From a virus, in UHGV virus genome UHGV-0236300: a stretch of 64,000 nucleotides of DNA; one strand, given 5' to 3'. Shown here piece by piece: positions 1 to 64,000 of this stretch. The translations under genes were made by a program, and so were the position numbers. The notes under the pieces were generated by a model that ran no database searches, was not told the origin of the DNA, and saw only the letters and a list, made by a program, of their open reading frames with translations. The first letter of the stretch is position 1, and the number at the start of each line of letters is the position of its first letter.

Positions 1-106
1 TTATTTAGTATTTAACGACGGAGACGGCAAATATAACCGGAATAAGTGTAACTACTTAAGCGAGATTACCGGACGCAACGTTTTCTATTGCCGTAACACG
101 GATCTG

Positions 107-847
107 GTGAAAGAGTTTAAAGAGGCGGCACACCATCCGTTTTTTGCAGATACGGTCAAATTGTTATCGGAGCTTCCACGCCGACCTACGAAGAAAGGTG
201 AAACCAAAACCCGTTACGAACCAGGCTATTGGGTTAAAAAACTTGAGAAGGATGGTTACTTCCGGCGTGAGCGTATTACTAAGGCAGAGTTCAGGAAGAT
301 TAAGCACTGCATACCGTATGAGGGGGATATCCAACGCGGAAGTTGTTGGCTAGGGCAGATGAGCAACATCTACCAGCAAGATTATGACCGTGTGCGTGCG
401 GCACTCCAGATTCCTGAAGGGGAAGATCTGTACCTGGTGTCGGAATCTCGTCTGCTTTGGACTGATCCTGATTGCCAATATGTTACAGAGAAGAATGTGG
501 AACATTTGTTGAAAGAGGATGCTTGGAAATTCTTACTAACTCGCGCAGCAAATGAAACTTCATATGACAGCCTGTACAGACAGTTAGGTAAAATTATCCC
601 CATGCAGGATTTTGGAAGTTATCGGCCACATTTCCACAAGTGGGAAGGTAGCACCACGTGGAAGTACGGTGAGCTAAATCATCGTGCCAAAATCTTAATC
701 GCCAACCGGGTTAAGTGCGGGAAGGCCTATATTGCAAGATTGGAAAAGAAATATCCACTTTTGAAGCATGTAGGCTTGAAATATTGGGATACTCCTGCTA
801 TGATTGAATACCGTGAACTGATTGATACAAAGAATAACATCAAATAA
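107..847 (+). CDS. hypothetical protein (possibly 5'-truncated by the window edge)
   Basis: ORF track; frame stays open back to nt 2 with no ATG, so the gene may begin upstream of the window or at GTG 107; no recognisable motif. Confidence 0.45.
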   Translation: MKEFKEAAHHPFFADTVKLLSELPRRPTKKGETKTRYEPGYWVKKLEKDGYFRRERITKAEFRKIKHCIPYEGDIQRGSCWLGQMSNIYQQDYDRVRAALQIPEGEDLYLVSESRLLWTDPDCQYVTEKNVEHLLKEDAWKFLLTRAANETSYDSLYRQLGKIIPMQDFGSYRPHFHKWEGSTTWKYGELNHRAKILIANRVKCGKAYIARLEKKYPLLKHVGLKYWDTPAMIEYRELIDTKNNIK

Positions 848-857
848 GGAGACCAAG

Positions 858-2063
858 ATGATTTTCATCTACGAACATTTCAAAACTCGTAAAGAAGCAC
901 GTGACCGCCGTGCAGAGCTTGAGAAGAAGGGTTTCACATGCGCTATTGAGAAAGGTAACACAACCTGGACACTGGCAGTAGGTGCCCCAGAGTTGTTCGA
1001 TCCTGACCGTGACAGCGTCTGCTACACCCGTGAGGATTTTGAAACCCGTGAAGAGGCCCGTTTATTTCGATATGGGCTGGAAGATAACGGTAAGTACGCC
1101 ATGATCTTAGACTTAGGCGAAGGTTCCGTTAAACGTTGGGGCGTGGTATATCCGCTGTGTGTTGTTCACGGTGTAGGGTTCACTGGGGTAGCAATCAAGT
1201 CAGAAGAACCTTTAGTAGAAGTCAAAGACCCGGTGCTGGAGGTGGTGAGCAGTGTGTCTCAGCAACAGACCCGAAGCATCGAGCCTTTGGTGGTTATTTG
1301 CGGGGAACTCCTCCAGATCACCTGCAACGAAGGTATTTTTGAAATTCGCCGCAGTGAAAGTGAGGAAGTTTACCAGAAAGTCTTCGACCATATCTCTGTT
1401 CAGGAATATGACGAGGCAATTGGTGAAATCCTTGTCTGGCTGGAACGCAAGAATGAGTTCACCACACTTGCAGACAACCTGATCATGAAAGATGGTAAGC
1501 TCTACTACTACGGTGTAGAGATGCGATCCACCATTGCAAAGAAAATTGAGAAAGATTATGCAGACGGAACACTGGATGACCGCTATGTGAAATTCCTCGT
1601 TCGCCTGCTACGCAATCCTTCTGCAAAATCTGTAAACATGCTCTACGATTTTATGCAGGCAAACGACATTCAGATTGCAGAAGATGGTCGAATCATTTGC
1701 TACAAAGGGGTTCAGTTTAACGGCGACAAGTGGGTGGATTGGCACAGTGGTAAAGTCCCACAATACCAGGGGGCTTTTGTATCCATGCCTCGTAACTTTG
1801 TAGAGGATGATCCGGAAGCTGCATGCTCTTATGGCCTGCACTGTGCCAGCAAAGAGTATGCAAAGAGCTACGGAACTGTGATGACGGTTATGGTTGACCC
1901 TGCTGATGTAGTTAGTGTACCTTACCGACACAACAGCGCCAAGTGCCGTGCATGCCGCTACGAAATCGTAGTAGCTCCAGAATCGCGCAAAGATGGCGAC
2001 CCAATTGAGTACGTGGTTGACCGCGACGGTAATACTATCGACATTATCTACGAGGAGGCGTAA
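858..2063 (+). CDS. hypothetical protein
   Basis: Long ORF (track 822..2063); ATG 858 preceded by AAGGAG; no recognisable catalytic motif. Confidence 0.6.
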   Translation: MIFIYEHFKTRKEARDRRAELEKKGFTCAIEKGNTTWTLAVGAPELFDPDRDSVCYTREDFETREEARLFRYGLEDNGKYAMILDLGEGSVKRWGVVYPLCVVHGVGFTGVAIKSEEPLVEVKDPVLEVVSSVSQQQTRSIEPLVVICGELLQITCNEGIFEIRRSESEEVYQKVFDHISVQEYDEAIGEILVWLERKNEFTTLADNLIMKDGKLYYYGVEMRSTIAKKIEKDYADGTLDDRYVKFLVRLLRNPSAKSVNMLYDFMQANDIQIAEDGRIICYKGVQFNGDKWVDWHSGKVPQYQGAFVSMPRNFVEDDPEAACSYGLHCASKEYAKSYGTVMTVMVDPADVVSVPYRHNSAKCRACRYEIVVAPESRKDGDPIEYVVDRDGNTIDIIYEEA

Positions 2064-3433
2064 TGGAAAAAGGGCAGTACGATGTAGGCACAGATGCTGC
2101 CCTTGTTGCAATCATGAGCGGTGAGAATGTCTTCGTAAGTGGACCTGGTGGAACCGGGAAGACATATCTTATCAACATGATCCAGTCCATGTATGGAGAC
2201 TCTTGCATAACGGTTGCCCCGACAGGGGTAGCCGCTTTAAACGTTAATGGAGCAACAGCGCACCGAACTTTCGATCTTGCCGCAGGTGTGAGCATGGAGT
2301 CAGACTGGACAGCAATAAGGGCAAAAACAGCAAAGCCTCTGAAAAGCAAGGCATTTACCATCCTGATTATCGATGAAATCTCTATGATCCGTGCTGACAA
2401 GTTCATAGAGATGGATAGAAAACTCCGCTTTCTTCGGAAAAATGACAAACCTTTCGGAGGCATTCAGGTGTTATTGTTTGGAGATTTCTACCAAGCACCT
2501 CCAGTTGTCTCTTCTATGGAGAAAGAAGCCTACTTCAACTTCTACCACACAGATCTGTGTTGCTATACAGAATCTTGGGAGGATCTTAATCTTCACAACA
2601 TAGCCTTGGTAGACCAGTTCCGTCAGGAATCTGTTCGCTTCGCCACAATGTTGAACTGTGTTCGTGAAGGTCGTCGCATAAAAGAGGTTGTAGCAGAGCT
2701 TAACACTCGTTGCTATCATGGTGGTGTCCCAACAGATGCCTTGACCATCTGTGCCACCAATAAGCAAGCAGAGGAGGTGAACAGACGTTTCTATGATGCC
2801 ATCAAGGCCCCAGAGAAGACCTACATTGGTAAAATGAAAGGTAAGTTCCCTTCCACACTACCTGTGGAGCAGGAAATGAGGCTGAAGATAGGGATGAAGG
2901 TTATGATAACCTCAAACGATGTTGACCCTACTCACAAAGTTCCGTATTATGTTAACGGGACACGTGCCACAGTGGTAAAATTCAAGACCAAATCCGTAGT
3001 AGTTGAGCTAGAAGACGGAACACAGGTTGAAATTGAGCCGAGATTGTGGGAGAATAACGAGTACAAACCTTCCCAGAGGTACAATATTGCCGAAAGGAAG
3101 ATGGAGAAGTTCATAGAGAGGGTTGTGATCGGGTCTTATGAGCAACTTCCTTTGAAATCTGGGTACGCAGTAACATCGCATAAAAGTCAAGGACTTACGT
3201 TAGATTGTTACAACCTAGACCTCGGAAAGAACGGAGCTTTCTCTCCCGGAATGACGTATGTTGCCTTGAGTCGGGTTAAGACGATACAAGGAATAAACTT
3301 GTTGCGTCCATTAAGAGAGGTGGATATTATTGTTGACCCGAGAGTCGTAGAGTTTTATAATACAACTTTCCCTGGCTTAGACGAGAAAGTCAGGAAAGAT
3401 TTTGAAACTAGAGCAGAAAAGGGGGACGTATGA
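2063..3433 (+). CDS. SF1B DNA helicase (Dda/RecD/Pif1-like)
   Basis: Walker A GPGGTGKT, Walker B LIIDEISMI, FGDFYQAPPV, and C-terminal TSHKSQGLT motif typical of RecD/Dda helicases. Confidence 0.85.
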   Translation: MEKGQYDVGTDAALVAIMSGENVFVSGPGGTGKTYLINMIQSMYGDSCITVAPTGVAALNVNGATAHRTFDLAAGVSMESDWTAIRAKTAKPLKSKAFTILIIDEISMIRADKFIEMDRKLRFLRKNDKPFGGIQVLLFGDFYQAPPVVSSMEKEAYFNFYHTDLCCYTESWEDLNLHNIALVDQFRQESVRFATMLNCVREGRRIKEVVAELNTRCYHGGVPTDALTICATNKQAEEVNRRFYDAIKAPEKTYIGKMKGKFPSTLPVEQEMRLKIGMKVMITSNDVDPTHKVPYYVNGTRATVVKFKTKSVVVELEDGTQVEIEPRLWENNEYKPSQRYNIAERKMEKFIERVVIGSYEQLPLKSGYAVTSHKSQGLTLDCYNLDLGKNGAFSPGMTYVALSRVKTIQGINLLRPLREVDIIVDPRVVEFYNTTFPGLDEKVRKDFETRAEKGDV

Positions 3434-3771
3434 GTTTGTGGAGAAATATCGTTAACTACGTGTGTGGCAATCCGACTCCTGAAGAGAAGGATGTTGTGAT
3501 TCACGATTTTACTAAAAGATCTCGTGAAAAAGATCTACTGCTAACAAAGGTGACTGATAAAGATCCTGCAGTAGGGGACTGGGCAGGTTTTGCGTTTACA
3601 TCGGACAAATACACCTTTAACAAAGGTGACTACCTTGTTGTGGATTTTAACGAAGATATTGAGGGTGCTGAACCTTACTATCAAACCCTTATTGTTGCAG
3701 GGTGTGTTGATCTCTCTGCAGGCATGCACAGTTTGATTCTTTTTGAGCTTGACTCTGAAGACCTTGAGTAG
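3430..3771 (+). CDS. hypothetical protein
   Basis: ORF overlapping the helicase stop by 4 nt (coupled); no motif. Confidence 0.5.
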   Translation: MSLWRNIVNYVCGNPTPEEKDVVIHDFTKRSREKDLLLTKVTDKDPAVGDWAGFAFTSDKYTFNKGDYLVVDFNEDIEGAEPYYQTLIVAGCVDLSAGMHSLILFELDSEDLE

Positions 3772-3832
3772 TAAGATGTGAGTATAAAGGGGAGGCACTC
3801 CTCCCCACAAAAACTAAGGAGAGCACCAAACG

Positions 3833-5176
3833 ATGAGTAAAACCAAATTAGAACTTACCTGGATAGGTAAGAACGAGCGCAAAAAGCTAGAGCCTCACAT
3901 TTTGTTAGAAGATTCGAGCAAGTCTTATTACGCCAGTAAAAAGGTGACCGAAAACGATATTTTTGATAATAAACTGATTTTTGGAGATAACTTACTGGCA
4001 TTGAAGGCACTAGAGCAAGAGTATGCAGGCAAAGTGAAGTGTGTTTACATAGACCCGCCATTCAATACCGGAAGGGATTTTGAGCACTACGATGATAGCC
4101 TGGAGCACTCCATTTGGCTGGGCTTAATGCGGGACAGATTAGAAATAATTCGTAATCTGCTAAGCGATGATGGAGTGATATTCGTTCACTTAGATGACTG
4201 CGAAATGGCTTATTTAAAAGTCTTGATGGACGAGATTTTTGGTCGTGCAAATCAGTTAAATACCATATCGATGACTACAAATTGCCCTTCAGGCTTTAAG
4301 GCAACAGGAACTACAGTTTTCTCCACAGCAAACTTTTTGCTTGTATATGCAAAAGATCGTACCAAGAAACCACTTAACAAAATCTATATACCTAAAGAGT
4401 ATGATACGGGATATAACAAATATCTATTAAACCCAGATGACCATTATAAAAGTTGGACGTGGTGCGGTATTGCCGATGCGTTTGCAAAGGCCAATGGCTA
4501 TAAAGATACAAAAGAAGCCAAGAAAAAACTGCCTGATACATTTGATGATGAATTAGCACAATTTGCAATTGATAATGCAGAACGTGTATTTCAATCCGTT
4601 GCAATTGGCGGTGGTGCCAAAATAAAGAGAAAAGAAACTATCGAGAAGTCAAAGAAAGATAGGGATAAGGTTTATGTACATCCAAATGAGGATGTCGAAG
4701 GCTTTTATATCGCAAATGGTAGGCAAATGGTCTTTTATTCCAATAGGCTTTTGGAAATTGACGGCAAGATGCAGCCTGCTGAACTAATAACTGATGTTTG
4801 GACTGACATTAGTTGGAATGGAATAGCAAATGAAGGCGGCGTTAGTTTCAAAAATGGAAAAAAGCCCGAAGCGCTTTTGAAGCGAATTTTCGAAATGTGT
4901 ACGCGAGAAGGAGATTTAGTCTTGGATTCATTCGGCGGTTCAGGAACTACTGCTGCCGTAGCTCACAAGATGAAAAGACGTTGGATCTCTGTCGAGTTAG
5001 GTGATCATTGTCATACCCATATCATCCCGCGCTTGCAAAAAGTGATCGATGGCAAAGATCAAAGTGGTATTTCTAAATCTGTAAACTGGCAAGGTGGCGG
5101 GGGCTTTCGCTATTACAAACTTGCCCCGAACTTAGTTATGAAAGATAAGCTTGACTCAGAAGAAGATTTAGAGTAA
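3833..5176 (+). CDS. DNA methyltransferase, beta-class amino-MTase (N6-adenine or N4-cytosine)
   Basis: Motif IV IDPPFNT precedes motif I VLDSFGGSGTT (beta-class order); SD AAGGAGA 10 nt upstream. Confidence 0.8.
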   Translation: MSKTKLELTWIGKNERKKLEPHILLEDSSKSYYASKKVTENDIFDNKLIFGDNLLALKALEQEYAGKVKCVYIDPPFNTGRDFEHYDDSLEHSIWLGLMRDRLEIIRNLLSDDGVIFVHLDDCEMAYLKVLMDEIFGRANQLNTISMTTNCPSGFKATGTTVFSTANFLLVYAKDRTKKPLNKIYIPKEYDTGYNKYLLNPDDHYKSWTWCGIADAFAKANGYKDTKEAKKKLPDTFDDELAQFAIDNAERVFQSVAIGGGAKIKRKETIEKSKKDRDKVYVHPNEDVEGFYIANGRQMVFYSNRLLEIDGKMQPAELITDVWTDISWNGIANEGGVSFKNGKKPEALLKRIFEMCTREGDLVLDSFGGSGTTAAVAHKMKRRWISVELGDHCHTHIIPRLQKVIDGKDQSGISKSVNWQGGGGFRYYKLAPNLVMKDKLDSEEDLE

Positions 5177-5235
5177 TATTTAAAATATCTAAGGGTAGGT
5201 CTACTCTTCACACAAGATAAGGAGAACACCAAACG

Positions 5236-5478
5236 ATGAAGCGTTATAAACCATACACTTTTGAAATCGATTTCGAACTTGACGATATGCTCACTGTAGA
5301 AGCTCAGGCAGTTGTCCAGTTGCCAGATCCGGAGTGCCGTGATTCTGATGTTGATTATTATGGATTTAGACAGATTACTGATGTGCATGTTTACCACACA
5401 ACGGAGAAGAGGTGGATTTTCACCAGTTACCAAACGATCTGCGCCACTCGATTTACAAACGTGCAGCACGTGAACTAG
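5236..5478 (+). CDS. hypothetical protein
   Basis: ORF with 5' leader nearly identical to that of the MTase at 3833 (TAAGGAGARCACCAAACGATG). Confidence 0.45.
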   Translation: MKRYKPYTFEIDFELDDMLTVEAQAVVQLPDPECRDSDVDYYGFRQITDVHVYHTTEKRWIFTSYQTICATRFTNVQHVN

Positions 5479-5539
5479 AGTCCTATCTGGATGCAGCGAC
5501 GACAGCGGCAGCATTTGCTGAAGAAGTAGGAGGCTTCTA

Positions 5540-5938
5540 ATGATTACAGATGTGAAGATTATCCAATACCACCTAACCAAATTAGAAGATGCTGAAAAAG
5601 AGCTTGCAGAAGTTCTGAACAGTGGGTATACTTTACTGACATGCTCCTGCTCAGACACATACATTGTGTGGACACTTGCTAAGAAGGAAGAGCCTGCATG
5701 GATCTTGGTGCCAAACCCAGAGATCGCTAGTGAAGTTGATGGCTACTCCCAAGATAACGGCTTGCCAGAAGGTTGGGAAGTGTGGGAAGGTGGTGAAAAC
5801 CCTGCACCAGGTAAGTGGGTAAAATACAAACTACGTAGCGGTGCACAGTATGCTGACTACTCTGATGACCTAGACTGGAGTCACTCTTCACCAGGATCAT
5901 CTGCAAGTGCATATGATATTGTTGCTTTTCAGGAATAA
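5540..5938 (+). CDS. hypothetical protein
   Basis: ORF with SD GGAGG upstream; no motif. Confidence 0.5.
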   Translation: MITDVKIIQYHLTKLEDAEKELAEVLNSGYTLLTCSCSDTYIVWTLAKKEEPAWILVPNPEIASEVDGYSQDNGLPEGWEVWEGGENPAPGKWVKYKLRSGAQYADYSDDLDWSHSSPGSSASAYDIVAFQE

Positions 5939-5950
5939 GGAGAGGGTGTT

Positions 5951-6433
5951 ATGTCAGATTTTATGTGGAAGGTAGGTTATGCCTCTCCTGAAATGTGTGA
6001 GGCTTGTTTTGTGAAAATAGGCCGCGAGGATATTGACAAAGTGATCCTTAAGTTTCGTGATGTGTCTGTAATCGGCAACCGAGTTCTTAAGCACTTAAAG
6101 AATCTGAAGCTCACCAAGAAGAAGTTCTTCGGACTTTTCGAAGAGAAAGTTGATGCTTGGACCCATTGCATTCAGGAAGCTAAATCTCACTACAGTGCTA
6201 TCGTTACTCCGGAACGGGTAGCCAAGATGGAAGGATTCATCAACAGCACGGAGTTTGAGTGCCTAAAGGCTGCCCTTGATAGCTATCCAAAGTGCCTCAA
6301 ACACCTTGACAAGTATGTAGAAAAGGATGGTGAAATGTATCTCACCCTGGACGCATACTATGAGATGCAAGAAATTTTAAATTTAGATTTGACATTGGTA
6401 TCCACCGAGTATACAATAGGTATCCGGGTTTAA
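5951..6433 (+). CDS. hypothetical protein
   Basis: ORF followed by a strong intrinsic terminator. Confidence 0.5.
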   Translation: MSDFMWKVGYASPEMCEACFVKIGREDIDKVILKFRDVSVIGNRVLKHLKNLKLTKKKFFGLFEEKVDAWTHCIQEAKSHYSAIVTPERVAKMEGFINSTEFECLKAALDSYPKCLKHLDKYVEKDGEMYLTLDAYYEMQEILNLDLTLVSTEYTIGIRV

Positions 6434-6439
6434 CACTAT

Positions 6440-6468
6440 GCCCTGCCCGAAAGGGTGGGGCTTTTTGC
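6440..6468 (+). terminator. rho-independent terminator (GAAA tetraloop hairpin + T5)
   Basis: GCCCTGCCC-GAAA-GGGTGGGGC stem-loop followed by TTTTT; near-identical copy at 17441. Confidence 0.7.
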
Positions 6469-6484
6469 ATTAGGAGACAGCAAA

Positions 6485-7249
6485 TTGAAATTTATCTACA
6501 AAGAACACTACCACAAAGGTGTCGTGTGGAGTCTATTTGACGGGTCTGGTGGTGCAGTTATTGACTGGGCAAAAGCTGGGTACCTGTGCCTGTGCTTTAA
6601 TGCAGAAGGTGCTGACCACGGTAGTTATGCAGAGGTGATAACCGATCATCCTAACATTCACTATGTGGATTATTGGATTGATCCATGGTTCCCTCAAGAA
6701 ACTTTTTGCATGTATCCAGCTCCAGACTTTATTCTTGCATTTCCTCCGTGCACGCATTTAGCAGTATCCGGAGCTGCACACTTTAAGAAAAAGCTGGCTA
6801 AGGACCCACTGATCCAAATTAATGCTGTGAAAGATGCTCGGGTTGCAGAAGAGTTGGGAGAGATTTATGATTGCCCGTGGCATGTAGAGAACCCTGTAGG
6901 AGTTATGTCAACACTGTGGCGAAAACCTGATTACCGTTTTCATCCTTCGGATTATGGTGGGTATCTACCAGAGGACGATGTAAACCCATGGTTTCCTGAA
7001 TTTATAGCTCCACGTGATGCCTACCCAAAAATAACTTGCGGTTGGATAGGCAATGGATTTATAATCCCCGCCACAAAACCTGTCCCGCAAATAGTTGATG
7101 TGGTTAGTGGTTATTCCATGCAACACGCTAAGCTAGGTGGAAAGAGTGCAAGGACGAAGATGATTCGAAGCCTTACACCACGTGGCTGGGCAAGAGCTGT
7201 ATTCTTAGCAAACGAGCCTGCAGTAAGGAGAAGAATTAATGGGCAGTAA
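6485..7249 (+). CDS. C5-cytosine DNA methyltransferase-like protein (divergent, short)
   Basis: FDGSGG (motif I-like), FPPCTHLAVSG (PCQ-like motif IV with Thr for Gln), ENPVGV (ENV-like motif VI); start uncertain (TTG 6485 after SD AGGAGA; track start 6455 lies inside the terminator hairpin). Confidence 0.5.
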   Translation: MKFIYKEHYHKGVVWSLFDGSGGAVIDWAKAGYLCLCFNAEGADHGSYAEVITDHPNIHYVDYWIDPWFPQETFCMYPAPDFILAFPPCTHLAVSGAAHFKKKLAKDPLIQINAVKDARVAEELGEIYDCPWHVENPVGVMSTLWRKPDYRFHPSDYGGYLPEDDVNPWFPEFIAPRDAYPKITCGWIGNGFIIPATKPVPQIVDVVSGYSMQHAKLGGKSARTKMIRSLTPRGWARAVFLANEPAVRRRINGQ

Positions 7250-9317
7250 ATTCATGGCATCTGCATACAACCGTTTCGGTGAGCCAAACCCGAAAGCAAC
7301 TAAGTATAAAAGTGGGGGAAGTGTGAAACGAGACTATCGTGATGAAAAAGAAGTTGAAACTGTAGAGACTGTTTTAGAAAATACTAAAATTGTCCCTGTT
7401 CCACAACAAAATATTGGACTGATGGCTGCACAATATTTTGGTGTACGATCATCGCTATCCCAAGAGGATGGTGTAACTGTTACTGCCACCTACTTTCCGT
7501 ATTATGACCGCTACGGTAATCTATCTGGCTTTAAAAAGCGGGACTGGACAATCCCTAAAGAGCAAAGGGGCCATTTCTCGGTTGTTGGCATAGTAAAGGC
7601 CAACTCCCAGATGTTTGGTCAAAAGCTGTGTGCATCCTCCAACAACCGCAAGCAGATTAACGTTTGTGAGGGGGAAGGAGATGTTATTGCAGCGTGGCAG
7701 GCTGCATATCAGGTACAAGTAAAAGGAATTCTCACCAATACTAAAGCCCCGGCGAAGGTGAAGCAGTGGGCTAAAGAAGTCCAGGATGGGATTGATGCAG
7801 TTATCAACGGCGGTGATCTGGCAGGAAAACCATGCCTGCCTTTTGTCGGAATTAACTGCGGGTGTGCAAACGCCGTAGACACTTTTGCGAACAATGAGAA
7901 ATTTATCCGTAGCTACGGAACAGTAGTCCTTGCAATGGACAACGATGCAGCTAACGAGGTAGAGAAGCAAAAACACGTTATCAAAGGTGTTGAAGCTACG
8001 CATAATATCGCAGCATTTTTGATGGCTGACAACGTTTACCACGTGGAATACCCAGGTGAGGTAAACGACCCTGATGGTGTAAAAGATATTCGTGACATGC
8101 TGAAGGCTAAAAAGCTGGAAGATATTGTCAACATGTTCCGTCACCCAGTCAAATATGTGCCTGATGCTGTATCTGATTTAGAAGACTTCTCCATTGAATC
8201 TCTTCGTAAGAAGACTTCCAATGGCGTGGATATCAGTGCAGAGTTCCCTAAACTGCAGAAGATGCTGAAAGGACTCCACAAAGGCACCTTGATGATGCTG
8301 ACAGGCCCGTCTGGCGGTGGTAAAACAACTGTAGCCAAGAAGCTGGAACATTGCATTGCAAGATACTTGATGGACCCAACATGCCCTAAAGCTGATGATT
8401 ATGAAGAGGATGATCGCCTGTGCCTGATTCACCTTGAAGAGGATCCTGAGGAAGCAATCAACTCTCTGTACGCTAACCAGCTGGGGTTTGATGTTAAAGA
8501 GTTTGTTGAAGACCCCAGTCAGTTCCTGACCGATCAGGAGCACGCTGAGATTCATCAATCTTGGGCCAAGGCCGGAAAAATCAAAGTGTTCAAGCATTTC
8601 GGCTCCATCCCTGTAGATGAGCTGATCACTAAGCTTAAACAAATGGTGTGCCTGTATCACTGCCGTTACATTGTGCTGGATCACTTGTCTATGGTGATTT
8701 CAGGGCTTAATGTTAAGGATGAGCGTAAAGAGCTTGACATGGCTATGACTCAACTAGCCGCGTTCTGTAAGCAGTTTAATGTGTTTATCTTGGTGATTGC
8801 TCACCTGAAGCGCACAGAGATTGTACCTCCGAAGGATAAGGATGGAAATCCGTTACCTTTCTGGTACCCTGTACGAAAAGAGAACCTTCGCGGTAGTGCC
8901 GGATTGGAGCAACTTAGCTGGGTGGTTGTCGGGGTAGAGGCAGAGGAGATGGTGGATCGTTCCCGTGGGCGTGTCCGGCTGGTAGGTCTTAAAAACCGCC
9001 CAGCAAAAACCTTAGGTATTGCGGACACTCTAGTTATGGATCCCCACACAGGCAAGTTCCACGATGCCAGCAATTGGTATTGGGATAAAGAGATGCAGAT
9101 GTTTACAGACGGGGAAGGTGGAGAGGTTGTTTGGAGACCTCAAGCTATGTTTGAGGATCAGGAGCATGCAGTTGTAGAAACACCTGTGGGCAAGGTTGTG
9201 GCTGATAAGGTTATAACTCCTGCTGTTAACCCTGTTGACACACAGGAAGATCTTCAGTATGATGATCCGTCCTCTAACCACGTTCCTGGTTTTGAAGACG
9301 ACGAAACACCTTTTTAA
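7239..9317 (+). CDS. bifunctional primase-helicase (toprim primase + DnaB-like helicase, T7 gp4-like)
   Basis: Toprim-like CEGEGD and MDNDAAN; helicase Walker A TGPSGGGKTT, Walker B IVLDHL, LVIAHLKR; acidic C-terminus ending DDETPF. Confidence 0.85.
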   Translation: MGSKFMASAYNRFGEPNPKATKYKSGGSVKRDYRDEKEVETVETVLENTKIVPVPQQNIGLMAAQYFGVRSSLSQEDGVTVTATYFPYYDRYGNLSGFKKRDWTIPKEQRGHFSVVGIVKANSQMFGQKLCASSNNRKQINVCEGEGDVIAAWQAAYQVQVKGILTNTKAPAKVKQWAKEVQDGIDAVINGGDLAGKPCLPFVGINCGCANAVDTFANNEKFIRSYGTVVLAMDNDAANEVEKQKHVIKGVEATHNIAAFLMADNVYHVEYPGEVNDPDGVKDIRDMLKAKKLEDIVNMFRHPVKYVPDAVSDLEDFSIESLRKKTSNGVDISAEFPKLQKMLKGLHKGTLMMLTGPSGGGKTTVAKKLEHCIARYLMDPTCPKADDYEEDDRLCLIHLEEDPEEAINSLYANQLGFDVKEFVEDPSQFLTDQEHAEIHQSWAKAGKIKVFKHFGSIPVDELITKLKQMVCLYHCRYIVLDHLSMVISGLNVKDERKELDMAMTQLAAFCKQFNVFILVIAHLKRTEIVPPKDKDGNPLPFWYPVRKENLRGSAGLEQLSWVVVGVEAEEMVDRSRGRVRLVGLKNRPAKTLGIADTLVMDPHTGKFHDASNWYWDKEMQMFTDGEGGEVVWRPQAMFEDQEHAVVETPVGKVVADKVITPAVNPVDTQEDLQYDDPSSNHVPGFEDDETPF

Positions 9318-9375
9318 TGTTTAACCAAGAGTGGGAGGGGTAGTACAACCGCCTCCCCTTTAAGGAGAACTGTAT

Positions 9376-11799
9376 ATGAGCATGTGGTCGTTCGATTTTG
9401 AGGCCTCTGGCTTGCTGGAAGACCCAGATCTTTATTATCACTGCGGTTTGTTTAAAGAGCTGAATAAGAACCGTTTTATGCTGTTCCTTCCCCTAAATGA
9501 CCGCACACACTACTCTGAAGAGGATGTGGAGAAAGCTAAGAACTTCATTCTGGCAAAGAAGACCCTTTATACAGATTTTGAGGCTCGCATAGCAGATTTT
9601 TCAGAGTTGGAAGGCTGGCTTACAGGCAATTCAGACTGGTCACCTACGGCTTTGAACTGTCATAACTGCTACAGTTACGACTTTATGCTGATGGAAAGAT
9701 TATCCGGTATTCATTTTGATATGTTCCGTGATCCTAAATGCATGGGAACTATCAACGACCACCAGGTTAATCTGTTTGATACGTTAGCGATGAGTCGAAT
9801 CTTGTGGCCTGACCGCCCTTTGCCAAAAGGTTGTCCAGACGCAGTATTCAATCCAGTTACCAAGAAAATGCAGCCTGTTGGACCTCATGGTCTTATGGCA
9901 TGGGGCTATGCCCTTGGTAACCAGAAAGTTCAAATCGATGACTGGCGGGAGCTTCCGCTGTGGAAGTATGTGGATCGTGTGTTCGAGGACGTTATCATTC
10001 AGGAGTTGCTCTGGAAGGAGTTGGTAGCGGAATCAAAAGGTGTATTCTACGGCAAATCTGACATGCAGAACTTTATGTACGATCCTGCCAAAGAGAAGCC
10101 GAAAGGCTTCAAGAAGATCACCTGGAAGAACGCATTACGCCGAGGCATGTTACAGCACTTCCTGATGGAGCTGCAGGCTCGACAGGGGGTGTATTTCGAC
10201 ATAGATGGGGCTATTGCTTTACGTGATCGTTGCGATGCGTGGATGAAAGAGATCGCTGATCGTGTTGAACCACAGCTTCCTTTAAAAGAGTTATCAATGT
10301 CTCAGCGGCCTAAGTTCCCTGAAAAGCCGTTTAACCAGGATGGGACAATCTCCAATAATGGTTGGAAATGGTTAAAAGACAAGCTTGGCTATCCTGTGGA
10401 CATGAGTGCTTTAGAATTTAAAGCCCCTCCTAAGCGAGCATTTACCTCCACAGGGGATGTAAGTAAGATGGGGATAAAATGGTGTGAAGAGATGGGCTGT
10501 AAAGACCCCGATAAGATGGCTGATTTCTTGAGGGGGTATATCAAAGGAACTTCTACACCACACCCTTTACCTAAAGAGCTGATGGATCAGGCGATAAGTG
10601 ACCTACAGCAGAAGCGAATGCCTGACTGCAAGATACCCATGAAAATCAGCAATCAGGACGACATCAAGCGATACCTGATCAGTGCTGGTTGGCTCCCAAC
10701 AATGTGGAGAACTAAGGATGTAACTAAGGATAGCAAGAAGAAAGCTTTACCTGATGCAGATGTTGATGCACGAGTATATGCATATATGGACGAGCTTTTG
10801 GAGTCAGAGTATTGTGACCTAATTATCAACTTCTGGAACAAAACTGATGCTAAGTTCCAGACAACTGTACATAAGTTCAGAAGCTTCCCTAACTCTGAAA
10901 GAATTAAAAAGGAAGTGTTCGGGAAAATACGTAGAAAAGCCAGAGCGCTTATTACTTCTCCGCAACTGAAAGATACGTTTGGGCACCTGTGCCCGAATCT
11001 TGAAAAATTGAACGGAGAGATGGCTAAAGATATCGTTTTGTGGTTATCATTGCGAAACCGTAGATCGGTCCTTGATCCAATCAAGGAAGATAAGGTTGAT
11101 ACTGGTCTTCTTAATCATCCACGTTTGAAGATTGACCACAAACTTCCTGCTAAAAGTTCTGGATTAACAAACACTTCCAGACAGAAACATAGTATTTGTG
11201 CAAACATGCCTAAACCATCTCCTAAAGTGGTTATGGGTAAAGAGATGCGTAGTCTGTGGGGTGTTCCTCCGGGATACTTTGAGATCGGTATTGACGGGTC
11301 CAACTTAGAGCAGCTCATCGGGGCCTGGGGTGCCTTTGAGTTTGACAACGGTCTGTATTATGATGTTGTAAGTAACGGGGACGCGCACCAAAACAATGCT
11401 GAGGCATATACAAAAGTAGCAGGTAGAGAGGTGTCCCGTAACGATGGTAAACCTATCACGTATGGGGTTATGTATGGGGCACAAAAAGATAAAGTTGCAG
11501 ATATGCTGGATATCTCTCCCGAACTGGGGCAGAGAGTAATCGATGCTCTCTGGGATGCCAACCCAGGTCTTAAGGGGCGCAAAGAGGATCTGGAGAAATT
11601 CTGGGAAGCAACAGGTAAGAAATTTATCTACTCTTTTGACGGGCATGCTATTTGGACACGCTCTAAACACTCTTTGCTTAATGCATATCAGCAAAATGGC
11701 GGTGCATCACTGTGTGACCTAGTTGGGATACTCATGCACCACCAGATGGTGAAGCGTGGATGGTATGATGAGGGTGTTCGTCGTATTATTTATTACCAT
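9376..11799 (+). CDS. DNA polymerase, family A (T7 gp5-like), exon 1
   Basis: N-terminal exo motif FDFEASGL and AWGYALG; motif A IDGSNLE, motif B KPITYGVMYG; ORF stops right after ...IIYYH-K, the H being the His of motif C (HDE). Confidence 0.8.
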
Positions 11800-12641
11800 A
11801 AATAACATTGTGGCTTCGTGCAGTGATGCACGTCGAAAACCTCTTTAATTGACGGGAAGGCTAAGTTGACTTTTACGCCTAAACATGGTAAAAGCTCAAT
11901 ATGCTAATCCGCAGCGAAGACTAAAGGGGTGTAGTTAAAATGGCTAGATCAGTTGATTATCACGGATATACCGTGTTTGATGATGGAACAATACCTTTAT
12001 CGAAACGTGATCATACAACAATGTTTTGTTTTGATAATGGTAGAGGTTACCTTTGCGTAACCATGCTCATCGAGGGGAAGCAGTGCACAAAAGGTGTCCA
12101 CCACTTGGTTGCTGAATGCTTTGTACCGAACCCTGATCCTGAAAAGCTCACATGGGTGAACCATAAGGATGGAAATAAGTACAACAATGCATACTGGAAC
12201 TTGGAATGGACTACCCCTGGCGGAAATATCAAACACGCCTACGATAATGAACTCAGAGTAAGGCCAGTCGGTGAGTATAATGCCAACGCTGTACTGACCG
12301 AGGATGAGGTAACGGAGATTTGTGAACTGTTGCAGAGTGGTCTACGACAATGCGAGATTAGGGATCTTGGGTATCCTTATGAGACGGTTAGGGCCATAAA
12401 GCAAAGAAGACAGTGGAAACATATCTCTAAAAACTACACCTGGTAGTAACGTTCAGAGACTATCGAAAGCATAGCTCCAACATAGTTTGGTGTGAAGAAG
12501 CGAGTAGAGTAGGCCAGCAAGTGCGGTCGAAATGAGAGGTGCCTTGGTGACAAGGCAGTGAGATAGTCCGATCCATACAGGAAACCGTATGGCTGTGCAC
12601 GTAATGGTGCGGGGTAGCTTAACGACCTACCTGAACTATTG
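11800..12641 (+). mobile_element. group I intron interrupting the DNA polymerase gene at motif C, carrying an HNH homing endonuclease ORF
   Basis: Exon 1 ends in U, intron ends in G before GATGAG; IGS-like GUGG near 5' end; conserved P (AATTGACGGGAAGG ~11847), Q (AATCCGCAGC ~11906), R (GTTCAGAGACTA ~12451), S (AGATAGTCC ~12561) elements. Confidence 0.8.
11940..12446 (+). CDS. HNH homing endonuclease (intron-encoded)
   Basis: HNH motif VNHKDGNKYNN...NLEW; lies between intron elements Q and R. Confidence 0.8.
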   Translation: MARSVDYHGYTVFDDGTIPLSKRDHTTMFCFDNGRGYLCVTMLIEGKQCTKGVHHLVAECFVPNPDPEKLTWVNHKDGNKYNNAYWNLEWTTPGGNIKHAYDNELRVRPVGEYNANAVLTEDEVTEICELLQSGLRQCEIRDLGYPYETVRAIKQRRQWKHISKNYTW

Positions 12642-12995
12642 GATGAGTACCAACTTCAAGTGCCTGACACACCTAAGTATAAAACTGTATACACCTTCGA
12701 CACAATTGAAGAGCTGGAAACATTTAAAGCCCAACAAGAGGCTAAACTTCATGTGTTCGACGGTCATAAGTACAAAAAGGCACGCAAAGATGAGGACGGA
12801 AACGAAGTGGTTGACAAGGACGGAAATACGGTATACGATCCTATCTTGAACGATGACGGAAAGCTTGAACTTATCTGGAGCCCTGTGGGCGAAATGGTGG
12901 TGCATTGCTTCTGGCAGGCTTCTAAAATGATGGGCGTTCCGTTCCAGATCACAGGTGAATACTTGTGCGGTCGTAACTGGGGCGATTGTCACTAA
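12642..12995 (+). CDS. DNA polymerase, family A (T7 gp5-like), exon 2
   Basis: Begins DEYQLQV (completes HDE motif C); ends ...GRNWGDCH, matching the T7 DNA polymerase C-terminus ...GPNWAICH; in frame with exon 1 after removing the intron. Confidence 0.8.
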   Translation, partial: DEYQLQVPDTPKYKTVYTFDTIEELETFKAQQEAKLHVFDGHKYKKARKDEDGNEVVDKDGNTVYDPILNDDGKLELIWSPVGEMVVHCFWQASKMMGVPFQITGEYLCGRNWGDCH

Positions 12996-13046
12996 TGTAA
13001 ACTATCAACACACGGAAGTGTTGTTAGACAAAGAGAGGAGACTTTT

Positions 13047-13331
13047 ATGGTAGTAGAACCAACAAAAACATTTACCTCCATGACTATCCCTGTCATTATG
13101 CAGGTAGAGTGCGTTCAGGTGTCCCAAGTGTGGCCCGGTACTAAAATTCCAACAGGGCCTGATTTCTTTCAGGTCGGCAAAGTGTATAATGTCTGGAAGG
13201 CACCGGATTGTTACCCTTTCATTAAAGATGACCGTGGAATGTTATGGTATCTGGGGAATGATTTGACACTGCATCTTGGAAATGCTATTATTGCAGTGTT
13301 CCGGCTCAACAAGAAGGAGACAGATCAATGA
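13047..13331 (+). CDS. hypothetical protein
   Basis: ORF with SD GAGAGGAG upstream. Confidence 0.5.
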   Translation: MVVEPTKTFTSMTIPVIMQVECVQVSQVWPGTKIPTGPDFFQVGKVYNVWKAPDCYPFIKDDRGMLWYLGNDLTLHLGNAIIAVFRLNKKETDQ

Positions 13332-13555
13332 CAACTTTGGTTAAAGCTACGTTTGTAGAAGAAAAGATGACAGACCTGTCATTCTTTGAAGAAGGTAAGG
13401 TCTACAAGGTTTATTACGATAAGGATCGCAGGAACAATATGATCGAAGACGAGGACGGTATCTCCTGGTATATCTCCCATCTGTCAAATGGTGAGTATCA
13501 TATCTATGGGACCACCCTACTTGCCAAGTTTGCAGTTGTTGAAGAGGATCTATGA
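13328..13555 (+). CDS. hypothetical protein
   Basis: ORF with start overlapping the upstream stop (ATGA coupling). Confidence 0.5.
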   Translation: MTTLVKATFVEEKMTDLSFFEEGKVYKVYYDKDRRNNMIEDEDGISWYISHLSNGEYHIYGTTLLAKFAVVEEDL

Positions 13556-13746
13556 AAGTAAAGTATCTGGCTGAAGGTATGAGTAGGTATTTTACCCTTG
13601 GGGAAGAGTATTGGCCCTTCACGGAAAATGGAGATGTATACGTGAAGGATGACCAAGGTGTGCCGTGGTTTCTGCACCCTAATGGGTTGGGATATTCCAT
13701 CTACTGCGGTGCGGTGAACAACACAACCCTTGCAGAGTTTGTATAG
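13552..13746 (+). CDS. hypothetical protein
   Basis: ORF with ATGA overlap with the upstream gene. Confidence 0.45.
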   Translation: MKVKYLAEGMSRYFTLGEEYWPFTENGDVYVKDDQGVPWFLHPNGLGYSIYCGAVNNTTLAEFV

Positions 13747-13756
13747 AGGAGGTAGA

Positions 13757-14128
13757 ATGTTAGTAAAAGGTACCCACACAGTCAAGCAACGTATTGAAGT
13801 TGAGATTGATGATTGTGAGCTGAAGCATATTTTACGGTCATGCTCCAACGTTTTGCTCCTTAGTATTCTTCAGGAGCGAGCGGAGAACGAGTTCTTAAAT
13901 GCACTGGCAGGCCGTCCTGGGGACTTCTGTGTGCGTAAGCGTGAAGATCGTAAGTCATGGTTGTGGGAAATCGATGCCGACTGGGATTACCACAAAAATG
14001 AGGGTATAGATGAGCCTATTCGTGAATTGACAGACAAAGAGATTCAGATGTACAATGAAGTTTGTCATTGGGCAAAACGCCAACAAATTTACCTCGACCC
14101 TGTGTGGATGATTGAAAATAGTCATTGA
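13757..14128 (+). CDS. hypothetical protein
   Basis: Track ORF 13730..14128; ATG 13757 preceded by GGAGGTAG. Confidence 0.5.
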   Translation: MLVKGTHTVKQRIEVEIDDCELKHILRSCSNVLLLSILQERAENEFLNALAGRPGDFCVRKREDRKSWLWEIDADWDYHKNEGIDEPIRELTDKEIQMYNEVCHWAKRQQIYLDPVWMIENSH

Positions 14129-14153
14129 CAAGAGGTAAGATTGGATATAAGAT
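14125..14153 (+). promoter_or_regulatory. candidate sigma70 promoter (TTGACA-N17-TAAGAT)
   Basis: Consensus -35 with weak -10, upstream of gene 14205. Confidence 0.35.
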
Positions 14154-14204
14154 TCTTCACACAAACAGAGATTTGATTTTTAAATAATTGAGGAGACTGC
14201 TAAG

Positions 14205-14459
14205 ATGCAAATCACTTTGAAGCCAGAATGCGTTGCAAATGACCGAGCTTTTAAAGATTGCACACTCGGTGCAATTTATGAAGCAGAATTTTGTGAGAAC
14301 CCTCTGGTAAAAGCCCTTCTGGAAGAAGGAACCTATTTATCACAAGAAGAGCTTGATGAGTTGGAAAACTCGGCCCAGTGTCTTACCTTTAAAGATGATG
14401 AAGGGGATTCTGTCTGGTGCACTGTTAACGAAGTAGTTTTTGTAAAACCTGAGCATTAA
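14205..14459 (+). CDS. hypothetical protein
   Basis: ORF with SD GGAG upstream. Confidence 0.55.
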   Translation: MQITLKPECVANDRAFKDCTLGAIYEAEFCENPLVKALLEEGTYLSQEELDELENSAQCLTFKDDEGDSVWCTVNEVVFVKPEH

Positions 14460-14462
14460 TAC

Positions 14463-14491
14463 TTGACAATAGAGATGGGGTCTAATATAAT
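14463..14491 (+). promoter_or_regulatory. sigma70 promoter, perfect consensus TTGACA-N17-TATAAT
   Basis: Exact -35 and -10 hexamers with 17-nt spacer, upstream of gene 14523. Confidence 0.6.
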
Positions 14492-14522
14492 GGCCCTATC
14501 AAAACGAAAGGAGACCACAGCA

Positions 14523-14795
14523 ATGACCAAACAATATCAACGAATTAAAGCCAAGGTTAAGCCAGACTATCTGGAGAAGGACTCTGCTTTTCGGGACTGC
14601 ACAGCAGACAAAATTTACACAGGGGCCGTCCTGCTAAACGATGAATTTGAAGTGGATGTGCTAGGTAAGGAGGCTACTATCAAGGATGACCAGGGGGATT
14701 ATGTTTGTTGCACCACCAGAGAGCTGGAGGTATTAGAATACTTCGGTGAAATCTTCACCTCTCTTGATGATTACTTAGATGACGAGGAAGCGTGA
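14523..14795 (+). CDS. hypothetical protein
   Basis: Track ORF 14463..14795; ATG 14523 with SD AAAGGAG, downstream of the consensus promoter. Confidence 0.5.
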   Translation: MTKQYQRIKAKVKPDYLEKDSAFRDCTADKIYTGAVLLNDEFEVDVLGKEATIKDDQGDYVCCTTRELEVLEYFGEIFTSLDDYLDDEEA

Positions 14796-15196
14796 TGAAA
14801 AACATTTGGGATATTAATATCTTTGAAGCCTCTGAGCTTGACGGTGCCGATGGAGTTATTATAGTCTCTGATGGAAAGGTAACATTGACCTCTGGACTGA
14901 CCTATGAGGACACTACCTACGCACTGGGAGATCTTGCCTTGTTGAAATCAACAGGTGACTCTCTGGAAGAACGTCTGCAAGGATTTGCCTTTAAAGAAGG
15001 CACAAGCACCACACTGATGTGCACTACACGCACTGTTCAGTTGGGCAACGGGGTCTATATGGTCATTGCAGTGTGCCCCAAATTCAGCAACATCAATAAA
15101 GATGATGCTGACGCTGTCAACGACGTGGTTGTCCTCTTCGTTGGTGACGCTATGGCAGATCTGATGAATGCAGGAGAAGCAGCAAATGAAGACTGA
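14792..15196 (+). CDS. hypothetical protein
   Basis: ORF with ATGA overlap with the upstream gene. Confidence 0.55.
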   Translation: MMKNIWDINIFEASELDGADGVIIVSDGKVTLTSGLTYEDTTYALGDLALLKSTGDSLEERLQGFAFKEGTSTTLMCTTRTVQLGNGVYMVIAVCPKFSNINKDDADAVNDVVVLFVGDAMADLMNAGEAANED

Positions 15197-15488
15197 AAAC
15201 ATCAACCCAACAGGATTCTTGAAAGTATACCGTGAACTGCTATATACTACAGAGGACAGTGTTCTAGAGTACCCAGAATACCTTTTGCTGTATAAGTATC
15301 TACAAGAAGCTGGTGAAAATCTACCAGTTAGTGCAGAAGGCGGTCCGAACTGGATATACAGCGCATGGAGAAAGGTTGACATTCTCCCAGATCCAGGAAA
15401 AGATATGGTAGTTTGGCAGCTTATCAACAACATCGGGATTCCAATCTTTGATGAAGCTGTTAAAATCTATTTTGAACTTGACGATTAA
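15186..15488 (+). CDS. hypothetical protein
   Basis: Track ORF 15168..15488; internal ATG 15186 is the likelier start. Confidence 0.5.
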   Translation: MKTENINPTGFLKVYRELLYTTEDSVLEYPEYLLLYKYLQEAGENLPVSAEGGPNWIYSAWRKVDILPDPGKDMVVWQLINNIGIPIFDEAVKIYFELDD

Positions 15489-15505
15489 TATCAGGAGACC
15501 TTAAG

Positions 15506-15751
15506 ATGGCTGGAGTAGTTGCTCGCGCAGGACAGAAAGTACGTTGTGTTGAAGTTGGTTTCGGCGGCAAAGGTTGCCAGAACCTAACACAAGGTAAGGA
15601 ATACGCTGTTATTTCTGGTGGTGGAGATAAGAGCATTGTGTTCGATGATCATATTCTGGATGCTGAAAACTTTGAAATATTTGACGATGATGGCGATCCG
15701 ATCACCTGCCTGCTGAACGGAAGCTGGGGCACTTTCGAAGTAATTGGCTAA
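15506..15751 (+). CDS. hypothetical protein
   Basis: ORF with SD AGGAGA upstream. Confidence 0.5.
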   Translation: MAGVVARAGQKVRCVEVGFGGKGCQNLTQGKEYAVISGGGDKSIVFDDHILDAENFEIFDDDGDPITCLLNGSWGTFEVIG

Positions 15752-15833
15752 CAAATAGCTGTTGTAATTTACAGAAGGAGATGCTAAAATGGTGTCTCCT
15801 TTATGTTGTTCAAATAAAATCGGAGATTCCACA

Positions 15834-16199
15834 ATGGAACAAATGAACGATCAAGCGTCGGTTGCGATGAACGAGCAAGAACAACCTCAAGAATTTTTCT
15901 TAGGGTTAAGCAAAGATCAAGTGTCTCTTCTGCTGGTACTTTCTTCTTTCATGGGGAGACTTCAGGAGCTCACACAACAACCAGAGGCTGAACAGTTATT
16001 CCAGGCTCTGCGAGAAGAAGAGAAATATCGTCGTTTGGATTATGCCTTAGGTTGGGTAGCTCAACAACGAGATATGCTAATGGCCCTTTCTGGGACGACG
16101 AGTTTTGCAATGGGCCTGTTAGCTCAAGTCCAGGACAAATTAATTCAAGCAGGGTTTGCACATACATCAACCACTAACGAAGAACAAGGAGATAAATAA
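15834..16199 (+). CDS. hypothetical protein
   Basis: Track ORF 15789..16199; ATG 15834 (MEQMNDQ) is the likelier start. Confidence 0.5.
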   Translation: MEQMNDQASVAMNEQEQPQEFFLGLSKDQVSLLLVLSSFMGRLQELTQQPEAEQLFQALREEEKYRRLDYALGWVAQQRDMLMALSGTTSFAMGLLAQVQDKLIQAGFAHTSTTNEEQGDK

Positions 16200-17425
16200 T
16201 GAGCGTTATCCAACAATTTGCTAACCCGATGAATCCGCGTGAAACTGTTTTACTGGCTCACGGTATGATTAAACGTGTCAGCATCAAGCCCATTAAAGGT
16301 GCTGATCCTACAACAGGTATTAAAACCACTGTGTGGCAAGGTAAGAAAATTGAATCCAGCCACACCATCTCTTTACTGATTTCTGAACTGGACTCCTCTG
16401 ATAACCTGCTCCAAGGTGGTGAAGAAGTTTGGATCAGCATGGGTGATAAGCTGCTTAAGCCTGGTCATCAAGACTCCGTCTCTGTTAAAATTGATGACAA
16501 GTGGGAAACAGTAACGCCAGGATGGATCGTAAATATCCCTTTAAAGGCAAATGAGCATAACGGTAAGACCTACTACAAAGGCTCACTGGCTAAAATGGTT
16601 AAGTTGGGGGCAGGAGAGGCTCCATCAGCTCCACAGCAACAAAAACAGCAACAAGGCACACAATCACAAGGCCAGAAGCAGAAACCTCAGCAGAATGCCA
16701 ATCAGGACGTTTTACGCATCTATGGTGATGTGACTCAGATTGTTGGTAACGTGGTTACTGTCAATGACCACAAGATTGGCGAAGGTGCTATGGTTGTCTC
16801 CGATGAGCAGCTTAAAGACCTGGTGGTTGGCGGTCGTGTTGCAGCTATTGTTGACAAAGACACCGGGAATATTATCAGCGGCTTCAAGGCCTACCCGCCT
16901 AAAGCAGAGAACGGTACACAAGGTTCTGGTGGTAAGCGTAAATCCTCTTACGACCCCATCGGTGTAGAGACAGGGCACAGTATCAATGCATTGCAGATCA
17001 TCCTGGATCGCGGGTTTAAGATTGACAGCCCTTTAGATGTGGCTAAAACACTGCACGTGGTCACCATCGAGCTTAAGAAAGAGTACGCTCAAGCCACTAA
17101 CCGAACTGAAGATGAAGTAGGTGCCAGTGTTGGTAATGCGGTATTGAACGCTTGTCGCCGTATTGACAAGAAAACGAAAGTTGATGATTTTGCAGTAGCA
17201 ATTACTGCAGAGGCAAAAGATGTCTTGACTAATCTTGCTGAACCGTTGTATGATTGGATCAAGAACGGTGCTGGAGCCACTGACCATCAAGAGCCTCAAG
17301 CTGCCAAACAGGAAGCCGCCCCACAGCAAAACACTGTAGACGCTCCTCCTGTAGATGATGCGGAAGACGACCCGATGGATCAGAATCCGGCACAGTACGC
17401 CTTTGATGATGACATACCTTTTTAA
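16199..17425 (+). CDS. putative ssDNA-binding protein with host-SSB-like acidic C-terminal tip
   Basis: Q/G-rich linker then C-terminus ...AFDDDIPF, almost identical to the E. coli SSB tip DFDDDIPF; an N-terminal OB fold is not verifiable by eye. Confidence 0.5.
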   Translation: MSVIQQFANPMNPRETVLLAHGMIKRVSIKPIKGADPTTGIKTTVWQGKKIESSHTISLLISELDSSDNLLQGGEEVWISMGDKLLKPGHQDSVSVKIDDKWETVTPGWIVNIPLKANEHNGKTYYKGSLAKMVKLGAGEAPSAPQQQKQQQGTQSQGQKQKPQQNANQDVLRIYGDVTQIVGNVVTVNDHKIGEGAMVVSDEQLKDLVVGGRVAAIVDKDTGNIISGFKAYPPKAENGTQGSGGKRKSSYDPIGVETGHSINALQIILDRGFKIDSPLDVAKTLHVVTIELKKEYAQATNRTEDEVGASVGNAVLNACRRIDKKTKVDDFAVAITAEAKDVLTNLAEPLYDWIKNGAGATDHQEPQAAKQEAAPQQNTVDAPPVDDAEDDPMDQNPAQYAFDDDIPF

Positions 17426-17440
17426 CATCTAGTTAACATA

Positions 17441-17470
17441 GCCCTACCCGAAAGGGTGGGGCATTTTTGT
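17441..17470 (+). terminator. rho-independent terminator (GAAA tetraloop hairpin + T-run)
   Basis: GCCCTACCC-GAAA-GGGTGGGGC followed by ATTTTTGT; paralogous to the terminator at 6440. Confidence 0.7.
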
Positions 17471-17487
17471 ATAGAGAGGACTGAAAA

Positions 17488-17904
17488 ATGACATTAGAAG
17501 ATATCATTGTTAAACCTGAGAACTATGACCAATACAATCTATCAACCCAATCTGTGGACCTTGGATGCGCCACTGTCAGTGCGTGGCTGGTTAACGGAAA
17601 AGAGTTGGATAAATGCTTAGAAGCTCACATGACTGTGAACAAGTTCCTTGATGAAAATACTCACTGGCTGGAAGGTGCAGGTGTATACGCTTCGTGGCTA
17701 GAGAGTATGGGATTTGACTACCAATCTGAAGAGGGGTGGTGGAGCTATCTGGCTATCTGTCCAGAGACATTGCAATGCTTCATGAAATATTCTGAAGATT
17801 TGGAGTACCGGGCGGTGGTTGACAGTGCTATTGCTCGTTATAGCCGTAAACCTTTTTCCCACGACATTAAAACTGTGGAAGAATTTGTTGAAGTTTTCTG
17901 TTGA
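17488..17904 (+). CDS. hypothetical protein
   Basis: ORF with SD AGAGGA upstream. Confidence 0.55.
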   Translation: MTLEDIIVKPENYDQYNLSTQSVDLGCATVSAWLVNGKELDKCLEAHMTVNKFLDENTHWLEGAGVYASWLESMGFDYQSEEGWWSYLAICPETLQCFMKYSEDLEYRAVVDSAIARYSRKPFSHDIKTVEEFVEVFC

Positions 17905-18000
17905 CACAGGTTGTAAGGTGTGCAATTATAACCTTGTAGAGCTGGAGGATGTGATGAACGAAGAAAACTGGGATGTGTAACTAACAGGAGGCCACTGCCC

Positions 18001-18198
18001 ATGATTTATCGAATCCGTGTGAGAGAAGATGCACCAGGTTGTTACTTTGACTGGCGTGGGTGGTGGTTTCTCCACCCAATGGATGGACTCACAGATAGAA
18101 TGCTGGATGCTGCCCTTTACACAGATACCGACATAGAGTATAATCTTTACTTGAAAGATGGTATCGATAACGGCCTGTTTGAAGCAATTCCTGCGTAA
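18001..18198 (+). CDS. hypothetical protein
   Basis: Short ORF with SD AGGAGG upstream. Confidence 0.45.
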   Translation: MIYRIRVREDAPGCYFDWRGWWFLHPMDGLTDRMLDAALYTDTDIEYNLYLKDGIDNGLFEAIPA

Positions 18199-18263
18199 GA
18201 GAATGTGATCGCCATGTTTTATGATCTTCCTGTAGCACCACCTATTGATCCTGGAGAACTACG

Positions 18264-18689
18264 ATGATTTATGAAATGCCAAAACTGATTCGTGACGATG
18301 CACGAAACGCCCACACCTTTATTATGGGCAAGCGCATGGATATTATTTGTCACAAAGACTTCTGGGAAGGGAGCTACTTCACAGAATATTTTGGAAAAAT
18401 GGATGATGGCCTACTGATCCAGTTTTACACCGATGCGGAAAACAACATTAGTTGGGAGTTCGAGACCGAAGATATCCATAAACTTTTCACCTTCCTTGGT
18501 ATTAAGATTAAGGCCAAGTTTGAAGAGGGAGAGTGCGACGATTGTGGATTTTATGAGGTAACAGATTTCTATCTTCCGAGCGGTAAAAACCTTTACTATG
18601 AAAGCCACTTCGGTAACTCCAATATGCCACAGTGCTGGACTGAGTTTTTTGAAATTGTGGAAGAGGAGCTGGAATATCGTGATTATTGA
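18264..18689 (+). CDS. hypothetical protein
   Basis: ORF; Cys pair ECDDCG; no assignable family. Confidence 0.5.
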   Translation: MIYEMPKLIRDDARNAHTFIMGKRMDIICHKDFWEGSYFTEYFGKMDDGLLIQFYTDAENNISWEFETEDIHKLFTFLGIKIKAKFEEGECDDCGFYEVTDFYLPSGKNLYYESHFGNSNMPQCWTEFFEIVEEELEYRDY

Positions 18690-19137
18690 TACTGTAGAGG
18701 GAGATTTAATCTCCCTTTTTAAGAGCGGTGCTGGTCACCTGATCCACGGTTGTAACTGCTTCCACACAATGGGTAAGGGTGTAGCAAAACAGATTGCCCG
18801 TGAGTTCCCTCAAGCATTGGAAGCTGATAAAATGACTATGCACGGTTGCCTAAGTAAACTGGGCGCGTTCTCCCGCTGGGAGCACTTATCTCCGAGAGGT
18901 ATTGTCTACGGAATAAATCTGTATACTCAGTTCTACCCAGGGCCTAATGCTGAATATTTCTCAATACTGAAAGGATTTGAGCGAGTCAATGAAGTATTTG
19001 AGGGGTCGATTTTACCATTCTACATCCCTAAGATCGGGTGCGGCATAGGCGGTTTGAAGTGGGAACATGTAGAGGACATTATTAACCTTGCCACTTTTGA
19101 TATAGATATTATCGTGGTGGAGTACAAAGAGTGTTGA
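18679..19137 (+). CDS. macrodomain protein, TARG1/OARD1/DarG-like (putative ADP-ribose hydrolase)
   Basis: HGCNCFHTMGKGVAKQIAREF and IPKIGCGIGGLKWEHVEDII...IIVVEY closely parallel TARG1 H-CISEDCRMGAGIA and MPRIGCGLDRLQWENV motifs; start uncertain (GTG 18679 or upstream ATG 18598). Confidence 0.65.
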   Translation: MIIDTVEGDLISLFKSGAGHLIHGCNCFHTMGKGVAKQIAREFPQALEADKMTMHGCLSKLGAFSRWEHLSPRGIVYGINLYTQFYPGPNAEYFSILKGFERVNEVFEGSILPFYIPKIGCGIGGLKWEHVEDIINLATFDIDIIVVEYKEC

Positions 19138-19162
19138 CAGCTATATTTTAAGGTGGTATAGT
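19134..19162 (+). promoter_or_regulatory. sigma70 promoter (TTGACA-N17-TATAGT)
   Basis: Consensus -35 and near-consensus -10, upstream of gene 19192. Confidence 0.5.
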
Positions 19163-19191
19163 CACCACAACGATTAAGACAGGGGAGCACT

Positions 19192-19386
19192 ATGGAGACT
19201 AAAATCTTAATTCTAGCTGTGATAGATACAACAGAAGGAGCCATGTTTGAATCTGCAGGAGGGTATTTCTACCTGCCCTACGGAAAAAGAACTTCCGAGC
19301 CGAGTAAAGATTCAATCCTCAAAGTGTTCCCGTGTGCTTTCTGGCTGGAGATTCTGGTAGAAGATTGCAGAGGCTTGGGGAGATAA
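19192..19386 (+). CDS. hypothetical protein
   Basis: ORF with SD AGGGGAG upstream. Confidence 0.45.
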   Translation: METKILILAVIDTTEGAMFESAGGYFYLPYGKRTSEPSKDSILKVFPCAFWLEILVEDCRGLGR

Positions 19387-19388
19387 TT

Positions 19389-19583
19389 ATGAGAAACAAG
19401 AAAGAGCTTTACTCTGGCGAGTGGATAAACGATCAACAGGTAGGAGAGGTAACCTGCTTCCGTTGCTTTACTCGGTACAATCTTAAAACTGCACCAAAAA
19501 GTGTTCCAAAGACTGACGGTTATTACATAAAAGAACCTCATTGCCCGAAGTGTAAATGCCGAGTATACTGGAGTAACCTGTAA
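19389..19583 (+). CDS. small zinc-ribbon protein
   Basis: Track ORF 19332..19583; ATG 19389 after SD GGGGAG; CxxC...CxxC pattern (CFRC, CPKCKC). Confidence 0.5.
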   Translation: MRNKKELYSGEWINDQQVGEVTCFRCFTRYNLKTAPKSVPKTDGYYIKEPHCPKCKCRVYWSNL

Positions 19584-19587
19584 AAGG

Positions 19588-19615
19588 TTGACATCTGAAA
19601 ACTGCGGTATATAAT
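19588..19615 (+). promoter_or_regulatory. sigma70 promoter (TTGACA-N16-TATAAT)
   Basis: Consensus hexamers upstream of gene 19647. Confidence 0.55.
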
Positions 19616-19646
19616 ATAAACATAAACTAGCAGAGAGGGATAAATT

Positions 19647-19838
19647 ATGGTAATTTTTAATCGAGACGGTATCATAGTTAGACAGCACCCATTCCTTGAA
19701 TACTATCAGGTTGAGCAATGGTGTTACGGTGATTGCAGTCATTCCTATGGGCAAAGTTGGGGATATCGCACAGTTTTTGAATCAACAGATCTTGATAAAG
19801 TAAAACAGAAAGTCTTAGAACTTCTTAACAACAAGTGA
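19647..19838 (+). CDS. hypothetical protein
   Basis: ORF with SD AGAGAGGGA upstream. Confidence 0.5.
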   Translation: MVIFNRDGIIVRQHPFLEYYQVEQWCYGDCSHSYGQSWGYRTVFESTDLDKVKQKVLELLNNK

Positions 19839-19848
19839 GTATTATACT

Positions 19849-20181
19849 ATGGTAACATTAGAAAGACGTAAAGCTATCGCCGCCACACTGGCAGACATCT
19901 TTTGGGATTGCAATTTAAAAGATACCCGATATTGCGGCGCATCTGTAGATGTATTATTCCCACGGCCCACCATTGTTGCAATGGGTAGCCTGCTGGGTGT
20001 AGTTGCAGGTGCATGGGATAAGGAAGGTGGTTTCTATATCTGGCAGCCTGACTACGGGACCTGGAAAGAAGTAAGGGGTGCTGATGACTTTGGGCCTGCA
20101 GTTGCTAAGATGGATGGCTGGGAAATTTATGTTGGAAACGACATGAAGCTGAAAGGTGAGATTGTTTACTGGTTACCTTAA
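19849..20181 (+). CDS. hypothetical protein
   Basis: ORF; no motif. Confidence 0.55.
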   Translation: MVTLERRKAIAATLADIFWDCNLKDTRYCGASVDVLFPRPTIVAMGSLLGVVAGAWDKEGGFYIWQPDYGTWKEVRGADDFGPAVAKMDGWEIYVGNDMKLKGEIVYWLP

Positions 20182-20201
20182 TAAAACGCAGGAGATAAAG
20201 T

Positions 20202-20447
20202 ATGAACAAAGGGTGGACATTTGTAGACGGCGTTAAAAACATGCCTCTAGGAAAGTATATTGTAGCCATGGCAGATGAGAATGGCAAGGTGGATTTCGGA
20301 GTTTGCGAGATTGTTCTTGCAGGATCTGGTGACTATGCCCACAAAACTGGGATAATTAACGGTCATTTCTACTTTGATTACAACCCTGTTGTGGCGTATA
20401 TGGCTATGCCAGAGTTAGAGCTCCCAAAGGAGGGTGCAGATGTTTAA
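20202..20447 (+). CDS. hypothetical protein
   Basis: ORF with SD GGAGA upstream. Confidence 0.55.
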   Translation: MNKGWTFVDGVKNMPLGKYIVAMADENGKVDFGVCEIVLAGSGDYAHKTGIINGHFYFDYNPVVAYMAMPELELPKEGADV

Positions 20448-20637
20448 GCTTAAATCTGCATGGAACATTGCTGTGGGTGATGAGATCCGCATCCCTGGTG
20501 GGAAGACCGTTATGAAGATATCTCGTATTGAATACGAAGGCGACCGTGTATTCCACATCTTTGCAGAAGATGGTCGGGAAATTTATGTACAAGCGGGCTC
20601 TCACATCTATATCCGTAAGAAAGGGGATGACAAATGA
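20434..20637 (+). CDS. hypothetical protein
   Basis: ORF overlapping its neighbours (coupled). Confidence 0.5.
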   Translation: MQMFKLKSAWNIAVGDEIRIPGGKTVMKISRIEYEGDRVFHIFAEDGREIYVQAGSHIYIRKKGDDK

Positions 20638-20963
20638 CAGAGATCATTATTTCAACTGCAGGGTATGTATTCCTGACAATCATTGCTCTGACCATTTTGG
20701 TGGCGGTATATGGATTTGTTATTCTACCTATTCTTGAGACAATTAGTTTGTGTCGGTGTTGGAGAAAGGCTTACGGTCCACAGCCGTGGAGGGACTGGCC
20801 CCACCTGGTTCGCATAGCGTTCTCTTATGCTTATGATCACGCCAGCAGTGCATGCATAACCGGGTATCACGCTCACAATTGGAACTGGGAGGGGTTGGGT
20901 AGATGGAATGTTATAAAGACCATACCTCTACGTATGCACAAGCCTAAAAACAAAGACAGTTGA
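20634..20963 (+). CDS. putative membrane protein
   Basis: N-terminal hydrophobic segment GYVFLTIIALTILVAVYGFVILPIL. Confidence 0.5.
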   Translation: MTEIIISTAGYVFLTIIALTILVAVYGFVILPILETISLCRCWRKAYGPQPWRDWPHLVRIAFSYAYDHASSACITGYHAHNWNWEGLGRWNVIKTIPLRMHKPKNKDS

Positions 20964-21274
20964 TACTTGAAAATCCCTGGCACATCAAGTATAAGGAGGA
21001 TTTCTAAAATGGACTTCCTCCTTTTGATATTTTACCTGGCCGGATATTTTAAAATTCTTAGAAAATCAGAAAATGGATCGAAAACTAAAATGGATTTTTC
21101 AAGACAGGCGCGATAAGATGTGCTGCTCATTCTATCGTTCGCACCGTACTTTAAGTTACTATTCCAGATTTTCCGCACATACTCTCACCCTTCTACCAGA
21201 ACTTTCCCAGCTTACCTTTGACCCTTTATAACAATAAACCCATTATTCTCAGTAGGTTTTGATACATCTCTCTC

Positions 21275-21440
21275 AGTACTCGATCTGTTTTTCGTTTCAA
21301 AGATTGAATTTTCTGAAAATTTTTCTCGATAAATTTCTTAGTACTCGATCTGTTTTTCGTTTTCTGAATCAGATTTTCTGGAAATCGTTCCGGAGCTCGA
21401 CCTGAAATTTTTGGGGACGAAATCGATTTTTCGTTTTCGG
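21275..21440. repeat. AT-rich tandem repeats (about 65-bp period; core TCGATCTGTTTTTCGTTT)
   Basis: AGTACTCGATCTGTTTTTCGTTT at ~21275 and ~21340, degenerate third copy ~21420; iteron-like. Confidence 0.6.
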
Positions 21441-21554
21441 AAATGGATTTTTAAAATTTGTATATGGAAATACTTAAGGAGGTATTATTTTATATAGAAT
21501 TGTCACGGTAGGTAATTAGCATGCTAACTAAATTTATGAAATGCGAAAAGTTCT

Positions 21555-21780
21555 CATTTAGAATTTTGAATGATAATCATTCTCGTTTGCAGAATAACGG
21601 GCACCCCCGGTGATTGTCTCCCGGCCCCTGTTGCCCCGGCTTGTTATTATAGTATCACACAGGACAAAGAAAGCAAGGATTTTTTGCATAAATTTTTAAA
21701 TGATAATGATAACCGTTCTCATTTTATGCAGCGCCCATCCCCGGTGGTTGTCTCCCCCGTCACCGGTGCCTGCCGTCCTT
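21555..21780. repeat. pair of GC-rich ~90-bp direct repeats in an AT-rich, ORF-poor region
   Basis: AATGATAAT...CCCCGGTGATTGTCTCCCGGCCCC versus AATGATAATGATAA...CCCCGGTGGTTGTCTCCCCCGTCACCGG; ACCTGGCGGGGCC also recurs at ~21800 and ~21862. Confidence 0.55.
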
Positions 21781-21941
21781 TCGATAGGTATATTGTGCCA
21801 CCTGGCGGGGCCGCTGTCAACACTTTTCAAAAAAATTCTAACCTGATGCGCTAACCGTTGCAACCTGGCGGGGCCAGCCTGGCAGGGCTATGCTATAGGG
21901 TAGGCAACAACTGAAGAGGAGGTACAAAAATAAAAGGTAAT

Positions 21942-22103
21942 ATGATCCCTGGAAATGTAGCGATTAATGACGCTGAGGCTATCGCCCTGGTTGAAAAGGC
22001 TATGGCGGGAGCGTTGGAACATAAAGAAGAGTACGAAAAAATGATGGTTAACCTGGCAGGGGCGGCGGCTGGAGAATTCTGCCCAAAAAATAATTCTAAC
22101 TAA
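21942..22103 (+). CDS. small hypothetical protein (53 aa)
   Basis: ORF below the track cut-off (MIPGNVAINDAEAIALVEKAMAG...); weak SD. Confidence 0.3.
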   Translation: MIPGNVAINDAEAIALVEKAMAGALEHKEEYEKMMVNLAGAAAGEFCPKNNSN

Positions 22104-22106
22104 TGG

Positions 22107-22134
22107 TTGACAGCTCGGATAGTTCTGTTATTCT
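22107..22134 (+). promoter_or_regulatory. candidate sigma70 promoter (TTGACA-N16-TATTCT)
   Basis: Consensus -35 with moderate -10, upstream of gene 22187. Confidence 0.4.
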
Positions 22135-22186
22135 TATCCTCGCAAGGTGAACAACACCACACTAATTAACAGAGAGGATAAAAATC

Positions 22187-22384
22187 ATGAACGCCTACGG
22201 AATTAAAGTACGTCGCAACACTCGCCAGGCCGTCACCGATCAAATGATTTGCCAGGTGGACGTAACCATCAACAACGGGCAAGGCCTTTATAAATTCCGT
22301 CGCGGTCAGAGCTACACCCGGCAACAGCTTAATCGTTGCGCCCTGACAAAAGGCCAGATCAACCACTGGTTTAATAAAAAATAA
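22187..22384 (+). CDS. hypothetical small basic protein
   Basis: ORF with SD GAGAGGA upstream. Confidence 0.55.
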   Translation: MNAYGIKVRRNTRQAVTDQMICQVDVTINNGQGLYKFRRGQSYTRQQLNRCALTKGQINHWFNKK

Positions 22385-22387
22385 GTA

Positions 22388-22416
22388 TTGACATACAGTC
22401 TGACACCAAATACACT
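22388..22416 (+). promoter_or_regulatory. candidate sigma70 promoter (TTGACA-N17-TACACT)
   Basis: Consensus -35, upstream of gene 22449. Confidence 0.45.
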
Positions 22417-22448
22417 AAAAGCACAAAAGACACTAAGAGGATAAAATC

Positions 22449-22847
22449 ATGAAAACCACTACCTTTAATTTTGATAATGCGGACTTTTCTTTTTCTGATG
22501 TCAAGAACTGCCGCCGTGATCGTGGATTTTACAAGGCCTATAATCTGGTGGGCCTGGACGATGACAATAATTTGCACGAAGTAGCTGAGATCCGGTATTA
22601 TGCCGCCGCCAGCGGGAACACTCAATACTGCGTTTTTTGGATTCACGACAACAAGAACAATAAGTACGGTTATACTGGCGGGAAGGCGAGCGGTCACGGT
22701 TACGATAAAGCTAATGCAGCACTTGAGAGCGCATTAAATGCTATGGGGATCACTGCCAACGGCTGGATCTATGAAGAAGAGTTTTTGTCGGCACTTGCTA
22801 ACCACCTGGGCTATAAAAAGCACATTGTAACATGCGCCCACGAATAA
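22449..22847 (+). CDS. hypothetical protein
   Basis: ORF with SD AAGAGGA upstream. Confidence 0.6.
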   Translation: MKTTTFNFDNADFSFSDVKNCRRDRGFYKAYNLVGLDDDNNLHEVAEIRYYAAASGNTQYCVFWIHDNKNNKYGYTGGKASGHGYDKANAALESALNAMGITANGWIYEEEFLSALANHLGYKKHIVTCAHE

Positions 22848-22853
22848 AAATTG

Positions 22854-22881
22854 TTGACACGCTGCAAAATTCAAGTAAACT
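22854..22881 (+). promoter_or_regulatory. candidate sigma70 promoter (TTGACA-N16-TAAACT) followed by a 5'-UTR hairpin
   Basis: Consensus -35; hairpin GGCGGGAA-TGT-TTCCCGCC at ~22892-22910 before gene 22930. Confidence 0.45.
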
Positions 22882-22929
22882 AATCACAAAAGGCGGGAAT
22901 GTTTCCCGCCAACACAAAGGAAAAAGATC

Positions 22930-23334
22930 ATGAATAAGAACGTACGCCGCATCATGAATGAACTGGCAAACGATGAAAAAATTATTGATATGCATTTGGT
23001 GAACATTTGCCGCCGTTGTGTAACATATAACAACCGCGCCGCAAAAGCGCGTGAGATGAACGCAAAAGGCACCTTAAAGCCCTTCCAGGTGGTGGTAAAG
23101 GCCATCAAAGATGTAACTAATACGGCAAACCAGGTACAGGGGAACACCAACGAGAGTACCGATATTGATCCGGCTTACATCATGAAACGGATCCGGACCT
23201 GCAAGAACAAAGAGCAAGTGTATAACGTCATAGACTGGTTGGATTCTATGGGCGACGTGGTGTACAATAGGTTTTCTGCAGCTATCGAGATCCAGCTTGA
23301 CAGGTTGGACGGGAAAGTACTGAAAACTTATTAA
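22930..23334 (+). CDS. hypothetical protein
   Basis: ORF with SD AAGGAAAAAG upstream. Confidence 0.6.
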   Translation: MNKNVRRIMNELANDEKIIDMHLVNICRRCVTYNNRAAKAREMNAKGTLKPFQVVVKAIKDVTNTANQVQGNTNESTDIDPAYIMKRIRTCKNKEQVYNVIDWLDSMGDVVYNRFSAAIEIQLDRLDGKVLKTY

Positions 23335-23382
23335 GTTTATTTTTAGATGGCCTTGACTCCAGGGCCATCAATAAAGTAAACT
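23335..23382. repeat. repeated intergenic element, copy 1 (T-tract + palindrome ATGGCC-TTGACTCCAG-GGCCAT + TAAACT)
   Basis: Near-identical to 23955-24003; embeds a TTGACT-N18-TAAACT promoter-like arrangement. Confidence 0.6.
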
Positions 23383-23414
23383 AGTCTCAACTAAGCGAAA
23401 AAGGGGGCTTTAAG

Positions 23415-23534
23415 ATGAGCACTACACGCCAATACACAAAGGTAACTATTATCGTTTGCGTTGTCGGTTACATCCTGGCGCAAATGTTAATGAGTAGCGC
23501 CAACAGTTTTGCAAAATTTTTCTTAAATTTTTAA
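23415..23534 (+). CDS. small putative membrane protein (39 aa)
   Basis: ORF below the track cut-off; SD AAAGGGGG; hydrophobic core VTIIVCVVGYILAQMLM. Confidence 0.35.
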   Translation: MSTTRQYTKVTIIVCVVGYILAQMLMSSANSFAKFFLNF

Positions 23535-23562
23535 TTGACAAGCTAACCCAAATCAGTATACT
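23535..23562 (+). promoter_or_regulatory. sigma70 promoter (TTGACA-N16-TATACT) followed by a 5'-UTR hairpin
   Basis: Consensus hexamers; CGGGAA-AAC-TTCCC hairpin ~23575-23588; upstream of gene 23614. Confidence 0.55.
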
Positions 23563-23613
23563 TAAGCACGTAAACGGGAAAACTTCCCAGAACACACAAA
23601 AGGAGAAAACACC

Positions 23614-23946
23614 ATGACTACTATGACCGCCGCAGAAAAAGCTATTCAGGTTGCCGCACTGAAAAAACAGATCGCAGACCTTGAGAACAAGATCGATAAC
23701 TTTGAAATCGACGAGGACAAGTACGACGAAAACTATGATGAATGGTTAGACGAGGTCTACGGCGAAATCATGATCGGAAACATTTCTTTTCTTCCGTCGC
23801 GTATCCTCAAGGAGCTAGATCCTATCGCTTACCGCTGCGGATTTAGCGACTACATCGACAGCCTGGATATTGAGGACGATGAAGAGTACCAAGAATTGCA
23901 AACAGAGTTGGAAGAAGCAAAAGAAGAGCTTGCAGAACTGGAATAA
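23614..23946 (+). CDS. hypothetical acidic protein
   Basis: ORF with SD AAAGGAGAAAA upstream; highly acidic C-terminal half. Confidence 0.6.
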   Translation: MTTMTAAEKAIQVAALKKQIADLENKIDNFEIDEDKYDENYDEWLDEVYGEIMIGNISFLPSRILKELDPIAYRCGFSDYIDSLDIEDDEEYQELQTELEEAKEELAELE

Positions 23947-23954
23947 AACGAGTA

Positions 23955-24003
23955 AATTTATTTTTAGATGGCCTTGACTCCAGGGCCATCAATAAAGTAA
24001 ACT
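23955..24003. repeat. repeated intergenic element, copy 2
   Basis: Same T-tract + ATGGCC...GGCCAT palindrome + TAAACT as at 23335. Confidence 0.6.
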
Positions 24004-24041
24004 TTACACTGTTAACACTGAACTAATGAGGAGTTAAAACC

Positions 24042-24287
24042 ATGGCAGCACTAATCACCAAATATTATGCGCCTACCAACACCAAAAGCGCCCGTATCAT
24101 GGTAAAAGGCTTCGGACGTAAAAAGGTCTACACCTGGGATTATGCCTTAGATATGGAAGACAACTACACCAACGCAATGACCGATTTTATTAATGATCTG
24201 AATAAACAGATCTTAACCGACTACAAAGTGACCGATATTGCCTACGTCGGGGAAGGCGGGATCTGTTTTGTGGGCATTGTGAAATAG
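24042..24287 (+). CDS. hypothetical protein
   Basis: ORF with SD GAGGAG upstream. Confidence 0.55.
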   Translation: MAALITKYYAPTNTKSARIMVKGFGRKKVYTWDYALDMEDNYTNAMTDFINDLNKQILTDYKVTDIAYVGEGGICFVGIVK

Positions 24288-24337
24288 TTATTTTTTCGGT
24301 GGTCCTGGCTGCAGGGCCATCTATAAAGATAATTTAT
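24288..24337. repeat. repeated intergenic element, copy 3 (degenerate)
   Basis: T-tract + GGTCCTGGCTGCAGGGCCAT + TATAAAG; diverged relative of the elements at 23335 and 23955. Confidence 0.45.
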
Positions 24338-24362
24338 TAACACCATGAAAGGAGAAAGTAAC

Positions 24363-24716
24363 ATGATCAGCGGTGCAAGTTTTATCATTGGCGCTATTGC
24401 TACGGCTTTAATTGTAAACAAGATCCAGGATAAAAAGGAAAGAGGAAGCACCGCCCTTGCAGAATATCCATTTTGGGCATTCAACGATAACGAAGATTAT
24501 ATTATAAAGTATAAAAATAAAGAAGGTGACCAAGTAACACCGCGACCGATCCCGGCTTACAAGATGCAGGAAACACTATACCGCCTGGAGGCGGGGGGCG
24601 CAAAAATTGTGGACTTTTGGGGATACGATCACACAGATCAGGAAGTTATAAAGCGCCGTATCCGGGCTATTCAGGCCAATATTGAAGTTAGCAAGGGGGG
24701 AATATATGAAGATTAA
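24363..24716 (+). CDS. hypothetical protein with N-terminal transmembrane anchor
   Basis: Track ORF 24345..24716; ATG 24363 after SD AAAGGAGAAAG; N-terminal ISGASFIIGAIATALIV. Confidence 0.55.
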   Translation: MISGASFIIGAIATALIVNKIQDKKERGSTALAEYPFWAFNDNEDYIIKYKNKEGDQVTPRPIPAYKMQETLYRLEAGGAKIVDFWGYDHTDQEVIKRRIRAIQANIEVSKGGIYED

Positions 24717-24903
24717 TTTTGAGAAGATTGTAAAGCGATCTCATGATTCCGAAGAGTTGCCGGAACGCCGCCAGCGTAACAATAAACTGAATAAGCCAAA
24801 AAGATTTGGAAAGATCTGGCGAAATCATTATGATCGTAAATTGCCTGGCCTACTTTTGGAACGTGAACGACAGGCAGAACGATACCGCCATAAAGACAAA
24901 TAA
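24706..24903 (+). CDS. hypothetical small basic protein
   Basis: Track ORF 24682..24903; ATG 24706 after a G-rich SD; Arg/Lys-rich. Confidence 0.5.
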   Translation: MKINFEKIVKRSHDSEELPERRQRNNKLNKPKRFGKIWRNHYDRKLPGLLLERERQAERYRHKDK

Positions 24904-24910
24904 CAACCAA

Positions 24911-24940
24911 CGCCCCGCCATTGTGCGGGGCTTTTTATTT
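24911..24940 (+). terminator. rho-independent terminator
   Basis: GCCCCGC-CATTGT-GCGGGGC hairpin followed by TTTTTATTT. Confidence 0.7.
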
Positions 24941-25083
24941 CTATTCTACGAATAGCGCCCCTGGTTGGCCCTGTAAGCGCCAAAAAGGCCCCCACCTATG
25001 CAATCGCCCCTTTAACCTGAAAACATCGCCCAGGGCCGTTTTATGGCGTTAAAAATATTATTGGCAGTGATTTTATTTAAAGC

Positions 25084-25111
25084 TTGACATCTTAAACAGG
25101 TTAGCTATACT
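25084..25111 (+). promoter_or_regulatory. sigma70 promoter (TTGACA-N16-TATACT)
   Basis: Consensus hexamers upstream of gene 25144. Confidence 0.55.
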
Positions 25112-25143
25112 AACCACATCAAAGAGAGAAAGGAGTAAACGCC

Positions 25144-25404
25144 ATGCGTAAATTAAAAAATTTTGATAAAGTTGATGTTATCCTGAATAATTTTTACTAC
25201 TGCAACAACAAGGCCATTTGGTGGCGTGATAGTTCCACCGATAAAGTCAAGGCGCGCTTTCTCCAGGGGCACTGGCAAGGCCGTCCAGTGATTAAAATCA
25301 TGGGGCAATTGGTAGCGTTTAAAAATTGCCGCCGTGTTGATGACGTTGAAGAGATTTTAAACATTTTGCGCCACAATAATTTAAAAAATAGTGTTGACAA
25401 GTAA
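25144..25404 (+). CDS. hypothetical protein
   Basis: ORF with SD AAAGGAG upstream. Confidence 0.55.
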   Translation: MRKLKNFDKVDVILNNFYYCNNKAIWWRDSSTDKVKARFLQGHWQGRPVIKIMGQLVAFKNCRRVDDVEEILNILRHNNLKNSVDK

Positions 25405-25421
25405 ATCTCGATAAGTATACT
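25394..25421 (+). promoter_or_regulatory. sigma70 promoter (TTGACA-N16-TATACT) followed by a 5'-UTR hairpin
   Basis: Consensus hexamers; CGGGAA-AAC-TTCCCG hairpin ~25434-25448; upstream of gene 25479. Confidence 0.55.
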
Positions 25422-25478
25422 TAAACACGTAAACGGGAAAACTTCCCGCCACTAACAAAGAAAATAGGAGAAAATATC

Positions 25479-26102
25479 ATGACCACCGTTAACATTACCA
25501 CAGGTTGCAATTTATCTTTCGACGTGCTGACCGACGAACAAAAAGAAAAAGCTATTGAAATGGTCCGCGAAAGAGAAGAACACAGCGGAGAGGATTTTTT
25601 CGCAGAAAGTGTAATTGAATATTATAAAGAACAAGTTTTTCCAGAGTACGGCCTTGAAGATACCGAAGTACATTGGTCCGGCTTTTGGTGCCAGGGTGAC
25701 GGCGCGTCAATCAGTGCTGAAAACGTGGATTTAGAAAAATTCTTGCGTAAAGTAAAGGCCCTGACCAAGTTCCGATCAATTCGTCACTTGTTCGGCACAA
25801 TGCACGATGGCGAGTTATCAGCCAGTATTGAACGCGACAAGTACAGCCATTACAGCCATGAAAACACTGTAAGCGGATACATTGATACCACCTGGCTAGA
25901 TCTGACCGCCAAACAAGAAAACAAAGTGGAAGACCTGGAAGAGCTGATCACCGAGACGGTACGGGAGCTATCCCGCAAGGTTTATGTAGACCTGGAGGAG
26001 TCCTATCTTGAACAGTTTACTACCGAAAACCTGATCGGCCTTATTGAAGCCAATGATTGGCGGTTTGATGTGGATGAATATGGTGAGATGAGTTTTTCAT
26101 AA
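25479..26102 (+). CDS. hypothetical protein
   Basis: ORF with SD AGGAGAAAA upstream; acidic; HWSGFWCQGDGA segment of unknown family. Confidence 0.6.
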   Translation: MTTVNITTGCNLSFDVLTDEQKEKAIEMVREREEHSGEDFFAESVIEYYKEQVFPEYGLEDTEVHWSGFWCQGDGASISAENVDLEKFLRKVKALTKFRSIRHLFGTMHDGELSASIERDKYSHYSHENTVSGYIDTTWLDLTAKQENKVEDLEELITETVRELSRKVYVDLEESYLEQFTTENLIGLIEANDWRFDVDEYGEMSFS

Positions 26103-26110
26103 ATAAAGTG

Positions 26111-26138
26111 TTGCAATAATCTAAAAACCTGCTATATT
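26111..26138 (+). promoter_or_regulatory. candidate sigma70 promoter (TTGCAA-N16-TATATT)
   Basis: Near-consensus hexamers upstream of gene 26158. Confidence 0.4.
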
Positions 26139-26157
26139 TAAAACTCAAGGGGGTGAG

Positions 26158-26457
26158 ATGACTTGCCTCCCACAAAACAAAGAGGAAAACATCATGAAAC
26201 GTCTTGACCAGCTCAAACTAGTTCAGTACATGGCTTACAGAATTCTTGAAGTCCAAAAAGGTAGCAAAAAAGAAGTTTGCGAGAAAGCGTACAAGATCTT
26301 TACTCGCAAAAAAGACGATTGGATGTTACGCCAGACCAAAAAAGCCGATATCTTGGGGTACCTGGAAGAAGAGATCCGGCTTGAAGAACAAGAAGAGATC
26401 CGCCGTAGTGAGGCAGATTATCAGGCAGCTTGGGAAAACTGGATGAGCAACAAATAA
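26158..26457 (+). CDS. hypothetical protein
   Basis: ORF with SD GGGGGTGAG upstream; alternative start at ATG 26194. Confidence 0.55.
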   Translation: MTCLPQNKEENIMKRLDQLKLVQYMAYRILEVQKGSKKEVCEKAYKIFTRKKDDWMLRQTKKADILGYLEEEIRLEEQEEIRRSEADYQAAWENWMSNK

Positions 26458-26523
26458 TACAACAGGTTGCATGGTCAGGGGCGATAAAGCCCCTTGATCA
26501 CATAAAAATTATGCTATCCCTTG

Positions 26524-26552
26524 TTGACAGGGATCGGCAGTTTTGCTATATT
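26524..26552 (+). promoter_or_regulatory. sigma70 promoter (TTGACA-N17-TATATT)
   Basis: Consensus -35 and near-consensus -10 upstream of gene 26602. Confidence 0.5.
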
Positions 26553-26601
26553 CTTTTTTGAAGGGAAGTTGTAAGAAAATTAACTAAGAGGTAAAAACAC
26601 C

Positions 26602-27021
26602 ATGAACATTAAATCTGATAATCCGGCATATAGCTTTGATAACGCTTTTTGTCACGGTCCGGCGGCGAAAGGATTCGAAATCGATGGTAAACTAATTATT
26701 GTCAATGTTGACGGGGAAGAGGTTGCAGTATATCCGGTGGCAGACGTTAAAAGCCGTCTACAATGCCGCATAGATGTTACCGCCTATCAGCTTGATCCGG
26801 TCCGGGTAGTTGCCCTGGTCCTGGAAGAAGAAATTAAAGCAATGCACCACAGCAACAAGTTTATTGGTGACGCTCAAGATAATATGCAGGTATGCCGCTA
26901 TAAAGTTAATGAAGTGCTTAAAGAGTACGGCTATAAGGATTTAATGATCAAGCGCGATGAAAAATTCCGCTACCGTAACGACCTGGCAAATCGGATTTTT
27001 GAAATATACGAATCATTATAA
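26602..27021 (+). CDS. hypothetical protein
   Basis: ORF with SD AAGAGGTAAAAA upstream; followed by a terminator. Confidence 0.6.
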   Translation: MNIKSDNPAYSFDNAFCHGPAAKGFEIDGKLIIVNVDGEEVAVYPVADVKSRLQCRIDVTAYQLDPVRVVALVLEEEIKAMHHSNKFIGDAQDNMQVCRYKVNEVLKEYGYKDLMIKRDEKFRYRNDLANRIFEIYESL

Positions 27022-27039
27022 TTTCTTAACTGAATTATC

Positions 27040-27068
27040 AAGGGGCTTAAAGGCCCCTTTCTTTTTGT
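27040..27068 (+). terminator. rho-independent terminator
   Basis: AAGGGGC-TTAAAG-GCCCCTT hairpin followed by TCTTTTTG; closes the plus-strand cassette array. Confidence 0.7.
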
Positions 27069-27526
27069 CTGCTCTTCTCCTACCATAAACGGCCCTACCT
27101 GGCAAGTGGAATAATTGACTAGCCATCAATCCCACATACTGTACAAATATACATGGAAAATAACTATTGCATAATCTTTCATTGTGTGGTAGCAGGGCCA
27201 TTTTTACCCGTTTTCTCTCCCAAAAGTGCACGTAATGCCGCTATTGCACAAATTTTAACCTGATGCACATCTCCAATATCTTGTCAACAACTAAAAATCT
27301 TTATAAGTCATACACTTACACAGCATCGAAAGCGTGTTCTACGCGAAAAATCGAGTATAACTATAGCCGCCAGATCTCAGAATTCACGTACGCACGCCAT
27401 TCTATAGTCTGCAAAGTATTTATTCCAACCACAGAATAACGGAATAGTCAATACCTGCATAAAATAATTATTCGTGTAAACTGCATAACATAAATCAGCT
27501 CAGGTGTCAACATTTTTCGTAAACAG

Positions 27527-28322
27527 TTCGAAATTGTCACGATAAGTTATTATACACAGAGAAATCTTTAGTCGTCTAATGTTTACTGTACATTACTATA
27601 CTGACTGGAATCATTAGATGACTAAGAGAAAGATAAGAAATAATTAATAATGTAATTGTTTTACCTGTAACAATAAGGCAACTATGCAAACGAATGGCAT
27701 GGCGCGACGGAGTCGCGACATAATATAAAAGCAGTAACAATCACCCCCGTGATAGTTTTTCTGCAATCTATTATTCAGATCATAGTTGCCTTGTATTTAG
27801 TTAATCATGACATAACAAGCAAGGCAACTATAGATCTTCTAATAGTTGCCCTGCTTTTATATTATGTCATAGATTGTTATCTTGTTAATTGTTTTCATGC
27901 AAACGAATGTCATGGCTTATCATCTCTGTGTAAACAATTTGGGCGTAAACTATTCAGATGAAAACTATTCAGGCGTAAACAGTCTATGCGTAAACAGTGA
28001 GATATGGAATAGTAACAGCCGTTATTGTGTCATATTGTGTCATTGTGTCAAAGGTAAAAGTGTCAAAAGTGACAATTTTGTCACATTGTGTCAGACAAGT
28101 TTTTCTCCTCTTTGTCAAGTGCCGCATGAAAAATTTACAAACTGGTATGGTAGCATTTTTGCGGCCCTGTTTACATTCAGGAATGTATGTATAATCCTTG
28201 CTGTGTGGGCGTTTAGACGTCTGGACGGTCAGAAGTCAGCAGGTCAATATCTAATCTATTGGTTGCTAACTATATCCCACACAAATAGTAAGAAATATAA
28301 TTGTTATGTGCGTAAACAGTAA
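27527..28322. repeat. iteron-like repeats (core GCGTAAACAGT) in a noncoding region
   Basis: (T/G)CGTAAACAGT at ~27527, ~27974, ~27988, ~28310; GCGTAAACT at ~27944; AAGGCAACTAT and its reverse complement recur at ~27673, ~27783, ~27821, ~27843. Confidence 0.55.
28025..28120. repeat. array of TTGTGTCA-type short repeats
   Basis: TTGTGTCAT x2, TTGTGTCAA, GTGTCAAAAGTGACA, TTGTCACA, TTGTGTCAG, TTGTCAAG within ~95 bp. Confidence 0.55.
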
Positions 28323-28622
28323 CTCATGTTATCAATCCCTGTATGTATCGCCAGTGGTGCGCATAATGGGTATTATGTTAAATTGCCCGTAATGATAACC
28401 ATTCTCACAATGATAGGTATTCTCATTCATCCCCACAAGATAGATTGCAAATGTTGTGCCACTGTGTGAACGGCCTCACCTATTAATTTGCCTCACTGCC
28501 TCGATATTTGAGAATTATTATAAAAAATGAGAAGTATTCCCATTCCGTCCGCCTGGCAGCACTCCTGTAGGACAAGCACAACATCGGGGTATAACTGGAC
28601 CTGTTCAGATATTTCTGGCTGA

Positions 28623-29162
28623 CTCTTCAGGCCTGTGTGGGAAAAGCCAACCTCTCCGGCGGCGGGGAGGGGGGTCAATTAAAAAATTTACGTGGTGTAT
28701 GAAGCGCTCTTCAGGCAAGGTGTGTATTATGGGATGAAACCCTCTTCAGGTGATGATATTTGTGGGGGGATATTTGCTGGAAAGCCAGATATGACGGGGC
28801 TCCCGGCGGGGATGGGGTAGTACAGACAGGGAAAATGTGGGGATGTGGTGGGAGTAAATTGATCAAGTAGGTAGGATATGGAATATGTTACAAGTATGTT
28901 AAATATAGAGGTAGGATATTTGTGAGATTTGTGTGTAAAATCAAAGACTTAGGTGGTGTTGTGGTATTTTCTATAAATAATTCAAGTTTAATAGGTGATA
29001 TTTGTCTCCATCCACTTTGTGTGGTAAACAGCTCCTAATTGAATTGGTTTACAAGTGTATATAAAGTATACAAATTAAAGATATAAGAAACCCCCCTCCC
29101 CCTTCGGCTACCATTCACCTTTTCCTCTGACTGGTACTTAAACACTTATTCAGACTCTTCAG
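28623..29162. repeat. dispersed 9-mer CTCTTCAGG (4 copies here, 5th at ~29814)
   Basis: Exact 9-mer at ~28623, ~28707, ~28742, ~29154 and ~29814; about 0.5 copies expected by chance in 64 kb. Confidence 0.55.
28664..29101. repeat. 12-bp G-rich inverted repeat pair (GGGGAGGGGGGT / ACCCCCCTCCCC) flanking a GT-skewed segment
   Basis: Perfect reverse complements at ~28664-28675 and ~29090-29101; the intervening plus strand is almost devoid of C and holds G-runs. Confidence 0.5.
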
Positions 29163-29526
29163 GTTATCACCCCTATACTATATGGCAGTGACTGGTGTCC
29201 TCCGGCCCCTCTTTCGCCACCCGTCCGCTTCGCCATGCTAATGCCATAGCCAAAGGTTCGGTTGTTCACCCTGTTCACTCAGGTGTATCTCCATACCCCT
29301 TCAAACCGAAGAGAACAGAAAACCCGAATTACTCGGTAAAAGAAAAGAGAAGAACTTAATTTTATCAAGATAGGCAAGAATGTCAAGGGATGACTGCTCA
29401 CTAAACAAGCAAACAGTCATGTGTGGTAGGTAAGTAACTGGGTTGGTAGGAAATTTAGTTGGAAGATGTTATAGGTGCCTCCAGAACCTTAGCTGGGCAG
29501 CTAAACCTGCAAAGCAGACTTGTGTG

Positions 29527-29808
29527 TCAGTCCAAAGGTTCATCTACTACTTCACTGAAATCAATGTTCAGGGTCTCTTCCCAACCATCAATCTCAGCAC
29601 CAGAGTAGAGATCTTTAGGGTCTACATCAAGGGCTTCCGCAACAGCATCTATATTTAACACTTCTGGCAGGTAAGATTCATCGAATTCAAGGTAAATCAG
29701 GCCACGAGTGTTGTCAGTCCCACCAAATATTTCTATTTTCATGAAATCTCCTCTGGAAATGAGAGTGTGAACAGGGTTTATACGTTCCAATACGCTGGAA
29801 TTATGCAC
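29527..29808 (-). CDS. hypothetical acidic protein
   Basis: ORF with GTG start; very acidic composition. Confidence 0.5.
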   Translation of the reverse strand: MHNSSVLERINPVHTLISRGDFMKIEIFGGTDNTRGLIYLEFDESYLPEVLNIDAVAEALDVDPKDLYSGAEIDGWEETLNIDFSEVVDEPLD

Positions 29809-29862
29809 GTTTGCCTCTTCAGGCCATGCTTTAGCATGATAAACTTATGTGGGCTCGGTGCT

Positions 29863-30048
29863 TCATAGTCTCCCACCTCTGAACTCTTCGTGCTCGGGCA
29901 TAATAGAGAACCAGATGGCTATGATATCTTCCCACGTTAGGTCATCAGCCTCAGGATCCACCTGGGACGGAGATAGAGAATCCTCAGAATTGAAGTTTTC
30001 CTCTATCACTCCTTCAGATGTCTCTGTAGATGCATGTGTGTTGGTCAT
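29863..30048 (-). CDS. hypothetical acidic protein
   Basis: Short acidic ORF. Confidence 0.4.
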   Translation of the reverse strand: MTNTHASTETSEGVIEENFNSEDSLSPSQVDPEADDLTWEDIIAIWFSIMPEHEEFRGGRL

Positions 30049-30546
30049 GTTCCACCCGTGAGTATTCCGGCAACATGTTTAAAAAATAAGACTTTATCAA
30101 CATATGGCCGGAACGTGTCGATGCCATAAGCATATTCCTGCAACAGCCGCTATGGACGTAATGATCATCAGGATCACCACTAAAACCTCTGACAATGTTT
30201 TCATTGTGTATTCCATATTATCCAAACAATGTGTGGATACTATCACAGGGGCGGTAATGTGTCAACAGAAGCGCCGCGAGGGTTTGGTTAAAATCCGAGC
30301 GTATGGTGATTTGGGTCAAAACGGGCGTGCGTTCTCGCTACGCTCGAAATAGAGAGTTGTTTGTAGGATGACTTTAAACGCTCTGTAAGGAGATTAATTG
30401 TCTAAGGTATGGAATCGTGCACCAGATAAAGAAAAGGACGCCACAGAGCGTCCTAGGTGCCTTAAATTTGATATTTTGCTATACCCATGAGGGCTTGTCT
30501 AGGTTGGAGTAACTGAAGGGGGTCAAAAGGTGACTGTCAAAATCTT

Positions 30547-30789
30547 TCAAACTGTCCAAGTCTTTTCCTCGTCCTGACACCATCTGTGCCTGCATTTATT
30601 GTTGTAGTGCATGGAATGCATAGCGTTCTGCAACTTAATAGGTACAAGTGATTCAGGAGTAGATAGAATTGTTGGGTATGCCAGGACTATCTCGAACAAT
30701 GGAAACACATCGAAACTGAAGTCTATTTCTGCTGAGGTTGCTGGCATATAGGAGTATTTAGCTGTCGTTGTAGACATAATCCACCTCAC
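30547..30789 (-). CDS. hypothetical protein
   Basis: ORF coupled to the upstream gene. Confidence 0.45.
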   Translation of the reverse strand: MRWIMSTTTAKYSYMPATSAEIDFSFDVFPLFEIVLAYPTILSTPESLVPIKLQNAMHSMHYNNKCRHRWCQDEEKTWTV

Positions 30790-31112
30790 ACAGGCTTGAT
30801 AATACCTTCACCGAATAACTCTTCATATTTAATCTTATCAGGATCCCACTCCTGGATAATTTCGAAGACAATATCCAGCCCAGGGATAATCACTTCTCCG
30901 GTATCAAGTCTGGCAAGAACAAAACCGGAAGGTTGAATGGTTTCCCAGTTGCGACGATTAGAATAGAGAACTTCGAAAATATCGCCAACCGCAATCTGCT
31001 GATCAAGGTGCTCAAGATTCTCTTTCATATAAACGCAGCGTATTTTCCGTGCAGGCCACAGGCCCCCTGCATCACGTTCATTTAGCTCTTTTACAGTAAT
31101 CGGCATTAGCAT
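30786..31112 (-). CDS. hypothetical protein
   Basis: ORF with SD GGAGA upstream. Confidence 0.5.
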   Translation of the reverse strand: MLMPITVKELNERDAGGLWPARKIRCVYMKENLEHLDQQIAVGDIFEVLYSNRRNWETIQPSGFVLARLDTGEVIIPGLDIVFEIIQEWDPDKIKYEELFGEGIIKPV

Positions 31113-31132
31113 TTCTGATCTTCTCCATAGAT

Positions 31133-31158
31133 AGTAAAAAGAGGGGCCAAGACCCCTC
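31133..31158 (-). terminator. rho-independent terminator (minus strand)
   Basis: On the minus strand GAGGGG-TCTTGG-CCCCTC hairpin followed by TTTTTACTAT. Confidence 0.6.
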
Positions 31159-31165
31159 CTCGTTG

Positions 31166-31471
31166 TTATTCTGCAGAGCGTTTGAACAGAATGTCTGCTT
31201 CAGACATGTGCTCAACCTCTTCTTCGATTTTAGCTCGACGTTTTTCAGCTTCGTAGCGGATATCGAATTCGGTAGCCACCAATGACTTGATAAACTTAGG
31301 AGAATACAGGTGATCCTGTTTCTCGACAAGAATAATATCCTTGATAGCGTCTTTCAGATCTTTAATCTGAAGCTGAAGTTCCACCAGCTCTTCAATTGTT
31401 TTACGGAGGCGATCACGCTCTGCAGTGTCAGAAGGCAGAGAGGTGAACAGTTCAACTTTAGATTTAGCCAT
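31166..31471 (-). CDS. hypothetical protein (predicted helical)
   Basis: ORF; Lys/Glu-rich repeats suggest coiled-coil. Confidence 0.55.
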   Translation of the reverse strand: MAKSKVELFTSLPSDTAERDRLRKTIEELVELQLQIKDLKDAIKDIILVEKQDHLYSPKFIKSLVATEFDIRYEAEKRRAKIEEEVEHMSEADILFKRSAE

Positions 31472-31499
31472 AGTAAGAGTCTCCTTATATTGTTTTAAA

Positions 31500-31751
31500 T
31501 TAACGTTCTACAAAAATACCGTTCAGTTCAATAACCAGGAATTTCTGGTCTTCACTATCGTCACGTGCCAGCACCTCACAGACGTAACGGTCATCTCCGT
31601 CATCATCACAGTCAAACACAAGGCTGAGGACTTTATCATGATAAACCTTCGCCACTACCGCCTCGTAAGTGTTGCCGATTGTGAATCCAAGATAATCCCC
31701 GATGCATTTGACAACAACATGGTCGCCAGCATTTAAGTCAATCTTCGTCAT
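31500..31751 (-). CDS. hypothetical protein
   Basis: Track ORF 31500..31817; ATG 31751 (MTKIDL) after SD AAGGAG is the likelier start. Confidence 0.5.
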   Translation of the reverse strand: MTKIDLNAGDHVVVKCIGDYLGFTIGNTYEAVVAKVYHDKVLSLVFDCDDDGDDRYVCEVLARDDSEDQKFLVIELNGIFVER

Positions 31752-31878
31752 TACTGTGCTCCTTGGGTGATAATACGGTATGTAAAACTCTAACCAGAGA
31801 TGTGAATAACGCCCCAAAACACACCGATAGCGCTAAAACAGATAAGGCCATCATTAAAGCTTCAGTAAAATCAGTCAT
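31738..31878 (-). CDS. small putative membrane protein (46 aa)
   Basis: ORF below the track cut-off; SD GAGGTGAGGA; hydrophobic MMALSVLALSVCFGALF; stop overlaps the next start. Confidence 0.3.
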   Translation of the reverse strand: MTDFTEALMMALSVLALSVCFGALFTSLVRVLHTVLSPKEHSNDED

Positions 31879-31906
31879 TCCTCACCTCTTGTTAGTCACT
31901 ATACTA

Positions 31907-32221
31907 TTATTTATCTTTGCCGTCAAGAACTTTTTTAAATCTCTCAGGAATATCTCCTGTTCTTAGATAGTTCATGACCTCACAAGGTTCCCACTTAAAC
32001 TTCTTGCACAGCAGAGCGGCTGAGATTGTCTCATTGCGAAAAGAAAGGATATCAATATCCCACTCTGAGAACCCTAATTTCCGAAGAGTGGCTATAGAAA
32101 TCCTCACAGCAACCCAACAAGAGAGGCACGCAACAAACGCCACTGCCACAACCCACACCAAGATGTTCATACAGCCCCTTAATGAAATACAAGACATAGT
32201 GCCAAGGTCACTATTCAGCAA
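31907..32221 (-). CDS. putative membrane protein
   Basis: Hydrophobic segment ILVWVVAVAFVACLSCWVAV. Confidence 0.45.
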   Translation of the reverse strand: MLNSDLGTMSCISLRGCMNILVWVVAVAFVACLSCWVAVRISIATLRKLGFSEWDIDILSFRNETISAALLCKKFKWEPCEVMNYLRTGDIPERFKKVLDGKDK

Positions 32222-32258
32222 ATAATTAACAGTGCCGTTGCAACCTTGGCAAGATTTA

Positions 32259-32546
32259 TCATAGCGTCTCTAAAATTTCATACCCTTCGGGTCGGAAAAC
32301 AAGCCACTCAGGTGCTCCATTTGGTCGATACGCTTTATACAGAACAACCTGATCTCGGCACATACACATTGCTACATAGTTTTCATCCACACCTGCAGCC
32401 TGCATTGCATCTTCTTCTCCGGCAACCGCTTTGCTTACAACTTCCTTGGTAGGCAGGTGGGCGATCAGCTCGTCACCATCGTTAATTCCAAAATGGCTGA
32501 GTTCTCCATTGGTGTCTTTAATCTTGATCTTAACCAAATCTTTCAT
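32259..32546 (-). CDS. hypothetical protein
   Basis: ORF coupled to the upstream gene. Confidence 0.5.
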   Translation of the reverse strand: MKDLVKIKIKDTNGELSHFGINDGDELIAHLPTKEVVSKAVAGEEDAMQAAGVDENYVAMCMCRDQVVLYKAYRPNGAPEWLVFRPEGYEILETL

Positions 32547-32875
32547 TAGTCTTCCCCCAAGTTCAAAGGTCCTAAGATTTCATATGCCAGATTAGAAGTT
32601 ACCAGGGGATCTTCTGCATCTTTAGTATTATACCACCCGTGAATAACCAGAGTCCCACTTTTCTTCATGTCTAACTGGAACTGTTCTGCCGTTTCCTCAT
32701 CCACCTCCAAGATCTCCATGAGGTATTTGATGTTAGGAAGGTATGCAGCTGTTACAGTCCCCTCTACCCGGCCTTCAGGCCAACCTACATCCGGATGACA
32801 AGTAGGGACCAGAGAGGTCAGCTTGATAGTGTATGCTTTTTCTGCACGAGCCTTCAGTAACGGATCAATCTTCAT
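32546..32875 (-). CDS. hypothetical protein
   Basis: ORF coupled to the upstream gene. Confidence 0.5.
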   Translation of the reverse strand: MKIDPLLKARAEKAYTIKLTSLVPTCHPDVGWPEGRVEGTVTAAYLPNIKYLMEILEVDEETAEQFQLDMKKSGTLVIHGWYNTKDAEDPLVTSNLAYEILGPLNLGED

Positions 32876-33225
32876 TATTCTTCCTCCTCTTCGGTGCCTG
32901 CTTCCAGTAGTAAGTTAAGAACATCTTCAGCAGAAGGTTCGTAGAACTCTTGGCCTTCGTTGTCGATGATGCGATAGTCATCACCACGAATAATCAGAGG
33001 ATCGTCATCAAAACCTTCAAGACCTTTAACAACGACAACACGGTCGATTGCCATCATTGTAAGAACTTTATCGACATCTTCCTCTGCTACACCATACTGC
33101 AGCAGAATGTCTTTGGTAGGAGGGACAGCATCCACCACAACACCGTTACTAAAACCTTCCGGAAGTTTAGCTAAAATATCTTCCGGAACCACATTCATAT
33201 CAAAACCTGTGATCTCTACTTTCAT
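32875..33225 (-). CDS. hypothetical acidic protein (paralog family B)
   Basis: Similarity by eye to 33226..33486 and 34651..34920; poly-Glu C-terminus. Confidence 0.55.
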   Translation of the reverse strand: MKVEITGFDMNVVPEDILAKLPEGFSNGVVVDAVPPTKDILLQYGVAEEDVDKVLTMMAIDRVVVVKGLEGFDDDPLIIRGDDYRIIDNEGQEFYEPSAEDVLNLLLEAGTEEEEE

Positions 33226-33486
33226 TTACAGCACCTCTTCGTCAACTACTTCATAAAAATGGCTAGGGATTGCAATAGCGTTCTCACCTTCACCTACAAA
33301 CACAGTCCCGTCAAGGATCAACATCATAAGAATGTCTGTAATATCCTCCTCCGGAACGTTGCCAAAACCTTTAATCAACTTATATGTCGGGACATTCGCC
33401 TCTAGGATGTCGCCATCTTTAGAACGGAAATCCACACCTTCCTGAATCTCTGCCATTTCAAGGTTTTTCAATCTAATCTTCATCAA
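33226..33486 (-). CDS. hypothetical acidic protein (paralog family B)
   Basis: Shares an MKI/MKV start and an YEVV(D/E)EE-type C-terminus with 34651..34920. Confidence 0.55.
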   Translation of the reverse strand: MMKIRLKNLEMAEIQEGVDFRSKDGDILEANVPTYKLIKGFGNVPEEDITDILMMLILDGTVFVGEGENAIAIPSHFYEVVDEEVL

Positions 33487-33515
33487 TCAGTCTCCTGTCT
33501 TGTTAAGATGAAGGT

Positions 33516-33544
33516 ATTATTGCACACAGGGTTGGTGTTGTCAA
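33516..33544 (-). promoter_or_regulatory. candidate sigma70 promoter (minus strand) overlapped by a 15-bp palindrome
   Basis: Minus-strand TTGACA at 33544-33539 with an AATAAT/TAATAC -10 candidate; perfect palindrome GGTGTTG-T-CAACACC (33534-33548) covers the -35. Confidence 0.35.
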
Positions 33545-33562
33545 CACCTGTGTGGCATAAAA

Positions 33563-33958
33563 TTACTGAAACAGTGCAGATAAATTACCTTCTGGTGGGA
33601 ACTTATCTGCCAGGAATGGGGTTAGAACAGTGGCCTTCTGAAGATCTGGGGTCCACTCGTTGTTCAGAACATCCCAGTAATACGCAATGTTGCTATGTGG
33701 GTGCCGCATTACGAACTTTTTCCCTTCGTAGTCAGTTGAAACCTCTACAGAAGAAATAACAACAGAATCTTCAAGGGTTTCTTCATAGAAAGATCCACCC
33801 TCAAATTTCCAACGAGATGCAAGAGCTCCTGCCTTGAACGCTGCAGATAACGGACTGTCTGCAAGAACATACATTTCTTGCACTCTGTCACTGCGATCTT
33901 TGCTTCTTACGTTGTATACAGTATCCGAGCTATACTCAACACGGTATAGACTTACCAT
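33563..33958 (-). CDS. hypothetical protein (paralog family C)
   Basis: Paralogous to 35766..36164 (HP(D/H)S...YW...WTP motif). Confidence 0.55.
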   Translation of the reverse strand: MVSLYRVEYSSDTVYNVRSKDRSDRVQEMYVLADSPLSAAFKAGALASRWKFEGGSFYEETLEDSVVISSVEVSTDYEGKKFVMRHPHSNIAYYWDVLNNEWTPDLQKATVLTPFLADKFPPEGNLSALFQ

Positions 33959-34317
33959 TACCGAGCCTCCTCAATAACTTCCACATCTGAACCCACCACA
34001 AATGCAAAAGGGCAGGTTTCATGAAAGATATCCGGATCTCCACCAAGCTTGCTAACTATCTCTCCACCACTAATAAACACAAGCTCACCAATATTCATCA
34101 GATTGCTAAAATAGTAGCCATAATGATTGAAGAATGCAGCTGGGTCAGGTAGACTGGTGGCCTCAAGCTCTACATTGCTTGAGATCACTTTCTTATCATA
34201 CCCTCTCGCCTTTTGAGATGCAAGATCTGCAGAGTCTTCAGGAGACCGGAGATGCACAGGAATTGTTTCACCAATAAAGCGTACTTTCATATTCTTACCC
34301 CACAACCATAGCTTCAA
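33958..34317 (-). CDS. hypothetical protein (possible family A relative)
   Basis: C-terminal FVVGSDVEVIEE resembles family A tails; start may be an internal ATG. Confidence 0.5.
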   Translation of the reverse strand: MKLWLWGKNMKVRFIGETIPVHLRSPEDSADLASQKARGYDKKVISSNVELEATSLPDPAAFFNHYGYYFSNLMNIGELVFISGGEIVSKLGGDPDIFHETCPFAFVVGSDVEVIEEAR

Positions 34318-34558
34318 AAGGTGTCATAAACGAATAAACAGCATCATCATCTGCTTCAGGGAATGCCCCCAAAGACTTTATGTCTGATCCCTTGACAAAT
34401 ACAAGGTTTTGATCAAAAGCTTCTTGTGGATCAATCCGATACATATCTCGTAGGATACCACTTACCTCCTCATCAAGAGGCGAGTATGCTGTGCACGTTT
34501 TTCCAATCAAGCTTTGAGAATCAGGGTATCCACCTGAAGTTTTAAAATAAACAATCAT
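34295..34558 (-). CDS. hypothetical protein (paralog family A)
   Basis: LVFVKGSDIKSLGAFPE resembles VFILGSDLIAAGAPE of 36177..36431. Confidence 0.5.
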   Translation of the reverse strand: MIVYFKTSGGYPDSQSLIGKTCTAYSPLDEEVSGILRDMYRIDPQEAFDQNLVFVKGSDIKSLGAFPEADDDAVYSFMTPFEAMVVG

Positions 34559-34650
34559 ATAGTATCACCTCTGGTAAGAGATGGGGATTCCTTTCCCACA
34601 AATAATTACAAACCTTTCTTGTCGAGGAAAGTATGCTAACCCAAGTAGGA

Positions 34651-34920
34651 TTACTCTTCTACAACCTCATACACATCCGGAGTTACAATCAACTCTTCTC
34701 CGTTACCTGGTGCAACAAACACTACCAAACCTTCCGGTGTGTGCTTTTTAGCCATCTCGATGACATCTTCTCGCAGAGCTGGCTCCATCAGATCAAAACC
34801 TTCACCCAGAGCATCACGAACCACCTTCATGTAGTCAACTGGTTGTGCTTCAACGATCATGCCTTCAACCAGTCCACAGTTTTTGTCTGCCAGCTCAGTT
34901 TGGAATAATTTAATTTTCAT
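34651..34920 (-). CDS. hypothetical acidic protein (paralog family B)
   Basis: MKIKL start and YEVVEE end shared with family B. Confidence 0.55.
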   Translation of the reverse strand: MKIKLFQTELADKNCGLVEGMIVEAQPVDYMKVVRDALGEGFDLMEPALREDVIEMAKKHTPEGLVVFVAPGNGEELIVTPDVYEVVEE

Positions 34921-35063
34921 TTAGAGGTCTCCTCAATTATTTGATATTAATAGCCGTAACCTAACACATTAACTACAACTGCGATTGCAAACATAATTTC
35001 AAAGCATGCAATCTCTACATTTGGGACTAATTTCTTAATCATGCCCATTGTAGCACCTCAATC

Positions 35064-35375
35064 TCAAAAGTCAATCTTTACTTTACCTTTTCCCTTACCT
35101 TTCTTTCCACCGCATTTAGCCAACTGGCGTGCTGCAACATCCACCATACGGTCAGTTGCCTCGTAAGCATCGCTACCTTTAGCTTTGGCGATAACTTCTT
35201 TCCCAGAATTGTCAAAAATGAAAGCCATAACTTCCTGGTGATCATTTTCAACTTTTACACTCACACGTGCATAGTTGGCAGAGGGGTGCAAACGCTCCAG
35301 CTTGGACATTTTGTGGGAAATGAAAGACACCATACCTTCAGTGATCTCTACGTTGCCAGTGATTTCAATCTGCAT
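35064..35375 (-). CDS. hpf: ribosome hibernation promoting factor / RaiA-like protein
   Basis: MQIEITGNVEITEGM...VSVKVEN...AKAKGSDAYEATDRMVDVAARQLAK parallels E. coli HPF MQLNITGNNVEITEAL...; basic C-terminal tail. Confidence 0.8.
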   Translation of the reverse strand: MQIEITGNVEITEGMVSFISHKMSKLERLHPSANYARVSVKVENDHQEVMAFIFDNSGKEVIAKAKGSDAYEATDRMVDVAARQLAKCGGKKGKGKGKVKIDF

Positions 35376-35422
35376 AACGTGCTCCTTTTAAAGAAGAGGG
35401 AACCAAACCCTCTTTGAAAATA

Positions 35423-35451
35423 ATGATACTAAAGATCAAATGTTGTGTCAA
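35423..35451 (-). promoter_or_regulatory. hpf: sigma70 promoter (minus strand, TTGACA-N17-TATCAT) with a 5'-UTR hairpin
   Basis: Minus-strand TTGACA at 35451-35446, TATCAT at 35428-35423; hairpin AGAGGG-N7-CCCTCT (35395-35413) then SD AAGGAG before the hpf ATG. Confidence 0.5.
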
Positions 35452-35457
35452 CAGTTT

Positions 35458-35748
35458 TTACAGCTTGTCGTCGATAGTTTTTAAAATATCCACTGCAAGA
35501 TCTGCCATTTTACGAACATACTCTGCAAACTCAACAGGATCCTTGATCAATGAGTTCACAGGGTCATACCCTAAAGCGTTTAAAATGGCTACAGCATCCA
35601 CAACCTTCTCATCATTTGCGAAGATCTCACCGTCAAACTTGTAAGTCCATTTTGAGTCAATCTTGGCATGGCAGGATTGGTCCATGCTTATTACACCATC
35701 TTTTTTAAACGATTCGGTGTTATCAGTATCCAAAACTAAATCCATCAT
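35458..35748 (-). CDS. hypothetical protein
   Basis: ORF; no motif. Confidence 0.5.
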   Translation of the reverse strand: MMDLVLDTDNTESFKKDGVISMDQSCHAKIDSKWTYKFDGEIFANDEKVVDAVAILNALGYDPVNSLIKDPVEFAEYVRKMADLAVDILKTIDDKL

Positions 35749-35765
35749 GTAAGTACCCCACTATT

Positions 35766-36164
35766 TCAGCTTATCTTTTCTTCAACAACCCCGTAGCTCG
35801 GGGCAGAGTCAAGAGCTTTCTGGTTTAAAAGTGGTGTAGCAGAATCTGCAAACGGTGTCCAGGTTTTTGTTCTGGCATTCCAGTAATGCTTTACTCTGGA
35901 ATCTGGATGCACTATAACAAAAACTTTTTCACTTGTCAACACATTAATTTCTTCTACACCCTTGCTGATAATCTCTCCGTCATAGCCACCAGTCTGGTAT
36001 CCTTCGTACCAGGTTCTTGCATAGGCATAGCCAGCCTGCCAGCATGCAGCCTCCTCCGAGGTGGAGACTACGTAGAAGTCTTTCTCAAATTCGGGGATAC
36101 GCCCTTGCTTTACGCTCCAAGCTCCGCGAATTTTCATTGTAACTTTGAACAGTTTATTTTTCAC
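35766..36164 (-). CDS. hypothetical protein (paralog family C)
   Basis: Paralogous to 33563..33958. Confidence 0.55.
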   Translation of the reverse strand: MKNKLFKVTMKIRGAWSVKQGRIPEFEKDFYVVSTSEEAACWQAGYAYARTWYEGYQTGGYDGEIISKGVEEINVLTSEKVFVIVHPDSRVKHYWNARTKTWTPFADSATPLLNQKALDSAPSYGVVEEKIS

Positions 36165-36176
36165 AACAGTTCCCCA

Positions 36177-36431
36177 TCACAGCTCTAAAATATCTGCATC
36201 TGACCCTGTCCCAAAGGCATAATACGAGTCCTCTCCGAAATAATATTCCGGGGCACCAGCCGCGATCAGGTCTGATCCCAAGATGAACACCACATTGTGG
36301 CCTACATGGCTGTGATTTTGCCGCACAGGATCGTCCCACGGCAACCCTTCGAAGTATACAGCAGGTACTACCTTTCCTTTCAGGAAGGATTGTCCCAAGT
36401 AGACGTTAGAGTCAAGAATTTTAACCTTCAT
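36177..36431 (-). CDS. hypothetical protein (paralog family A)
   Basis: MKVKILD... and GSDLIAAGAPE shared with 36421..36645 and 40069..40302. Confidence 0.55.
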   Translation of the reverse strand: MKVKILDSNVYLGQSFLKGKVVPAVYFEGLPWDDPVRQNHSHVGHNVVFILGSDLIAAGAPEYYFGEDSYYAFGTGSDADILEL

Positions 36432-36645
36432 GATCGTCCTCCACTATCTCCACATCCTCTCCTAGGGCAAAGTTGTAGGTCCACTGACTGTCAAAGCATT
36501 CCTGGGATGCACCAGCGGCAATAAGATCTGCACCTTTTATTTTTAAAAGGTCAGGATAATCTTCGTTAGGGATAGCGGTAAACACTTTCCCCACTAAGGG
36601 CTCCTGACCAATATAGAAGCTTGAATCTAAAACTTTAACTTTCAT
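36421..36645 (-). CDS. hypothetical protein (paralog family A)
   Basis: MKVKVLD... and GADLIAAGAS motif. Confidence 0.55.
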   Translation of the reverse strand: MKVKVLDSSFYIGQEPLVGKVFTAIPNEDYPDLLKIKGADLIAAGASQECFDSQWTYNFALGEDVEIVEDDHEG

Positions 36646-36929
36646 CAGCGGTCTCCATCGGGCGGTTGTGGAACGTAAACACTGTTACGAATCTCGTCAG
36701 CAGTATAGTAACAAGTTTTCCCCTCTCTGTCTCTGGCAGCAATGTATTCAGCTATACCAATAAGTGCCATAGCCTTGGTTGCGTATCTCTTAAGCTCGTT
36801 AGCTCCCCAGCAAAATCTCTGCCAAAACGGTATGAAACCGAATAGGTACACTTTCTGTTTCACTATCCAATAAGTTCCTTTACAGATCACTTTAAACTCT
36901 GCAGCACTATTGCTAACACCATTGCTCAT
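36645..36929 (-). CDS. hypothetical protein
   Basis: ORF coupled to its neighbours. Confidence 0.45.
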   Translation of the reverse strand: MSNGVSNSAAEFKVICKGTYWIVKQKVYLFGFIPFWQRFCWGANELKRYATKAMALIGIAEYIAARDREGKTCYYTADEIRNSVYVPQPPDGDR

Positions 36930-36941
36930 TATCTTCTCCTT

Positions 36942-37226
36942 TTATTTTTCTGGATTTGGCAGATATTGCACATTGGCAGGAGGAACACCGGATAGCTCCC
37001 AAACAACCATAGTGCTGTACCCTGGCACACTTCTAACATTTAAAAGAGTAGGAGCACCAACACATTTAAACTTCCTTTTCCCAAATCCGTTCTCCATCAT
37101 AACCCAGTATCCGGTATCCTGATCACCGGGAATTTGTGTTCCATCATCGTCCACCCAGCGGACGGTCCATTTCGATACAGCAACAGCCTGGTATTTAAAC
37201 TTTTTAAACCACTCGAACAGTTTCAT
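36942..37226 (-). CDS. hypothetical protein
   Basis: ORF; no motif. Confidence 0.45.
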   Translation of the reverse strand: MKLFEWFKKFKYQAVAVSKWTVRWVDDDGTQIPGDQDTGYWVMMENGFGKRKFKCVGAPTLLNVRSVPGYSTMVVWELSGVPPANVQYLPNPEK

Positions 37227-37321
37227 AATTCAGCCTCGCATAGCCATAATAACTATAAACAGACAAAGAATGAATCCGAATGCCACGCCACCCATAAACG
37301 TTAATATTGATGCGACCATAA

Positions 37322-37507
37322 TCAATCAGCCTCGTTTGGCAGCTCTTCCATTTTGACATACCGGAAAGTGTTGCCGTAATAGTTGATCCATGACATCAGC
37401 TCACTTTCTTGCTCTTCCTCTGGGATGGACTCTCGAACGCTGACAAGTTTTAAGAAAACCCAATCACAATCCACCCCCATCCTACCAGACAGACAATAGT
37501 GCTTCAT
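37322..37507 (-). CDS. hypothetical protein
   Basis: Short ORF. Confidence 0.4.
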   Translation of the reverse strand: MKHYCLSGRMGVDCDWVFLKLVSVRESIPEEEQESELMSWINYYGNTFRYVKMEELPNEAD

Positions 37508-37525
37508 AAAACCCTCCCGCCTGGT

Positions 37526-37720
37526 TTAGAATACTGCTTCTTCCATTGCACCTGAGAGCAACAAAGAGGTAATCTGGCTAACATTCATCTCAGACTCCAC
37601 TTCCTCCCCTTTGAAAGGTTCGCGGCAGAATAGGACTGTTTCAGGATTTTTACTTCGAACAATATAATACAAATCATTCAAAGTGTTGTAGTAATAAGTG
37701 TTAAAACGTAAGTTTTTCAT
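37526..37720 (-). CDS. hypothetical protein
   Basis: Short ORF. Confidence 0.4.
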   Translation of the reverse strand: MKNLRFNTYYYNTLNDLYYIVRSKNPETVLFCREPFKGEEVESEMNVSQITSLLLSGAMEEAVF

Positions 37721-38004
37721 TTTCTAGTCCCCTTTTTAGATTTTTGTGCAGAAACGCTTTCTGCAATACGAGACAGGCGTTCTTCTGAAGCTTTACCTAC
37801 TCCAGGTTTCTTGAGCGGGCTATCTTTATGACCGCAATCCAATTGGATGCTAGATACATCCCCAACCTTGTAAGTCAATTCTAGCAAAAGGTTGTCGTCC
37901 TTGTCAAATGTTTTTACGATAAATTTTTTATCGTCCTCCTTAACTTCATATCTAGTACCTGCAGTGTACAGCATGGTGCCATCAGCGTAGGATATCCAGA
38001 TCAT
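37717..38004 (-). CDS. hypothetical protein
   Basis: ORF coupled to its neighbours. Confidence 0.45.
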   Translation of the reverse strand: MIWISYADGTMLYTAGTRYEVKEDDKKFIVKTFDKDDNLLLELTYKVGDVSSIQLDCGHKDSPLKKPGVGKASEERLSRIAESVSAQKSKKGTRK

Positions 38005-38321
38005 TGCACCTCCTTCTGCTGCAACAGCATCAACTCTTTGTTGGAAATCTTTACTGCTGTCTTTATTGTCCCATCTTCACGGAACCACGACCAGAATTCT
38101 ACAGTGTCACCACTATCAAGCAAGGCATGACCATGGTAAAAATCTTTGTCCTTAGACAGTTTCTCATCTATATCTGCATCGACACATTCGTGATCCATAG
38201 CATTCTGCCTGAATGCATCGGTTATGCCAATGCACGCCTTACTCTCAAGGCTGGTATACCCAATATCTTTTAATTCAGTTCCCAAGTCCAGTATCCTACA
38301 AAAGCTACAACAGCCACCCAC
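38001..38321 (-). CDS. hypothetical protein
   Basis: ORF with GTG start per track; start uncertain; a 26-codon hydrophobic mini-ORF overlaps the 5' end. Confidence 0.4.
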   Translation of the reverse strand: MGGCCSFCRILDLGTELKDIGYTSLESKACIGITDAFRQNAMDHECVDADIDEKLSKDKDFYHGHALLDSGDTVEFWSWFREDGTIKTAVKISNKELMLLQQKEVQ

Positions 38322-38407
38322 ATTAATATCGATTTAATCTTTGACATTCTCTCTACCTCTTTCTTAGTTTATTTAATTATGGCACATCCTTTGTGCCATA
38401 ATGCACA

Positions 38408-38869
38408 TTACTTAAACAACAGTTCAAAATAGTGCAAAATTAACAGAAGTTGAATTACGCCTAGCACAACGGCGAGTATGTTGATCTTAGAATCAAAAAA
38501 CTTCTTAACTTTTACCCTAAAAGGCTCCTTAATGTCCTTTACGATCCTATTTATAGATGATTTCATATCCCTGATTACCATCCTAAACATTAGGGACGGA
38601 TCTTCCTTCTCTGTAACGGAATCGAAAACATACTCTCTTCGGTCATAAGGACCTCCAGATCTGCGTATTAACCTCTCCACAGATACCTCGTACGACACAC
38701 CTGTAACGTAATCATCTATGACAAGTAGTGACGGATCTTTATCGTCCAAAGGTATTAAAGTTATCTTTCCAGATTTTGTTAAAATTTCTCCTTTTTCAAG
38801 CAGTGTGTACCAATGCTCTCTACCAAGGTTGTTGAGGCACGTTTTTACATATTTAACAAACATCGTCAC
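38408..38869 (-). CDS. hypothetical protein with C-terminal hydrophobic helix
   Basis: C-terminal ILAVVLGVIQLLLILHYF. Confidence 0.5.
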   Translation of the reverse strand: MTMFVKYVKTCLNNLGREHWYTLLEKGEILTKSGKITLIPLDDKDPSLLVIDDYVTGVSYEVSVERLIRRSGGPYDRREYVFDSVTEKEDPSLMFRMVIRDMKSSINRIVKDIKEPFRVKVKKFFDSKINILAVVLGVIQLLLILHYFELLFK

Positions 38870-39069
38870 CCCTCATCGCACGTCTGATATAGCCATTCTA
38901 TGAAATCTTGATACCACTCTCCCTCTGAGCGCTCCGTAGGCCAATAATCTTCCCCCTCTCTTGCATTAAAATCTGAGTATTCAACTTTCCACTCCTTTAC
39001 CAGCTCGTGGAGAAGGTTTTCAGCCTGTTCTAAGGATTTATTTTTTGTCATTACTGTCCCCTTTTTCAA
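38866..39069 (-). CDS. hypothetical protein
   Basis: Short ORF; likelier start at internal ATG (MTKNKSL) after SD AAAAGGGGA. Confidence 0.45.
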   Translation of the reverse strand: MKKGTVMTKNKSLEQAENLLHELVKEWKVEYSDFNAREGEDYWPTERSEGEWYQDFIEWLYQTCDEG

Positions 39070-39271
39070 GATAATTATACATCAGCGCCGCACCACCCAA
39101 AATGGCTACCAGCAGTAATACCCCAGAGAGCATTTCAATAAACATGGCTTGAAACATTAGAAGGCCCCCTCTAATTTCACGCACCATTTTAAATACATAT
39201 TCTTTTCCCATAAAGGTGCCCGGCTAAGATCTGTGTAGAACGCAATCTCTTTAAGAACAGTATAAACAGTT

Positions 39272-39508
39272 TTAGGTGCGGTATCCATCCCTACTCTCCT
39301 TTTTCTCCTTACGGGTATTCTTGTAGTAATCAACCAGACACATTATTACGATGAAGACAACCACAGGCCAAAAAGGTGCAGCAGTGATGATGGTGATAAA
39401 ATCATCAAACTTCACCCTTCGTGTAGACACGATGCATATACCTGTCAAGATTACTGCTGTTATAACAGCTACTACTAGGTAACCTATTAGCACAGCATTT
39501 ATACTCAT
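39272..39508 (-). CDS. small two-TM membrane protein with charged C-terminal tail (holin-like topology)
   Basis: Two hydrophobic segments (LIGYLVVAVITAVILTGICIV; ITAAPFWPVVVFIVIMCLV) and a Lys/Arg/Glu-rich C-terminus. Confidence 0.45.
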   Translation of the reverse strand: MSINAVLIGYLVVAVITAVILTGICIVSTRRVKFDDFITIITAAPFWPVVVFIVIMCLVDYYKNTRKEKKESRDGYRT

Positions 39509-39526
39509 TGGCTCCTCCTTCGTAGG

Positions 39527-40072
39527 TTAAATTGTGCACTTCAGGTGGTTGTCGATGGTGTCAAGAAAATTATCCCGTTCTTTCTCAGAGTTTTCACGGA
39601 TGTAGCTGAAAAACATATCTAGAATAACCTTATTGATATATTCCAACTCCTCTGTGTTCAAGTACTTAGCAGGATCTACAATGACATCCCAAGTATCATA
39701 CAGACCGCACTCATGATACCCCCAACGCCGCTCAATTGTCAAACTGATCGGCAAATCTTTACCGTCACAAACAACCCTCCATCTACAGATACTGGTATCT
39801 GGGCGTACCTGTGCACGGTATACCTGTACAAAATCCAATTTGAATTTGAGGTACTCGTCATACAATTTAAGCACAAAGCTCTCGATTTGTGGAGACACTT
39901 TTGCAGCAAACTGTGCGTATTTGTACTTGCACTGGATGATCTTTCTGCGTTTTGCAGTTAAATTTTTTGCAGCCAGTTGTTCTTCAGTGTACCTCCACCT
40001 ACGATCAACAAACGCAACAGGGTCTTTGTCCCCATAGAGGTCTTCCCAGTTAATCAGAAGCATACCTGTCAC
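39527..40072 (-). CDS. hypothetical protein
   Basis: ORF; no motif. Confidence 0.55.
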   Translation of the reverse strand: MTGMLLINWEDLYGDKDPVAFVDRRWRYTEEQLAAKNLTAKRRKIIQCKYKYAQFAAKVSPQIESFVLKLYDEYLKFKLDFVQVYRAQVRPDTSICRWRVVCDGKDLPISLTIERRWGYHECGLYDTWDVIVDPAKYLNTEELEYINKVILDMFFSYIRENSEKERDNFLDTIDNHLKCTI

Positions 40073-40302
40073 TCCTCCACAACTTCAAGGCCTTTACCGC
40101 CTCGCTCTGGCAGATTGCCTAAAGATAGGTAATACGTATAATCAGGAGAGATCCTACCAGACTCTGCACCTGCAGCTAGTAAATATTTTCCCTTAACCAT
40201 GACAACATTATCGTTTGCAGATAGCCGTTTTGCTTCCACAATTTTACCAACGCAGTCAACCAAGGAAGGGTACCCTAAATCTGTAAGAAATTTAACTTTC
40301 AT
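40069..40302 (-). CDS. hypothetical protein (paralog family A)
   Basis: MKVKFLTD... and KYLLAAGAESG resemble family A. Confidence 0.55.
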   Translation of the reverse strand: MKVKFLTDLGYPSLVDCVGKIVEAKRLSANDNVVMVKGKYLLAAGAESGRISPDYTYYLSLGNLPERGGKGLEVVEE

Positions 40303-40341
40303 GCTACCTCCTACTTCTACCGTCCCTGGTAAGATAAATTA

Positions 40342-40740
40342 TTACTGAACAGAGCGCGGAGCTGGGAAGGATAACTCTTCTAAAGAGAATATTTCATTTC
40401 CCACAATCCATGTTGCCGGATCATCCGGGTTGACTGGATAGATAATCATCACCTCATCAGTGTTACATACCCGCTTTTTACCTGTGGAGTTATCAGCAAC
40501 TAGCATGCGAGGCTCTTCAGAGATACACAGGTATCCGCCACGTCCAACTGTCCCTTCTACAGGGTCCTGACCTTTTATTACGATGAATATCTTCTCTCCT
40601 GAGGTGATATTACCTTGCACACTTACCGTTTGACCAACCTTGGATGTACCAATCTTAGTGACTTCGAACATTACATCACGGATAACTGTTGCATAGTTAC
40701 CAGAGACTTTCTTACCTTCTTCAGTAATCTCAATCTTCAT
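40342..40740 (-). CDS. hypothetical protein
   Basis: ORF; no motif. Confidence 0.55.
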   Translation of the reverse strand: MKIEITEEGKKVSGNYATVIRDVMFEVTKIGTSKVGQTVSVQGNITSGEKIFIVIKGQDPVEGTVGRGGYLCISEEPRMLVADNSTGKKRVCNTDEVMIIYPVNPDDPATWIVGNEIFSLEELSFPAPRSVQ

Positions 40741-40976
40741 AATCTAGGCTCCTTAAATGAATCTATATAGTCAATTAAATCCCAAGCATCCCTATGACCT
40801 GTCAGAGGGTATACTTCTCCAAGAGGGATCATAGCAATAAGCCTATCAAAAACCCAGTCTGGACGCAACATTTTATGATGATATTCCCACTCACCTTCCA
40901 CAGATTTTTTCTGAGTGATCAGAATCTCTGTGTAGTGTTTTGCCTGTCTTGAGTAAATTGAAAATGACTTATACAT
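40737..40976 (-). CDS. hypothetical protein
   Basis: ORF coupled to the downstream gene. Confidence 0.5.
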   Translation of the reverse strand: MYKSFSIYSRQAKHYTEILITQKKSVEGEWEYHHKMLRPDWVFDRLIAMIPLGEVYPLTGHRDAWDLIDYIDSFKEPRL

Positions 40977-41013
40977 AGATGACCCCCCCTCTTGTTGAAA
41001 ACAAAATACACTA

Positions 41014-41298
41014 CTACCAGGTCACTGTCAAGTAGGCAACTGTGTTATTTTTCTCCGGGGAGATGCCAACAACATCCACCCGCAGACCTCCTGCCCTCAA
41101 ATCCCCAACGATGTGTGGGAAGTAGTCTGAGAGGTGTGATGGAAGATTTATCGAAAATCCGCATCCCAGAAAGCCTGCTAACGCCTTATTTTGTATCTCC
41201 CCTACAATCGCATCATAAATGGAGTTAAGCTCGTCAGGGAGAGTTACAGGACGTTTTAGCGCTAACTGGTGCAACTTGTCCTTAGCACTCATTTTCAT
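41014..41298 (-). CDS. hypothetical protein
   Basis: Track ORF 41014..41367; likelier start is the internal ATG forming an ATGA overlap with the MTase stop. Confidence 0.45.
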   Translation of the reverse strand: MKMSAKDKLHQLALKRPVTLPDELNSIYDAIVGEIQNKALAGFLGCGFSINLPSHLSDYFPHIVGDLRAGGLRVDVVGISPEKNNTVAYLTVTW

Positions 41299-41828
41299 TT
41301 CAAGTCTGCCTCCGGAGGTGCCAACCACATAAATGGTGGTAGGTCTAAACGGTTCTTCTTGTCCCACACAAAATATGCATATGCTTGCCCGTCAGTTCTG
41401 CCATTAGATTGGAATGATGGACGCTTAGATATTGTGATCACAGTGGTAGGGGCATTATCAAGCCACCATTCAAATCTGGCCTTGCTTTCCAGAAAATTAA
41501 GACGCAAAAGCATAATAACTACGTCAGCATCTTTCAACGCCTTGTCCACAAACTCACGAGCCAGGCTGTACGGCGGGTTGGTGATAATACAGTCAACATG
41601 GTTGTATTCCGTATTCAGATAGTCAACACCTTCTTGGATTTCTCCCCATGCAGATCCTAACGGCATACGGGAGTAGAATACACCTGAGGCGCTATTCCTG
41701 CAAGGCTCCAAATAGGTCCAATCTTCTGGGAACGGAATGAGGTTATACAACCCTTCTGCACACCACTCTGGTGTCACATATTCATCATAGGCGTTACGTT
41801 GTTCGTCAGGTTTTCTAGCACAAGTCAT
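41295..41828 (-). CDS. small DNA N6-adenine methyltransferase (phage Dam-like)
   Basis: Catalytic motif IV ITNPPYS; small size (177 aa) as in phage T1-type Dam proteins. Confidence 0.6.
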   Translation of the reverse strand: MTCARKPDEQRNAYDEYVTPEWCAEGLYNLIPFPEDWTYLEPCRNSASGVFYSRMPLGSAWGEIQEGVDYLNTEYNHVDCIITNPPYSLAREFVDKALKDADVVIMLLRLNFLESKARFEWWLDNAPTTVITISKRPSFQSNGRTDGQAYAYFVWDKKNRLDLPPFMWLAPPEADLK

Positions 41829-41840
41829 GCAAATCTCCAG

Positions 41841-41865
41841 ATCATAAAAGCCCTCCGAAGAGGGC
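41841..41865 (-). terminator. rho-independent terminator (minus strand)
   Basis: On the minus strand GCCCTC-TTCG-GAGGGC followed by TTTTATGAT, directly after the ClpP-like gene stop. Confidence 0.6.
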
Positions 41866-41879
41866 TTTAAGATTAATGT

Positions 41880-42929
41880 TTAAGCTTCTTCGACAATTCC
41901 TGCGCCCAGGATTTTTTCATTGAGCTCTTTTGCTGTTTTAATAATATTGTCAACCAGACGCTTGCGGGTCTTATCTTTAACCTGAACTTCTTCACCTCCG
42001 TTCAGGGTGGTTTTCAATTGGGACAAAATGTCCTGAAGCTCTACCACAGAGAATCGCTGCAGATCTTCCGAGGTAATCTCACCCAGTGCAATCTTAACGG
42101 TCTCACCACTCTCCATCTGCAGATTCAGGAACACAGTGTGAACATCACCTTTCATACCATTTGCTTTTGCAGACTCAACAGCATGAACCAGCTCGTCCAG
42201 AGATGTGCATTGGTGAATCTCTGGCAAACCTGCTTCACCTAGCACACCTTCTTCATCACTTTTTGCCAAAAGCTTTTTCGGTTTCTGTCCATTCTGAATG
42301 TGCTGAATGTTTTCATCGTCCAGAATGATAGCACCAGTTCGAGATGCCAGCTCTTCTCCATCCAACCACACTTCGCCACCAGCTGTGATGGATGCGATCT
42401 CATCTTCTGTCAGAACCCCACCGTAGTATTTTTCAATCAGGCGTTCAAAACGTTTCTTCCAGTAGTTAACCTGGGTATTCATGTTCACACCGTTGCCATA
42501 GGTGCCACCTTGATAGTAGTGGAACATAAACTCTGTGTCCGGAGCCACAGTTCGTTCTTTGCACCCCAGCCATAAGATTGTTCCTGCTGAGCAGCACATC
42601 CCTTCAGCGTGTACAACAACGCTTGCCTGAGACTCGCGAAATGCCTGCAAATACGCCATAGCAATGTGAACGCAACCACCAGGGCTGTTAATGATTACAC
42701 GGATACTTTCTTCTGGCTGTGCCATACGAATTGTTTGCAAACGTGACATATGATCCTGCAAGTCTTCAAGATCGTCAATATAAAGGACGTGGTCAACAAC
42801 TGGCGTTGGGTAGCTATATGTTTCCATAATACCACCAGGCATACCGAACATTTTATTACTCATCGGTTCGAAGCCGTTCTGTTTTTCTTTCATACCGTGT
42901 ACCATGGTGCTACGAGGTGTTAAATTCAT
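41880..42929 (-). CDS. ClpP-family serine protease-like protein with C-terminal extension
   Basis: INSPGG motif, candidate catalytic Ser in GMCCSAG and His in FMFHYY; ~150-aa acidic C-terminal extension; start uncertain. Confidence 0.65.
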   Translation of the reverse strand: MNLTPRSTMVHGMKEKQNGFEPMSNKMFGMPGGIMETYSYPTPVVDHVLYIDDLEDLQDHMSRLQTIRMAQPEESIRVIINSPGGCVHIAMAYLQAFRESQASVVVHAEGMCCSAGTILWLGCKERTVAPDTEFMFHYYQGGTYGNGVNMNTQVNYWKKRFERLIEKYYGGVLTEDEIASITAGGEVWLDGEELASRTGAIILDDENIQHIQNGQKPKKLLAKSDEEGVLGEAGLPEIHQCTSLDELVHAVESAKANGMKGDVHTVFLNLQMESGETVKIALGEITSEDLQRFSVVELQDILSQLKTTLNGGEEVQVKDKTRKRLVDNIIKTAKELNEKILGAGIVEEA

Positions 42930-42990
42930 GTGAGGTCCTTAATGTTGGAAAGTTAAAAGCGATCTATTTAAACCTGATTATCATTTACCT

Positions 42991-43302
42991 TTATTTAGCA
43001 ATTACCATGGAATACTTACAATTGTCAGAAGCATCACAGGTCAACGATTGCCAGTCTACAACATACCACGTATCATTGTCAACAATTACTTTATCGCCTG
43101 TTCTGTAAAAGGTGTTGCTTTCAATAACACGAGACTCAGTGAAGAATCGGTGTCTCCGCTCACGCAGTAGTGCTAAGTTGATTATATTACCACCGCTGTC
43201 CTTAATCCACACATTCTTGTATCCTTTGTTTGCCAAAATTGTCTCGCCGTTATAGACAAATAGGCAGTATATTTTATTCAGTCTCTCTTGTATTGTAGCC
43301 AT
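42991..43302 (-). CDS. hypothetical protein
   Basis: ORF; no motif. Confidence 0.5.
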   Translation of the reverse strand: MATIQERLNKIYCLFVYNGETILANKGYKNVWIKDSGGNIINLALLRERRHRFFTESRVIESNTFYRTGDKVIVDNDTWYVVDWQSLTCDASDNCKYSMVIAK

Positions 43303-43401
43303 ACTGTCATTCTCCTTGCCTTGTTCGATAATATCTAAAACTTATCCGTTTGTCAACAATTGTTTTAGGTATTTAAGGGTGGAATAAACCACCCTTTTGT
43401 A

Positions 43402-44190
43402 TTACTCGGAAACAGGGGTCCAAATATGATTTGCACGATCCTCAATGAGATTGAGTGCAATCTGACGACCCAACCCGGAACGAACAACATCGTCTGGACT
43501 ATCAAAGCTGATCATTCCGACCTCAGGATCTGGATGGCGAGTAAAGAAATCCGTAACCCACGCAAGGCCAGATTTACCAGGAATGTCACGTTGGCTGTTA
43601 TCGCCCATAATTACAAGGGTTGCCTGATCAGAGATCCTTGTGATGATTGACAACATCTCTTCAGGGTTGGTTTGCTGTGCTTCATCAATAAGGACAAAGC
43701 ATCGTTCATCAAAACTACGACCACGAATGCTTTCAACCTCACAAATCTCGATACGGCTGTTCTGACCATCCCCAAGCATTGCTGCAAAAGCACCTTTGCC
43801 GACACGTTTGCAAATCGTGTCCATCATACTGCGAAGGTAAGGCCACAGTTTCTGCATTGCATTTCCAGGTTTAAATCCTGAAGTCTTTCCTGTTTGAACG
43901 TAAGGGCGTGCAACAATGATCTTATCAATCTCGTTCTTACGCAAAAGATCACCTGCATATGCGGATGCCATGAATGTCTTACCGGATCCAAACACACCGT
44001 TTACAATAATAATCTTACGCGATCCTAGATAATCAAGATACTTTTGCTGCTTTTTGTTCATTGGTCTAAGAGCTGGAGCTGTGTGCTCTCGTTCGTCAGC
44101 AAATTTCTCAGCAGCCTTACGCAGGCGATCAGATTTGCGAGCCTCTCTGGCTTCATCACGCATGCGTTTTGTTTCTTTAGCTCGACCCAT
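43402..44190 (-). CDS. phoH: PhoH-like ATPase
   Basis: Walker A GVFGSGKTF, Walker B-like VLIDEAQ; PhoH family architecture. Confidence 0.8.
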   Translation of the reverse strand: MGRAKETKRMRDEAREARKSDRLRKAAEKFADEREHTAPALRPMNKKQQKYLDYLGSRKIIIVNGVFGSGKTFMASAYAGDLLRKNEIDKIIVARPYVQTGKTSGFKPGNAMQKLWPYLRSMMDTICKRVGKGAFAAMLGDGQNSRIEICEVESIRGRSFDERCFVLIDEAQQTNPEEMLSIITRISDQATLVIMGDNSQRDIPGKSGLAWVTDFFTRHPDPEVGMISFDSPDDVVRSGLGRQIALNLIEDRANHIWTPVSE

Positions 44191-44228
44191 GTTGGGACTC
44201 CTTTCAGATTGAGATGTGTCAAGGACTT

Positions 44229-44579
44229 TTACTGCAACAGTTTTTCAATAGCCGCTTCCATGCTGCTTGCAACAGCCTGAACTCGGATATTCATCTCTTC
44301 TTGGCGGATCAGCTCCTTAAGCTCTTTAACGGTAAATTCTTTAGAGAAACCTTCCACCATAATCTTGTGCAAGGCTTCTTGCGTGTCTACTTGCAAGAAC
44401 TTTTCCAGTTTGTTGGCAGAGGCCTCTAAATCGGCCCGAATACGTGGGTCATCTGTTCGGTTCAGCATTAGGCGTAAGCCATCAAGATTGGTAGAAATAG
44501 CGTCTGCATGTTGAGTAACCAACCGTGGCAAAATGAGATCTACAAACTTACTGGCTAAATCAATACGCTCTTGTGTCAC
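44229..44579 (-). CDS. hypothetical protein
   Basis: ORF with GTG start overlapping the upstream small ORF stop. Confidence 0.5.
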   Translation of the reverse strand: MTQERIDLASKFVDLILPRLVTQHADAISTNLDGLRLMLNRTDDPRIRADLEASANKLEKFLQVDTQEALHKIMVEGFSKEFTVKELKELIRQEEMNIRVQAVASSMEAAIEKLLQ

Positions 44580-44689
44580 TGTTGCACCCCCTCTTCATCT
44601 TCATGATATTTCTTTTCACGCTTGTGTTTTTTCTTAAGCTCAAGCGCAATCTCTTTCTTGTACGCCTTCTTCAAGGCTTTTTTAGCCAT
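44576..44689 (-). CDS. small Lys-rich protein (37 aa)
   Basis: ORF below the track cut-off; strong SD GGAGGTG; MAKKALKKAYKKEIALELKKKHKREKK... Confidence 0.35.
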   Translation of the reverse strand: MAKKALKKAYKKEIALELKKKHKREKKYHEDEEGVQQ

Positions 44690-44751
44690 TTGGCACCTCC
44701 TCTGCTTTCATTATGATAATTATAACCAACTTATCAAAGCTTTGTCAACGA

Positions 44752-45225
44752 TTAGTCAACCTGAACCCAACCGCCTGCTACCTTTTTAAACATTCTTTGG
44801 TTATCGCTGCCTCGGAATGGTTTCTTTGTTGGTAAATCTTTTACATACTTTCCATCAATGACGATATCAGCCAGTTTAAGAACATCACTAGAGATATGCT
44901 CAAATGTGAACCCAGTATACACAAGAATAGTTTTCTTGTCACCAAACTTTTCCTTAATTCTCCTCATAAGGTCTATAATACCTGGCTCATTATAAGGAGC
45001 CAAAGGCTCTCCACCAAGTAAAGAAATACCGCATACAGATTCATTGTCTAAATCCGACAAAATTTTCTGCAAATCTTCTTCGGTGAACTCCCTTCCTTTA
45101 TCTTTTGACCAAAATGCTTGATTAAAGCAACCAGGACAAGCGTGTGGGCACCCAGATACCCACAAAGCTGTCCTAATGCCTGGCCCCTCGGTGTAAGATA
45201 TCTCTGTATACCCGACAATATTCAT
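44752..45225 (-). CDS. nrdG: anaerobic ribonucleotide reductase activating protein (radical SAM)
   Basis: CPHACPGCFN (CxxxCxxC radical-SAM cluster motif); directly downstream of nrdD; track ORF 44752..45243, start set at MNIVGYT. Confidence 0.8.
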   Translation of the reverse strand: MNIVGYTEISYTEGPGIRTALWVSGCPHACPGCFNQAFWSKDKGREFTEEDLQKILSDLDNESVCGISLLGGEPLAPYNEPGIIDLMRRIKEKFGDKKTILVYTGFTFEHISSDVLKLADIVIDGKYVKDLPTKKPFRGSDNQRMFKKVAGGWVQVD

Positions 45226-45338
45226 ACGTACTCCGCATCGCATTTAGGACAATGCCAAATAAAATCGTCCAGTGCCTTACACCAACGAAGATTGCAATGA
45301 CAACCACACTTGCAAATTTTATAAATACCTGTAGACAT
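45222..45338 (-). CDS. small Cys-rich zinc-ribbon protein (38 aa)
   Basis: ORF below the track cut-off between nrdD and nrdG; SD GGAGGTG; CKCGCHC...CPKC; stop overlaps the nrdG start. Confidence 0.4.
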   Translation of the reverse strand: MSTGIYKICKCGCHCNLRWCKALDDFIWHCPKCDAEYV

Positions 45339-45401
45339 ATTGCACCTCCTAGTTTACTGTGTGACAACAATATGCCACATCCTTGTGACTTTTGTCAAGT
45401 A

Positions 45402-47522
45402 TCAGCAACCACAACTTCCGTAGTGCTTAACCCGTTCTATAACCTCAGCCTGCTTACCCTTATTGTAAGGGCGGGAGTTTGGACTAGACAGATACCCGGA
45501 TACGCGTCTGATCACACTGATCGTTCCTTCTTCATGGTTTCCACACTCTGGGCATACAAAGCCTTTAGCTGTTGCACTGAACTCGCCAGAGAATCCACAC
45601 TTAAGACATTTATCCACAGGCTGGTTAATACCAAAATACATAATGTGTTTATACCCGAAATCGACAAGAGCTTCTAAAGCATCTAAGTTGTTTTTCAGGT
45701 TAGGTGTTTCTATGTATCCAATGTTGCCGCCAGAAGAGATCATAGCAAAACCTTCCTCATACTTCCACTTGTCAAAAGGTGAGCTATTGATCCACACGGG
45801 TTGGTGGAAACTGTTGGTAAGGTATTCGTGCTCGTGCTTCAACACTTCAGGATATTCACGATCTAGACATGTTGCAGCCTTATAGCACAAGCTCTCTGAA
45901 GGAGTGCCGTACAAGCTGAATGCCAGACCACTTTCTTTTTTGTACCGATCACAAGCATCTTTCATGTGTTGAAGGATCCCAAGAGCTAAGGACTTGTCTC
46001 CCTCTCTGCCTAAAATCTGGCAGGTTTCATACACACCAATATACCCAATACTTATGGAAGCATACCCGTCATAGAAGAGTTTATCAATACTCTCTTCAGG
46101 ATCCAGGCGAGCAAGGGCCCCTTCACACCACATGATGGGGTTCTGCCCTGCCTTTGTTCCTTTTAGACGGTTAACTCTTACAAGGTGAGCCTCGTATGCC
46201 AGATCCAAGTACTCGTCAAGAACTGCAAAGAAATCAACACCTTCCGTTTTAGCTTTTGCCGCAATCATTGGTAGGTTAAGGCTAACAACACCCAAGTTGA
46301 ATCTGCCAAGGTATTTTTCATCACCCTCCGAGGTAACGTATTTGCCAAGGAACGACCTACATCCCATGCTTGTTACTTTGCCATCTGTTGAACCTGTCAC
46401 TTTACGATTTAGCGGAACAGAAACAAAGTCAGGATAAATCCGCTCTGCAGAGCATTCTAGGGCCAATCGTTTCAAATCATAGTTAGGATCCCCAGGGTTC
46501 ATGTTGACACCATCTTCTAAGAAGAACAGCACTTTAGGGAACACAGGCGTGATCCGTTCTTCACCAAGACCCATTTTGTGGACTTTCAAGTAGTTTTTGG
46601 TAATCATTCTACCAAAGACCGAAGTATCCAGCCCTAAACTTAATGTGATGAATGGGGTTTGCCCGTTGACAGAAGTTAACGTATTGATTTGGTAGAGCAA
46701 AGTTTGCATACTATCAAACACGTCTTTATCGGTCATTTGCATTGCAACAGTCTCAGCATCTGGCAACCAATGTTCCTGACAAAATTTAAGGTTCTTCTCA
46801 TAAGTTGCTTCAGCATATTGTGCCAGATAATGATCAATATGGCTCATAGTTTGACCACCATATTGAGCACTAGCTACTGCACTAGAGATTTGACTAAGGA
46901 TTGTTGTTGCAACCCCTATTGACTTCGGCTTACTGACATGGGCGTTGCCAATGTTGAATCCGTTTTCCAGCATATCCGGATAATTTACCAAACAACAGTT
47001 TGTTAACGGACTGATCAGGTAGTCAAGATCATGCACATGGATGAAGCCCTTGTTGTGCTCTTCTGAGACACGATCTGGCAGGATCTGTGTTGATGCAAGG
47101 TGTTTGCTAAGGATGCCTGCAAGCAGGTCACGATGAGTGTGTACATGATTAGTAGGCTTATTTGCGTTTTCTTTTGTAAATTCATCACAAGTACGATCCA
47201 AAAAGCCACTAATATCTGCAAGCAGTTTTCCACCTGCCTCTCTGTTATTATCTCTTGTCTGTCTATACTGGATGTATTCTCTGGCTGCACATTTTAAACC
47301 CATATCCATAAGAGCATCTTCAACAAGGATATGGATATTTTTTACAGAGATCGTGCACTGGTCGGTTGGCAGATTGTTGGCAACAACTTCATTAACCGCG
47401 CAGGCAATCCGGTAAGCTTCTTCTTCAGTATGCCCAGACTCAAGTAAGGCGGACTCTGCCGCCTTGATCACCTTAATTCCGTTATAAAACTCTTCTCTAC
47501 CGTCCCGTTTTACAACTTTCAC
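45402..47522 (-). CDS. nrdD: anaerobic ribonucleoside-triphosphate reductase (class III)
   Basis: C-terminal zinc site CLKCG...CPECG and glycyl-radical motif RRVSGYL. Confidence 0.9.
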   Translation of the reverse strand: MKVVKRDGREEFYNGIKVIKAAESALLESGHTEEEAYRIACAVNEVVANNLPTDQCTISVKNIHILVEDALMDMGLKCAAREYIQYRQTRDNNREAGGKLLADISGFLDRTCDEFTKENANKPTNHVHTHRDLLAGILSKHLASTQILPDRVSEEHNKGFIHVHDLDYLISPLTNCCLVNYPDMLENGFNIGNAHVSKPKSIGVATTILSQISSAVASAQYGGQTMSHIDHYLAQYAEATYEKNLKFCQEHWLPDAETVAMQMTDKDVFDSMQTLLYQINTLTSVNGQTPFITLSLGLDTSVFGRMITKNYLKVHKMGLGEERITPVFPKVLFFLEDGVNMNPGDPNYDLKRLALECSAERIYPDFVSVPLNRKVTGSTDGKVTSMGCRSFLGKYVTSEGDEKYLGRFNLGVVSLNLPMIAAKAKTEGVDFFAVLDEYLDLAYEAHLVRVNRLKGTKAGQNPIMWCEGALARLDPEESIDKLFYDGYASISIGYIGVYETCQILGREGDKSLALGILQHMKDACDRYKKESGLAFSLYGTPSESLCYKAATCLDREYPEVLKHEHEYLTNSFHQPVWINSSPFDKWKYEEGFAMISSGGNIGYIETPNLKNNLDALEALVDFGYKHIMYFGINQPVDKCLKCGFSGEFSATAKGFVCPECGNHEEGTISVIRRVSGYLSSPNSRPYNKGKQAEVIERVKHYGSCGC

Positions 47523-47797
47523 TTTTTCTCTCCAAAACCATTCTTAACAAAAGAGATGAAATCGTCAGCACCACCTATGTGGAGACTGTCAAGGTTGCTT
47601 TCCAAGAAGATCTGAGGCAACGTTCTAGGAACAAATGGGCTACACTTCTCGATAAGCTCTTCTTTTGTGTATCCTTCACCCAGCGTCTTGTATACGAAAG
47701 GTATGCCTTTGCTGACTGCAAATTCTTTTGCTCTTACACAATGTGGGCAGTTATCCTTGCCGTAAATGATGATGAAAAAAGATTTTTCGCAGCTCAT
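47519..47797 (-). CDS. glutaredoxin-like protein
   Basis: CPHC active-site motif in a ~90-aa protein within the RNR cluster. Confidence 0.7.
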   Translation of the reverse strand: MSCEKSFFIIIYGKDNCPHCVRAKEFAVSKGIPFVYKTLGEGYTKEELIEKCSPFVPRTLPQIFLESNLDSLHIGGADDFISFVKNGFGEKK

Positions 47798-47800
47798 ATA

Positions 47801-48889
47801 TTAAAACTCCCAAATTTCTTCTTCAGCGTCGTTAACAGTTGTGTTGACGCGGTAGTCAGTGTTAGACATTTCCTGGTTAGCCGTCTGTTGCAGTGAAGGT
47901 TTCATCCACACCTGCATAAACGGTAGCGGGTCTTTTGTTGGCGGCACAAAGTCTTTGTCGATATTGTAGTAATCATAAATCGGTGAGCAGTTATAGTCAA
48001 CCCATTCTTTAAGTAATGGTGAGTTAAGACCTATAATTGCTCTTCCTTCGCTGAAAATATAGTCACTCCAACCGTACTCCTTGATTCGCACTTCGTCAAG
48101 AATTTCTTTTAACTCACCCTTAATCTCAAGAAAGCTTTGCTCCCATGCAGGGTCATCAAGCAGGATATCGATGATAGCAAAATCACCTTTCGAATGCAGC
48201 ATTTCATCAAGCATAATTTTTTGAACGAGTTGTGCAACTTGAACAAAAATACCTTGCTCAGCTACTGCGAACGTACATGCAAAACTTGCAATAAACTCAA
48301 TACTCTCTAGAGCTAAAAGTGCAAAAAGTGCTCTAAGGATACATTTCCGTACAACATCTTCTTCAACACTGGAAGGATCCAGTCGGTATTTTGCACCAAT
48401 AACCTCAAGCTCTTGCATATATTTGACAATAACTCCAGACCTGCTCAGCACGTTCTGGTTTTCCTGAATCTCTTCTATAATCTCACGAGCATTAGGAAGG
48501 CATTGTCTAACAATCTCTGAGTAAGTTAGTGCATGAAGAACCTCAATCTCAGACTGCTTCATCAACAAGGTGAAAAGTTCACTATTGGTGATAAATGGTG
48601 AAAACAGACAAATGATAGATCTTGCTGCAACACTGTCTGCCTCCCATTGCCACATCAGTGTCTGCACCATCACATCGTAAGTTGACTTTGAGCATGTTAC
48701 GAAATCCGAAATAGACTGTGACAGATCTACTTCGTCCTCTGCCCAATCTTGTTCTTTTTGTTTTTTGTATAGTTCAAACAGCTGTGGGTACTTTTTGTTA
48801 ATAGAGTCGTACATCCCCATCTGCTGTCCTAAAAACAGTGGATAATCACCAGTTTTATGAGCAGTGTTCTCAGTATTAAATACAGCCAT
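47801..48889 (-). CDS. nrdB: ribonucleoside-diphosphate reductase beta subunit (class Ia)
   Basis: PLFLGQQ, EIEVLHALTYSE and ALESIEFIASFACTFAVAEQG parallel E. coli NrdB; track start 48979 overlaps nrdA, start set at MAVFNTE after SD. Confidence 0.85.
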   Translation of the reverse strand: MAVFNTENTAHKTGDYPLFLGQQMGMYDSINKKYPQLFELYKKQKEQDWAEDEVDLSQSISDFVTCSKSTYDVMVQTLMWQWEADSVAARSIICLFSPFITNSELFTLLMKQSEIEVLHALTYSEIVRQCLPNAREIIEEIQENQNVLSRSGVIVKYMQELEVIGAKYRLDPSSVEEDVVRKCILRALFALLALESIEFIASFACTFAVAEQGIFVQVAQLVQKIMLDEMLHSKGDFAIIDILLDDPAWEQSFLEIKGELKEILDEVRIKEYGWSDYIFSEGRAIIGLNSPLLKEWVDYNCSPIYDYYNIDKDFVPPTKDPLPFMQVWMKPSLQQTANQEMSNTDYRVNTTVNDAEEEIWEF

Positions 48890-48929
48890 TATTCTACCTC
48901 TAAAATGGGGCCGAAGCCCCTTTTTTAAA

Positions 48930-51245
48930 TTACAGTGCACAACTTTCGCAATATGGATCTTCAACTGAACTATCTGCAATCAAAGGATAGTTCTTTCTGG
49001 TTTCATCTTCAGCCTGTTTCTTCGCGTGAAGCTCCTCTGTCAAAGAGTCACCAGCACCAACCCGAGAGTTTAAGTAATACCATGTCTTCATCCCGAATTT
49101 AGTAGCACGGATAAGATACCCCAGCTGCTCCTTCATTGAAATTTTACCATCTTTCAACTTGGTGTAATCAATATATAGGTCAGCACTGATTGCCTGTCCT
49201 GTGAATTTTTGAATCACAGCATACATATCAATCATGTCGTTAGTATCAACGTCCCAAGCCGAGGTATAATACTCTTTCAGTTCATCATATTCAGGAACGA
49301 TAAACAGCACCTGTCCTTGTGGCGACTTTTTAAAGATAATGTGCTCACGGACAGGATAAACCCCGTTAGTGGTGTTTGTTGCCAGCGAAGAGCTTTCATT
49401 AGGCATATATGCTTCAAGAACGCTATTACGTAGCCCACCATTTTCAATGATTTCTTTACGTAACCCTTCCCAATCCTGCTTAAGAGAAGGATCTTTCACC
49501 ACACTATCGACCTCTTTGTTATAGGTGTCGATTGGTAACCAACCATCCGGGTATTTTGTTTTATGCATCCACTCACAGACACCACGCTCTTTTGCCAATC
49601 GTAAACTTGCCTTATGCAAGCTGTAGCTGTGGAGCTCTGCAAGATCGTGAACAAGCTGTTTACTTTCAGGAGACCCGTAAGCAACCTTGTGGCTGGCAAT
49701 AAAATGTGCAACATTGGTAAGGCCAACCCCGATGGATCTGCGTTTTTTAACAGTGCTCTCCATATTTTCATACGGATATGTCATGATTTCCATAACATTG
49801 TCAATCATAAGCACAGTGTAGTATGCAACATCCTCATACTCCTCTGGGGTAACCCTTCCAGCTACAAGAGATGACAGGAAGCACAATGCAACTTCGCCAT
49901 CATCAACATCGTACTTGAAGATATTACGCATATCTGAATAGCCTTTTGTCGGGAGGGCTATTTCTGCACACAGGTTACTTGAATAGATCACATCTTTAAA
50001 AGGTGTATGTCTATTCATCTCATCTGTCCAGTATACGTACAGCCTGCCAACCTCGGTACGCTGCGTGATCAGTTCAACAGCAAGGTCTCTAGCACGGATC
50101 CATGTTTTAGGAATGCTGTCATCTTTAGCAATACGATCAACCTCTGCATCAAACTCCTCCATAGACATGGTGAAGATACCCTCATGCAGTTGAGGCGCGT
50201 GCTTATAAGAAACAAGCATCCAATCTAAATTCTTAGCCACACGGTTGATAAACGACCTATTAATACCTATAGAGTAATCCATGGTGTTGATTCTTTTTGA
50301 AGCAACAGTCATAGGGTTTCTCAAACGGATTAGCTCATCAATCTGCGGGTCCAGTGCAAGGAATGATACTGTTGCAGAACCGCCACGTGATTGTTGTCTG
50401 TTCTCCTTAACCCCAGCATCAATACCTCGATAATATGGAATCTTGCCCATATGTTTAATAGTGTTACCACGAACACCATCACCTGCAGATCTTGATGATA
50501 AATAGTATCCAATACCTGCTTGGTTAACCGTCATTGTGTATGCAACTTCACGTGCCACACCAATAGATTTTGCTGTATCGTCAGCTTTTATTACACAACA
50601 AGATGCATACCCTGTCTTGCCTGTGCGTAGACCGTTTAAGTACGGTGTCGGGGCATTGATCTTTAAGTCTGACAGATAAGTGTATAATTTTACAACATCG
50701 TCAATACGGCGTTCTTTCGGCATATTTTTCATGACAGCCATCGCTATCCCCATAAACATCATCTGTGGAGATTCGAACAGGGTGTCTTTAAGAGTATCCT
50801 TGATCCCGTATTTGTCTCGAAACTGTTTAAGGACTGCATAGCCATAACCAAGGTCTTTACTGTGATCAATAACAGTGTCTAAAGTGTTTAACTCGGTAAA
50901 GCTATAACCCATATCCTCCCAATACCCTTTATCAACCATGGTATTGTAAAATGATGGTAAGGAAGGGATCTTTGTGAATCCTCCAAAAGCCTCTTTATAA
51001 ATCTGACCGATAAGAACACGACCAGCCATACGAGAATGTGCTTCGTCCTTACGGCTAACACAGGAGTCTATAATAGCTTGGTTAACTTCTTTGGTTGTGC
51101 ATCCATCATACAGCCGTTTGTATGCATCAAGTGCAATATGTGACCAATTGCCGTTACCGTCGTCACCGAAAATAGCTGCCTTATTTAAACGTTCCGGATC
51201 GAATGCCACTTCACATCCGTTGCTTTTAATTACCTTAGTGATCAA
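48930..51245 (-). CDS. nrdA: ribonucleoside-diphosphate reductase alpha subunit (class Ia)
   Basis: N-terminal ATP-cone-like segment, active-site NLCAEI, C-terminal CESCAL cysteine pair. Confidence 0.9.
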   Translation of the reverse strand: MITKVIKSNGCEVAFDPERLNKAAIFGDDGNGNWSHIALDAYKRLYDGCTTKEVNQAIIDSCVSRKDEAHSRMAGRVLIGQIYKEAFGGFTKIPSLPSFYNTMVDKGYWEDMGYSFTELNTLDTVIDHSKDLGYGYAVLKQFRDKYGIKDTLKDTLFESPQMMFMGIAMAVMKNMPKERRIDDVVKLYTYLSDLKINAPTPYLNGLRTGKTGYASCCVIKADDTAKSIGVAREVAYTMTVNQAGIGYYLSSRSAGDGVRGNTIKHMGKIPYYRGIDAGVKENRQQSRGGSATVSFLALDPQIDELIRLRNPMTVASKRINTMDYSIGINRSFINRVAKNLDWMLVSYKHAPQLHEGIFTMSMEEFDAEVDRIAKDDSIPKTWIRARDLAVELITQRTEVGRLYVYWTDEMNRHTPFKDVIYSSNLCAEIALPTKGYSDMRNIFKYDVDDGEVALCFLSSLVAGRVTPEEYEDVAYYTVLMIDNVMEIMTYPYENMESTVKKRRSIGVGLTNVAHFIASHKVAYGSPESKQLVHDLAELHSYSLHKASLRLAKERGVCEWMHKTKYPDGWLPIDTYNKEVDSVVKDPSLKQDWEGLRKEIIENGGLRNSVLEAYMPNESSSLATNTTNGVYPVREHIIFKKSPQGQVLFIVPEYDELKEYYTSAWDVDTNDMIDMYAVIQKFTGQAISADLYIDYTKLKDGKISMKEQLGYLIRATKFGMKTWYYLNSRVGAGDSLTEELHAKKQAEDETRKNYPLIADSSVEDPYCESCAL

Positions 51246-51472
51246 TTTGCTTCCTCCACTTCATCAACGTATTTATCAAGGCAGGTATCAGTATCTTGTT
51301 GGGTAAAGGTATCCTCTTCTACAGAGATATTTATAATTTTACCTGTATACTCGTCATAATAAACATCATCATACATTTTAATATCGTTTGTCAGGCCATT
51401 GAACCAAAGCCAACCAACATATTCTGCCCGACTTGCAAAACCAAGATCCTTCCACTTGGAGTTATGACTCAT
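51242..51472 (-). CDS. hypothetical protein
   Basis: Track ORF 51242..51550; ATG 51472 after SD AAGGTGG is the likelier start. Confidence 0.45.
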   Translation of the reverse strand: MSHNSKWKDLGFASRAEYVGWLWFNGLTNDIKMYDDVYYDEYTGKIINISVEEDTFTQQDTDTCLDKYVDEVEEAN

Positions 51473-51482
51473 CTTCACCACC

Positions 51483-51944
51483 TTAGCTTTCAATACCGAA
51501 TAATTTTTCCAGGAGATGCAGATCTTCAAAATTGAAAGGTTCATCAACAATATGAATATCTTCAGCCTTTTCAGATTGTTTTGTATACTTTCTTACATTA
51601 ACACGATCTTCTACAGGGATATCATATGGAAGATCTTGAACAAGCATTGTCTCACCGGGTGCTTTATCTACATCGAGAATATCTACACCATTATACATTT
51701 GTGGGTATCTAAAGTCTGCACGCATGACACCAGCAAATACATCGGCCTTTCGATAATGAGTTGGTTTATTTTTGCATCTAACGTTTTTTCCACGAAGAAC
51801 ATCAATATTTTTTAAATCAAACCCTACGGCAAAGAGTGCAGCTCGAAGACCGTTTCGTGTGCGAACGTTAAACCCGGGAACGGTAGATAGGAAATCTAAA
51901 GTAACTGAAATAAATGTCTTTTTAGGAATCATAACATCACTCAT
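51483..51944 (-). CDS. hypothetical protein
   Basis: Track ORF 51483..51983; ATG 51944 after SD AAGGGAGA is the likelier start. Confidence 0.5.
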   Translation of the reverse strand: MSDVMIPKKTFISVTLDFLSTVPGFNVRTRNGLRAALFAVGFDLKNIDVLRGKNVRCKNKPTHYRKADVFAGVMRADFRYPQMYNGVDILDVDKAPGETMLVQDLPYDIPVEDRVNVRKYTKQSEKAEDIHIVDEPFNFEDLHLLEKLFGIES

Positions 51945-52042
51945 ATCTGTCTCCCTTTCTGGCTCACCAACAAAGTGAGCCACTATTATAGATTATCTAA
52001 TGCTATTAGTCAACACAAAAGTTACCTATCGCTGTGATAGGC

Positions 52043-53026
52043 TTACCCTTTCATGAAGTGGTTATTAAGCAACTGTCTGTGCTGAACCCACCCACAAAAG
52101 TTGGCAGACCAGAATTTACCATCGCGGTCTTGATGGGTTACACCTTCCTGCCAAACACAACTATCTTGTGTGATTTCACATGAAGACAGGTAGTAGTTTA
52201 AACGTTCCATTGCATTGTCGTGATCCATAGGTGTCGCCTGGTGCTCGTAAGGGCTTGCATGAATACGATCCCCACCAATCAATTTTTTAGCCACACTATC
52301 TGCTTTTTCAAACGTGCTGTCAATATTGCGATAAGATACTTGTGCACAGCAGCTCGCACTAATAGATAGAGCTTCTCCAGTATCGAGAATGCATAGCTTC
52401 CCTTCTGTGTCACGCACAGCATAGTTAAACTCACCGTCCAAATAAACGTGTTCTACATATGGGGTGTGCCATTGACCTGGTTTAAGGACTTCAGGAGTGC
52501 TATTCACAAGAGCCTCCCACATACAATTAGCCAACATCTGAATCGTAGGATCCGCATCGTGCCAGCAACGGAGGTGGAAAAAATTATTCCACTCGGTGCT
52601 TGTTACAACTGTTTTCATGCGTTGAAAAGGTTCCACTAAGCGGTTACATACTTGCTTATGGTAACCAGCAAGGGCGAACTTCTCTGCATGCCAAGCGGCG
52701 TTTTTTGCAGCTTCTTTCCAAAACTCTTCAGGAGTCAGCTCCATGTCAGTGTATTCTACACGGATCTTTTGATCGTGTTCCCCACCATCTTCCATCCCTC
52801 GCTTATTTACACCGAAGCGAACTGGCATTGCCGGATTCTCCACGATCTGCTGCAGCATCTTGCTGACAGGTACTGCACGAGAAGACATAGCGTTTCGGCT
52901 GAACACTCGATGTGTCATAAGCTCTGAGTGAATAATTCGAGGATATTCTAGCTCAAAAGTGGTGATACGCTTACCTTTCTCGGAAATGCTGTCGGCAATA
53001 ATCTTTGCAGTGCACAGTTTTAGCAT
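52043..53026 (-). CDS. thyX: flavin-dependent thymidylate synthase-like protein (ThyX family)
   Basis: ELMTHRVFSRNAMSSRAV parallels the ThyX signature (RHRxxxxxxxS...R), with Thr in place of the first Arg; longer than typical ThyX. Confidence 0.65.
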   Translation of the reverse strand: MLKLCTAKIIADSISEKGKRITTFELEYPRIIHSELMTHRVFSRNAMSSRAVPVSKMLQQIVENPAMPVRFGVNKRGMEDGGEHDQKIRVEYTDMELTPEEFWKEAAKNAAWHAEKFALAGYHKQVCNRLVEPFQRMKTVVTSTEWNNFFHLRCWHDADPTIQMLANCMWEALVNSTPEVLKPGQWHTPYVEHVYLDGEFNYAVRDTEGKLCILDTGEALSISASCCAQVSYRNIDSTFEKADSVAKKLIGGDRIHASPYEHQATPMDHDNAMERLNYYLSSCEITQDSCVWQEGVTHQDRDGKFWSANFCGWVQHRQLLNNHFMKG

Positions 53027-53226
53027 TATTTAGCTCTCCTTGTTTTAATTTTGGAAATTTCGTCTGGGTTTATGTTGGCCTTAAATGCAAGGTATCTGTT
53101 GAACATATCGGAGCACATATCTTGGGTGATCCTAGAGGCATACACCAGCTTACCACCCAGATCATACACCTCTAGCCAGTCACCGTATCTGACTACAGGA
53201 TCGCCACCCTTAGAACATCTGCCCAT
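53026..53226 (-). CDS. hypothetical protein
   Basis: Short ORF coupled to thyX. Confidence 0.45.
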   Translation of the reverse strand: MGRCSKGGDPVVRYGDWLEVYDLGGKLVYASRITQDMCSDMFNRYLAFKANINPDEISKIKTRRAK

Positions 53227-53227
53227 T

Positions 53228-53821
53228 TCAAATACCTTCTAAAAACTTCCCTATTTTATACCAGCTGTTAGCGGTATAGTCAACACTAACCTTCAACTCC
53301 TCGAATTGCTCATAAGGAGTGTCTTTTAAGATTTTAATAACTTCAGGGCGTGAAGCGAATTGGTTCAGGTATTCATGCCTGTCGTCAATTATAACATCTA
53401 CAGCCACATTACCTTTGAAATGTGTGGCGTAGAAGCCGTGACCCTGGGTGTGATCGTCCAGATCCATAAAATCGCTGGTCCAACGCTTTAAGAACCTTGA
53501 TTTAGATGCAAGGTGACCTTTCTTGCATACAGAGATAAATGCAAGCTTGTGACCACGAGCCACCAAATCTTTCATAACCTCAATAGCCCCCTCTTCAGGC
53601 TTAAGAAAGTCGTAGAGGAACGGGTCACTCCAGAAATCAAAAGGTCCTATGATGTTTTCTTTGGGGCGATCAGGCCAATACTTTGACAGATCGTAATACA
53701 TCAGCCCGTTAGAAGGTTTAGCAACTGTCTTGCTGGCTGGACCATATAAACGCTCTAGCCACTCCCACCATGCTGTTCCTGAGTCTACCAGTGTTAAATC
53801 TACATCAATTCCGATCAGCAT
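53228..53821 (-). CDS. HAD-family phosphatase (putative 5'(3')-deoxyribonucleotidase)
   Basis: N-terminal IGIDVDLTLVDS (DxDxT HAD motif I); sits between thyX and a dNMP kinase. Confidence 0.5.
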   Translation of the reverse strand: MLIGIDVDLTLVDSGTAWWEWLERLYGPASKTVAKPSNGLMYYDLSKYWPDRPKENIIGPFDFWSDPFLYDFLKPEEGAIEVMKDLVARGHKLAFISVCKKGHLASKSRFLKRWTSDFMDLDDHTQGHGFYATHFKGNVAVDVIIDDRHEYLNQFASRPEVIKILKDTPYEQFEELKVSVDYTANSWYKIGKFLEGI

Positions 53822-53826
53822 TGTTC

Positions 53827-54429
53827 TCAGACCTCTTTAGCATCAATATACTTGCACACAATCTCAGATGCGCACTCCCAAGGAGACCCCTCAGGGTTAA
53901 CAACATCAAACTCGATACCTTTTATCCCGTTCTTCTCTAGGCTAAGGTAAGTTCTGGAATCATTCCCCCAATCATACCCTGCACGGTGGATACGGAACAG
54001 TAGAAGATCACCACCTGTGCTGTATGCGTACTCGCCAAGGCATGCCAGCTCCTCTTTGAAGCCACCATCGGAGTAAACAACAACCCCTTTACCTTCAGGG
54101 AAATCTTTCTTCAAGGATGCTACTGCGGCCTTACCGAAAGCGTCTTCACCAAAGATAGGTTTAATCAGATTTTCACTACAATGGATCATCCATTCTCGCG
54201 GAGAAACATGCTTGCCGTCTATCATTAAGAACGGGCACGGTTCTTCTTTGTAGCGGCGATCATAGAGTGCATTCCACAACTGTGGTGAAATACCAGCTGC
54301 CTTAATTGCCACACTGAATAGCATTTCCTTTACCTCGCGGTGATGCGAGTTTGGAATGGCTTCCAACAAAAGATCTGCGATATGGTCTTTTCCAGAACTT
54401 GGTGGAGCATTAAGAACAATAATATCCAT
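53827..54429 (-). CDS. deoxynucleoside monophosphate kinase (T4 gp1-like)
   Basis: MDIIVLNAPPSSGKDHIADLL parallels T4 gp1 MKLIFLSGVKRSGKDTTADFI (P-loop). Confidence 0.6.
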   Translation of the reverse strand: MDIIVLNAPPSSGKDHIADLLLEAIPNSHHREVKEMLFSVAIKAAGISPQLWNALYDRRYKEEPCPFLMIDGKHVSPREWMIHCSENLIKPIFGEDAFGKAAVASLKKDFPEGKGVVVYSDGGFKEELACLGEYAYSTGGDLLLFRIHRAGYDWGNDSRTYLSLEKNGIKGIEFDVVNPEGSPWECASEIVCKYIDAKEV

Positions 54430-54632
54430 TAAAAACCTCCGTGGTATTCTTCAACTGCATCAATAATACTTTTACACTTATCTACCAGCTCGTTAGCCAC
54501 TACAGCATCGTCTTCCCAAACAGCCTCCTCAATCTGGTCAAGCAGTGATCGCATCTTTCCCATCATTTCTGGAATAAAGCTTTCTGAAAAGCTGTCTGGG
54601 ATTGTTAACTCTGGTGTCATTGCGGTCTCCAA
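54429..54632 (-). CDS. hypothetical acidic protein
   Basis: Short ORF coupled to its neighbours. Confidence 0.45.
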   Translation of the reverse strand: METAMTPELTIPDSFSESFIPEMMGKMRSLLDQIEEAVWEDDAVVANELVDKCKSIIDAVEEYHGGF

Positions 54633-54647
54633 TCATACTGTGCGTTA

Positions 54648-55088
54648 TTAGAAGTTTGTTTTTACACGTCCCTTTTCATCTACTTCGTTGTTAGCTAAAA
54701 GCGTTACAAAGTCTGTAAAACGAACATGAAGAACTCTTTTCTTATCTAGGTATCCTAAAGCCACACCTGAGAAATTTACCATCAAAGGGGCTAAAGAAGC
54801 TCTGGCACTGAGATGTTGCTGTTCCACTCTTCCAACACCTTTAGTATAAGAAGGGTTGAGATTGTAAGTTCTGAATCCAAGTTTTGTTGGAGCTTTAGAA
54901 TTAAAAACAACTTTATAACGTTTCTTACTCAGCTTATGTTCCAGAATAAGCATCCCCTTTTCACCACGGATAAGCTGAAAATCTGTAAAATGCTCTTTTA
55001 AGACAAAAGGTAGTGCCAGGCCCATAGCCTGCCCCCTTTGCACAGCTGTCTCACCAAAAGCTTTTGCATCAGTAAGCTCTTTAGTCAA
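54648..55088 (-). CDS. hypothetical protein
   Basis: ORF; no motif. Confidence 0.5.
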   Translation of the reverse strand: MTKELTDAKAFGETAVQRGQAMGLALPFVLKEHFTDFQLIRGEKGMLILEHKLSKKRYKVVFNSKAPTKLGFRTYNLNPSYTKGVGRVEQQHLSARASLAPLMVNFSGVALGYLDKKRVLHVRFTDFVTLLANNEVDEKGRVKTNF

Positions 55089-55090
55089 GT

Positions 55091-55882
55091 CTATAGATCA
55101 TACCTGGTCTCCAAAATGTATTGTAGTTCTTTCTTGCCTATACTCTTCATTCCAGCAGTCTTACCTGCTTCTTCTTGAAAAGAAGAATAGCATTCAGCAA
55201 ACACTCTGTCAACACCGTCAACTAAAGATTTTATGAAATATGTTGATTCTTCAGATTTTGGGTCATCATCCCCCAATACTTTTCCAGCATTATACCCAAC
55301 ACGTCTTATGCAGAAGTCGTAGTCATCTGGTGTACTAAAAGAAAATAGCTTATTCTCCCCAATCTCTACAGGATCCCTATTGCACACCTTTTTCTCCCAA
55401 ATTTGGAAAACACATGGCACGTCATAAGGTTTGCCGTTGAGTAAAAACGAGTTCTTGGGGCACCTTTCACTGTAAATAAGGTGCATCGACATGTCCAGTT
55501 TGTTTGCAAAAAATATTTTTTCAAATGTCCGTGGCAAGATGAAGGCTATAGCCCCACCAGGCTCTAGCAATGATGCGCAGTGGTTAAAAAACTTGCAAGC
55601 TAAAGACGAATTTTTGCCGAATGGGGGATTACCTATGAAGACATCAGCCTTAGGGTACACCTCTAAGAAGTCTGCCTTAATACACGGTGTTGGGCCTTCA
55701 AATTCAGGATCTGGTACCAAATCGTACGACAGTATCTCTGAAAATAGTTTTGAAAAAGAACCCTTTCCAGCAGAAGGCTCAACGTATGCACAACTCCCAT
55801 ACTTACCTTTTACTTTACCAACAAGATATTCTGCATACTCAGGGTCTGTGTAATATTTGTCGTTGGACTCTTTCTTGCTCAA
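55091..55882 (-). CDS. DNA N6-adenine methyltransferase (gamma-class)
   Basis: YYTDPEYAEYLV, motif I VEPSAGKGSF before motif IV IGNPPFG (gamma order). Confidence 0.7.
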   Translation of the reverse strand: MSKKESNDKYYTDPEYAEYLVGKVKGKYGSCAYVEPSAGKGSFSKLFSEILSYDLVPDPEFEGPTPCIKADFLEVYPKADVFIGNPPFGKNSSLACKFFNHCASLLEPGGAIAFILPRTFEKIFFANKLDMSMHLIYSERCPKNSFLLNGKPYDVPCVFQIWEKKVCNRDPVEIGENKLFSFSTPDDYDFCIRRVGYNAGKVLGDDDPKSEESTYFIKSLVDGVDRVFAECYSSFQEEAGKTAGMKSIGKKELQYILETRYDL

Positions 55883-55928
55883 AGTGCCTCCAAAAATGAA
55901 AAGGGAGGCGCAAGCCTCCCTCTACTTG

Positions 55929-56912
55929 TCAGATTATCTGAATCAGGGTGTTTTTCATCTCTTCTCTGGTACGGATGTTGTTACGATCACGAACAACAGA
56001 TCCACAACCTTCGCAGCGGTATGTTTTAAATGCACTCAGCTGAGTATACGCCAAAGCTTCTTCCTCGTGAAGGTGTTCTCCACCACAACGTGGGCAACGA
56101 ACTTTTGACTCCTCATCTTGGTAGTACAATGACATGTTAGGGTGCTGCTTGGCAAACGGACGCGCCAGCAAATACAGGCCTTCCAGAGACAAGATGTCCC
56201 CAACATTATACTCCCGCATCTGTTTAAACGCCTCAAGATCACCATGAACACACTTGATCCACATTTCAAATGTGTGGTCAATCAGCTTCTGTCGGGCCAG
56301 TTGGAAGTATTTACATGCATACTCTAACGTGTTTGCATTCAAACGGAATGCCTTTTTAATCATCTTGAGGGTGTCAACCTCTTTGTATGGACTTGTTGGC
56401 GGCAAACCGTGAAATGCAAATCGTTGGTTGGCCCACCCACAGTCAAAACCAGAGTTGTGCGCTACTGCGACATCACATTTATCCAGATAATACCACAAAT
56501 CTTGAATCAGTTCAAGATCGTTGTGGATATCCTCGCCCCACATTTTGTAATCGGGAAGAGCACAGTCAACCACGCTAGGGCTGTCTAACCATTTACCTGC
56601 GAAAGTTAGCATATAAGGCATAATTTCAATACCGCAGGTTTGAATGTTGGTCTTATAGTGCCCAAAGAACCAGCCGTTTGTTGGGGATGTCTCTGTATCA
56701 TACACCCAAACTTTAGCGCCCTTGTGTTCTTCAAGGAAGCGCTCCGTTGCCTCCCCTACAATCTCTGACATATTCTCTTGTGCACGTTTAAGCTGTAGCC
56801 GGATCCAGCTCTCACGTGACTCACGACCTAAAAATTCACGAGCAATCTGTCTATTAGTGTATCCCTGTTGCTTTAGTGTTAAAATTTGCTCAAGAGTTAA
56901 CTTTGTCATCAT
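55929..56912 (-). CDS. DEDDy-type 3'-5' exonuclease with N-terminal HTH-like and C-terminal zinc-ribbon segments
   Basis: Exo I VWVYDTETS, Exo II AHNSGFD, Exo III YNVGD; C-terminal CPRCGG...CEGCG. Confidence 0.7.
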   Translation of the reverse strand: MMTKLTLEQILTLKQQGYTNRQIAREFLGRESRESWIRLQLKRAQENMSEIVGEATERFLEEHKGAKVWVYDTETSPTNGWFFGHYKTNIQTCGIEIMPYMLTFAGKWLDSPSVVDCALPDYKMWGEDIHNDLELIQDLWYYLDKCDVAVAHNSGFDCGWANQRFAFHGLPPTSPYKEVDTLKMIKKAFRLNANTLEYACKYFQLARQKLIDHTFEMWIKCVHGDLEAFKQMREYNVGDILSLEGLYLLARPFAKQHPNMSLYYQDEESKVRCPRCGGEHLHEEEALAYTQLSAFKTYRCEGCGSVVRDRNNIRTREEMKNTLIQII

Positions 56913-56924
56913 CGTTAAGATTCC

Positions 56925-57146
56925 TTAGTAAAACTGAAGAATGTCTTTTAAAGCGAAGTCACGATATTCGCCCTTGTCTACATCAAATGCATGCATCAAC
57001 CACTGATCTTCTTTATGATAATCTGTAGAGCCAAACCATAAACTAGGCTCAGTAACGCAGCGATCTGCAACAACACCTTTCCAGTTACGGTATTTCATCC
57101 TGATCAGAACTGAATCGCAAGGATTGAATACCTTTTTCATCTCCAT
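56925..57146 (-). CDS. hypothetical protein
   Basis: Short ORF overlapping the endonuclease VII 3' end; start probably internal. Confidence 0.4.
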   Translation of the reverse strand: MEMKKVFNPCDSVLIRMKYRNWKGVVADRCVTEPSLWFGSTDYHKEDQWLMHAFDVDKGEYRDFALKDILQFY

Positions 57147-57690
57147 AGAAATCTCTCTCCTCAGTTTTCTTTATAAACTCCTGCATGTAGGCCTCAATAG
57201 CCTCATGCTTGGTATACTCTGAATTAATGACAAGATCTAGATCCGATTCTGCCCGTGCAATAATCGTAGCTTTAGAGCATCTCCTCAAGAACTTTGTCAT
57301 ATCGTCCCTGTAGTTTTTGTGGAGCGGGAAGTCGCTGTAGTCTTTCTCCAGATAGTCAGCCATCCGGCGCAACGCCTCTGATAAACTGCAATCTGTATAC
57401 TCGTTACAGTATTTCATCCAGTATTTAAGCACATACCCCTCAAAGGTATTAGTGCATTGGGACAAAACACCCCTGCAACGACCAGTCAGATGATCATGAT
57501 CTAAACAAGGCTTACGAAGTGGTTCGCACAAGATCGGATCAAGACCATCCTGCTCTTCTGACAATTCTTTCCGAAAGTTAGCTATGTCCTTAGAATCTTT
57601 TAGCCACCCGCTATGAACGGGGGCTTTGACAGCTTTCTTTCTTATTTTACGCTTTGCGATAATCCCTCCAGATGCGCCCTGCCTATCCAA
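57085..57690 (-). CDS. endonuclease VII-like junction-resolving enzyme
   Basis: CLDHDHLTGRCRGVLSQCTNTFEG parallels the T4 gp49 zinc/active-site segment HLDHDHELNG...RGLLCNLCN..EG. Confidence 0.75.
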   Translation of the reverse strand: MDRQGASGGIIAKRKIRKKAVKAPVHSGWLKDSKDIANFRKELSEEQDGLDPILCEPLRKPCLDHDHLTGRCRGVLSQCTNTFEGYVLKYWMKYCNEYTDCSLSEALRRMADYLEKDYSDFPLHKNYRDDMTKFLRRCSKATIIARAESDLDLVINSEYTKHEAIEAYMQEFIKKTEERDFYGDEKGIQSLRFSSDQDEIP

Positions 57691-58271
57691 TAAGCATCTG
57701 CGAGATCGGCCTTACCTTGTACCAAATTGATCCCATCTAGGAACCCCGGTTCAGATACTTCGCAGGCCTTAACCATCAACTTTTTATCCATCGTAACAGG
57801 TTTCTTCACAGTAAGCTCCTTACCTGTCCTTTTGTCAAGCTTTTTCTTCTCCTCAAAAGCAAGTTCTTCAGGAAGATGACTACGAGCAAACTTTTTGGCA
57901 GTTGTTGGTGTCACTGTGTGAACCTTAAACAGGCCGTCATTTTCACAATCTGCTAAAGCATCCCAAAGCATAACTTCAAGACCGTAAAACAACCCAGCCA
58001 GTTCACGTGTGGCATCTCCTCGCGATCCGAAGGAGAGCCCTTCCATAACCACGGTGTCAACGCCGTGCGTGTGGATATAATATCTAACCTGTTTGCAGAT
58101 CCAGTCAATACGCTCAGCAGCTGTTGCAAAAGAAACCGTCCCTGGTTTCTTCTCTTTTGCAGACGAGCTTTGGGTTCGTAACACAACCTTATGAACAGGC
58201 CTACCATCGTCCCATACAACGCAGGCAGTGTGGGTAAGAGACTGGTCTATAGACAGCAGTCTTTCTCTCAT
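57642..58271 (-). CDS. putative RuvC-like Holliday junction resolvase
   Basis: N-terminal LSIDQSLTHTACVV (RuvC-like Asp motif) and VVMEGLSFGS...ATRELA (Glu motif); weak, by eye. Confidence 0.4.
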   Translation of the reverse strand: MRERLLSIDQSLTHTACVVWDDGRPVHKVVLRTQSSSAKEKKPGTVSFATAAERIDWICKQVRYYIHTHGVDTVVMEGLSFGSRGDATRELAGLFYGLEVMLWDALADCENDGLFKVHTVTPTTAKKFARSHLPEELAFEEKKKLDKRTGKELTVKKPVTMDKKLMVKACEVSEPGFLDGINLVQGKADLADAYWIGRAHLEGLSQSVK

Positions 58272-58594
58272 GCTGTTTCCTCTTCATCTGGGGCATAAGC
58301 TTTGTCTTTGAACAACACAAGGGAGCAAAGCTTAACATCTGTTTCCACACTGGTAAACATGCATAACCGCTCGCCCTCGATCAGCTCACAGTCCTCTTTT
58401 AAAACAGCAGACCATACACGATCATCTGCGTAATCATCAGTATACAAGATGTATGCAATAGTATCATCTTCATACAATCGCCACATACCTGTGGCAACAA
58501 TAAATGTATTTTTTGTTTTAATGGTGCCTGTTGTATGATCATCCTCAAAAACAGCTTCCATAATTGCATTATCTACAGAATTTTTAGTCATCAA
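58268..58594 (-). CDS. hypothetical protein
   Basis: ORF coupled to its neighbours. Confidence 0.5.
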   Translation of the reverse strand: MMTKNSVDNAIMEAVFEDDHTTGTIKTKNTFIVATGMWRLYEDDTIAYILYTDDYADDRVWSAVLKEDCELIEGERLCMFTSVETDVKLCSLVLFKDKAYAPDEEETA

Positions 58595-59730
58595 ATTGCT
58601 CCAACATTTCTAAGAACGTTAACAAGTTTTGTTTGATCATTGAATGTTCGCTTCATATACAAACAGTCAAAAATTATACTCATCCACTGGCCTACGGAAA
58701 TCCTACGGTCGATACCATTGAAATCAGTATACTTAACGGCACCTTTCGGAAACCATTTTTTATACTGATCAATAATTGCTAACCACATCTCTTTCGGTGT
58801 GCTGCACTGAGACAGTAAGGAGAATGCAGATGCATCTCCAAACTTTCCTTTACCAATAAGCCCTTGGTAAGGCTTAATATTGTCAGCCGAGTCACCACAC
58901 AGCATTTGATAACCGAAGAACAACATTCCATACCCACCAACATCGCCGTTTGGTTTCATGAATATGTTACCCATACCGTTATCAATGAGCATAGGTGTCT
59001 CTCTTACAAAATCACCTTTATCGTTCCTCATCGGATCGAATACAAGCCCAGGAAGTGTTCGCTGGTCCTTATCTATAGAGATAATAAACTTGTTGAACTT
59101 TCCTGTTTTCTGGTAGTGGTTCCAACCTTCAAATTGCTGGATAGCTAACCAGTCGTCAGCTTCAATACCGTTGATCACTTGAGCGTTATATTGCTTTTGT
59201 AGATACTGTCTTGCATCTTCAAGCAACAGTGGTCGAAGAGTATTGTTACGGTTGGCTTTATATCGTTCCGGCATGGGAAGATCTAGTCTGAAATTGCCTG
59301 TTCCTCCAAGCACCCCTACGCACCGATCTTCAGGAATACCGAGATAGTTAAGGACTGCATTAGCTTTACACTTAATTGTGTGCAAGCAGTTCTCTACAGG
59401 ATCAGGGGTTTGGATATCCAAGACATCAAAATCTTCGCGTGTCCACGGAATAAACTCCTTGCCAGCTTTTTTACATGCAGCTTCACGGTTGGTGTTCTCA
59501 GCCTTTAACCAACCGCCAACTGCGTTCTTCTGCCTCCCCCAAAATTCTGTTCGTGTTTTAAACACCTTCTTACGTCCGGAGGCTTTATGTGTTACCTCAA
59601 TTGTCCTTTTTTCACAACTTGCTGCAGCTTGATATGCAACCTGATCGAAGTCATAATAAACTATAGCGTCAGGTTCAAGAAGATCAGCTAGACAATCTAT
59701 AGACTCAATAAGTGGATATTCTCTACTCAA
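58591..59730 (-). CDS. 5'-3' exonuclease / flap endonuclease (FEN family)
   Basis: LCGDSADNIKPYQGLIGKGKFGDASAFSLL parallels the Pol I 5'-nuclease motif GDSSDNIPGVPGIGEKTA..LL. Confidence 0.7.
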   Translation of the reverse strand: MSREYPLIESIDCLADLLEPDAIVYYDFDQVAYQAAASCEKRTIEVTHKASGRKKVFKTRTEFWGRQKNAVGGWLKAENTNREAACKKAGKEFIPWTREDFDVLDIQTPDPVENCLHTIKCKANAVLNYLGIPEDRCVGVLGGTGNFRLDLPMPERYKANRNNTLRPLLLEDARQYLQKQYNAQVINGIEADDWLAIQQFEGWNHYQKTGKFNKFIISIDKDQRTLPGLVFDPMRNDKGDFVRETPMLIDNGMGNIFMKPNGDVGGYGMLFFGYQMLCGDSADNIKPYQGLIGKGKFGDASAFSLLSQCSTPKEMWLAIIDQYKKWFPKGAVKYTDFNGIDRRISVGQWMSIIFDCLYMKRTFNDQTKLVNVLRNVGAI

Positions 59731-60031
59731 AGACCCTCCTGTTAGTTACTCTGCAAGATGGTTGGATGCTGTAATGGAATGCATCATCACTCTCTGCAAT
59801 AAGAGACTCAACATCCCAATATTTTTCAAAAAGGAACGGATTAGACCCCCAGTGGTGGGTTATTTTCATCAAGGAGTCTGGTATCAGATAGCCACAAATC
59901 TTAATTACATCACCAGGTTGAATGGTGTTTTCATGAAGGTTGCTTGCCTTCTTCAGGATCATACCTTTATGATTCTCGTTTGCATACAACTGGACAATAT
60001 CTTTATCTTCAACAATAAAAATTTTAAGCAT
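59723..60031 (-). CDS. hypothetical protein
   Basis: ORF; no motif. Confidence 0.5.
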   Translation of the reverse strand: MLKIFIVEDKDIVQLYANENHKGMILKKASNLHENTIQPGDVIKICGYLIPDSLMKITHHWGSNPFLFEKYWDVESLIAESDDAFHYSIQPSCRVTNRRVFE

Positions 60032-60090
60032 GTCTAGTTCTCCTAGTTTATAAATATCTGACTGATAATATCAGATTAATAGAACTTTTG

Positions 60091-60384
60091 TCAAGACTTT
60101 TTAGTCTTTCTTGGAGAGCCTTTTGTTGATCTTTTCCTTTTGTGGTAGATTCCAAGTGCGGCGTTTTCTTGGGCGCACGTTTTAACAGTTCTCAGACAAG
60201 AACTTTCAGCTTTAGGCAGGTTTAACTCCCACCAACCAAGCCAGTAAAGTTCTGATTCAGACAATTGCTCAGATTCAGCCTTCCGATACAATGATTGCAT
60301 ACCTCTGATAATGTCGTCCAGAGGCGTATCAAATACAAAAGCTGTCTTATCGAATTTCTCTTTTACAGGTTTCTTAGCCATCAA
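60091..60384 (-). CDS. hypothetical basic protein
   Basis: ORF; Lys/Arg-rich C-terminus. Confidence 0.5.
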   Translation of the reverse strand: MMAKKPVKEKFDKTAFVFDTPLDDIIRGMQSLYRKAESEQLSESELYWLGWWELNLPKAESSCLRTVKTCAQENAALGIYHKRKRSTKGSPRKTKKS

Positions 60385-60838
60385 GGTAACCCTCTATCCA
60401 CGAAAAGTCAGTCTTCCATTCCGGAACTTTACTAAGCTCACGCCACTCTGCAAAGCAGTCTCGGTAATACGCCTCTGCCATACCCTTGGTGATCTTATTC
60501 ACCTTAGCCAACTGATTAACTGCCTGAGCATACTTTCCACGGATATTTGCTAACCCAGGATGCACCGATGTGTGACAATCTGGGCACAACGCTATCAGTC
60601 CGACAAGCCGGATCACTCCCTCTTCGAAAGTGTAAAGTTCATGACACTCCACCGGATGTTTGCTGCCTTTACCGCCGCACACCTCACAAGTATAGTTGGC
60701 TTCTCTGTAGCACTTCTTACGGATCTTATCCCACTCACTCTTCTTCACAGCGTTTCGGAGATTATTATACCAAGCTGTCTCTGGGATCAGCTGTACAATA
60801 AGCCTGCGTTCAGACTTCATTAAACGTCCGTCTTCCAC
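60374..60838 (-). CDS. zinc-binding protein, possible HNH-like nuclease fold
   Basis: CEVCGG...HPVECHELY...LCPDCH cysteine/histidine spacing reminiscent of zinc-bound HNH motifs. Confidence 0.4.
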   Translation of the reverse strand: MEDGRLMKSERRLIVQLIPETAWYNNLRNAVKKSEWDKIRKKCYREANYTCEVCGGKGSKHPVECHELYTFEEGVIRLVGLIALCPDCHTSVHPGLANIRGKYAQAVNQLAKVNKITKGMAEAYYRDCFAEWRELSKVPEWKTDFSWIEGYLDG

Positions 60839-60847
60839 GTATCCTCC

Positions 60848-61054
60848 TCATTCAAAGAAATGGGTGCGAGGGCAGGAACCTGCCTCGCCTTGTTTCACAA
60901 GCTCGTAGAGCTCACCTTGGCTTGTCTCATAAAGGCAAATACGTTTACCATTGTCCCGATATACATCCACAAGATACGCTGTTTCACCTGCAAACACGAC
61001 ACCACAGGCAAGGCATGCTGCCATGAACAAAATTGCCAACAGAAAATCTTTCAT
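60848..61054 (-). CDS. small secreted or lipoprotein-like Cys-containing protein
   Basis: N-terminal signal-like FLLAILFMAACLACGVVFAG; immediately downstream of the endolysin. Confidence 0.5.
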   Translation of the reverse strand: MKDFLLAILFMAACLACGVVFAGETAYLVDVYRDNGKRICLYETSQGELYELVKQGEAGSCPRTHFFE

Positions 61055-61117
61055 GGTTAAACCCTCTTGAGTACTTTATGAGGTAACAATACCACATCCA
61101 TGTGGTCATGTCAATGA

Positions 61118-61588
61118 CTAATCTAGGACAACACCGCCTGACTTTTTAAACACCTCGATCAACTTTTCGATCTTCTGTTCGTGCTGACCATACCCTGCAC
61201 CAGGAAGGCTTGCCCATCGGGATCTGCAAAGATGGATGGCCTGATGAATACGACCTTCATCAATATCATCGAGCGCCTTGCACTCACGGATCAATTGTAG
61301 TGCGATCTTATCCTGACTGGCAGGGCCAAAATCTGGTAATCCTAACTGTTTCATATAGTGTTTAGCAAACTTCTCCAAAACTTGGTAGCGACCCGCAGCA
61401 GAGGAGGTAAGTTTAGCATTTAGCTTAACGTACACACCTGGATGCTTACTGTAATCGCTAAACAGCTTGCCACCGACTATGACATCATAGCCACGATCCT
61501 TGGTAGGTTGTCTACCATTATCTGTGCCTTCTGAATATGCGATCATATCCAAGAAAGCTTTTCGTTGAACATTTTTATCAAGTTTCAT
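61118..61588 (-). CDS. endolysin, lambda R-like lytic transglycosylase
   Basis: NVQRKAFLDMIAYSEGTDNGRQPTKDRGYDVIVGG...GRYQVL...WASLPGAGYGQHE is near-collinear with lambda R, including the catalytic Glu in SEGTD. Confidence 0.9.
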   Translation of the reverse strand: MKLDKNVQRKAFLDMIAYSEGTDNGRQPTKDRGYDVIVGGKLFSDYSKHPGVYVKLNAKLTSSAAGRYQVLEKFAKHYMKQLGLPDFGPASQDKIALQLIRECKALDDIDEGRIHQAIHLCRSRWASLPGAGYGQHEQKIEKLIEVFKKSGGVVLD

Positions 61589-61712
61589 TTTTCATACTCT
61601 CCAGTTTACTCATAACTAACCAGATCAACAACACTGCATAATGTGGTTATGCAGGGGCCAATTGAAAAACCATCATTCAATTGGCTACCGTTATCTACTG
61701 AACATCCCTACA

Positions 61713-62996
61713 TTATTCCAGCACCTCCCAAGTGTCTGGGTTAACATTTCGGACACAGATGCCGACAGGGAATTGGTAGTTGTTGTCTTCTGTCCTTGCT
61801 TGATATTTGAAGGTGACAAACTTGCCGATCATTTCCTGCATCCTGTCATAGCTGCGCTCCTCGTGCGTACCTTTCATCTTCATTTTAACAACGATACCTT
61901 CCTTGTCAACACAGATAAGAACACCTTCATCATTCTTATCTTTCTCAACGTCAATAACTTTCACCTCAGCATCGTTGAACTTTTTCCATTTCAATGCTTC
62001 GGATGTTCGCTGACCGTATTCGTATTTACCACAGAAGTTACGCATGATAGTACCTTCATATCCTTCGGACATGAATACACCAACAGATTCTTCGCAATGA
62101 TCAACTGTGTACGCAAGCTCTGCGTCAACAACCTTGATATTGTCAAGCATCAGAGTGGCAATGGTATCTTCTGCATCCATGAGATCCTTGCATCGTCCAG
62201 ATTCTGTTTCCGGATCCCACCATACCTTGTCACTAGGGATGTCGAAAATATGATACTCTAAGTCATAGCTACAGTACCCTCCGTAACGCAAATCATCACG
62301 AACAGGCTCAACATCAACAGGAATATCTACCTTATTGAAGTTTTTGTATGTTGATAAGCCTGCCTTAATTGCGGCATGACGGCGTTTTTTATCTGCCTCG
62401 TAGTCTTTATCGATCTCGGCCTGAATCTCTTCCTGTGTGCGCCACCGTTTAGCAAGAGACACTATTTTCTGCAGAGGCAGACCATGAATATAGATCTCTC
62501 CGTCGAGCTGTTTAATCCCGGTGGTGAAGTGGAAAGAACGAAGTTGCTCCAGAAGCTTTCCTTGAATAGGGTAGGACTTATTACCACGGGAAATAAATTT
62601 AGGCTCACCGTTTTGGAAAACAACCAGTAGACGAAGGCCATCTAACTTACGCAAGATCCAGCAAGGCAATTTAAGTGCCTTTCCACGCTTCAGGTAGTCA
62701 TGCACCAGCATGGGTAAAAGGTCAACACCCTGCTCGCAATCTTCCATATTTTCAACATACCCCAGACGGACTTGTTTTTCCCACTTACTGATCGCTTCCA
62801 GCTCAGCCTGTTGCTCAGCTGTAGTTTCATTGGCACGACCCACGTTCTTAGGTGTGCAGATCGTCTCTTTGTATTGCAGTTTACCATCAAGCTTGCCAAA
62901 CTCTACGATAACCTTATCACCATCCGTGAATACTTTCCACTGTTGGTAGCTGCCATCTTTGTTCAGTGCGTACAGTGTTGTTTTAATCTGATGCAT
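61713..62996 (-). CDS. ATP-dependent DNA ligase
   Basis: Adenylation motif I KLDGLR (KxDGxR), motif IV-like EGTIMR, motif V-like KWKKF. Confidence 0.8.
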   Translation of the reverse strand: MHQIKTTLYALNKDGSYQQWKVFTDGDKVIVEFGKLDGKLQYKETICTPKNVGRANETTAEQQAELEAISKWEKQVRLGYVENMEDCEQGVDLLPMLVHDYLKRGKALKLPCWILRKLDGLRLLVVFQNGEPKFISRGNKSYPIQGKLLEQLRSFHFTTGIKQLDGEIYIHGLPLQKIVSLAKRWRTQEEIQAEIDKDYEADKKRRHAAIKAGLSTYKNFNKVDIPVDVEPVRDDLRYGGYCSYDLEYHIFDIPSDKVWWDPETESGRCKDLMDAEDTIATLMLDNIKVVDAELAYTVDHCEESVGVFMSEGYEGTIMRNFCGKYEYGQRTSEALKWKKFNDAEVKVIDVEKDKNDEGVLICVDKEGIVVKMKMKGTHEERSYDRMQEMIGKFVTFKYQARTEDNNYQFPVGICVRNVNPDTWEVLE

Positions 62997-63265
62997 TACT
63001 CAGCCTCTTCCTTAAAAATTTTAAACATCTCTTCTTTGCTCATTACCAACCAGTCTCCCATAAAGTCAACTAACCAATCCCCTTGGTACAAGACCAGGTT
63101 ACCAAACGGCTCGACAAGCTCACACATGCGGAGAATATCTCTGGTCCGAACAGGTGACGGTGTAAACACACCTGTATCAATCCACCGTTGCAGATCAGAT
63201 ACTGATGAAGAGCTTCCGTCAAACTGGTGTGCTTCTACAGGTTTAGCAAGATTAAATAACGGCAT
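62996..63265 (-). CDS. hypothetical protein
   Basis: ORF coupled to the ligase gene. Confidence 0.5.
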   Translation of the reverse strand: MPLFNLAKPVEAHQFDGSSSSVSDLQRWIDTGVFTPSPVRTRDILRMCELVEPFGNLVLYQGDWLVDFMGDWLVMSKEEMFKIFKEEAE

Positions 63266-63560
63266 TGCAGTCCTCCTTCTCTAATAGGTCTTTTATCGGG
63301 TAAACAAGTAGGTGTGGATCGTAATAATTTATAGTTTTATTCTGCCACACTATGAACTTAATTACAACTAAATTTACCACATCTTTATCTCCATGCAGTC
63401 CAACACACAGATTTGTCCATACTTTGTGGTTGAATACTTTGCTGTCGATATAGATCTTAGTGTCAAACTTATCCTCTATCCTACCTATAAGTTTAACCAA
63501 TTCTTTCATCTGATCCCCAAACACATCATCGTTTTCAAGATCTCTGGAGTGCTTGTACAT
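63252..63560 (-). CDS. hypothetical protein
   Basis: ORF; no motif. Confidence 0.5.
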   Translation of the reverse strand: MYKHSRDLENDDVFGDQMKELVKLIGRIEDKFDTKIYIDSKVFNHKVWTNLCVGLHGDKDVVNLVVIKFIVWQNKTINYYDPHLLVYPIKDLLEKEDCNAVI

Positions 63561-63584
63561 AACTTTCTACCTCACTTGCATACT

Positions 63585-63618
63585 TTCCGAAACAAGTAAA
63601 GCCGGGATCGCCCCGGCT
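63585..63618 (-). terminator. candidate rho-independent terminator (minus strand)
   Basis: On the minus strand AGCCGGG-GCGAT-CCCGGCT hairpin followed by TTACTTGTTTC. Confidence 0.45.
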
Positions 63619-63624
63619 ATGTTA

Positions 63625-63900
63625 TTAAATATATTCTGTTACATCCTTGAAGCTTGAAGGCTTCATAATCTTACCTTTACTGTCGAGGAATATGATAACT
63701 TTATTTCCGTTGTAGAATTCTTCTTTAGCAACAAAACCTTCATAGCGACCATCAAAGCGTCGCTCAAGATCTTTAATCTCCAACTCGATGAGTTGTTCAG
63801 CAGGCATATCTGCACTGGCACCGTGTGAATGCCGCAGATGGTTGACACGTGCAAACTTGCTGTCATTAGATTTTAGAACCTTCCGCATCATCCCGCACAC
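63625..63900 (-). CDS. hypothetical protein
   Basis: ORF; upstream region runs to the window edge. Confidence 0.5.
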   Translation of the reverse strand: MCGMMRKVLKSNDSKFARVNHLRHSHGASADMPAEQLIELEIKDLERRFDGRYEGFVAKEEFYNGNKVIIFLDSKGKIMKPSSFKDVTEYI

Positions 63901-64000
63901 ATCACCGCGAAGCTGGAACAGTAAAGCCGTTGACAGCTCTGCTAAGCGGTAAGCAGACGCTCTTTGCTTAGAGGTATTTTTCGCAGCGATCAGTGTATCA

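What the first reader, a model, noticed from the sequence alone, without database searches (positions are those of the whole stretch)
23335..24337. Repeated palindromic element placed immediately after three consecutive stop codons
A ~48-bp unit (T-tract, ATGGCC-TTGACTCCAG-GGCCAT palindrome, TAAACT) occurs at 23335 and 23955, with a diverged copy at 24288, each directly after a gene end. The T-tract precedes the hairpin, so it is not a canonical intrinsic terminator on either strand. It does embed a TTGACT-N18-TAAACT promoter-like arrangement with the palindrome over the -35. It is therefore a candidate promoter-operator module or RNA processing site that punctuates the cassettes.
Basis: seen in the sequence. 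Interest (0 to 1): 0.55.

Follow-up and report, generated by a model that had tools for sequence, protein, structure and literature searches.

The report
T7-type RNase III hairpins in promoter slots
The repeated "palindrome after stop codons" in this rV5-like coliphage is a conserved 49-nt mRNA hairpin that matches base for base the RNase III cutting signals between phage T7's early genes, overlaps a promoter-like sequence, and marks where small gene cassettes are lost or swapped between phages.

Summary
Three copies lie at 23334-23382, 23955-24003 and 24286-24334, each starting at a stop codon (0 expected by chance).

Across 31 distinct copies 99% of pairs hold, with compensatory changes and plus-strand-only G.U.

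A covariance model built only from T7's five early RNase III signals returns the three copies as its top three hits in the window (E 7e-5 to 3e-3). The internal loops equal those of T7 R1 and R0.3/R1.1.

Best reading: an RNase III processing and 3'-stabiliser signal on read-through early mRNA. The TTGACT-N18-TAAACT promoter reading stays plausible for copies 1 and 2, not copy 3. An operator is not supported.

The copies also bound a 621-bp cassette missing in some relatives. A promoter-gene-hairpin unit has moved into a phi92-like phage, as with T4-like PeSL shuffling.

No cleavage or initiation data exist. Known kinds of element, new phage group.

The parts
23334..23382 (+). Site 1 hairpin. 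Lower stem 23334-23343 / 23373-23382; internal loop UA 23344-23345 / AAU 23370-23372; upper stem 23346-23355 / 23360-23369; tetraloop ACUC 23356-23359. The first paired base is the last A of the stop codon TAA 23332-23334. Predicted single cut after 23372.
   Evidence: T7-derived model R2: 25.7 bits, E 7e-5
23955..24003 (+). Site 2 hairpin (same anatomy; AAU 23991-23993). It abuts the in-frame TAA 23953-23955. Column 7-58 is an A.C mismatch in this genome.
   Evidence: 20.5 bits, E 3e-3
24286..24334 (+). Site 3 hairpin, 73% identical in sequence but with the same structure. Internal loop UC 24296-24297 / UAU 24322-24324; tetraloop GCUG. It overlaps the stop codon TAG 24285-24287.
   Evidence: 23.5 bits, E 4e-4
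23353..23382 (+). Promoter-like hexamers inside site 1: TTGACT (23353-23358, upper stem plus loop), N18, TAAACT (23377-23382, lower-stem 3' arm). Site 2 has the same at 23974-24003.
   Evidence: predicted only
22930..23334 (+). Upstream cistron of site 1 (134 aa, PHROG 13245, unknown function), fed by the promoter TTGACA-N16-TAAACT at 22854-22881.
   Evidence: the rV5 paper lists this promoter as P194
23383..24003 (+). A 621-bp unit bounded by the direct copies 1 and 2: 39-aa ORF 23415-23534, strong promoter 23535-23562 with a 5'UTR hairpin, 110-aa ORF 23614-23946, and site 2. The unit is absent from ECP32, phiWec189 and IMG/VR locus L009. The sub-unit 23534-24001 is found in the phi92-like phage KKE7M.
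24042..24287 (+). 81-aa cistron between sites 2 and 3 (PHROG 3199, unknown function).
24345..24903 (+). Cistrons downstream of site 3: 123 aa (24345-24716) and a 65-aa T7 gp1.1-like ORF (24706-24903). The operon ends at a terminator-like hairpin at 24912-24931.

Best explanation
Each copy is a 49-nt module with two readings. On read-through early mRNA (plus strand), made by host RNA polymerase from the upstream TTGACA promoters, it folds into a two-turn bipartite hairpin that begins at the stop codon of the upstream cistron. The hairpin is collinear with the RNase III processing signals of phage T7. Host RNase III most likely makes a single cut on the 3' side of the internal loop (after AAU or UAU, i.e. 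after 23372, 23993 and 24324). The cut would leave the upper stem-loop as a protective 3' end on the upstream mRNA and release the downstream cistron as a separate RNA. As DNA, sites 1 and 2 (and site 4 of relatives) also carry TTGACT-N18-TAAAYT in the position where neighbouring genes have their own promoter, so they probably also start transcription of the downstream gene; site 3 probably does not. Because the module is repeated in direct orientation, recombination between copies, and between a copy and ordinary promoters, removes or transfers promoter-gene-hairpin cassettes. SHOWN: the repeats, the plus-strand-specific conserved structure with compensatory changes, the collinearity with T7 signals, the copy number (4 per FV3 genome), and the cassette absence and transfer. 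INFERRED: that the hairpin is transcribed, that RNase III cuts it and where, that the promoter fires, and that the cut stabilises the upstream mRNA.
For: Structure: all three copies fold alike on the plus strand (-25.0, -24.8 and -24.4 kcal/mol; z -6.2, -6.6 and -4.1). The minus strand gives -17.2 (site 1) and -10.4 (site 3), z -2.3 and -0.4. In 31 distinct copies from 13 sources the plus strand folds better in 31 of 31 (mean -22.6 vs -13.3). Covariation: 99.2% of cells are paired against 34-57% in the slid controls. Four lower-stem pairs show double changes with wobble intermediates (U-A>U.G>C-G; A-U>G.U>G-C; G-C/G.U/A-U). Four upper-stem pairs vary on one side only, through G.U. 0 of 500 shuffles reach the observed percentage paired or covariation score. 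RNAalifold recovers the same structure. T7 link: model R2, built only from T7 R0.3, R0.5, R1, R1.1 and R1.3, gives the three elements as the top three hits in an unfiltered search of the whole window. The hits are full length, ungapped and on the plus strand (E 7e-5, 4e-4, 3e-3). R2 also hits every copy in FV3, ECP32 and KKE7M and nothing above them. Internal loops: [UA/AAU] equals T7 R1 and [UC/UAU] equals T7 R0.3/R1.1. U-A then U.G directly under the loop-closing pair equals the R1.1 distal box, and site 3 has U-A then C-G as in T7 R0.5 (rules from PMC1540722). In T7 the stop codons of genes 0.4 and 0.7 likewise lie in or 3 nt before the R0.5 and R1 stems, and E. coli promoter C starts inside R1. 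Context: all genes are on the plus strand and there is no terminator between the upstream promoters and the hairpins. Promoter side: 11 intergenic gaps lie between 22107 and 26602; 8 hold TTGACA-type promoters and 3 hold the element. In KKE7M the element replaces the plain promoter TTGCAA-N16-TAAACT of the gp235 homologue, with the crossover in the shared ATAAAGTAAA, 11 nt upstream of that gene's 5'UTR hairpin. Mobility.
Against: There are no transcript-end, cleavage or promoter-activity data for any rV5-like phage. By the minimal-substrate rules, proximal-box positions 1 and 3 are U-A and G-C instead of the preferred G-C and A-U, and site 3 has G.U at position 2 and C-G at distal-box position 2. 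The reciprocal search (our model against T7) ranks R1, R1.1 and R0.5 first, but at non-significant E-values of 0.23 to 6.8. Model E-values are rough because calibration was short. There are only 4 copies per genome, all within 4.4 kb, so this is not a genome-wide processing strategy. The match of the internal-loop motifs was noticed after the fact. The T7 cut positions (R1 at 3138, R1.1 at 5887) are from my memory of Dunn & Studier 1983. The promoter match is 9 of 12 with an 18-bp spacer, a level common in this AT-rich DNA (67 found vs 35.5 expected). The curated rV5 promoter list omits it.
Confidence: 0.6

Rival explanations
1. The hairpin is a plain structural barrier or attenuator, without RNase III. 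It stops 3'-5' exonucleases after a downstream cut by another nuclease (as REP elements do), or it damps read-through as proposed for the stem-loops of T4-like PeSL modules.
For: The hairpin is very stable and sits right after stop codons inside operons. PeSL stem-loops overlapping promoters reduced downstream lacZ expression in RB49/phi1 (PMC2839356).
Against: The GC-rich upper stem alone would suffice as a barrier. Yet the weak AU lower stem is kept by compensatory changes, and the 2x3 internal loop keeps its size in 29 of the 31 distinct copies (the exceptions are one 2x4 variant and the decayed Gotham copy). That points to recognition of helix length and geometry. No U-tract follows, so intrinsic termination is unlikely. 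This reading does not explain the ungapped match to the T7 RNase III model or the identical internal loops.
Confidence: 0.2
2. It is only a sigma70 early promoter, with the palindrome acting as an operator for a dimeric phage or host protein.
For: TTGACT-N18-TAAACT with an upstream T-tract. The element occupies the promoter slot. PhagePromoter predictions lie over sites 2 and 4 in the Gotham record. It is positionally equivalent to a plain promoter in phi92-like phages. TTGAC, including the loop bases AC, is invariant at sites 1, 2 and 4.
Against: Site 3 has lost the -35 (CTGGYN) but keeps every pair. Compensatory double changes link the T-tract and the '-10'. All one-sided changes are G.U on the plus strand only, so the two half-sites differ, which a symmetric operator would not tolerate. 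The spacer is a suboptimal 18 bp.
Confidence: 0.12
3. It is a DNA-level element: a cruciform or single-strand DNA hairpin used for recombination, replication priming or nuclease targeting. The cassette polymorphism would then be its function rather than a by-product.
For: Copies bound a cassette that is absent in three relatives, and a cassette crossed subfamilies with a junction inside the element.
Against: The junctions are explained by ordinary homologous recombination between 48-nt direct repeats or 11-nt microhomology. Another deletion in the same region uses SD/ATG microhomology with no hairpin. The minus strand carries 2-4 A.C mismatches, so a cruciform would be disfavoured. No recombinase gene is adjacent.
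Confidence: 0.05

Closest known systems
RNase III processing signals of phage T7 early mRNA (R0.3, R0.5, R1, R1.1, R1.3)
   Same: Both are intercistronic hairpins on host-polymerase early transcripts of a coliphage. Both have a 9-10-bp upper stem with a 4-5-nt loop, a 2x3 internal loop and an 8-10-bp lower stem. The internal loops are identical ([UA/AAU] as in R1; [UC/UAU] as in R0.3 and R1.1). U-A/U.G lies under the loop as in R1.1. The stop codon of the upstream gene lies in or next to the lower stem (R0.5, R1). A host promoter overlaps R1. The alignment to the T7 model is ungapped over 47 nt.
   Different: The phage is an unrelated rV5-like myovirus. Sequence identity is only about 50%. The lower stem is almost pure A-U. 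The proximal box deviates from the R1.1 optimum. -35 and -10-like hexamers lie inside the hairpin. There are only 4 copies, clustered in an accessory-gene region. Cleavage is untested.
PeSL (promoter-early stem-loop) cassettes of T4-like phages RB49/phi1, PST, nt-1 (PMC2839356, PMC4122927)
   Same: Both are repeated intergenic modules in a plastic ORFan region. Both run from a stop codon in AT-rich DNA, through a sigma70-type hexamer pair and a stem-loop with G-T pairs that can overlap the -35, to the SD and start codon of the next gene. In both, recombination between copies deletes or swaps ORFan cassettes.
   Different: It is not a T4-like phage and not homologous in sequence. The stem-loop spans the whole promoter from the UP-like tract to the -10, is bipartite and looks like an RNase III signal. 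PeSL stem-loops are short polyG/polyC stems reported to act as terminators. The promoter match is weaker (9 of 12, N18). Mini-circles were not tested.
REP (repetitive extragenic palindromic) elements of E. coli
   Same: Both are repeated imperfect palindromes placed after stop codons inside operons and read as mRNA stem-loops that protect upstream RNA.
   Different: There is no sequence relation. REPs are GC-rich single stems present in hundreds of copies, and they are not RNase III-type two-turn helices.

Membership tests
T7-type RNase III processing signal | Hairpin with about two helical turns of dsRNA | tested here: met
   10 + 10 bp on the plus strand in all copies. The two-turn requirement is from PMC1540722.
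T7-type RNase III processing signal | Central internal loop that limits cleavage to one strand and leaves a 3' hairpin | tested here: met
   A 2x3 loop is kept in 29 of 31 distinct copies (exceptions: one 2x4 variant and the decayed Gotham copy). The motifs [UA/AAU] and [UC/UAU] are identical to T7 R1 and R0.3/R1.1. The role of such loops is from PMC1540722 and PMC3867540.
T7-type RNase III processing signal | Distal-box and proximal-box base-pair determinants (db UA/UG; pb1 GC, pb2 AU/UA, pb3 AU, pb4 not GC) | tested here: inconclusive
   db UA/UG is met at sites 1, 2 and 4. Site 3 has UA/CG, as does T7 R0.5. pb2 is A-U (met), and pb4 is an A.A or C.U mismatch (acceptable). pb1 is U-A and pb3 is G-C, both non-optimal. 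Site 3 has G.U at pb2.
T7-type RNase III processing signal | Scores as a member with a profile of sequence and structure built from the known T7 sites | tested here: met
   Model R2, built from T7 only: the three elements are hits 1-3 of the whole window (25.7, 23.5 and 20.5 bits; E 7e-5 to 3e-3). All copies in FV3, ECP32 and KKE7M are hit. The reciprocal search gives a consistent ranking but is not significant.
T7-type RNase III processing signal | Lies between cistrons of a polycistronic transcript made in an RNase III-containing host | tested here: met
   The sites lie between plus-strand ORFs, downstream of the predicted promoters at 22854 and 23535, and the first terminator-like site is at 24912. 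The host is E. coli. The transcription units are predicted, not measured.
T7-type RNase III processing signal | Cut by RNase III in vitro or in vivo | not testable with these tools
   No transcript-end or rnc-mutant data were found for Vequintavirus.
PeSL composite promoter/stem-loop module | Repeated intergenic motif in an ORFan-rich plastic region: stop codon in an AT-rich tract upstream, SD and start codon downstream | tested here: met
PeSL composite promoter/stem-loop module | Consensus sigma70 -35/-10 that acts as a strong early promoter | tested here: inconclusive
   9 of 12 match with an 18-bp spacer at sites 1 and 2, and about 3 of 6 in the -35 at site 3. Activity was not testable.
PeSL composite promoter/stem-loop module | Stable stem-loop within or overlapping the promoter | tested here: met
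PeSL composite promoter/stem-loop module | Recombination between copies creates insertions, deletions or replacements of flanked ORFans | tested here: met
   The 621-bp unit is absent in ECP32, phiWec189 and L009, each with a single hybrid copy. A cassette replacement is seen in KKE7M.
PeSL composite promoter/stem-loop module | Stem-loop acts as a terminator or attenuator; mini-circles form | not testable with these tools
   No U-tract follows the hairpin, so canonical termination is not predicted.
Intrinsic (rho-independent) terminator | GC-rich stem followed directly by a U-tract on the transcribed strand | tested here: not met
   The T-tract is 5' of the stem. The 3' side is AAUAAAGUAAACU on the plus strand and CUAAAAAUAAA on the minus strand. 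The terminator scan did not list it.

The most novel reading that the evidence does not exclude
The same 49 nt would be a portable two-level insulator. As DNA it is a sigma70 promoter. As RNA on read-through transcripts it is an RNase III site cut about 17 nt upstream of that promoter's own start. The downstream cistron would then get nearly the same 5' end whether it is initiated or processed, and the upstream cistron always gets a protective 3' hairpin. Such a module would make small accessory-gene cassettes expression-autonomous and therefore freely exchangeable between unrelated coliphage subfamilies. The near-collinearity with T7 signals would reflect shared descent of early-gene cassettes among coliphages (a T7 gp1.1-like gene lies in the same operon).
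Probability: 0.2. Interest if true: 0.65.

Novelty: new member of a known kind. Interest (0 to 1): 0.48.

Why it matters
RNase III punctuation of early mRNA is a textbook feature of T7-like podoviruses. I found no description of it for rV5-like or phi92-like myoviruses, which are widely used as therapeutic and biocontrol coliphages, and the curated rV5 regulatory list misses these sites. If confirmed, it would show that the T7 solution (a single cut in an internal loop that leaves a 3' hairpin) is reused, almost base for base in architecture, in an unrelated phage lineage. It would also tie an RNA-processing signal to the promoter-mediated cassette shuffling so far described only for T4-like phages. 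In practice it gives a compact, testable 49-nt part for separating cistrons in E. coli, and it marks likely breakpoints when comparing or engineering these phage genomes.

Tried and rejected
1. Terminator reading, rejected: there is no U-tract 3' of the stem on either strand.
2. Operator reading, rejected on covariation and strand asymmetry.
3. Rfam scan of 21000-27000 at E<=1: no family matched.
4. IMG/VR pattern scan with CAGGGCCATCNATAAAG: 18 loci, but only 3 were rV5-like (L006, L009, L010) and the rest were chance matches in unrelated contigs.
5. Looking for deeper orthologous sites through the flanking 110-aa and 81-aa proteins: the distant homologues sit in unrelated phages (Vibrio, Pseudomonas, Seuratvirus-like) with no shared synteny, so this was not pursued.
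6. Sliding 60-nt MFE scan of the whole window: 170 windows at <= -19 kcal/mol, mostly GC-rich coding sequence, so it did not discriminate.
7. Using 'a 5'UTR hairpin follows true promoters' as a promoter test: only 3 of 7 intergenic TTGACA promoters have one, so it does not discriminate.
8. The T7 records in the collection do not list RNase III sites as features. T7 site identity therefore rests on the R1.1 numbering in PMC1540722 fitting the extracted hairpin, on homology among the five intergenic hairpins, and on coordinates recalled from Dunn & Studier 1983.
9. Literature search found no transcriptomics for Vequintavirus and no PeSL report outside T4-like phages.
Full report
OBSERVATION. The window is an rV5-like coliphage (Vequintavirus). 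The 3-kb stretch around the finding is 97.4% identical to Escherichia phage B9-1 and about 95% identical to FV3 and rV5. The element exists as described. The core GATGGCCTTGACTCCAGGGCCATC occurs exactly twice, at 23346 and 23967, with 0 expected from shuffles. The repeat finder returns a 51-nt family with copies at 23332, 23953 (98%) and 24284 (73%). All genes here are small plus-strand ORFs. The hairpin starts on the last base or bases of a stop codon at sites 1 and 3. At site 2 it abuts an in-frame TAA that relatives use as the real stop; the window has a GAA>TAA change three codons earlier.

Folded as plus-strand RNA, each copy forms one and the same bipartite hairpin. The lower stem is 10 bp (AGUUUAUUUU / AAAGUAAACU). 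The internal loop is UA / AAU. The upper stem is 10 bp (GAUGGCCUUG / CAGGGCCAUC), closed by a tetraloop. Energies are -25.0, -24.8 and -24.4 kcal/mol, with z-scores of -6.2, -6.6 and -4.1 against dinucleotide shuffles. The 'T-tract' and the '-10 TAAACT' are therefore the two arms of the lower stem. The minus strand folds much worse (site 1: -17.2, z -2.3; site 3: -10.4, z -0.4).

CONSERVATION AND COVARIATION. I built a covariance model (R1) from the three copies and collected 41 copies, 31 of them distinct, from the window, nine annotated relatives and three IMG/VR loci.
- 99.2% of pair cells are standard pairs, against 34-57% when the partners are slid by 1-3 columns.
- Four lower-stem pairs show changes on both sides, with the wobble intermediates present (U-A > U.G > C-G; A-U > G.U > G-C; G-C / G.U / A-U; U-A <> A-U).
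- Four upper-stem pairs vary on one side only, always through G.U.
- 0 of 500 shuffles reach the observed pairing or covariation score.
- RNAalifold predicts the same structure by itself.
- The plus strand folds better than the minus strand in 31 of 31 distinct copies (mean -22.6 vs -13.3 kcal/mol).

G.U pairs become A.C mismatches on the other strand, so selection acts on the plus strand, which is the mRNA sense strand. This argues against a protein operator and against a cruciform. One copy (Gotham site 1) has a 5-nt deletion in the upper stem and looks decayed.

FAMILY SIZE. The window holds only these three copies. A scan of the complete FV3 genome (137 kb) finds exactly four, all within 4.4 kb of the early ORFan region. 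The fourth site lies in a 4.74-kb stretch that the window genome has lost. That deletion junction is a 21-bp SD/ATG microhomology at 26179-26199. The flanking genes all have unknown function, except a T7 gp1.1-like ORF at 24706-24903.

COMPARISON WITH T7 RNase III SIGNALS. Two helical turns interrupted by a central internal loop is the design of the five RNase III signals in T7 early mRNA. There the loop restricts cleavage to one strand and leaves a protective 3' hairpin (PMC1540722 and PMC3867540). I extracted and folded the five T7 sites from NC_001604.
- They have 9-10-bp upper stems (13 continuous bp in R1.3, where the internal loop is closed), 3-5-nt loops, and internal loops of [UA/AAU] (R1) and [UC/UAU] (R0.3, R1.1).
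- The window's sites 1 and 2 (and site 4 of relatives) have [UA/AAU], and site 3 has [UC/UAU]. These are the same two motifs.
- Under the loop-closing pair, sites 1, 2 and 4 have U-A then U.G, which is the canonical R1.1 distal box. Site 3 has U-A then C-G, as in T7 R0.5.
- Proximal-box position 2 is A-U, as preferred. Positions 1 and 3 are not optimal.
- In T7 the stop codon of gene 0.4 lies inside the R0.5 lower stem, and that of gene 0.7 lies 3 nt before R1. The minor E. coli promoter C starts inside R1. Stop-codon abutment and promoter overlap therefore both have precedents.

As an objective test I built a model (R2) from the five T7 sites alone and searched the whole window on both strands without filters. 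The three elements are hits 1, 2 and 3, full length, ungapped and on the plus strand (25.7, 23.5 and 20.5 bits; E 7e-5, 4e-4, 3e-3). The next hit is at E 0.03. R2 also finds every copy in FV3, ECP32 and KKE7M, and nothing above them. The reciprocal search (R1 against the T7 early region) ranks R1, R1.1 and R0.5 first, but not significantly. Rfam has no matching family.

THE PROMOTER QUESTION. Several points speak for a promoter.
- Between 22107 and 26602 every intergenic gap holds a promoter-like site. Eight are TTGACA-type and the other three are the elements.
- At sites 1, 2 and 4 TTGAC is invariant, including the two loop bases AC.
- In the phi92-like phage KKE7M the element sits exactly where relatives (Paula, PD114) have a plain promoter, TTGCAA-N16-TAAACT, 11 nt upstream of the 5'UTR hairpin of the gp235 homologue. 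The two share AATAAAGTAAA.

Other points speak against it as the conserved function.
- The match is 9 of 12 with an 18-bp spacer, a level reached 67 times in 16 kb against 35.5 expected.
- The rV5 paper's curated list includes the neighbouring promoters P192 and P194 but not this element.
- Site 3 keeps every base pair while its -35 is CTGGYN.

I conclude that a promoter at sites 1, 2 and 4 is plausible (about even odds). The hairpin is the feature under demonstrable selection.

CASSETTE MOBILITY. ECP32, phiWec189 and IMG/VR locus L009 lack the 621 bp between copies 1 and 2 (the 39-aa ORF, a strong promoter and the 110/113-aa ORF). Each carries one hybrid copy with a site-1 left flank and a site-2 right flank. 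KKE7M (Justusliebigvirus, a different subfamily) carries a 468-bp block 95-97% identical to the Vequintavirus promoter-gene-hairpin unit, in place of the resident gp234 homologue. The left crossover is inside a shared TTGACA promoter, and the right crossover is in the element's 3' arm and the resident -10. This is the behaviour described for PeSL modules of T4-like phages (PMC2839356, PMC4122927). I found no report of PeSLs outside T4-like phages.

MECHANISM, WITH STATUS. The following are shown: a repeated 49-nt unit, a plus-strand-specific conserved bipartite helix beginning at the stop codon, collinearity with T7 RNase III signals, four clustered copies per genome, and cassette loss and transfer at the copies. 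The following are inferred. The hairpin is transcribed as the 3' end of the upstream cistron, because there are promoters at 22854 and 23535 and no terminator before 24912. Host RNase III cuts once after the 3'-side AAU/UAU (after 23372, 23993, 24324; the T7 cut positions are recalled from Dunn & Studier 1983). The upstream mRNA then keeps a 3' hairpin and the downstream cistron is released. Sites 1, 2 and 4 also initiate transcription.

RIVALS.
- A plain exonuclease barrier or attenuator (0.2) does not explain why the weak AU lower stem and the loop geometry are kept, nor the T7-model hits.
- A promoter/operator alone (0.12) is contradicted by site 3 and by the covariation.
- A DNA-level recombination structure (0.05) is unnecessary, because ordinary repeat recombination explains the junctions and a nearby deletion uses microhomology without a hairpin.

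LIMITS. There are no experimental data. The model E-values are rough. The relatives are closely related, so the number of independent compensatory events is small (roughly three or four pathways). The internal-loop identity was noticed after the fact, although the R2 search that followed used all columns of the T7 alignment and did not depend on it.

Noticed in passing
window 21266-21451: Three to four direct repeats of about 47-55 nt (TCTCAGTACTCGATCTGTTTTTCGTTT...) spaced 65-74 nt apart, in a stretch without convincing ORFs. They may correspond to the 'non-coding' box drawn in the rV5 genome map. Function unknown.
   Followed up: no
window 22854-22910, 23535-23600, 25394-25459: Strong TTGACA-N16-TA(A/T)ACT promoters followed 10-13 nt later by a short GC hairpin (GGCGGGAATGTTTCCCGCC; GGGAAAACTTCCC), ahead of the SD. 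Two of them form a repeat family at 80% identity. They look like 5'-end stabilising stem-loops on primary transcripts. The same design occurs in phi92-like phages.
   Followed up: partly
window 26179-26199: The window genome lacks 4.74 kb (about 17 small genes and element site 4) that FV3 and rV5 carry. The junction is a 21-bp microhomology over the SD and ATG (AAAGAGG.AAA.ATCATGAAA).
   Followed up: yes
window 23944-23955: The 110-aa ORF ends at a TAA that is GAA in FV3 and KKE7M (113 aa). It is a premature stop three codons before the ancestral stop that abuts the hairpin.
   Followed up: yes
window 24706-24903: A 65-aa ORF matches Pfam PF08200 (phage T7 protein 1.1; E 2e-11). In T7, gene 1.1 directly follows the R1.1 RNase III site. 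Here the gene lies in the operon downstream of site 3.
   Followed up: partly
window 41841-41873 (minus strand): The fourth-best hit of the T7 RNase III model (17.4 bits, E 0.03) is AAAGCCCUCUUCGGAGGGCUUUUAUGAU. It looks like an intrinsic terminator but ends in the UUUAUGAU shared by the T7 sites.
   Followed up: no
L021 (KKE7M) 13531-14397 and 6758-7091 vs L019 (FV3) 15549-16556 and 12882-13215: Further mosaic blocks of 75-93% identity are shared between a Justusliebigvirus and Vequintaviruses in the early ORFan region. This points to repeated cassette exchange between the two subfamilies.
   Followed up: partly
search results: Seventeen GenBank records named 'Campylobacter phage' (host C. 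jejuni) are 91-100% identical to E. coli rV5-like phages over this region. The host labels look doubtful.
   Followed up: no
L031 (FV3) 12605-13425: FV3 ORF023 and ORF024 are annotated as similar to proteins of phages phi1 and RB49, the T4-like phages in which PeSL cassettes were defined. This suggests accessory-gene traffic between these groups.
   Followed up: no

Follow-up and report, generated by a model that had tools for sequence, protein, structure and literature searches.

Terminal redundancies of defined length have been described for several phages of the genus Vequintavirus. In Gotham the direct terminal repeat (DTR) was measured at 459 bp (PMC7471380), and EdH4 and HdK5 were found to have a terminal redundancy of 458 bp (PMC6563267). 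The core finding reported below, a DTR at the equivalent zone, is already known from these close relatives; the published Vequintavirus reports give the repeat length only, without flanking arrays, dyad or cut-site symmetry. In the same subfamily, the Klebsiella phage KPP-1 (Mydovirus) carries a 514-bp DTR, which showed twofold coverage and was classified as T7-type by PhageTerm (PMC9862379). For phages that package by the T7-type mechanism, short-read assemblies collapse the DTR to a mid-contig position (PMC10438801), and a hairpin intermediate has been described for T7 during processing (PMC4281155). How exact terminal repeats are formed has been worked out for T7 and T3 only. T7 has arrays of short repeats next to its terminal repetition, and maturation there is tied to transcription that runs into the junction. 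Short repeats that flank the terminase cut and serve as binding sites for the small subunit are also found in the pac hexamer arrays of P1, in pacL and pacR of SPP1 and in the R sites of lambda cosB.

Our analysis covered a 64,000-nucleotide stretch of viral DNA (UHGV-0236300), hereafter the window, in which a gene-free zone at 27022-29526 is flanked by convergent gene blocks. The zone matched 122 phage records at 86-97% identity, nearly all of them from Vequintavirus, and judged by its sequence the source phage is a Vequintavirus (an rV5-like coliphage). The final ORF of the plus-strand block spans 26602-27021 and is followed by an intrinsic terminator at 27040-27069 (plus strand; an 8-bp stem, AAGGGGCT/AGGCCCCTT, and then a T run) that closes the block and that is annotated at the equivalent site in the Murica and Gotham records. 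The final ORF of the minus-strand block, annotated as 216 nt in relatives, ends at 29527. The convergence of transcription claimed in the preliminary description of this DNA was confirmed by these gene ends and the terminator, and its view that the region holds no credible ORF was likewise borne out. None of the 15 zone ORFs of at least 40 aa displayed an excess of third-position substitutions in a comparison with 19 relatives, most of these frames are broken among the relatives, and careful annotators left the zone empty in rV5, the BASEL phages, B9-1, A6-1 and YP-6. No tRNA or tmRNA genes were found, and Chi sites, considered as a possible means of end protection, are absent from the zone. 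The repeats that had been described were all present, at levels well above chance, and their classes are kept in 19/19 relatives with varying copy number. Tiny ORFs placed in the zone by over-calling annotators and the variation of the arrays by slippage would both fit decayed genes or a neutral spacer, that is leftover inter-operon DNA with slippage repeats and no function. This reading can nevertheless be practically dismissed, since the DTR and the arms on both sides of it are more conserved than the neighboring genes (column conservation of 0.95-0.97 vs ~0.87 in the flanking genes) and the layout is kept across genera despite sequence change. The divergence of one further lineage, L005, was too high for alignment.

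A DTR of 460 bp, present as a single collapsed copy, was located at 28094-28553 by alignment to both ends of Gotham, by the starts of related records and by homology to Mydovirus. Both Gotham ends align base for base to this segment, the repeat is found at both record ends in ECP2309, EdH4, Gotham and HdK5, and the records of bov11CS3, bov25_3, Pr121LW, EcoIv14a_Aya and bov22_2 start exactly at a DTR boundary; at least 8 independent GenBank records open precisely at the equivalents of 28094 or 28553. The segment is matched by 120 records, 118 of which align over 80% or more of its length (90-98% identity), and it is 93-98% identical to the Vequintavirus DTRs. With homology over the full 458-459-bp repeat, the same length, base-exact boundaries and a site between convergent gene blocks, it differs in no point of substance from the DTRs of Gotham, EdH4 and HdK5. 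No variation occurs in its boundary sequences among 19 relatives, and they are homologous in Mydovirus, where the KPP-1 DTR also lies in a convergent gene-free zone, both of its ends are homologous to the DTR ends of the window, and the DP and KP12 records start at the KPP-1 boundaries. Only one copy occurs in the window, as expected for a collapsed assembly. The relatives establish that this phage group has linear virion DNA with a DTR of ~460 bp. The ends of the phage studied here were deduced by homology, at 95-97% identity to measured DTRs: from the repeat at both record ends and the fixed starts in relatives we infer virion ends at 28094 (GACAAGTTTTTCTCC...) and 28553 (...CATTCCGTCCGCC), so that the molecule would start at 28094 and, after a full circuit, end at 28553.

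The zone therefore very probably represents the collapsed concatemer junction of a T7-type genome with fixed ends and a short DTR; its processing would follow the scheme proposed below. Among the possibilities offered in the preliminary description, a junction of terminal repeats is directly supported by relatives with measured ends, and a packaging (pac/cos) region follows from it because terminase must act at the zone. Through the relatives the termini map here rather than elsewhere, and the repeats were found to be conserved. Fixed, non-permuted ends are indicated by the homologous record starts and boundary sequences, although some PhageTerm calls conflict with them. Calls of 'circular permutated' or headful packaging for some rV5-like phages (PMC8407724, PMC13211470) would instead imply a permuted genome, in which the zone is a pac site only and the 460-bp repeat an artefact of where assemblies were opened. 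We regard such a genome as very unlikely, since the revised GenBank versions of the phages in PMC8407724 now start at the DTR boundary and four laboratories, on the basis of doubled coverage and read starts at fixed positions, obtained the same repeat length and coordinates. In addition, the records with a repeat at both ends share their boundaries to the base, these boundaries are homologous across two genera, and in the relatives twofold coverage is confined to ~460-514 bp, with ends that are not permuted. Short DTRs are often missed by transposase libraries and default PhageTerm settings. The influence of the library on DTR detection was also raised in PMC10438801.

The DTR contains two iterons, at 28167 (minus strand) and 28312 (plus strand), and Fur-box-like palindromes at 28388-28425 and 28509-28523. 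A promoter-like TTTACA...TATAAT within it, read from the sequence, was dropped as its spacer is just 13 nt. Metagenome and IMG/VR contigs, when scanned for the left end of the DTR, yielded just one extra locus each, the record I29 was rejected as a tandem DTR since it turned out to be a palindromic chimeric assembly, and a Certrevirus paper contains no terminus data. The central 460 bp (28094-28553) had not been recognized as a discrete unit in the preliminary description.

Read from the outside inward, both DTR boundaries conform to TGYYA/RRC (the slash marks the boundary), in the form of TGTCA/GAC and TGCCA/GGC here and of TGCTA/GAC and TGCTA/AAC in Mydovirus. The shared motif comprises just 8 nt, with matches of 6/8 and 7/8, for which a binomial estimate in a fixed register gives p ~ 0.004 and 0.0004 in two lineages that are not independent. 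The left boundary is adjoined by a plus-strand array of ~8 units of (T/A)(G/A)TGTCA (28023-28093), which repeats the left cut site's outer half and whose final unit directly meets the DTR (TGTCA/GACAAG). Four exact copies of TTGTGTCA and about four variants lie in 28025-28093; the count of this repeat in the whole window is not significant (6 vs 3.4 expected), and its clustering is what stands out. The array had initially been placed at 28025-28120, and while its existence was confirmed, its extent was not, as it halts at the DTR edge at 28093. In relatives the array is hypervariable in unit number (column conservation 0.51) with an invariant last unit, and in the distant lineage L003 two to three copies of AAGTATGCCTA occupy its position, array unit and cut-site half-site having changed together. 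Outside the right boundary lies an indel-rich flank (28554-28600; TGGCAGCACTCCTGTAG...), which in relatives contains one or two copies of GCACTCC(T/A)GT(A/C)G as well as inserted GC-rich hairpins. We infer that the TGTGTCA array and the array of 15-bp iterons described below are terminase recognition sites. The TGTGTCA array, whose role here is a proposed one, resembles the P1, SPP1 and lambda arrays in that it abuts the cut, whereas those systems produce headful or cohesive ends and not exact DTRs. The hypervariability of the arrays could equally reflect weak constraint and slippage. Mydovirus (KPP-1, DP and KP12) shares with this phage the subfamily, the TGYYA/RRC motif at both boundaries and a strong dyad in the same arm, but differs in that the DTR interior and arms are largely unalignable, the right arm is much shorter, and the TGTGTCA array is missing while a 27-bp unit is duplicated at the opposite boundary.

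In the mechanism that we propose, replication would produce concatemers with one DTR copy per junction, as in T7-type phages; terminase would recognize the junction, with its small subunit loading on the tandem arrays just outside the boundaries, and cut at both DTR boundaries, and re-synthesis of the repeat would provide the two copies of each packaged genome. The two cuts may be nicks on opposite strands. Both boundaries bear the same short motif when read from the outside inward, which we note beside this proposal. The GTRAACAG iterons and the dyad, predicted to lie about 230-430 bp inside the right end, could serve as accessory sites for a DNA-binding protein and might act in DTR duplication, through a hairpin or priming intermediate, or in replication start. 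More tentatively, Vequintavirinae may share a previously undescribed two-part end-processing module, in which inverted TGYYA/RRC nick motifs at the two DTR boundaries, with an outer-half loading array, are combined with a multi-hairpin dyad 0.2-0.5 kb inside one end that would prime repeat duplication or form an origin coupling replication to packaging. As in T7 and T3, the phage would have fixed ends and a short, exact DTR with a single copy at each junction (PMC10438801). Unlike these phages it is a ~137-kb myovirus without a phage RNA polymerase, no sequence similarity to them was seen, and its DTR is three times longer than the T7/T3 repeat. Furthermore, transcription of the gene blocks on both sides runs towards the ends, while that of the T7 early genes proceeds from the left end inward. 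The terminase gene of the phage is located outside the 64-kb window.

Among the GenBank records of rV5-like phages, most were opened arbitrarily, with the zone unannotated or filled with spurious ORFs and the genome called circular or permuted, and many of these phages are candidates for therapy or biocontrol. With ends at 28094 and 28553, the genome length would be corrected by one further copy of the repeat, the numbering would gain a natural start, and the packaging signal would be located. This signal is required to reboot genomes, to assemble them synthetically and to judge the risk of transduction, the last because fixed-end DTR packaging rarely transduces. The array, the dyad and the cut-site features are testable targets for studying the formation of exact terminal repeats in a large myovirus.

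The left arm consists of a conserved non-coding distal part (27070-27667; column conservation 0.93), including a block at 27261-27370 that is recognizable even in L003 and an isolated iteron at 27518-27527, and of a dyad element of ~200 bp (27668-27915) made up of repeats, a hairpin, an inverted repeat and boxes. Two direct repeats of GCAAACGAATGKCATGG (27686-27702 and 27899-27915) are situated 213 bp apart, with 0 expected. Between them are a hairpin, CGCGAC-GGA-GTCGCG (27703-27717), and an 18-bp perfect inverted repeat, GACATAATATAAAAGCAG / CTGCTTTTATATTATGTC (27717-27734 and 27851-27868). The four AAGGCAACTAT boxes, two per strand within 27675-27852, are positioned at 27675 (+), 27782 (-), 27821 (+) and 27842 (-), and the window total of this motif was reached in 0/100 shuffles. 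When folded as single-stranded DNA, the dyad reaches -52 kcal/mol compared to -22.9 +/- 3.6 in shuffles (z = -8.2). It is invariant in 19 Vequintavirus relatives save for inserted hairpin modules, and in the L003 and KPP-1 lineages its position and symmetry, not its sequence, are kept, the same layout being built there from other sequence (z = -5.95 and z = -9.2, respectively). We rejected the idea that the 18-bp inverted repeats bound an invertible switch, as the segment between them is oriented alike in 19/19 relatives.

Next to the dyad, just outside the left DTR boundary, lies a plus-strand array of five 15-bp iterons with the core GTAAAC[A/T][A/G]T (27930-28004), which is present in about 2 to 9 copies in relatives. 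All four exact copies of CGTAAACAGT in the 64-kb window fall within 27518-28320, three of them as the full GCGTAAACAGT, and 7 of the 11 window matches to the GTRAACAG core are in the zone, where ~0.2 are expected, spread across both arms and the DTR. The preliminary description had also considered a replication origin or terminus. An iteron-type origin would combine the 15-bp iterons with AT-rich DNA at 27620-27670 and the dyad, served by a phage initiator beside the packaging site; such an origin could coexist with the terminal repeat, not replace it. The five tandem 15-bp units provide the tandem iterons of this origin type, the iterons are strongly clustered, the hairpin potential of the dyad is exceptional with its position kept in three lineages, and the predicted DTR of L003 contains three perfect DnaA boxes. 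The cumulative GC skew also peaks at the zone, as was likewise noted for rV5 (PMC3606486). However, the skew switch falls together with the change of transcription direction, a point made by the rV5 authors as well, and this weakens it as an origin signal. Moreover, the window contains no DnaA-box cluster, the single TTATNCACA of the zone (27550) being at chance level, the 15-bp period is not helically phased, and no initiator gene adjoins the zone. Iteron copies are also found within the DTR and, in inverted orientation, at the far end of the right arm, which would suit a junction-wide binding protein. Although GC content is 0.356 in 27001-28000, defined unwinding repeats were not seen. On balance, an origin at this site appears doubtful.

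The proximal right arm (28601-29080) is G-rich on the plus strand and carries CTCTTCAGG at 28623, 28707 and 28742, with TGTG(T/G)GG after each copy, as well as CGGCGGGGAGGGGG / CGGCGGGGATGGGG 144 bp apart; these motifs occur in L003 too. The tenfold enrichment of CTCTTCAGG across the window was discarded as a signal, as the in-gene copies are all in-frame Pro-Glu-Glu codon triplets. Only the zone copies stay unexplained by such codons. An ultra-conserved block follows at 29081-29420 (minus strand; column conservation 0.974), with a pyrimidine tract ACCCCCCTCCCCC (29090-29102), a fourth CTCTTCAGG (29155) and two inverted iterons (29262-29278). On its minus strand, a predicted sigma-70 promoter, TTGACA-16-TGATAAAAT (29386 to 29359), is followed by a CU-rich tract and then by a hairpin with a U tract (29336-29315). 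A generic sigma-70 scan of the zone gave no overall enrichment (15 vs 10.6 +/- 3.1), and this site is the sole one with comparative backing. Its hexamers are kept while the spacer varies, with 18 nt in lineage L004 and TTGCAA-17-TATAAT in L003.

The arms, chiefly 29081-29420, might be a non-coding RNA locus that encodes small or structured RNAs, for example a CU-rich RNA of ~40 nt transcribed from the promoter at 29386-29359 and terminated by the hairpin at 29336-29315. In line with this, the block is 97% conserved, the hexamers of the near-consensus extended -10 promoter are conserved while its spacer varies, and three pairs of the hairpin change on both sides in L003. However, this covariation comes from one divergent sequence, and the hairpin may merely terminate the upstream gene block. 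The fold of a 278-nt RNA from the block was unremarkable for both strands (z = -1.6 and -0.4), and Rfam gave no match at the gathering threshold in the whole window and, at E <= 5 in the zone, a sole match of 15.1 bits vs a threshold of 42.5, located in the 29421-29526 flank. An RNA locus would also leave the measured ends unexplained, and we consider it improbable as an account of the zone. Within the terminal-repeat junction, the conserved promoter, which would fire towards the end, and the CU-rich 40-nt RNA or attenuator after it may form part of the end-processing module. The less conserved 3' flank of the last minus-strand gene (29421-29526; minus strand, 0.77) contains a further hairpin, TTAGCTG-GG-CAGCTAA, at 29485-29502.

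Transcription converges on the zone at 27040-29530, as the preliminary description had stated: the plus-strand block stops with the ORF at 26602-27021 (+), followed by a canonical terminator (27040-27059), the minus-strand block ends at 29527, and the sign of the GC skew flips across the zone. The further statement that it holds no credible ORF was borne out when all zone ORFs of at least 40 aa were tested in an alignment of 19 relatives (mean pairwise identity 91%), in which none showed excess third-position change and most were broken in other phages. Several records annotate genes here, namely 14-17 tiny 'hypothetical protein' genes over the non-coding zone in PQ511146 (NHEP1) and PP925834 (MiataMamis) and a 44-aa ORF labelled 'structural protein' in APCEc02, and coding support was absent for these zone genes. 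Matches to the zone came from 122 phage records (86-97% identity), of which nearly all belong to Vequintavirus, rV5-like myoviruses of E. coli; those labelled as Campylobacter phages are unverified entries that carry the same sequence. The rV5 homologue, 2.6 kb between ORF163 and ORF164 without an annotated feature, is the grey 'non-coding' box in the published map, and the authors reported a GC/AT-skew change at 104425-105475, coinciding with the change in transcription direction, and did not find the bidirectional terminators expected between genes 163 and 164 (PMC3606486).

Several GenBank records start within the zone, all at one or other of two positions, and the Gotham record carries an annotated repeat_region at 1-459 and 136567-137025. 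Alignment of both Gotham ends to the window placed this direct terminal repeat (DTR) at 28094 (GACAAGTTTTT...) to 28553 (...CCGTCCGCC), exactly where the unique flanks of the two ends diverge. When used alone as query, the 460-bp repeat was found in 120 records, at both ends of ECP2309, EdH4, Gotham and HdK5, and the first base of bov11CS3, bov25_3, Pr121LW and EcoIv14a_Aya coincides exactly with a DTR boundary; terminal redundancies of 458 bp were reported for EdH4 and HdK5 (Korf et al.; PMC6563267). The window holds a single copy, as expected since assemblers can collapse a DTR into mid-contig (PMC10438801). Given the repeat at both ends in relatives and the single copy in the window, the zone represents the junction between the two genome ends, one of the readings offered in the preliminary description, and the relatives show that the ends are fixed and that the repeat, of about 460 bp at 28094-28553, is exact. 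Two papers called rV5-like phages permuted or headful on the basis of PhageTerm output; however, after revision the records of one set begin at the DTR boundary and the repeat was seen directly in four other data sets, which makes headful packaging very improbable. In phage I29 (ON286975) a perfect palindromic junction at 900-960 is followed by a restart mid-DTR; chimeric misassembly of the terminal zone is the most likely cause.

All repeats named in the preliminary description were found, and all cluster in the zone: CGTAAACAGT has four exact copies in the 64 kb, every one inside 27518-28320, AAGGCAACTAT has four copies on alternating strands and the 17-mer GCAAACGAATGKCATGG two, and a 15-bp periodic iteron array (27930-28004) lies beside the TTGTGTCA or TGTGTCA array (28025-28093; four copies and variants). 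Column conservation over the 19 relatives was about 0.87 in adjacent coding DNA, 0.93 in the distal left arm, 0.95 in both the dyad element (27668-27915) and the DTR, 0.97 at 29081-29420, 0.59 in the iteron array and 0.51 in the TGTGTCA array, in agreement with segment-by-segment BLAST identities. The low values of both arrays reflect changes in copy number and not loss; GT(A/G)AAC and (T/A)(G/A)TGTCA units were present in 19 of 19 relatives, in each of which the final TGTGTCA-array unit adjoins the DTR as TGTCA|GACAAG. Just outside the right boundary, relatives have an indel-rich stretch with one or two GCACTCC(T/A)GT(A/C)G units and inserted GC-rich hairpins. Small GC-rich hairpin modules (e.g., AACACCCGAAGGGGTGACCAAAGGTCACCTGGCATAGCCAG, TAAACTCAGGCATAGCCTTCGTCTCGAGGATGT), present or absent among near-identical relatives in the alignment (window-equivalent 27805, 27870, 28575), behave as if mobile. 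Of the 11 window matches to the iteron core GTRAACAG, 7 lie in the zone, on both strands and also inside the DTR (28167, minus; 28312, plus), and an inverted pair at 29262-29278 is kept in a distantly related, uncultured IMG/VR lineage, IMGVR_UViG_3300045988_159287 (L003); this spread suits a protein organising the whole junction better than a compact origin.

Klebsiella phage KPP-1 (Mydovirus), of the same subfamily as Vequintavirus, has a 514-bp DTR recognized by twofold coverage and classed as T7-type by PhageTerm (PMC9862379). As in the window, convergent blocks flank the gene-poor zone that contains it, and the DP and KP12 records begin at its boundaries. Whereas the interiors of the two DTRs are barely alignable, both ends are homologous, sharing CTTGACAA(A/G)GAG..AGA..TTGT at one end and G(G/A)CGGAC(G/A)G at the other. 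L003, for which the GenBank phage collection contains no close relative, is collinear with the window at a few blocks, both predicted DTR ends included. From outside inward, the boundaries read TGTCA|GAC and TGCCA|GGC in the window and TGCTA|GAC and TGCTA|AAC in KPP-1. The two boundaries carry one short motif in inverted orientation, as would be expected if a single enzyme nicked opposite strands at the repeat edges, and the outer half of this motif is iterated in the left array. In L003 the unit adjoining the left boundary is AAGTATGCCTA (two to three copies), and in KPP-1 a duplicated 27-bp unit ends at the other boundary. L003 also has three perfect tandem DnaA boxes (TTATCCACA) at 7845-7884, within its predicted DTR; in its right arm, an ORF for an HNH-type endonuclease is inserted (8776-9486).

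Both AAGGCAACTAT and GCAAACGAATGKCATGG fall in the dyad element. The two GCAAACGAATGKCATGG 17-mers are direct repeats 213 bp apart and enclose an 18-bp perfect inverted repeat, whose arms are separated by a 116-bp spacer, as well as two inverted AAGGCAACTAT pairs. The fold of the element as single-stranded DNA (-52 kcal/mol) is far more stable than that of shuffled sequences (-22.9 +/- 3.6; z = -8.2), and within Vequintavirus it is invariant save for hairpin modules inserted in loops. The L003 element is alike in plan but different in sequence, with a 30-nt direct repeat 243 bp apart flanking a 17-bp perfect inverted repeat (z = -5.95), and the same arm of KPP-1 contains a 21-bp perfect inverted repeat and 18-nt direct repeats (z = -9.2). 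Since dyad symmetry is kept despite sequence replacement, these comparisons point to a structural or dimer-binding role, which could concern either repeat processing (a hairpin intermediate has been reported for T7; PMC4281155) or replication start.

In the right arm, a near-consensus promoter, TTGACA-16-TGATAAAAT (29386 to 29359, minus strand), keeps its hexamers while the spacer varies (18 nt in another sequence, L004; TTGCAA-17-TATAAT in L003). Downstream, a CU-rich tract precedes a U-tract hairpin, three pairs of which are changed on both sides in L003. This arrangement could represent a ~40-nt RNA, an attenuator, or an upstream-block terminator beside an orphan promoter; a longer RNA fold in the right arm was not significant, and an Rfam search gave no match. 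CTCTTCAGG occurs four times in the zone and also in L003 and KPP-1; in-gene copies all encode Pro-Glu-Glu. Its sites in the terminal zones of three lineages are 28623, 28707, 28742 and 29155 in the window, 8366, 8472, 8719 and 9647 in L003, and 2603 in L024. It is usually followed by TGTG(T/G)GG, and downstream of one L003 copy lie TGGTATATT, which resembles an extended -10 element, and the HNH gene. Polypurine/polypyrimidine tracts of 14-18 nt lie at the left DTR end (28099-28113) and in the right arm (28660-28675, 29088-29103, 29338-29356), including perfectly complementary 12-mers (GGGGAGGGGGGT / ACCCCCCTCCCC) with 414 nt between them; KPP-1 and L003 have similar tracts.

In T7-type phages, concatemer junctions each contain a single repeat copy, which is cleaved by the terminase at its two edges and re-synthesised. 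In the phages studied here, opposite strands would be nicked at TGYYA|RRC on the DTR boundaries, the arrays might act as terminase loading sites, and the iterons and dyad may be accessories to end duplication or replication. The 458-459-bp Vequintavirus DTR and the rV5 non-coding box are already in the literature and GenBank, and the window is a further copy of this known terminal layout. Three features were not described in the papers searched: that the array exactly abuts the cut site, that Mydovirus has the same inverted boundary motif, and that the dyad is kept in position but replaced in sequence. We regard them as modest additions, as hypotheses, and consider it rather doubtful that the zone holds an undescribed end-processing module.

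Fur-box-like 7-1-7 palindromes, TGA(T/G)AAT-N-ATT(A/C)TCA, are enriched in the window (21 matches with <=3 mismatches vs 5.7 expected) and in KPP-1, L003 and a further sequence, L005 (8-11 vs 0.6-1.5). The best sites match the E. coli Fur 19-mer at 15-17 of 19 positions, and either Fur of the host or a protein of the phage might bind them. Such palindromes lie at 28388-28425, 28509-28523, 21566-21585 and 21702-21721 of the window, at 7629-7647 of L005 and at 3495-3513 of L024, and three fall within the DTR. A second gene-free stretch (21230-21940) contains two repeated modules with a Fur-like box, a C-rich GTCTCCCGGCCCC and a TATAGT-like element; an 18-mer from it is also present in the DTR (28390-28407) and a 17-mer in the left arm (27250-27266).

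Follow-up and report, generated by a model that had tools for sequence, protein, structure and literature searches.

The nonanucleotide CTCTTCAGG is repeated in a single orientation beside the physical genome end of an rV5-like Vequintavirus, the E. coli phage that is the source of the DNA analyzed here (a stretch of 64,000 nucleotides from the virus genome UHGV-0236300, hereafter the window). Its non-coding copies are under purifying selection, and both their location and their polarity recur in other genera of the Vequintavirinae. Our favored reading, which we hold tentatively and regard as short of probable, is that these repeats might be polar protein-recognition sites of the packaging or end-processing region of rV5-like phages. 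The packaging signals and genome ends of these phages have never been dissected.

The motif cluster adjoins the direct terminal repeat

An earlier sequence-only reading of the window had reported five exact copies of CTCTTCAGG within 1.2 kb, which we confirm, and did so without the context of a direct terminal repeat (DTR); the motif in fact flanks this repeat, i.e., the physical end of the genome. A 2.5-kb gap without genes (27060-29526) holds the concatemer junction. In the founding rV5 paper, the genome was taken as circularly permuted and this 2.5-kb stretch was tagged “non-coding” (PMC3606486). Mapping GenBank records onto the window places a 460-bp DTR within the gap: five independent records have a genome end at window position 28094 or 28553, the Gotham record carries an annotated 459-bp repeat_region at both its ends, the YN3 record has a 458-bp, 100% identical repeat at both ends, and the bov10K2 record starts at the same base. 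Read on the + strand, the virion DNA starts at 28094 and ends at 28553. The features of this region are as follows.

28024..28093, + strand: array of short repeats (ATTGTGTCA / GTGTCA) abutting the far DTR boundary; copy number differs among relatives
28094..28553, no strand: 460-bp DTR, concatemer junction
28547..28562, - strand: arm-side DTR boundary and putative terminase cut site, conserved; minus strand GTGCTGCCA|GGCGGAC
28623..28631, + strand: copy 1, CTCTTCAGG, in arm sense CCTGAAGAG; 70 bp beyond the edge of the DTR, unchanged in all aligned genomes (15/15)
28707..28715, + strand: copy 2, kept in 14/15 genomes
28742..28750, + strand: copy 3, kept in 14/15 genomes
29155..29163, + strand: copy 4, inside an ultraconserved non-coding block, kept in 15/15 genomes
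29815..29823, + strand: copy 5, in a 120-bp promoter-like spacer between two minus-strand small genes, upstream of the last one
29090..29440, no strand: ultraconserved non-coding block with copy 4, 350 bp, 99-100% identity in 15 genomes
29359..29386, - strand: sigma-70-like promoter, TTGACA-16-TAAAAT, TG-extended, reading toward the DTR; kept in relatives

The arm-side boundary, GTGCTgcca|GGCGGAC, is homologous to GTGCTA|GACGGAC of phage KPP-1 and to sequences from Seunavirus and Avunavirus. The KPP-1 terminus was set by PhageTerm (PMC9862379), and the KPP-1 and Vequintavirus termini, determined independently, align to the same nucleotide. All five non-coding motif copies (28623-29823) lie on the + strand, at successive spacings of 84, 35, 413, and 660 bp; copies 1 to 3 are 70-190 bp outside the DTR, and copies 4 and 5 are 0.6 and 1.3 kb from it. 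The opposite strand has no CTGAAG between 27000 and 29900, and neither the DTR nor its left flank (27060-28093) contains a copy of the motif, the left flank being occupied by different repeats, ATTGTGTCA and CGTAAACAGT.

Selection on the non-coding copies and drift of the intragenic ones

Across 14 relatives, 68 of 70 instances of the non-coding copies are retained, and only 7% of motif columns are variable versus 37% in neighboring non-coding sequence (Fisher p = 0.001). The distances between the copies behave differently from one pair to the next: copies 2 and 3 are a fixed 35 bp apart in every relative retaining both, copies 1 and 2 are separated by 82-150 bp as a result of indels, and the indel-rich spacer at 28560-28600 likewise changes how far copy 1 lies from the cut site.

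The five clustered copies are not the entire set. The window has ten against 0.49 expected from dinucleotide shuffles, and 0 of 100 shuffles reached this number. The other five, at 3478 (minus strand), 43657, 46092, 52724, and 53591, all lie within genes, where the sense strand gives the codons CCT GAA GAG (Pro-Glu-Glu) in frame. We consider these not to be sites, judging from their in-frame Pro-Glu-Glu codons with synonymous drift: in the same relatives, they are changed in 4 of 8 instances, against 10 of 10 kept for the non-coding copies. The presence of 9 of the 10 window copies on the + strand needs to be read with the qualification that the strand of the intragenic ones follows gene sense. 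Variants with one mismatch are also in excess (42 versus 14 expected), and since they track gene sense in both arms, we read this excess as codon composition rather than as additional sites.

An equal frequency of the motif throughout the genome, which had been named as speaking against its significance, is not what we find. ECP32, a complete relative of 133 kb, has nine copies, four of them in the junction cluster and none in the 69 kb outside the window; no intergenic region of this genome outside the junction cluster has a copy.

Recurrence in other genera of the Vequintavirinae

Four other Vequintavirinae genera possess, in the same arm, clusters of CTGAAGnG with the same polarity upstream of the homologous cut site (GTGCTA|GACGGAC). 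In KPP-1, three copies are found in the same arm and polarity upstream of the cut site, and the 15-nt context of copy 1, CCTGAAGAGTCAGCC, matches CCTGAAGTGTCAGCC of this phage. No homology links the small genes that flank the region in KPP-1 to those in the window; the orientation was therefore taken from the conserved nucleotide-metabolism arm. EspYZU15 has four copies within 150 bp, of seven in 40.9 kb, and Avunavirus has three at 8-60 bp from the putative cut. Four IMG/VR contigs have 1-5 sense and no antisense copies within 700 bp upstream of the cut. A homologous terminator-promoter module bearing the motif is shared by Mydovirus and Seunavirus, and part of this sharing may reflect common descent rather than selection. 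Scanning IMG/VR for pairs of the motif separated by 15-45 nt was uninformative, yielding more than 120 unrelated hits that were mostly coding repeats, and our literature search found the motif mentioned in no paper.

Other properties of the gene-free region

The substitutions in the ultraconserved block around copy 4 are few and show no third-position bias when codon positions are counted on the alignment. RNA folding of 29080-29352 is unexceptional on both strands (z -1.5 and -0.5). A tRNA scan recovered none. In the Rfam search, no family reached its gathering score within the window, and nothing relevant emerged at E values up to 5 in 26900-29900. The junction region, searched against E. 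coli genomes for satellites that mimic the packaging site, had no matches. Among the neighboring small genes, the sole protein-family match is that of 31166-31471 to phrog_639, “transcriptional regulator,” and there are no Pfam hits. The large terminase (TerL) of the phage is a generic Terminase_6N/6C protein with no solved relative by sequence.

The setting of copy 5 requires a correction. It had been placed next to the start codon of a gene at 29527-29808; the relatives annotate a shorter gene of 216 nt that begins at ATG 29742 and has a GAGGAG ribosome-binding site, and 1-nt indels among relatives mark 29743-29808 as non-coding. With this start codon, copy 5 lies 73 nt upstream. The description of several copies as sitting in hairpins holds for copy 5, which folds stably (-11.3 kcal/mol, z -2.4), and not for the others, copies 1 and 2 being marginal and copies 3 and 4 unfolded. 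The hairpin registers differ from copy to copy, and no one stem-loop recurs stably in a shared register across the copies; with copy 5 alone being stable, this speaks against a conserved hairpin or intrinsic terminator.

A candidate recognition element of the genome end

That the motif might be a sequence-specific recognition site was already suggested from the sequence, and this general idea is supported by the low variability of the motif columns, the single polarity, and the recurrence in other genera; the specific forms then proposed fare worse. Along a replicating concatemer, the nucleotide-metabolism arm leads into the gene-free region, in which three to five copies of CTCTTCAGG (CCTGAAGAG in the direction of the arm), all oriented alike, come before the conserved cut site GTGCTnnnA|GGCGGAC, one boundary of the 460-bp DTR. 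As a mechanism, we propose that the copies might bind a phage packaging or end-processing protein, for instance the small terminase or a recognition factor of the pacB type, and that the bound protein might label the junction and give the terminase its orientation, a role also proposed for the pacB region and for the one-stranded CCTAAAG arrays flanking the terminal repeat of T7. The variable distances separating copy 1 from copy 2 and from the cut argue against a lambda cosB-type measuring device. Also counting against the mechanism are the remoteness of copies 4 and 5 (0.6 and 1.3 kb away from the DTR); the layout of the array, which is one-sided relative to the DTR and aperiodic, unlike T7; and the occurrence of some copies within ordinary expression signals, namely, promoter-like surroundings for copies 3 and 5 here and for two copies in KPP-1, along with a terminator loop in KPP-1.

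Phages of the rV5-like type (Vequintavirinae) are isolated widely and find use in cocktails for therapy and food safety. The gap in their genomes is now seen to hold the concatemer junction, an exact cut site aligned across genera, and conserved polar motifs, thereby offering cis-elements to mutate in studies of packaging, replication, and DNA entry. Knowledge of the junction also aids the correct orientation and annotation of genomes and might be used in engineering, for instance to package plasmids or cosmid-like vectors.

Alternative explanations

The motif could be a transcription box, i.e., an operator or activator site near positions -31 to -23 in promoters of the sigma-70 type directed toward the DTR, akin to a T4 MotA box or to a repressor site over the -35 element, and would then control transcription into the terminal repeat as with T7 phiOR. 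We regard this as possible but unlikely. On the minus strand, CATAAT follows copy 3 after 10 nt (28726-28731), and in copy 5 GGCCTGAAGAGGC is followed by 9 nt and then CATAAT (29800-29805), which is TATAAT in four relatives; both hexamers follow the motif's CC by 16-17 nt, and with a hexamer base rate of 1.6-2.8%, the probability of two in five is about 0.0075. Further, two KPP-1 copies read TTGACCTGAAG(A/T)G-N10-TATACT/TATTCT, a real small gene lies downstream of copy 5, and the majority of the promoter-like matches in the gap are on the strand of these putative promoters. However, copies 1, 2, and 4 lack a -10 hexamer, as do all 13 non-coding copies examined from Seunavirus, Avunavirus, and Certrevirus, and the motif shows stronger conservation than does the putative -10 element at copy 3, in which three of six columns vary. 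None of the 33 published rV5 promoters contains the motif, and our literature search found no Vequintavirus transcriptome spanning the region. The idea of a middle or late promoter class is likewise not supported, given that the other intergenic regions of the 133-kb genome have no copy and that a -10 at the right distance is found in two of five copies here and 2 of 15 in other genera.

A second, rather improbable, alternative is that the element acts in RNA: transcripts reading through from the arm would carry CCUGAAGAG, some copies of which would form a small hairpin with a conserved UGAAGA loop bound by a phage or host RNA-binding protein or an RNase, in a boxB- or CsrB-like manner. All copies are in arm sense in every genus, and a UGAAGN loop is presented on differing stems, namely, GGGAGCC/GGCUCC in KPP-1, GGGGCC/GGCCC in PBES 02, CUCC/GGAG in Mydovirus and Seunavirus, and GCC/GGC in copy 5. 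The sequence also resembles boxB of lambda nutL, GCCCUGAAGAAGGGC. Against this, copies 1, 2, and 4 are unable to form the hairpin, their fold energies are no better than those of shuffles, no Rfam family matches, and transcripts from promoters that overlap some of the copies would exclude those copies.

It is very unlikely, in our estimate, that the copies are strand-specific nick sites in virion DNA like those of T5, the phiKMV-like phages, and tf, where a consensus of about 9 nt lies on one strand. The strand distribution (all non-coding copies and nine of ten overall on one strand) would fit, and DTR phages with convergent transcription supply precedents, namely, tf (TACT/RTGMC) and the consensus sequences of phiKMV and T5 (PMC3517423). 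However, the known nick sites are spread over the genome, unlike the conserved copies here, all of which fall in 1.2 kb at one end, and the intragenic ones are not conserved; no nicks are reported for rV5-like phages in the literature found.

We accord a similarly low likelihood to replication-origin boxes, in which 9-mers of DnaA-box size would lie on either side of a G-rich/AT-rich region of unwinding or R-loop formation at 28650-29090. GC skew rises to as much as +0.5 at 28650-28950 and is followed by a stretch of 36% GC, which is bracketed by a perfect 12-nt inverted repeat (GGGGAGGGGGGT/ACCCCCCTCCCC); copies 1 to 3 are on one side of this stretch and copy 4 is on the other. There is also one match to the IHF consensus, at 28939, but the window-wide count of such matches is not above chance. 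No initiator protein is known, the shift in skew is explicable by the change in transcription direction (the conclusion of the rV5 paper), and the arrangement of boxes with an AT-rich tract did not turn up in the other genera.

Least plausible is the absence of function, with the copies being relics of duplicated promoter or terminator cassettes held by descent: copies 2 and 3 are part of a 35-bp tandem duplication (17 nt, 88% identity) and the Mydovirus/Seunavirus module bears the motif, but the 9-mer is far better conserved than its flanks, the flanks of the five copies have nothing in common beyond it, and the polarity is retained in genera with otherwise unalignable terminal regions.

Parallels with known systems

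As in the T4 MotA box, a 9-bp element is found at or over the -35 position at a fixed distance from the -10 in copies 3 and 5 and in two KPP-1 copies; the MotA box, however, precedes many genes, whereas no other intergenic region contains our motif, most copies of which lack a -10. The nick sites of T5, phiKMV-like phages, and tf are similar in comprising a motif of about 9 nt on one strand in DTR phages with convergent transcription and differ in being scattered genome-wide rather than clustered in 1.2 kb at one terminus (PMC3517423). In a by-eye check against consensus sequences, the sigma-32, sigma-E, and sigma-54 promoters, lambda boxA/boxB, the DnaA box, Chi, and KOPS were set aside for wrong spacing or register. 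The R sites of lambda cosB and the pac repeats of SPP1 and P1, arrays recognized by the small terminase, share with our cluster the presence of several short sites within about 200 bp of the cut on the packaged side, but here the spacing between site and cut is not fixed among relatives, and the ends are DTRs rather than cohesive or headful ends.

The SRL/SRR repeats of T7 offer a further comparison, being also a short unit in many copies, strictly on one strand, and adjoining a short direct terminal repeat. Checking the T7 sequence, with its 160-bp terminal repeat, we found CCTAAAG at nt 17-60, 175-355, and 39634-39700 and none on the other strand; this unit equals CCTGAAG of our motif at six of seven positions. 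At the right genome end, both the T7 array and ours read toward the repeat, and in both cases a promoter reads into the junction (phiOR in T7). The T7 arrays differ in their 13-bp period, as opposed to the irregular spacing here, and in extending to both flanks of the repeat as well as its interior, as opposed to one side only with none in the DTR. The phages are also unrelated, ours being a myovirus that depends on host RNA polymerase and has a generic TerL. To our knowledge, the function of the T7 array has not been settled, and none has been assigned so far to the SRL/SRR repeats. One speculative and decidedly doubtful extension is that one-stranded CCT(A/G)AAG arrays by short DTRs might be a shared signal of T7-type exact-DTR end formation in unrelated families (Autographiviridae and Vequintavirinae). 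A shared host factor, or packaging proteins that evolved convergently, would recognize this signal and thereby impart polarity to the concatemer junction. If true, this would give the SRL/SRR repeats a function. The likeness to the T7 arrays to within one base may also offer a second system in which the role of such arrays can be tested.

Position of the motif relative to the genome ends

More than 120 rV5-like Vequintavirus phages (e.g., ECP32, Murica, FV3, and rV5 variants) match the region with 90-97% identity. As plus-strand genes extend to 27021 and minus-strand genes occupy the DNA from 29527, positions 27060-29526 constitute a 2.5-kb convergent, gene-free gap, in which we found neither tRNAs nor Rfam matches. 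In the rV5 genome paper this stretch appears as a "non-coding" box, and the genome was taken to be circularly permuted (PMC3606486). Relatives are represented in GenBank by many records that start or stop inside the gap region: Gotham has a 459-bp repeat_region annotated at both record ends, YN3 has 458 bp, 100% identical, at both ends, and bov10K2 opens at the same nucleotide. The other boundary is where ECP2303 ends and Pr121LW starts, by coordinate arithmetic on similarity-search hits. The direct terminal repeat (DTR) mapped in this way is a well-conserved block, with indel-rich variable DNA on both sides. The window spans the concatemer junction, and most GenBank records were opened away from the true ends. 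In the Klebsiella phage KPP-1, from another genus of the subfamily, a 514-bp DTR with T7-type packaging has been established from doubled coverage and PhageTerm (PMC9862379).

Principal features of the window
28094-28553: DTR, 460 bp, mapped from relatives' records
28623, 28707, 28742, plus strand: motif copies 1-3, 70-190 bp outside the right DTR boundary
29155, plus strand: copy 4, at 600 bp
29815, plus strand: copy 5, at 1.26 kb
29527-29742, minus strand: gene for a 71-aa protein of unknown function (phrog_12108)
3478 (minus strand) and 43657, 46092, 52724, 53591 (plus strand): motif copies inside genes

The cluster of five copies of CTCTTCAGG noticed in the sequence-only reading stands, all on the plus strand; the motif is polar and flanks an exact-cut DTR. 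The placement of copy 5 next to a start codon does not: the gene 29527-29808 was a mechanical ORF over-extended to a GTG, while relatives annotate a 216-nt gene from the ATG at 29742, which has a GAGGAG ribosome-binding site. Because relatives differ by one-nucleotide indels in 29743-29808, that segment is non-coding, and copy 5 therefore lies 73 nt upstream of the start codon.

Selection on the non-coding copies

The window contains 10 exact copies of the motif, against 0.49 expected from dinucleotide-preserving shuffles (0 of 100 reached 10 copies); the finding is real and non-random, and our literature search returned no description of the motif. All five intragenic copies read CCT GAA GAG on the sense strand in frame 0 (Pro-Glu-Glu), and exactly these codons are used by 5 of the 11 such tripeptides in window genes, against about 1.3 expected from codon usage. 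Since these copies drift in relatives, their excess is probably due to chance or codon-pair preference. One-mismatch variants are also in excess (42 versus 14 expected), and as their strand tracks gene sense in both arms we read this as a codon-composition effect.

Alignment of the window with 14 relatives shows purifying selection acting on the motif as a 9-mer, separately from its flanks. Within 28554-28830, 2 of 27 motif columns are variable versus 92 of 250 elsewhere (Fisher p = 0.001), and across 28554-29526 the values are 5.6% and 32.7%; exact non-coding copies are retained in 68 of 70 instances in these relatives. In CM1 and APCEc02, synonymous substitutions alter four of eight intragenic copies (e.g., TTCTTCAGG, CTCTTCCGG, and TTCTTCGGG), and the non-coding copies are intact (10/10). 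The complete 133-kb relative ECP32 has nine copies, four of them within the terminal gap and none in the 69 kb beyond window coverage. Of the two sets, the non-coding copies alone behave like functional sites, and the intragenic copies are ordinary codons.

Conservation across the subfamily

The KPP-1 (Mydovirus) sequence runs in the opposite orientation to the window, such that its plus arm (thymidylate synthase, RNR, PhoH, and Clp, followed by small genes) corresponds to the minus arm of the window. Read along this arm (arm-sense), the motif is CCTGAAGAG.

Motif copies in other genera
Mydovirus (KPP-1, sequence L025), arm-sense: 1190, 1242, and, as the variant CCTGAAGTG, 2200; DTR from 2517
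Seunavirus (EspYZU15), arm-sense: four CCTGAAGnG within 150 bp where the terminal gap begins, and one further CTGAAGTG
Avunavirus (19-1-2), arm-sense: CCTGAAGGG, CTGAAGTA, and CTGAAGGG, located 8-60 bp ahead of the putative cut
Certrevirus (PBES 02), arm-sense: a single hairpin copy in non-coding DNA, GGGGCC-TGAAGA-GGCCC, right after the last gene

Beyond the terminal-gap copies, EspYZU15 has only two sense copies and one antisense copy in 40.9 kb; in PBES 02 another copy overlaps the stop codon of the last gene and the remaining ones are coding. The arm-side DTR boundary itself proves homologous between the genera on sequence alignment.

Arm-side DTR boundary (cut shown by a slash)
Window: GTGCTgcca / GGCGGACGG
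KPP-1: GTGCTa / GACGGACAG
EspYZU15: GTGCTa / GACGGACAA
Avunavirus: GGCa / GACGATTG

For KPP-1 and Vequintavirus, the genome ends were determined independently and coincide at one nucleotide of this alignment. In all four, a second conserved polar motif, (C/A)AAATATC, occurs 40-55 nt inside the DTR, with two to three repeats per terminal region. IMG/VR was scanned for the 14-mer GTGCTAGACGGACA. Of the contigs matched, four are of Vequintavirinae genome size; over the 700 bp that precede the cut, these have one to five sense and no antisense CTGAAG. The CTGAAGnG core, its polarity, and its position upstream of the cut are therefore conserved across the subfamily, in terminal regions that cannot otherwise be aligned. 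Mydovirus-like genomes also have the core reversed inside the DTR (L025 2604 and 2820; L160, L199, and L201 at +89 and +305 from the cut), so that the cut is faced by copies from either side; this arrangement was not seen in Vequintavirus.

Other features of the terminal gap

A 350-bp non-coding block (29090-29440) is 99-100% identical in 15 genomes, with flanking genes at only 85-90%; its few substitutions are not biased toward third positions, nor is its RNA fold out of the ordinary. Two elements lie inside it:
29386->29359, minus strand: strong sigma-70-like promoter, TTGACA-16-TAAAAT
29336-29324: small hairpin with a T-run

Repeats of ATTGTGTCA/GTGTCA form an array (28024-28093) that ends exactly at the far DTR boundary and differs in copy number among relatives (B9-1 has TGGTGTCTGGTGTC). 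T7-type primases recognize GTGTC and TGGTC. In rV5 the primase-helicase belongs to the gp4 type (PMC3606486). Directly outside the DTR boundary begins TGGCAGCACTCCTGTAG (28554-28570), and several relatives (L006, L011, L015, and Gotham) have a closely similar unit, (G)GCAGCRCTCCTGTA, as a second occurrence. Other repeats include CGTAAACAGT, with four copies in the terminal gap (27518, 27974, 27989, and 28311; also 27943 and 29024) and none elsewhere in the window; GTAAACAG/GTAAACAT, present in the KPP-1 and EspYZU15 terminal regions too; and GATATTTG (arm-sense CAAATATC), grouped with the (C/A)AAATATC motif, with five copies (28503, 28755, 28769, 28915, and 28997) and KPP-1 occurrences at L025 2414, 2431, and 2559. 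A perfect 12-nt inverted repeat, GGGGAGGGGGGT/ACCCCCCTCCCC, is at 28664-28675 and 29090-29101, 414 nt apart, and in both KPP-1 and EspYZU15 the DNA from the motif cluster to the DTR contains C-rich boxes of this kind.

Plus-strand GC skew is -0.25 at 27000-27450 and about +0.5 at 28650-29100 (+0.4 to +0.5, followed by a 36% GC stretch). Both convergent arms read in, and their transcripts into these zones would be C-rich and G-poor; the zones look like Rho-utilization regions insulating the terminal repeat. Bidirectional terminators were expected between the two arms of rV5 and not located (PMC3606486).

Possible functions of the motif

We tentatively propose that a phage protein may bind the motif copies, thereby designating the concatemer junction as the site of end processing or packaging. 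A candidate DNA-binding protein is encoded 1.3 kb from copy 5 (31166-31471, minus strand; 101 aa); it has a match to phrog_639 ("transcriptional regulator", E = 1e-21) and none in Pfam.

The suggestion of a general promoter class is not supported, as copies 1, 2, and 4 lack a -10 hexamer. A narrower role as a transcription-control box for promoters reading into the repeat appears unlikely. It would account for CATAAT 16-17 nt past the CC of copies 3 and 5 (base rate 1.6-2.8%; P ~0.0075 for two of five) and the perfect TTGAC preceding two KPP-1 copies; however, the hexamer is missing from all 13 copies examined in Seunavirus, Avunavirus, and Certrevirus, the putative -10 of copy 3 is less conserved than the motif, published rV5 promoters lack the motif, and it is absent from all other intergenic regions in the ECP32 whole-genome count. 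That the motif acts as an RNA hairpin or loop is still less probable: of the hairpins noted earlier, that of copy 5 alone is notable (-11.3 kcal/mol, z -2.4), the others being weak and in differing registers, and Rfam matching and folding support neither a known RNA family nor an exceptional fold. Strand-specific nick sites like those of T5, phiKMV, and tf (PMC3517423) and origin boxes are both quite improbable, and a relic of duplicated cassettes is the most doubtful of all.

Recognition by a packaging or end-processing protein has analogs in T3/T7 pacB, which lies in unique right-end DNA adjoining the repeat, and in lambda cosB. The distance from motif to cut shifts by indels among relatives and copies 4 and 5 are far away, which disfavors a rigid cosB-like device.

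Comparison with the T7 terminal arrays

The "non-coding box" of a much-used phage group thus becomes a set of testable cis-elements, of a kind already known, namely polar short repeats beside phage terminal repeats or packaging sites; no new category is called for. The closest known system is the terminal-repeat arrays of T7, for which the Vequintavirinae copies offer a second system of study. In T7 end sequences, CCTAAAG occurs in three copies inside the 160-bp terminal repeat, in 8-11 copies with a 13-bp period adjoining the left repeat (nt 175-355), and in two to three copies just before the right repeat, with none on the other strand. These are reportedly the SRL/SRR arrays of Dunn and Studier, in agreement with our sequence check. 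The T7 promoter phiOR points toward the right repeat. CCTGAAG, the Vequintavirinae unit, agrees with CCTAAAG at all but one position and shares its polarity with respect to the repeat at the right genome end; by our rough, uncomputed estimate allowing for registers, such a match would arise by chance with a probability of ~0.01, and we take the resemblance as a lead and not as evidence of homology. In contrast to T7, the window's copies are irregularly spaced and restricted to one side of the DTR, with none inside it.
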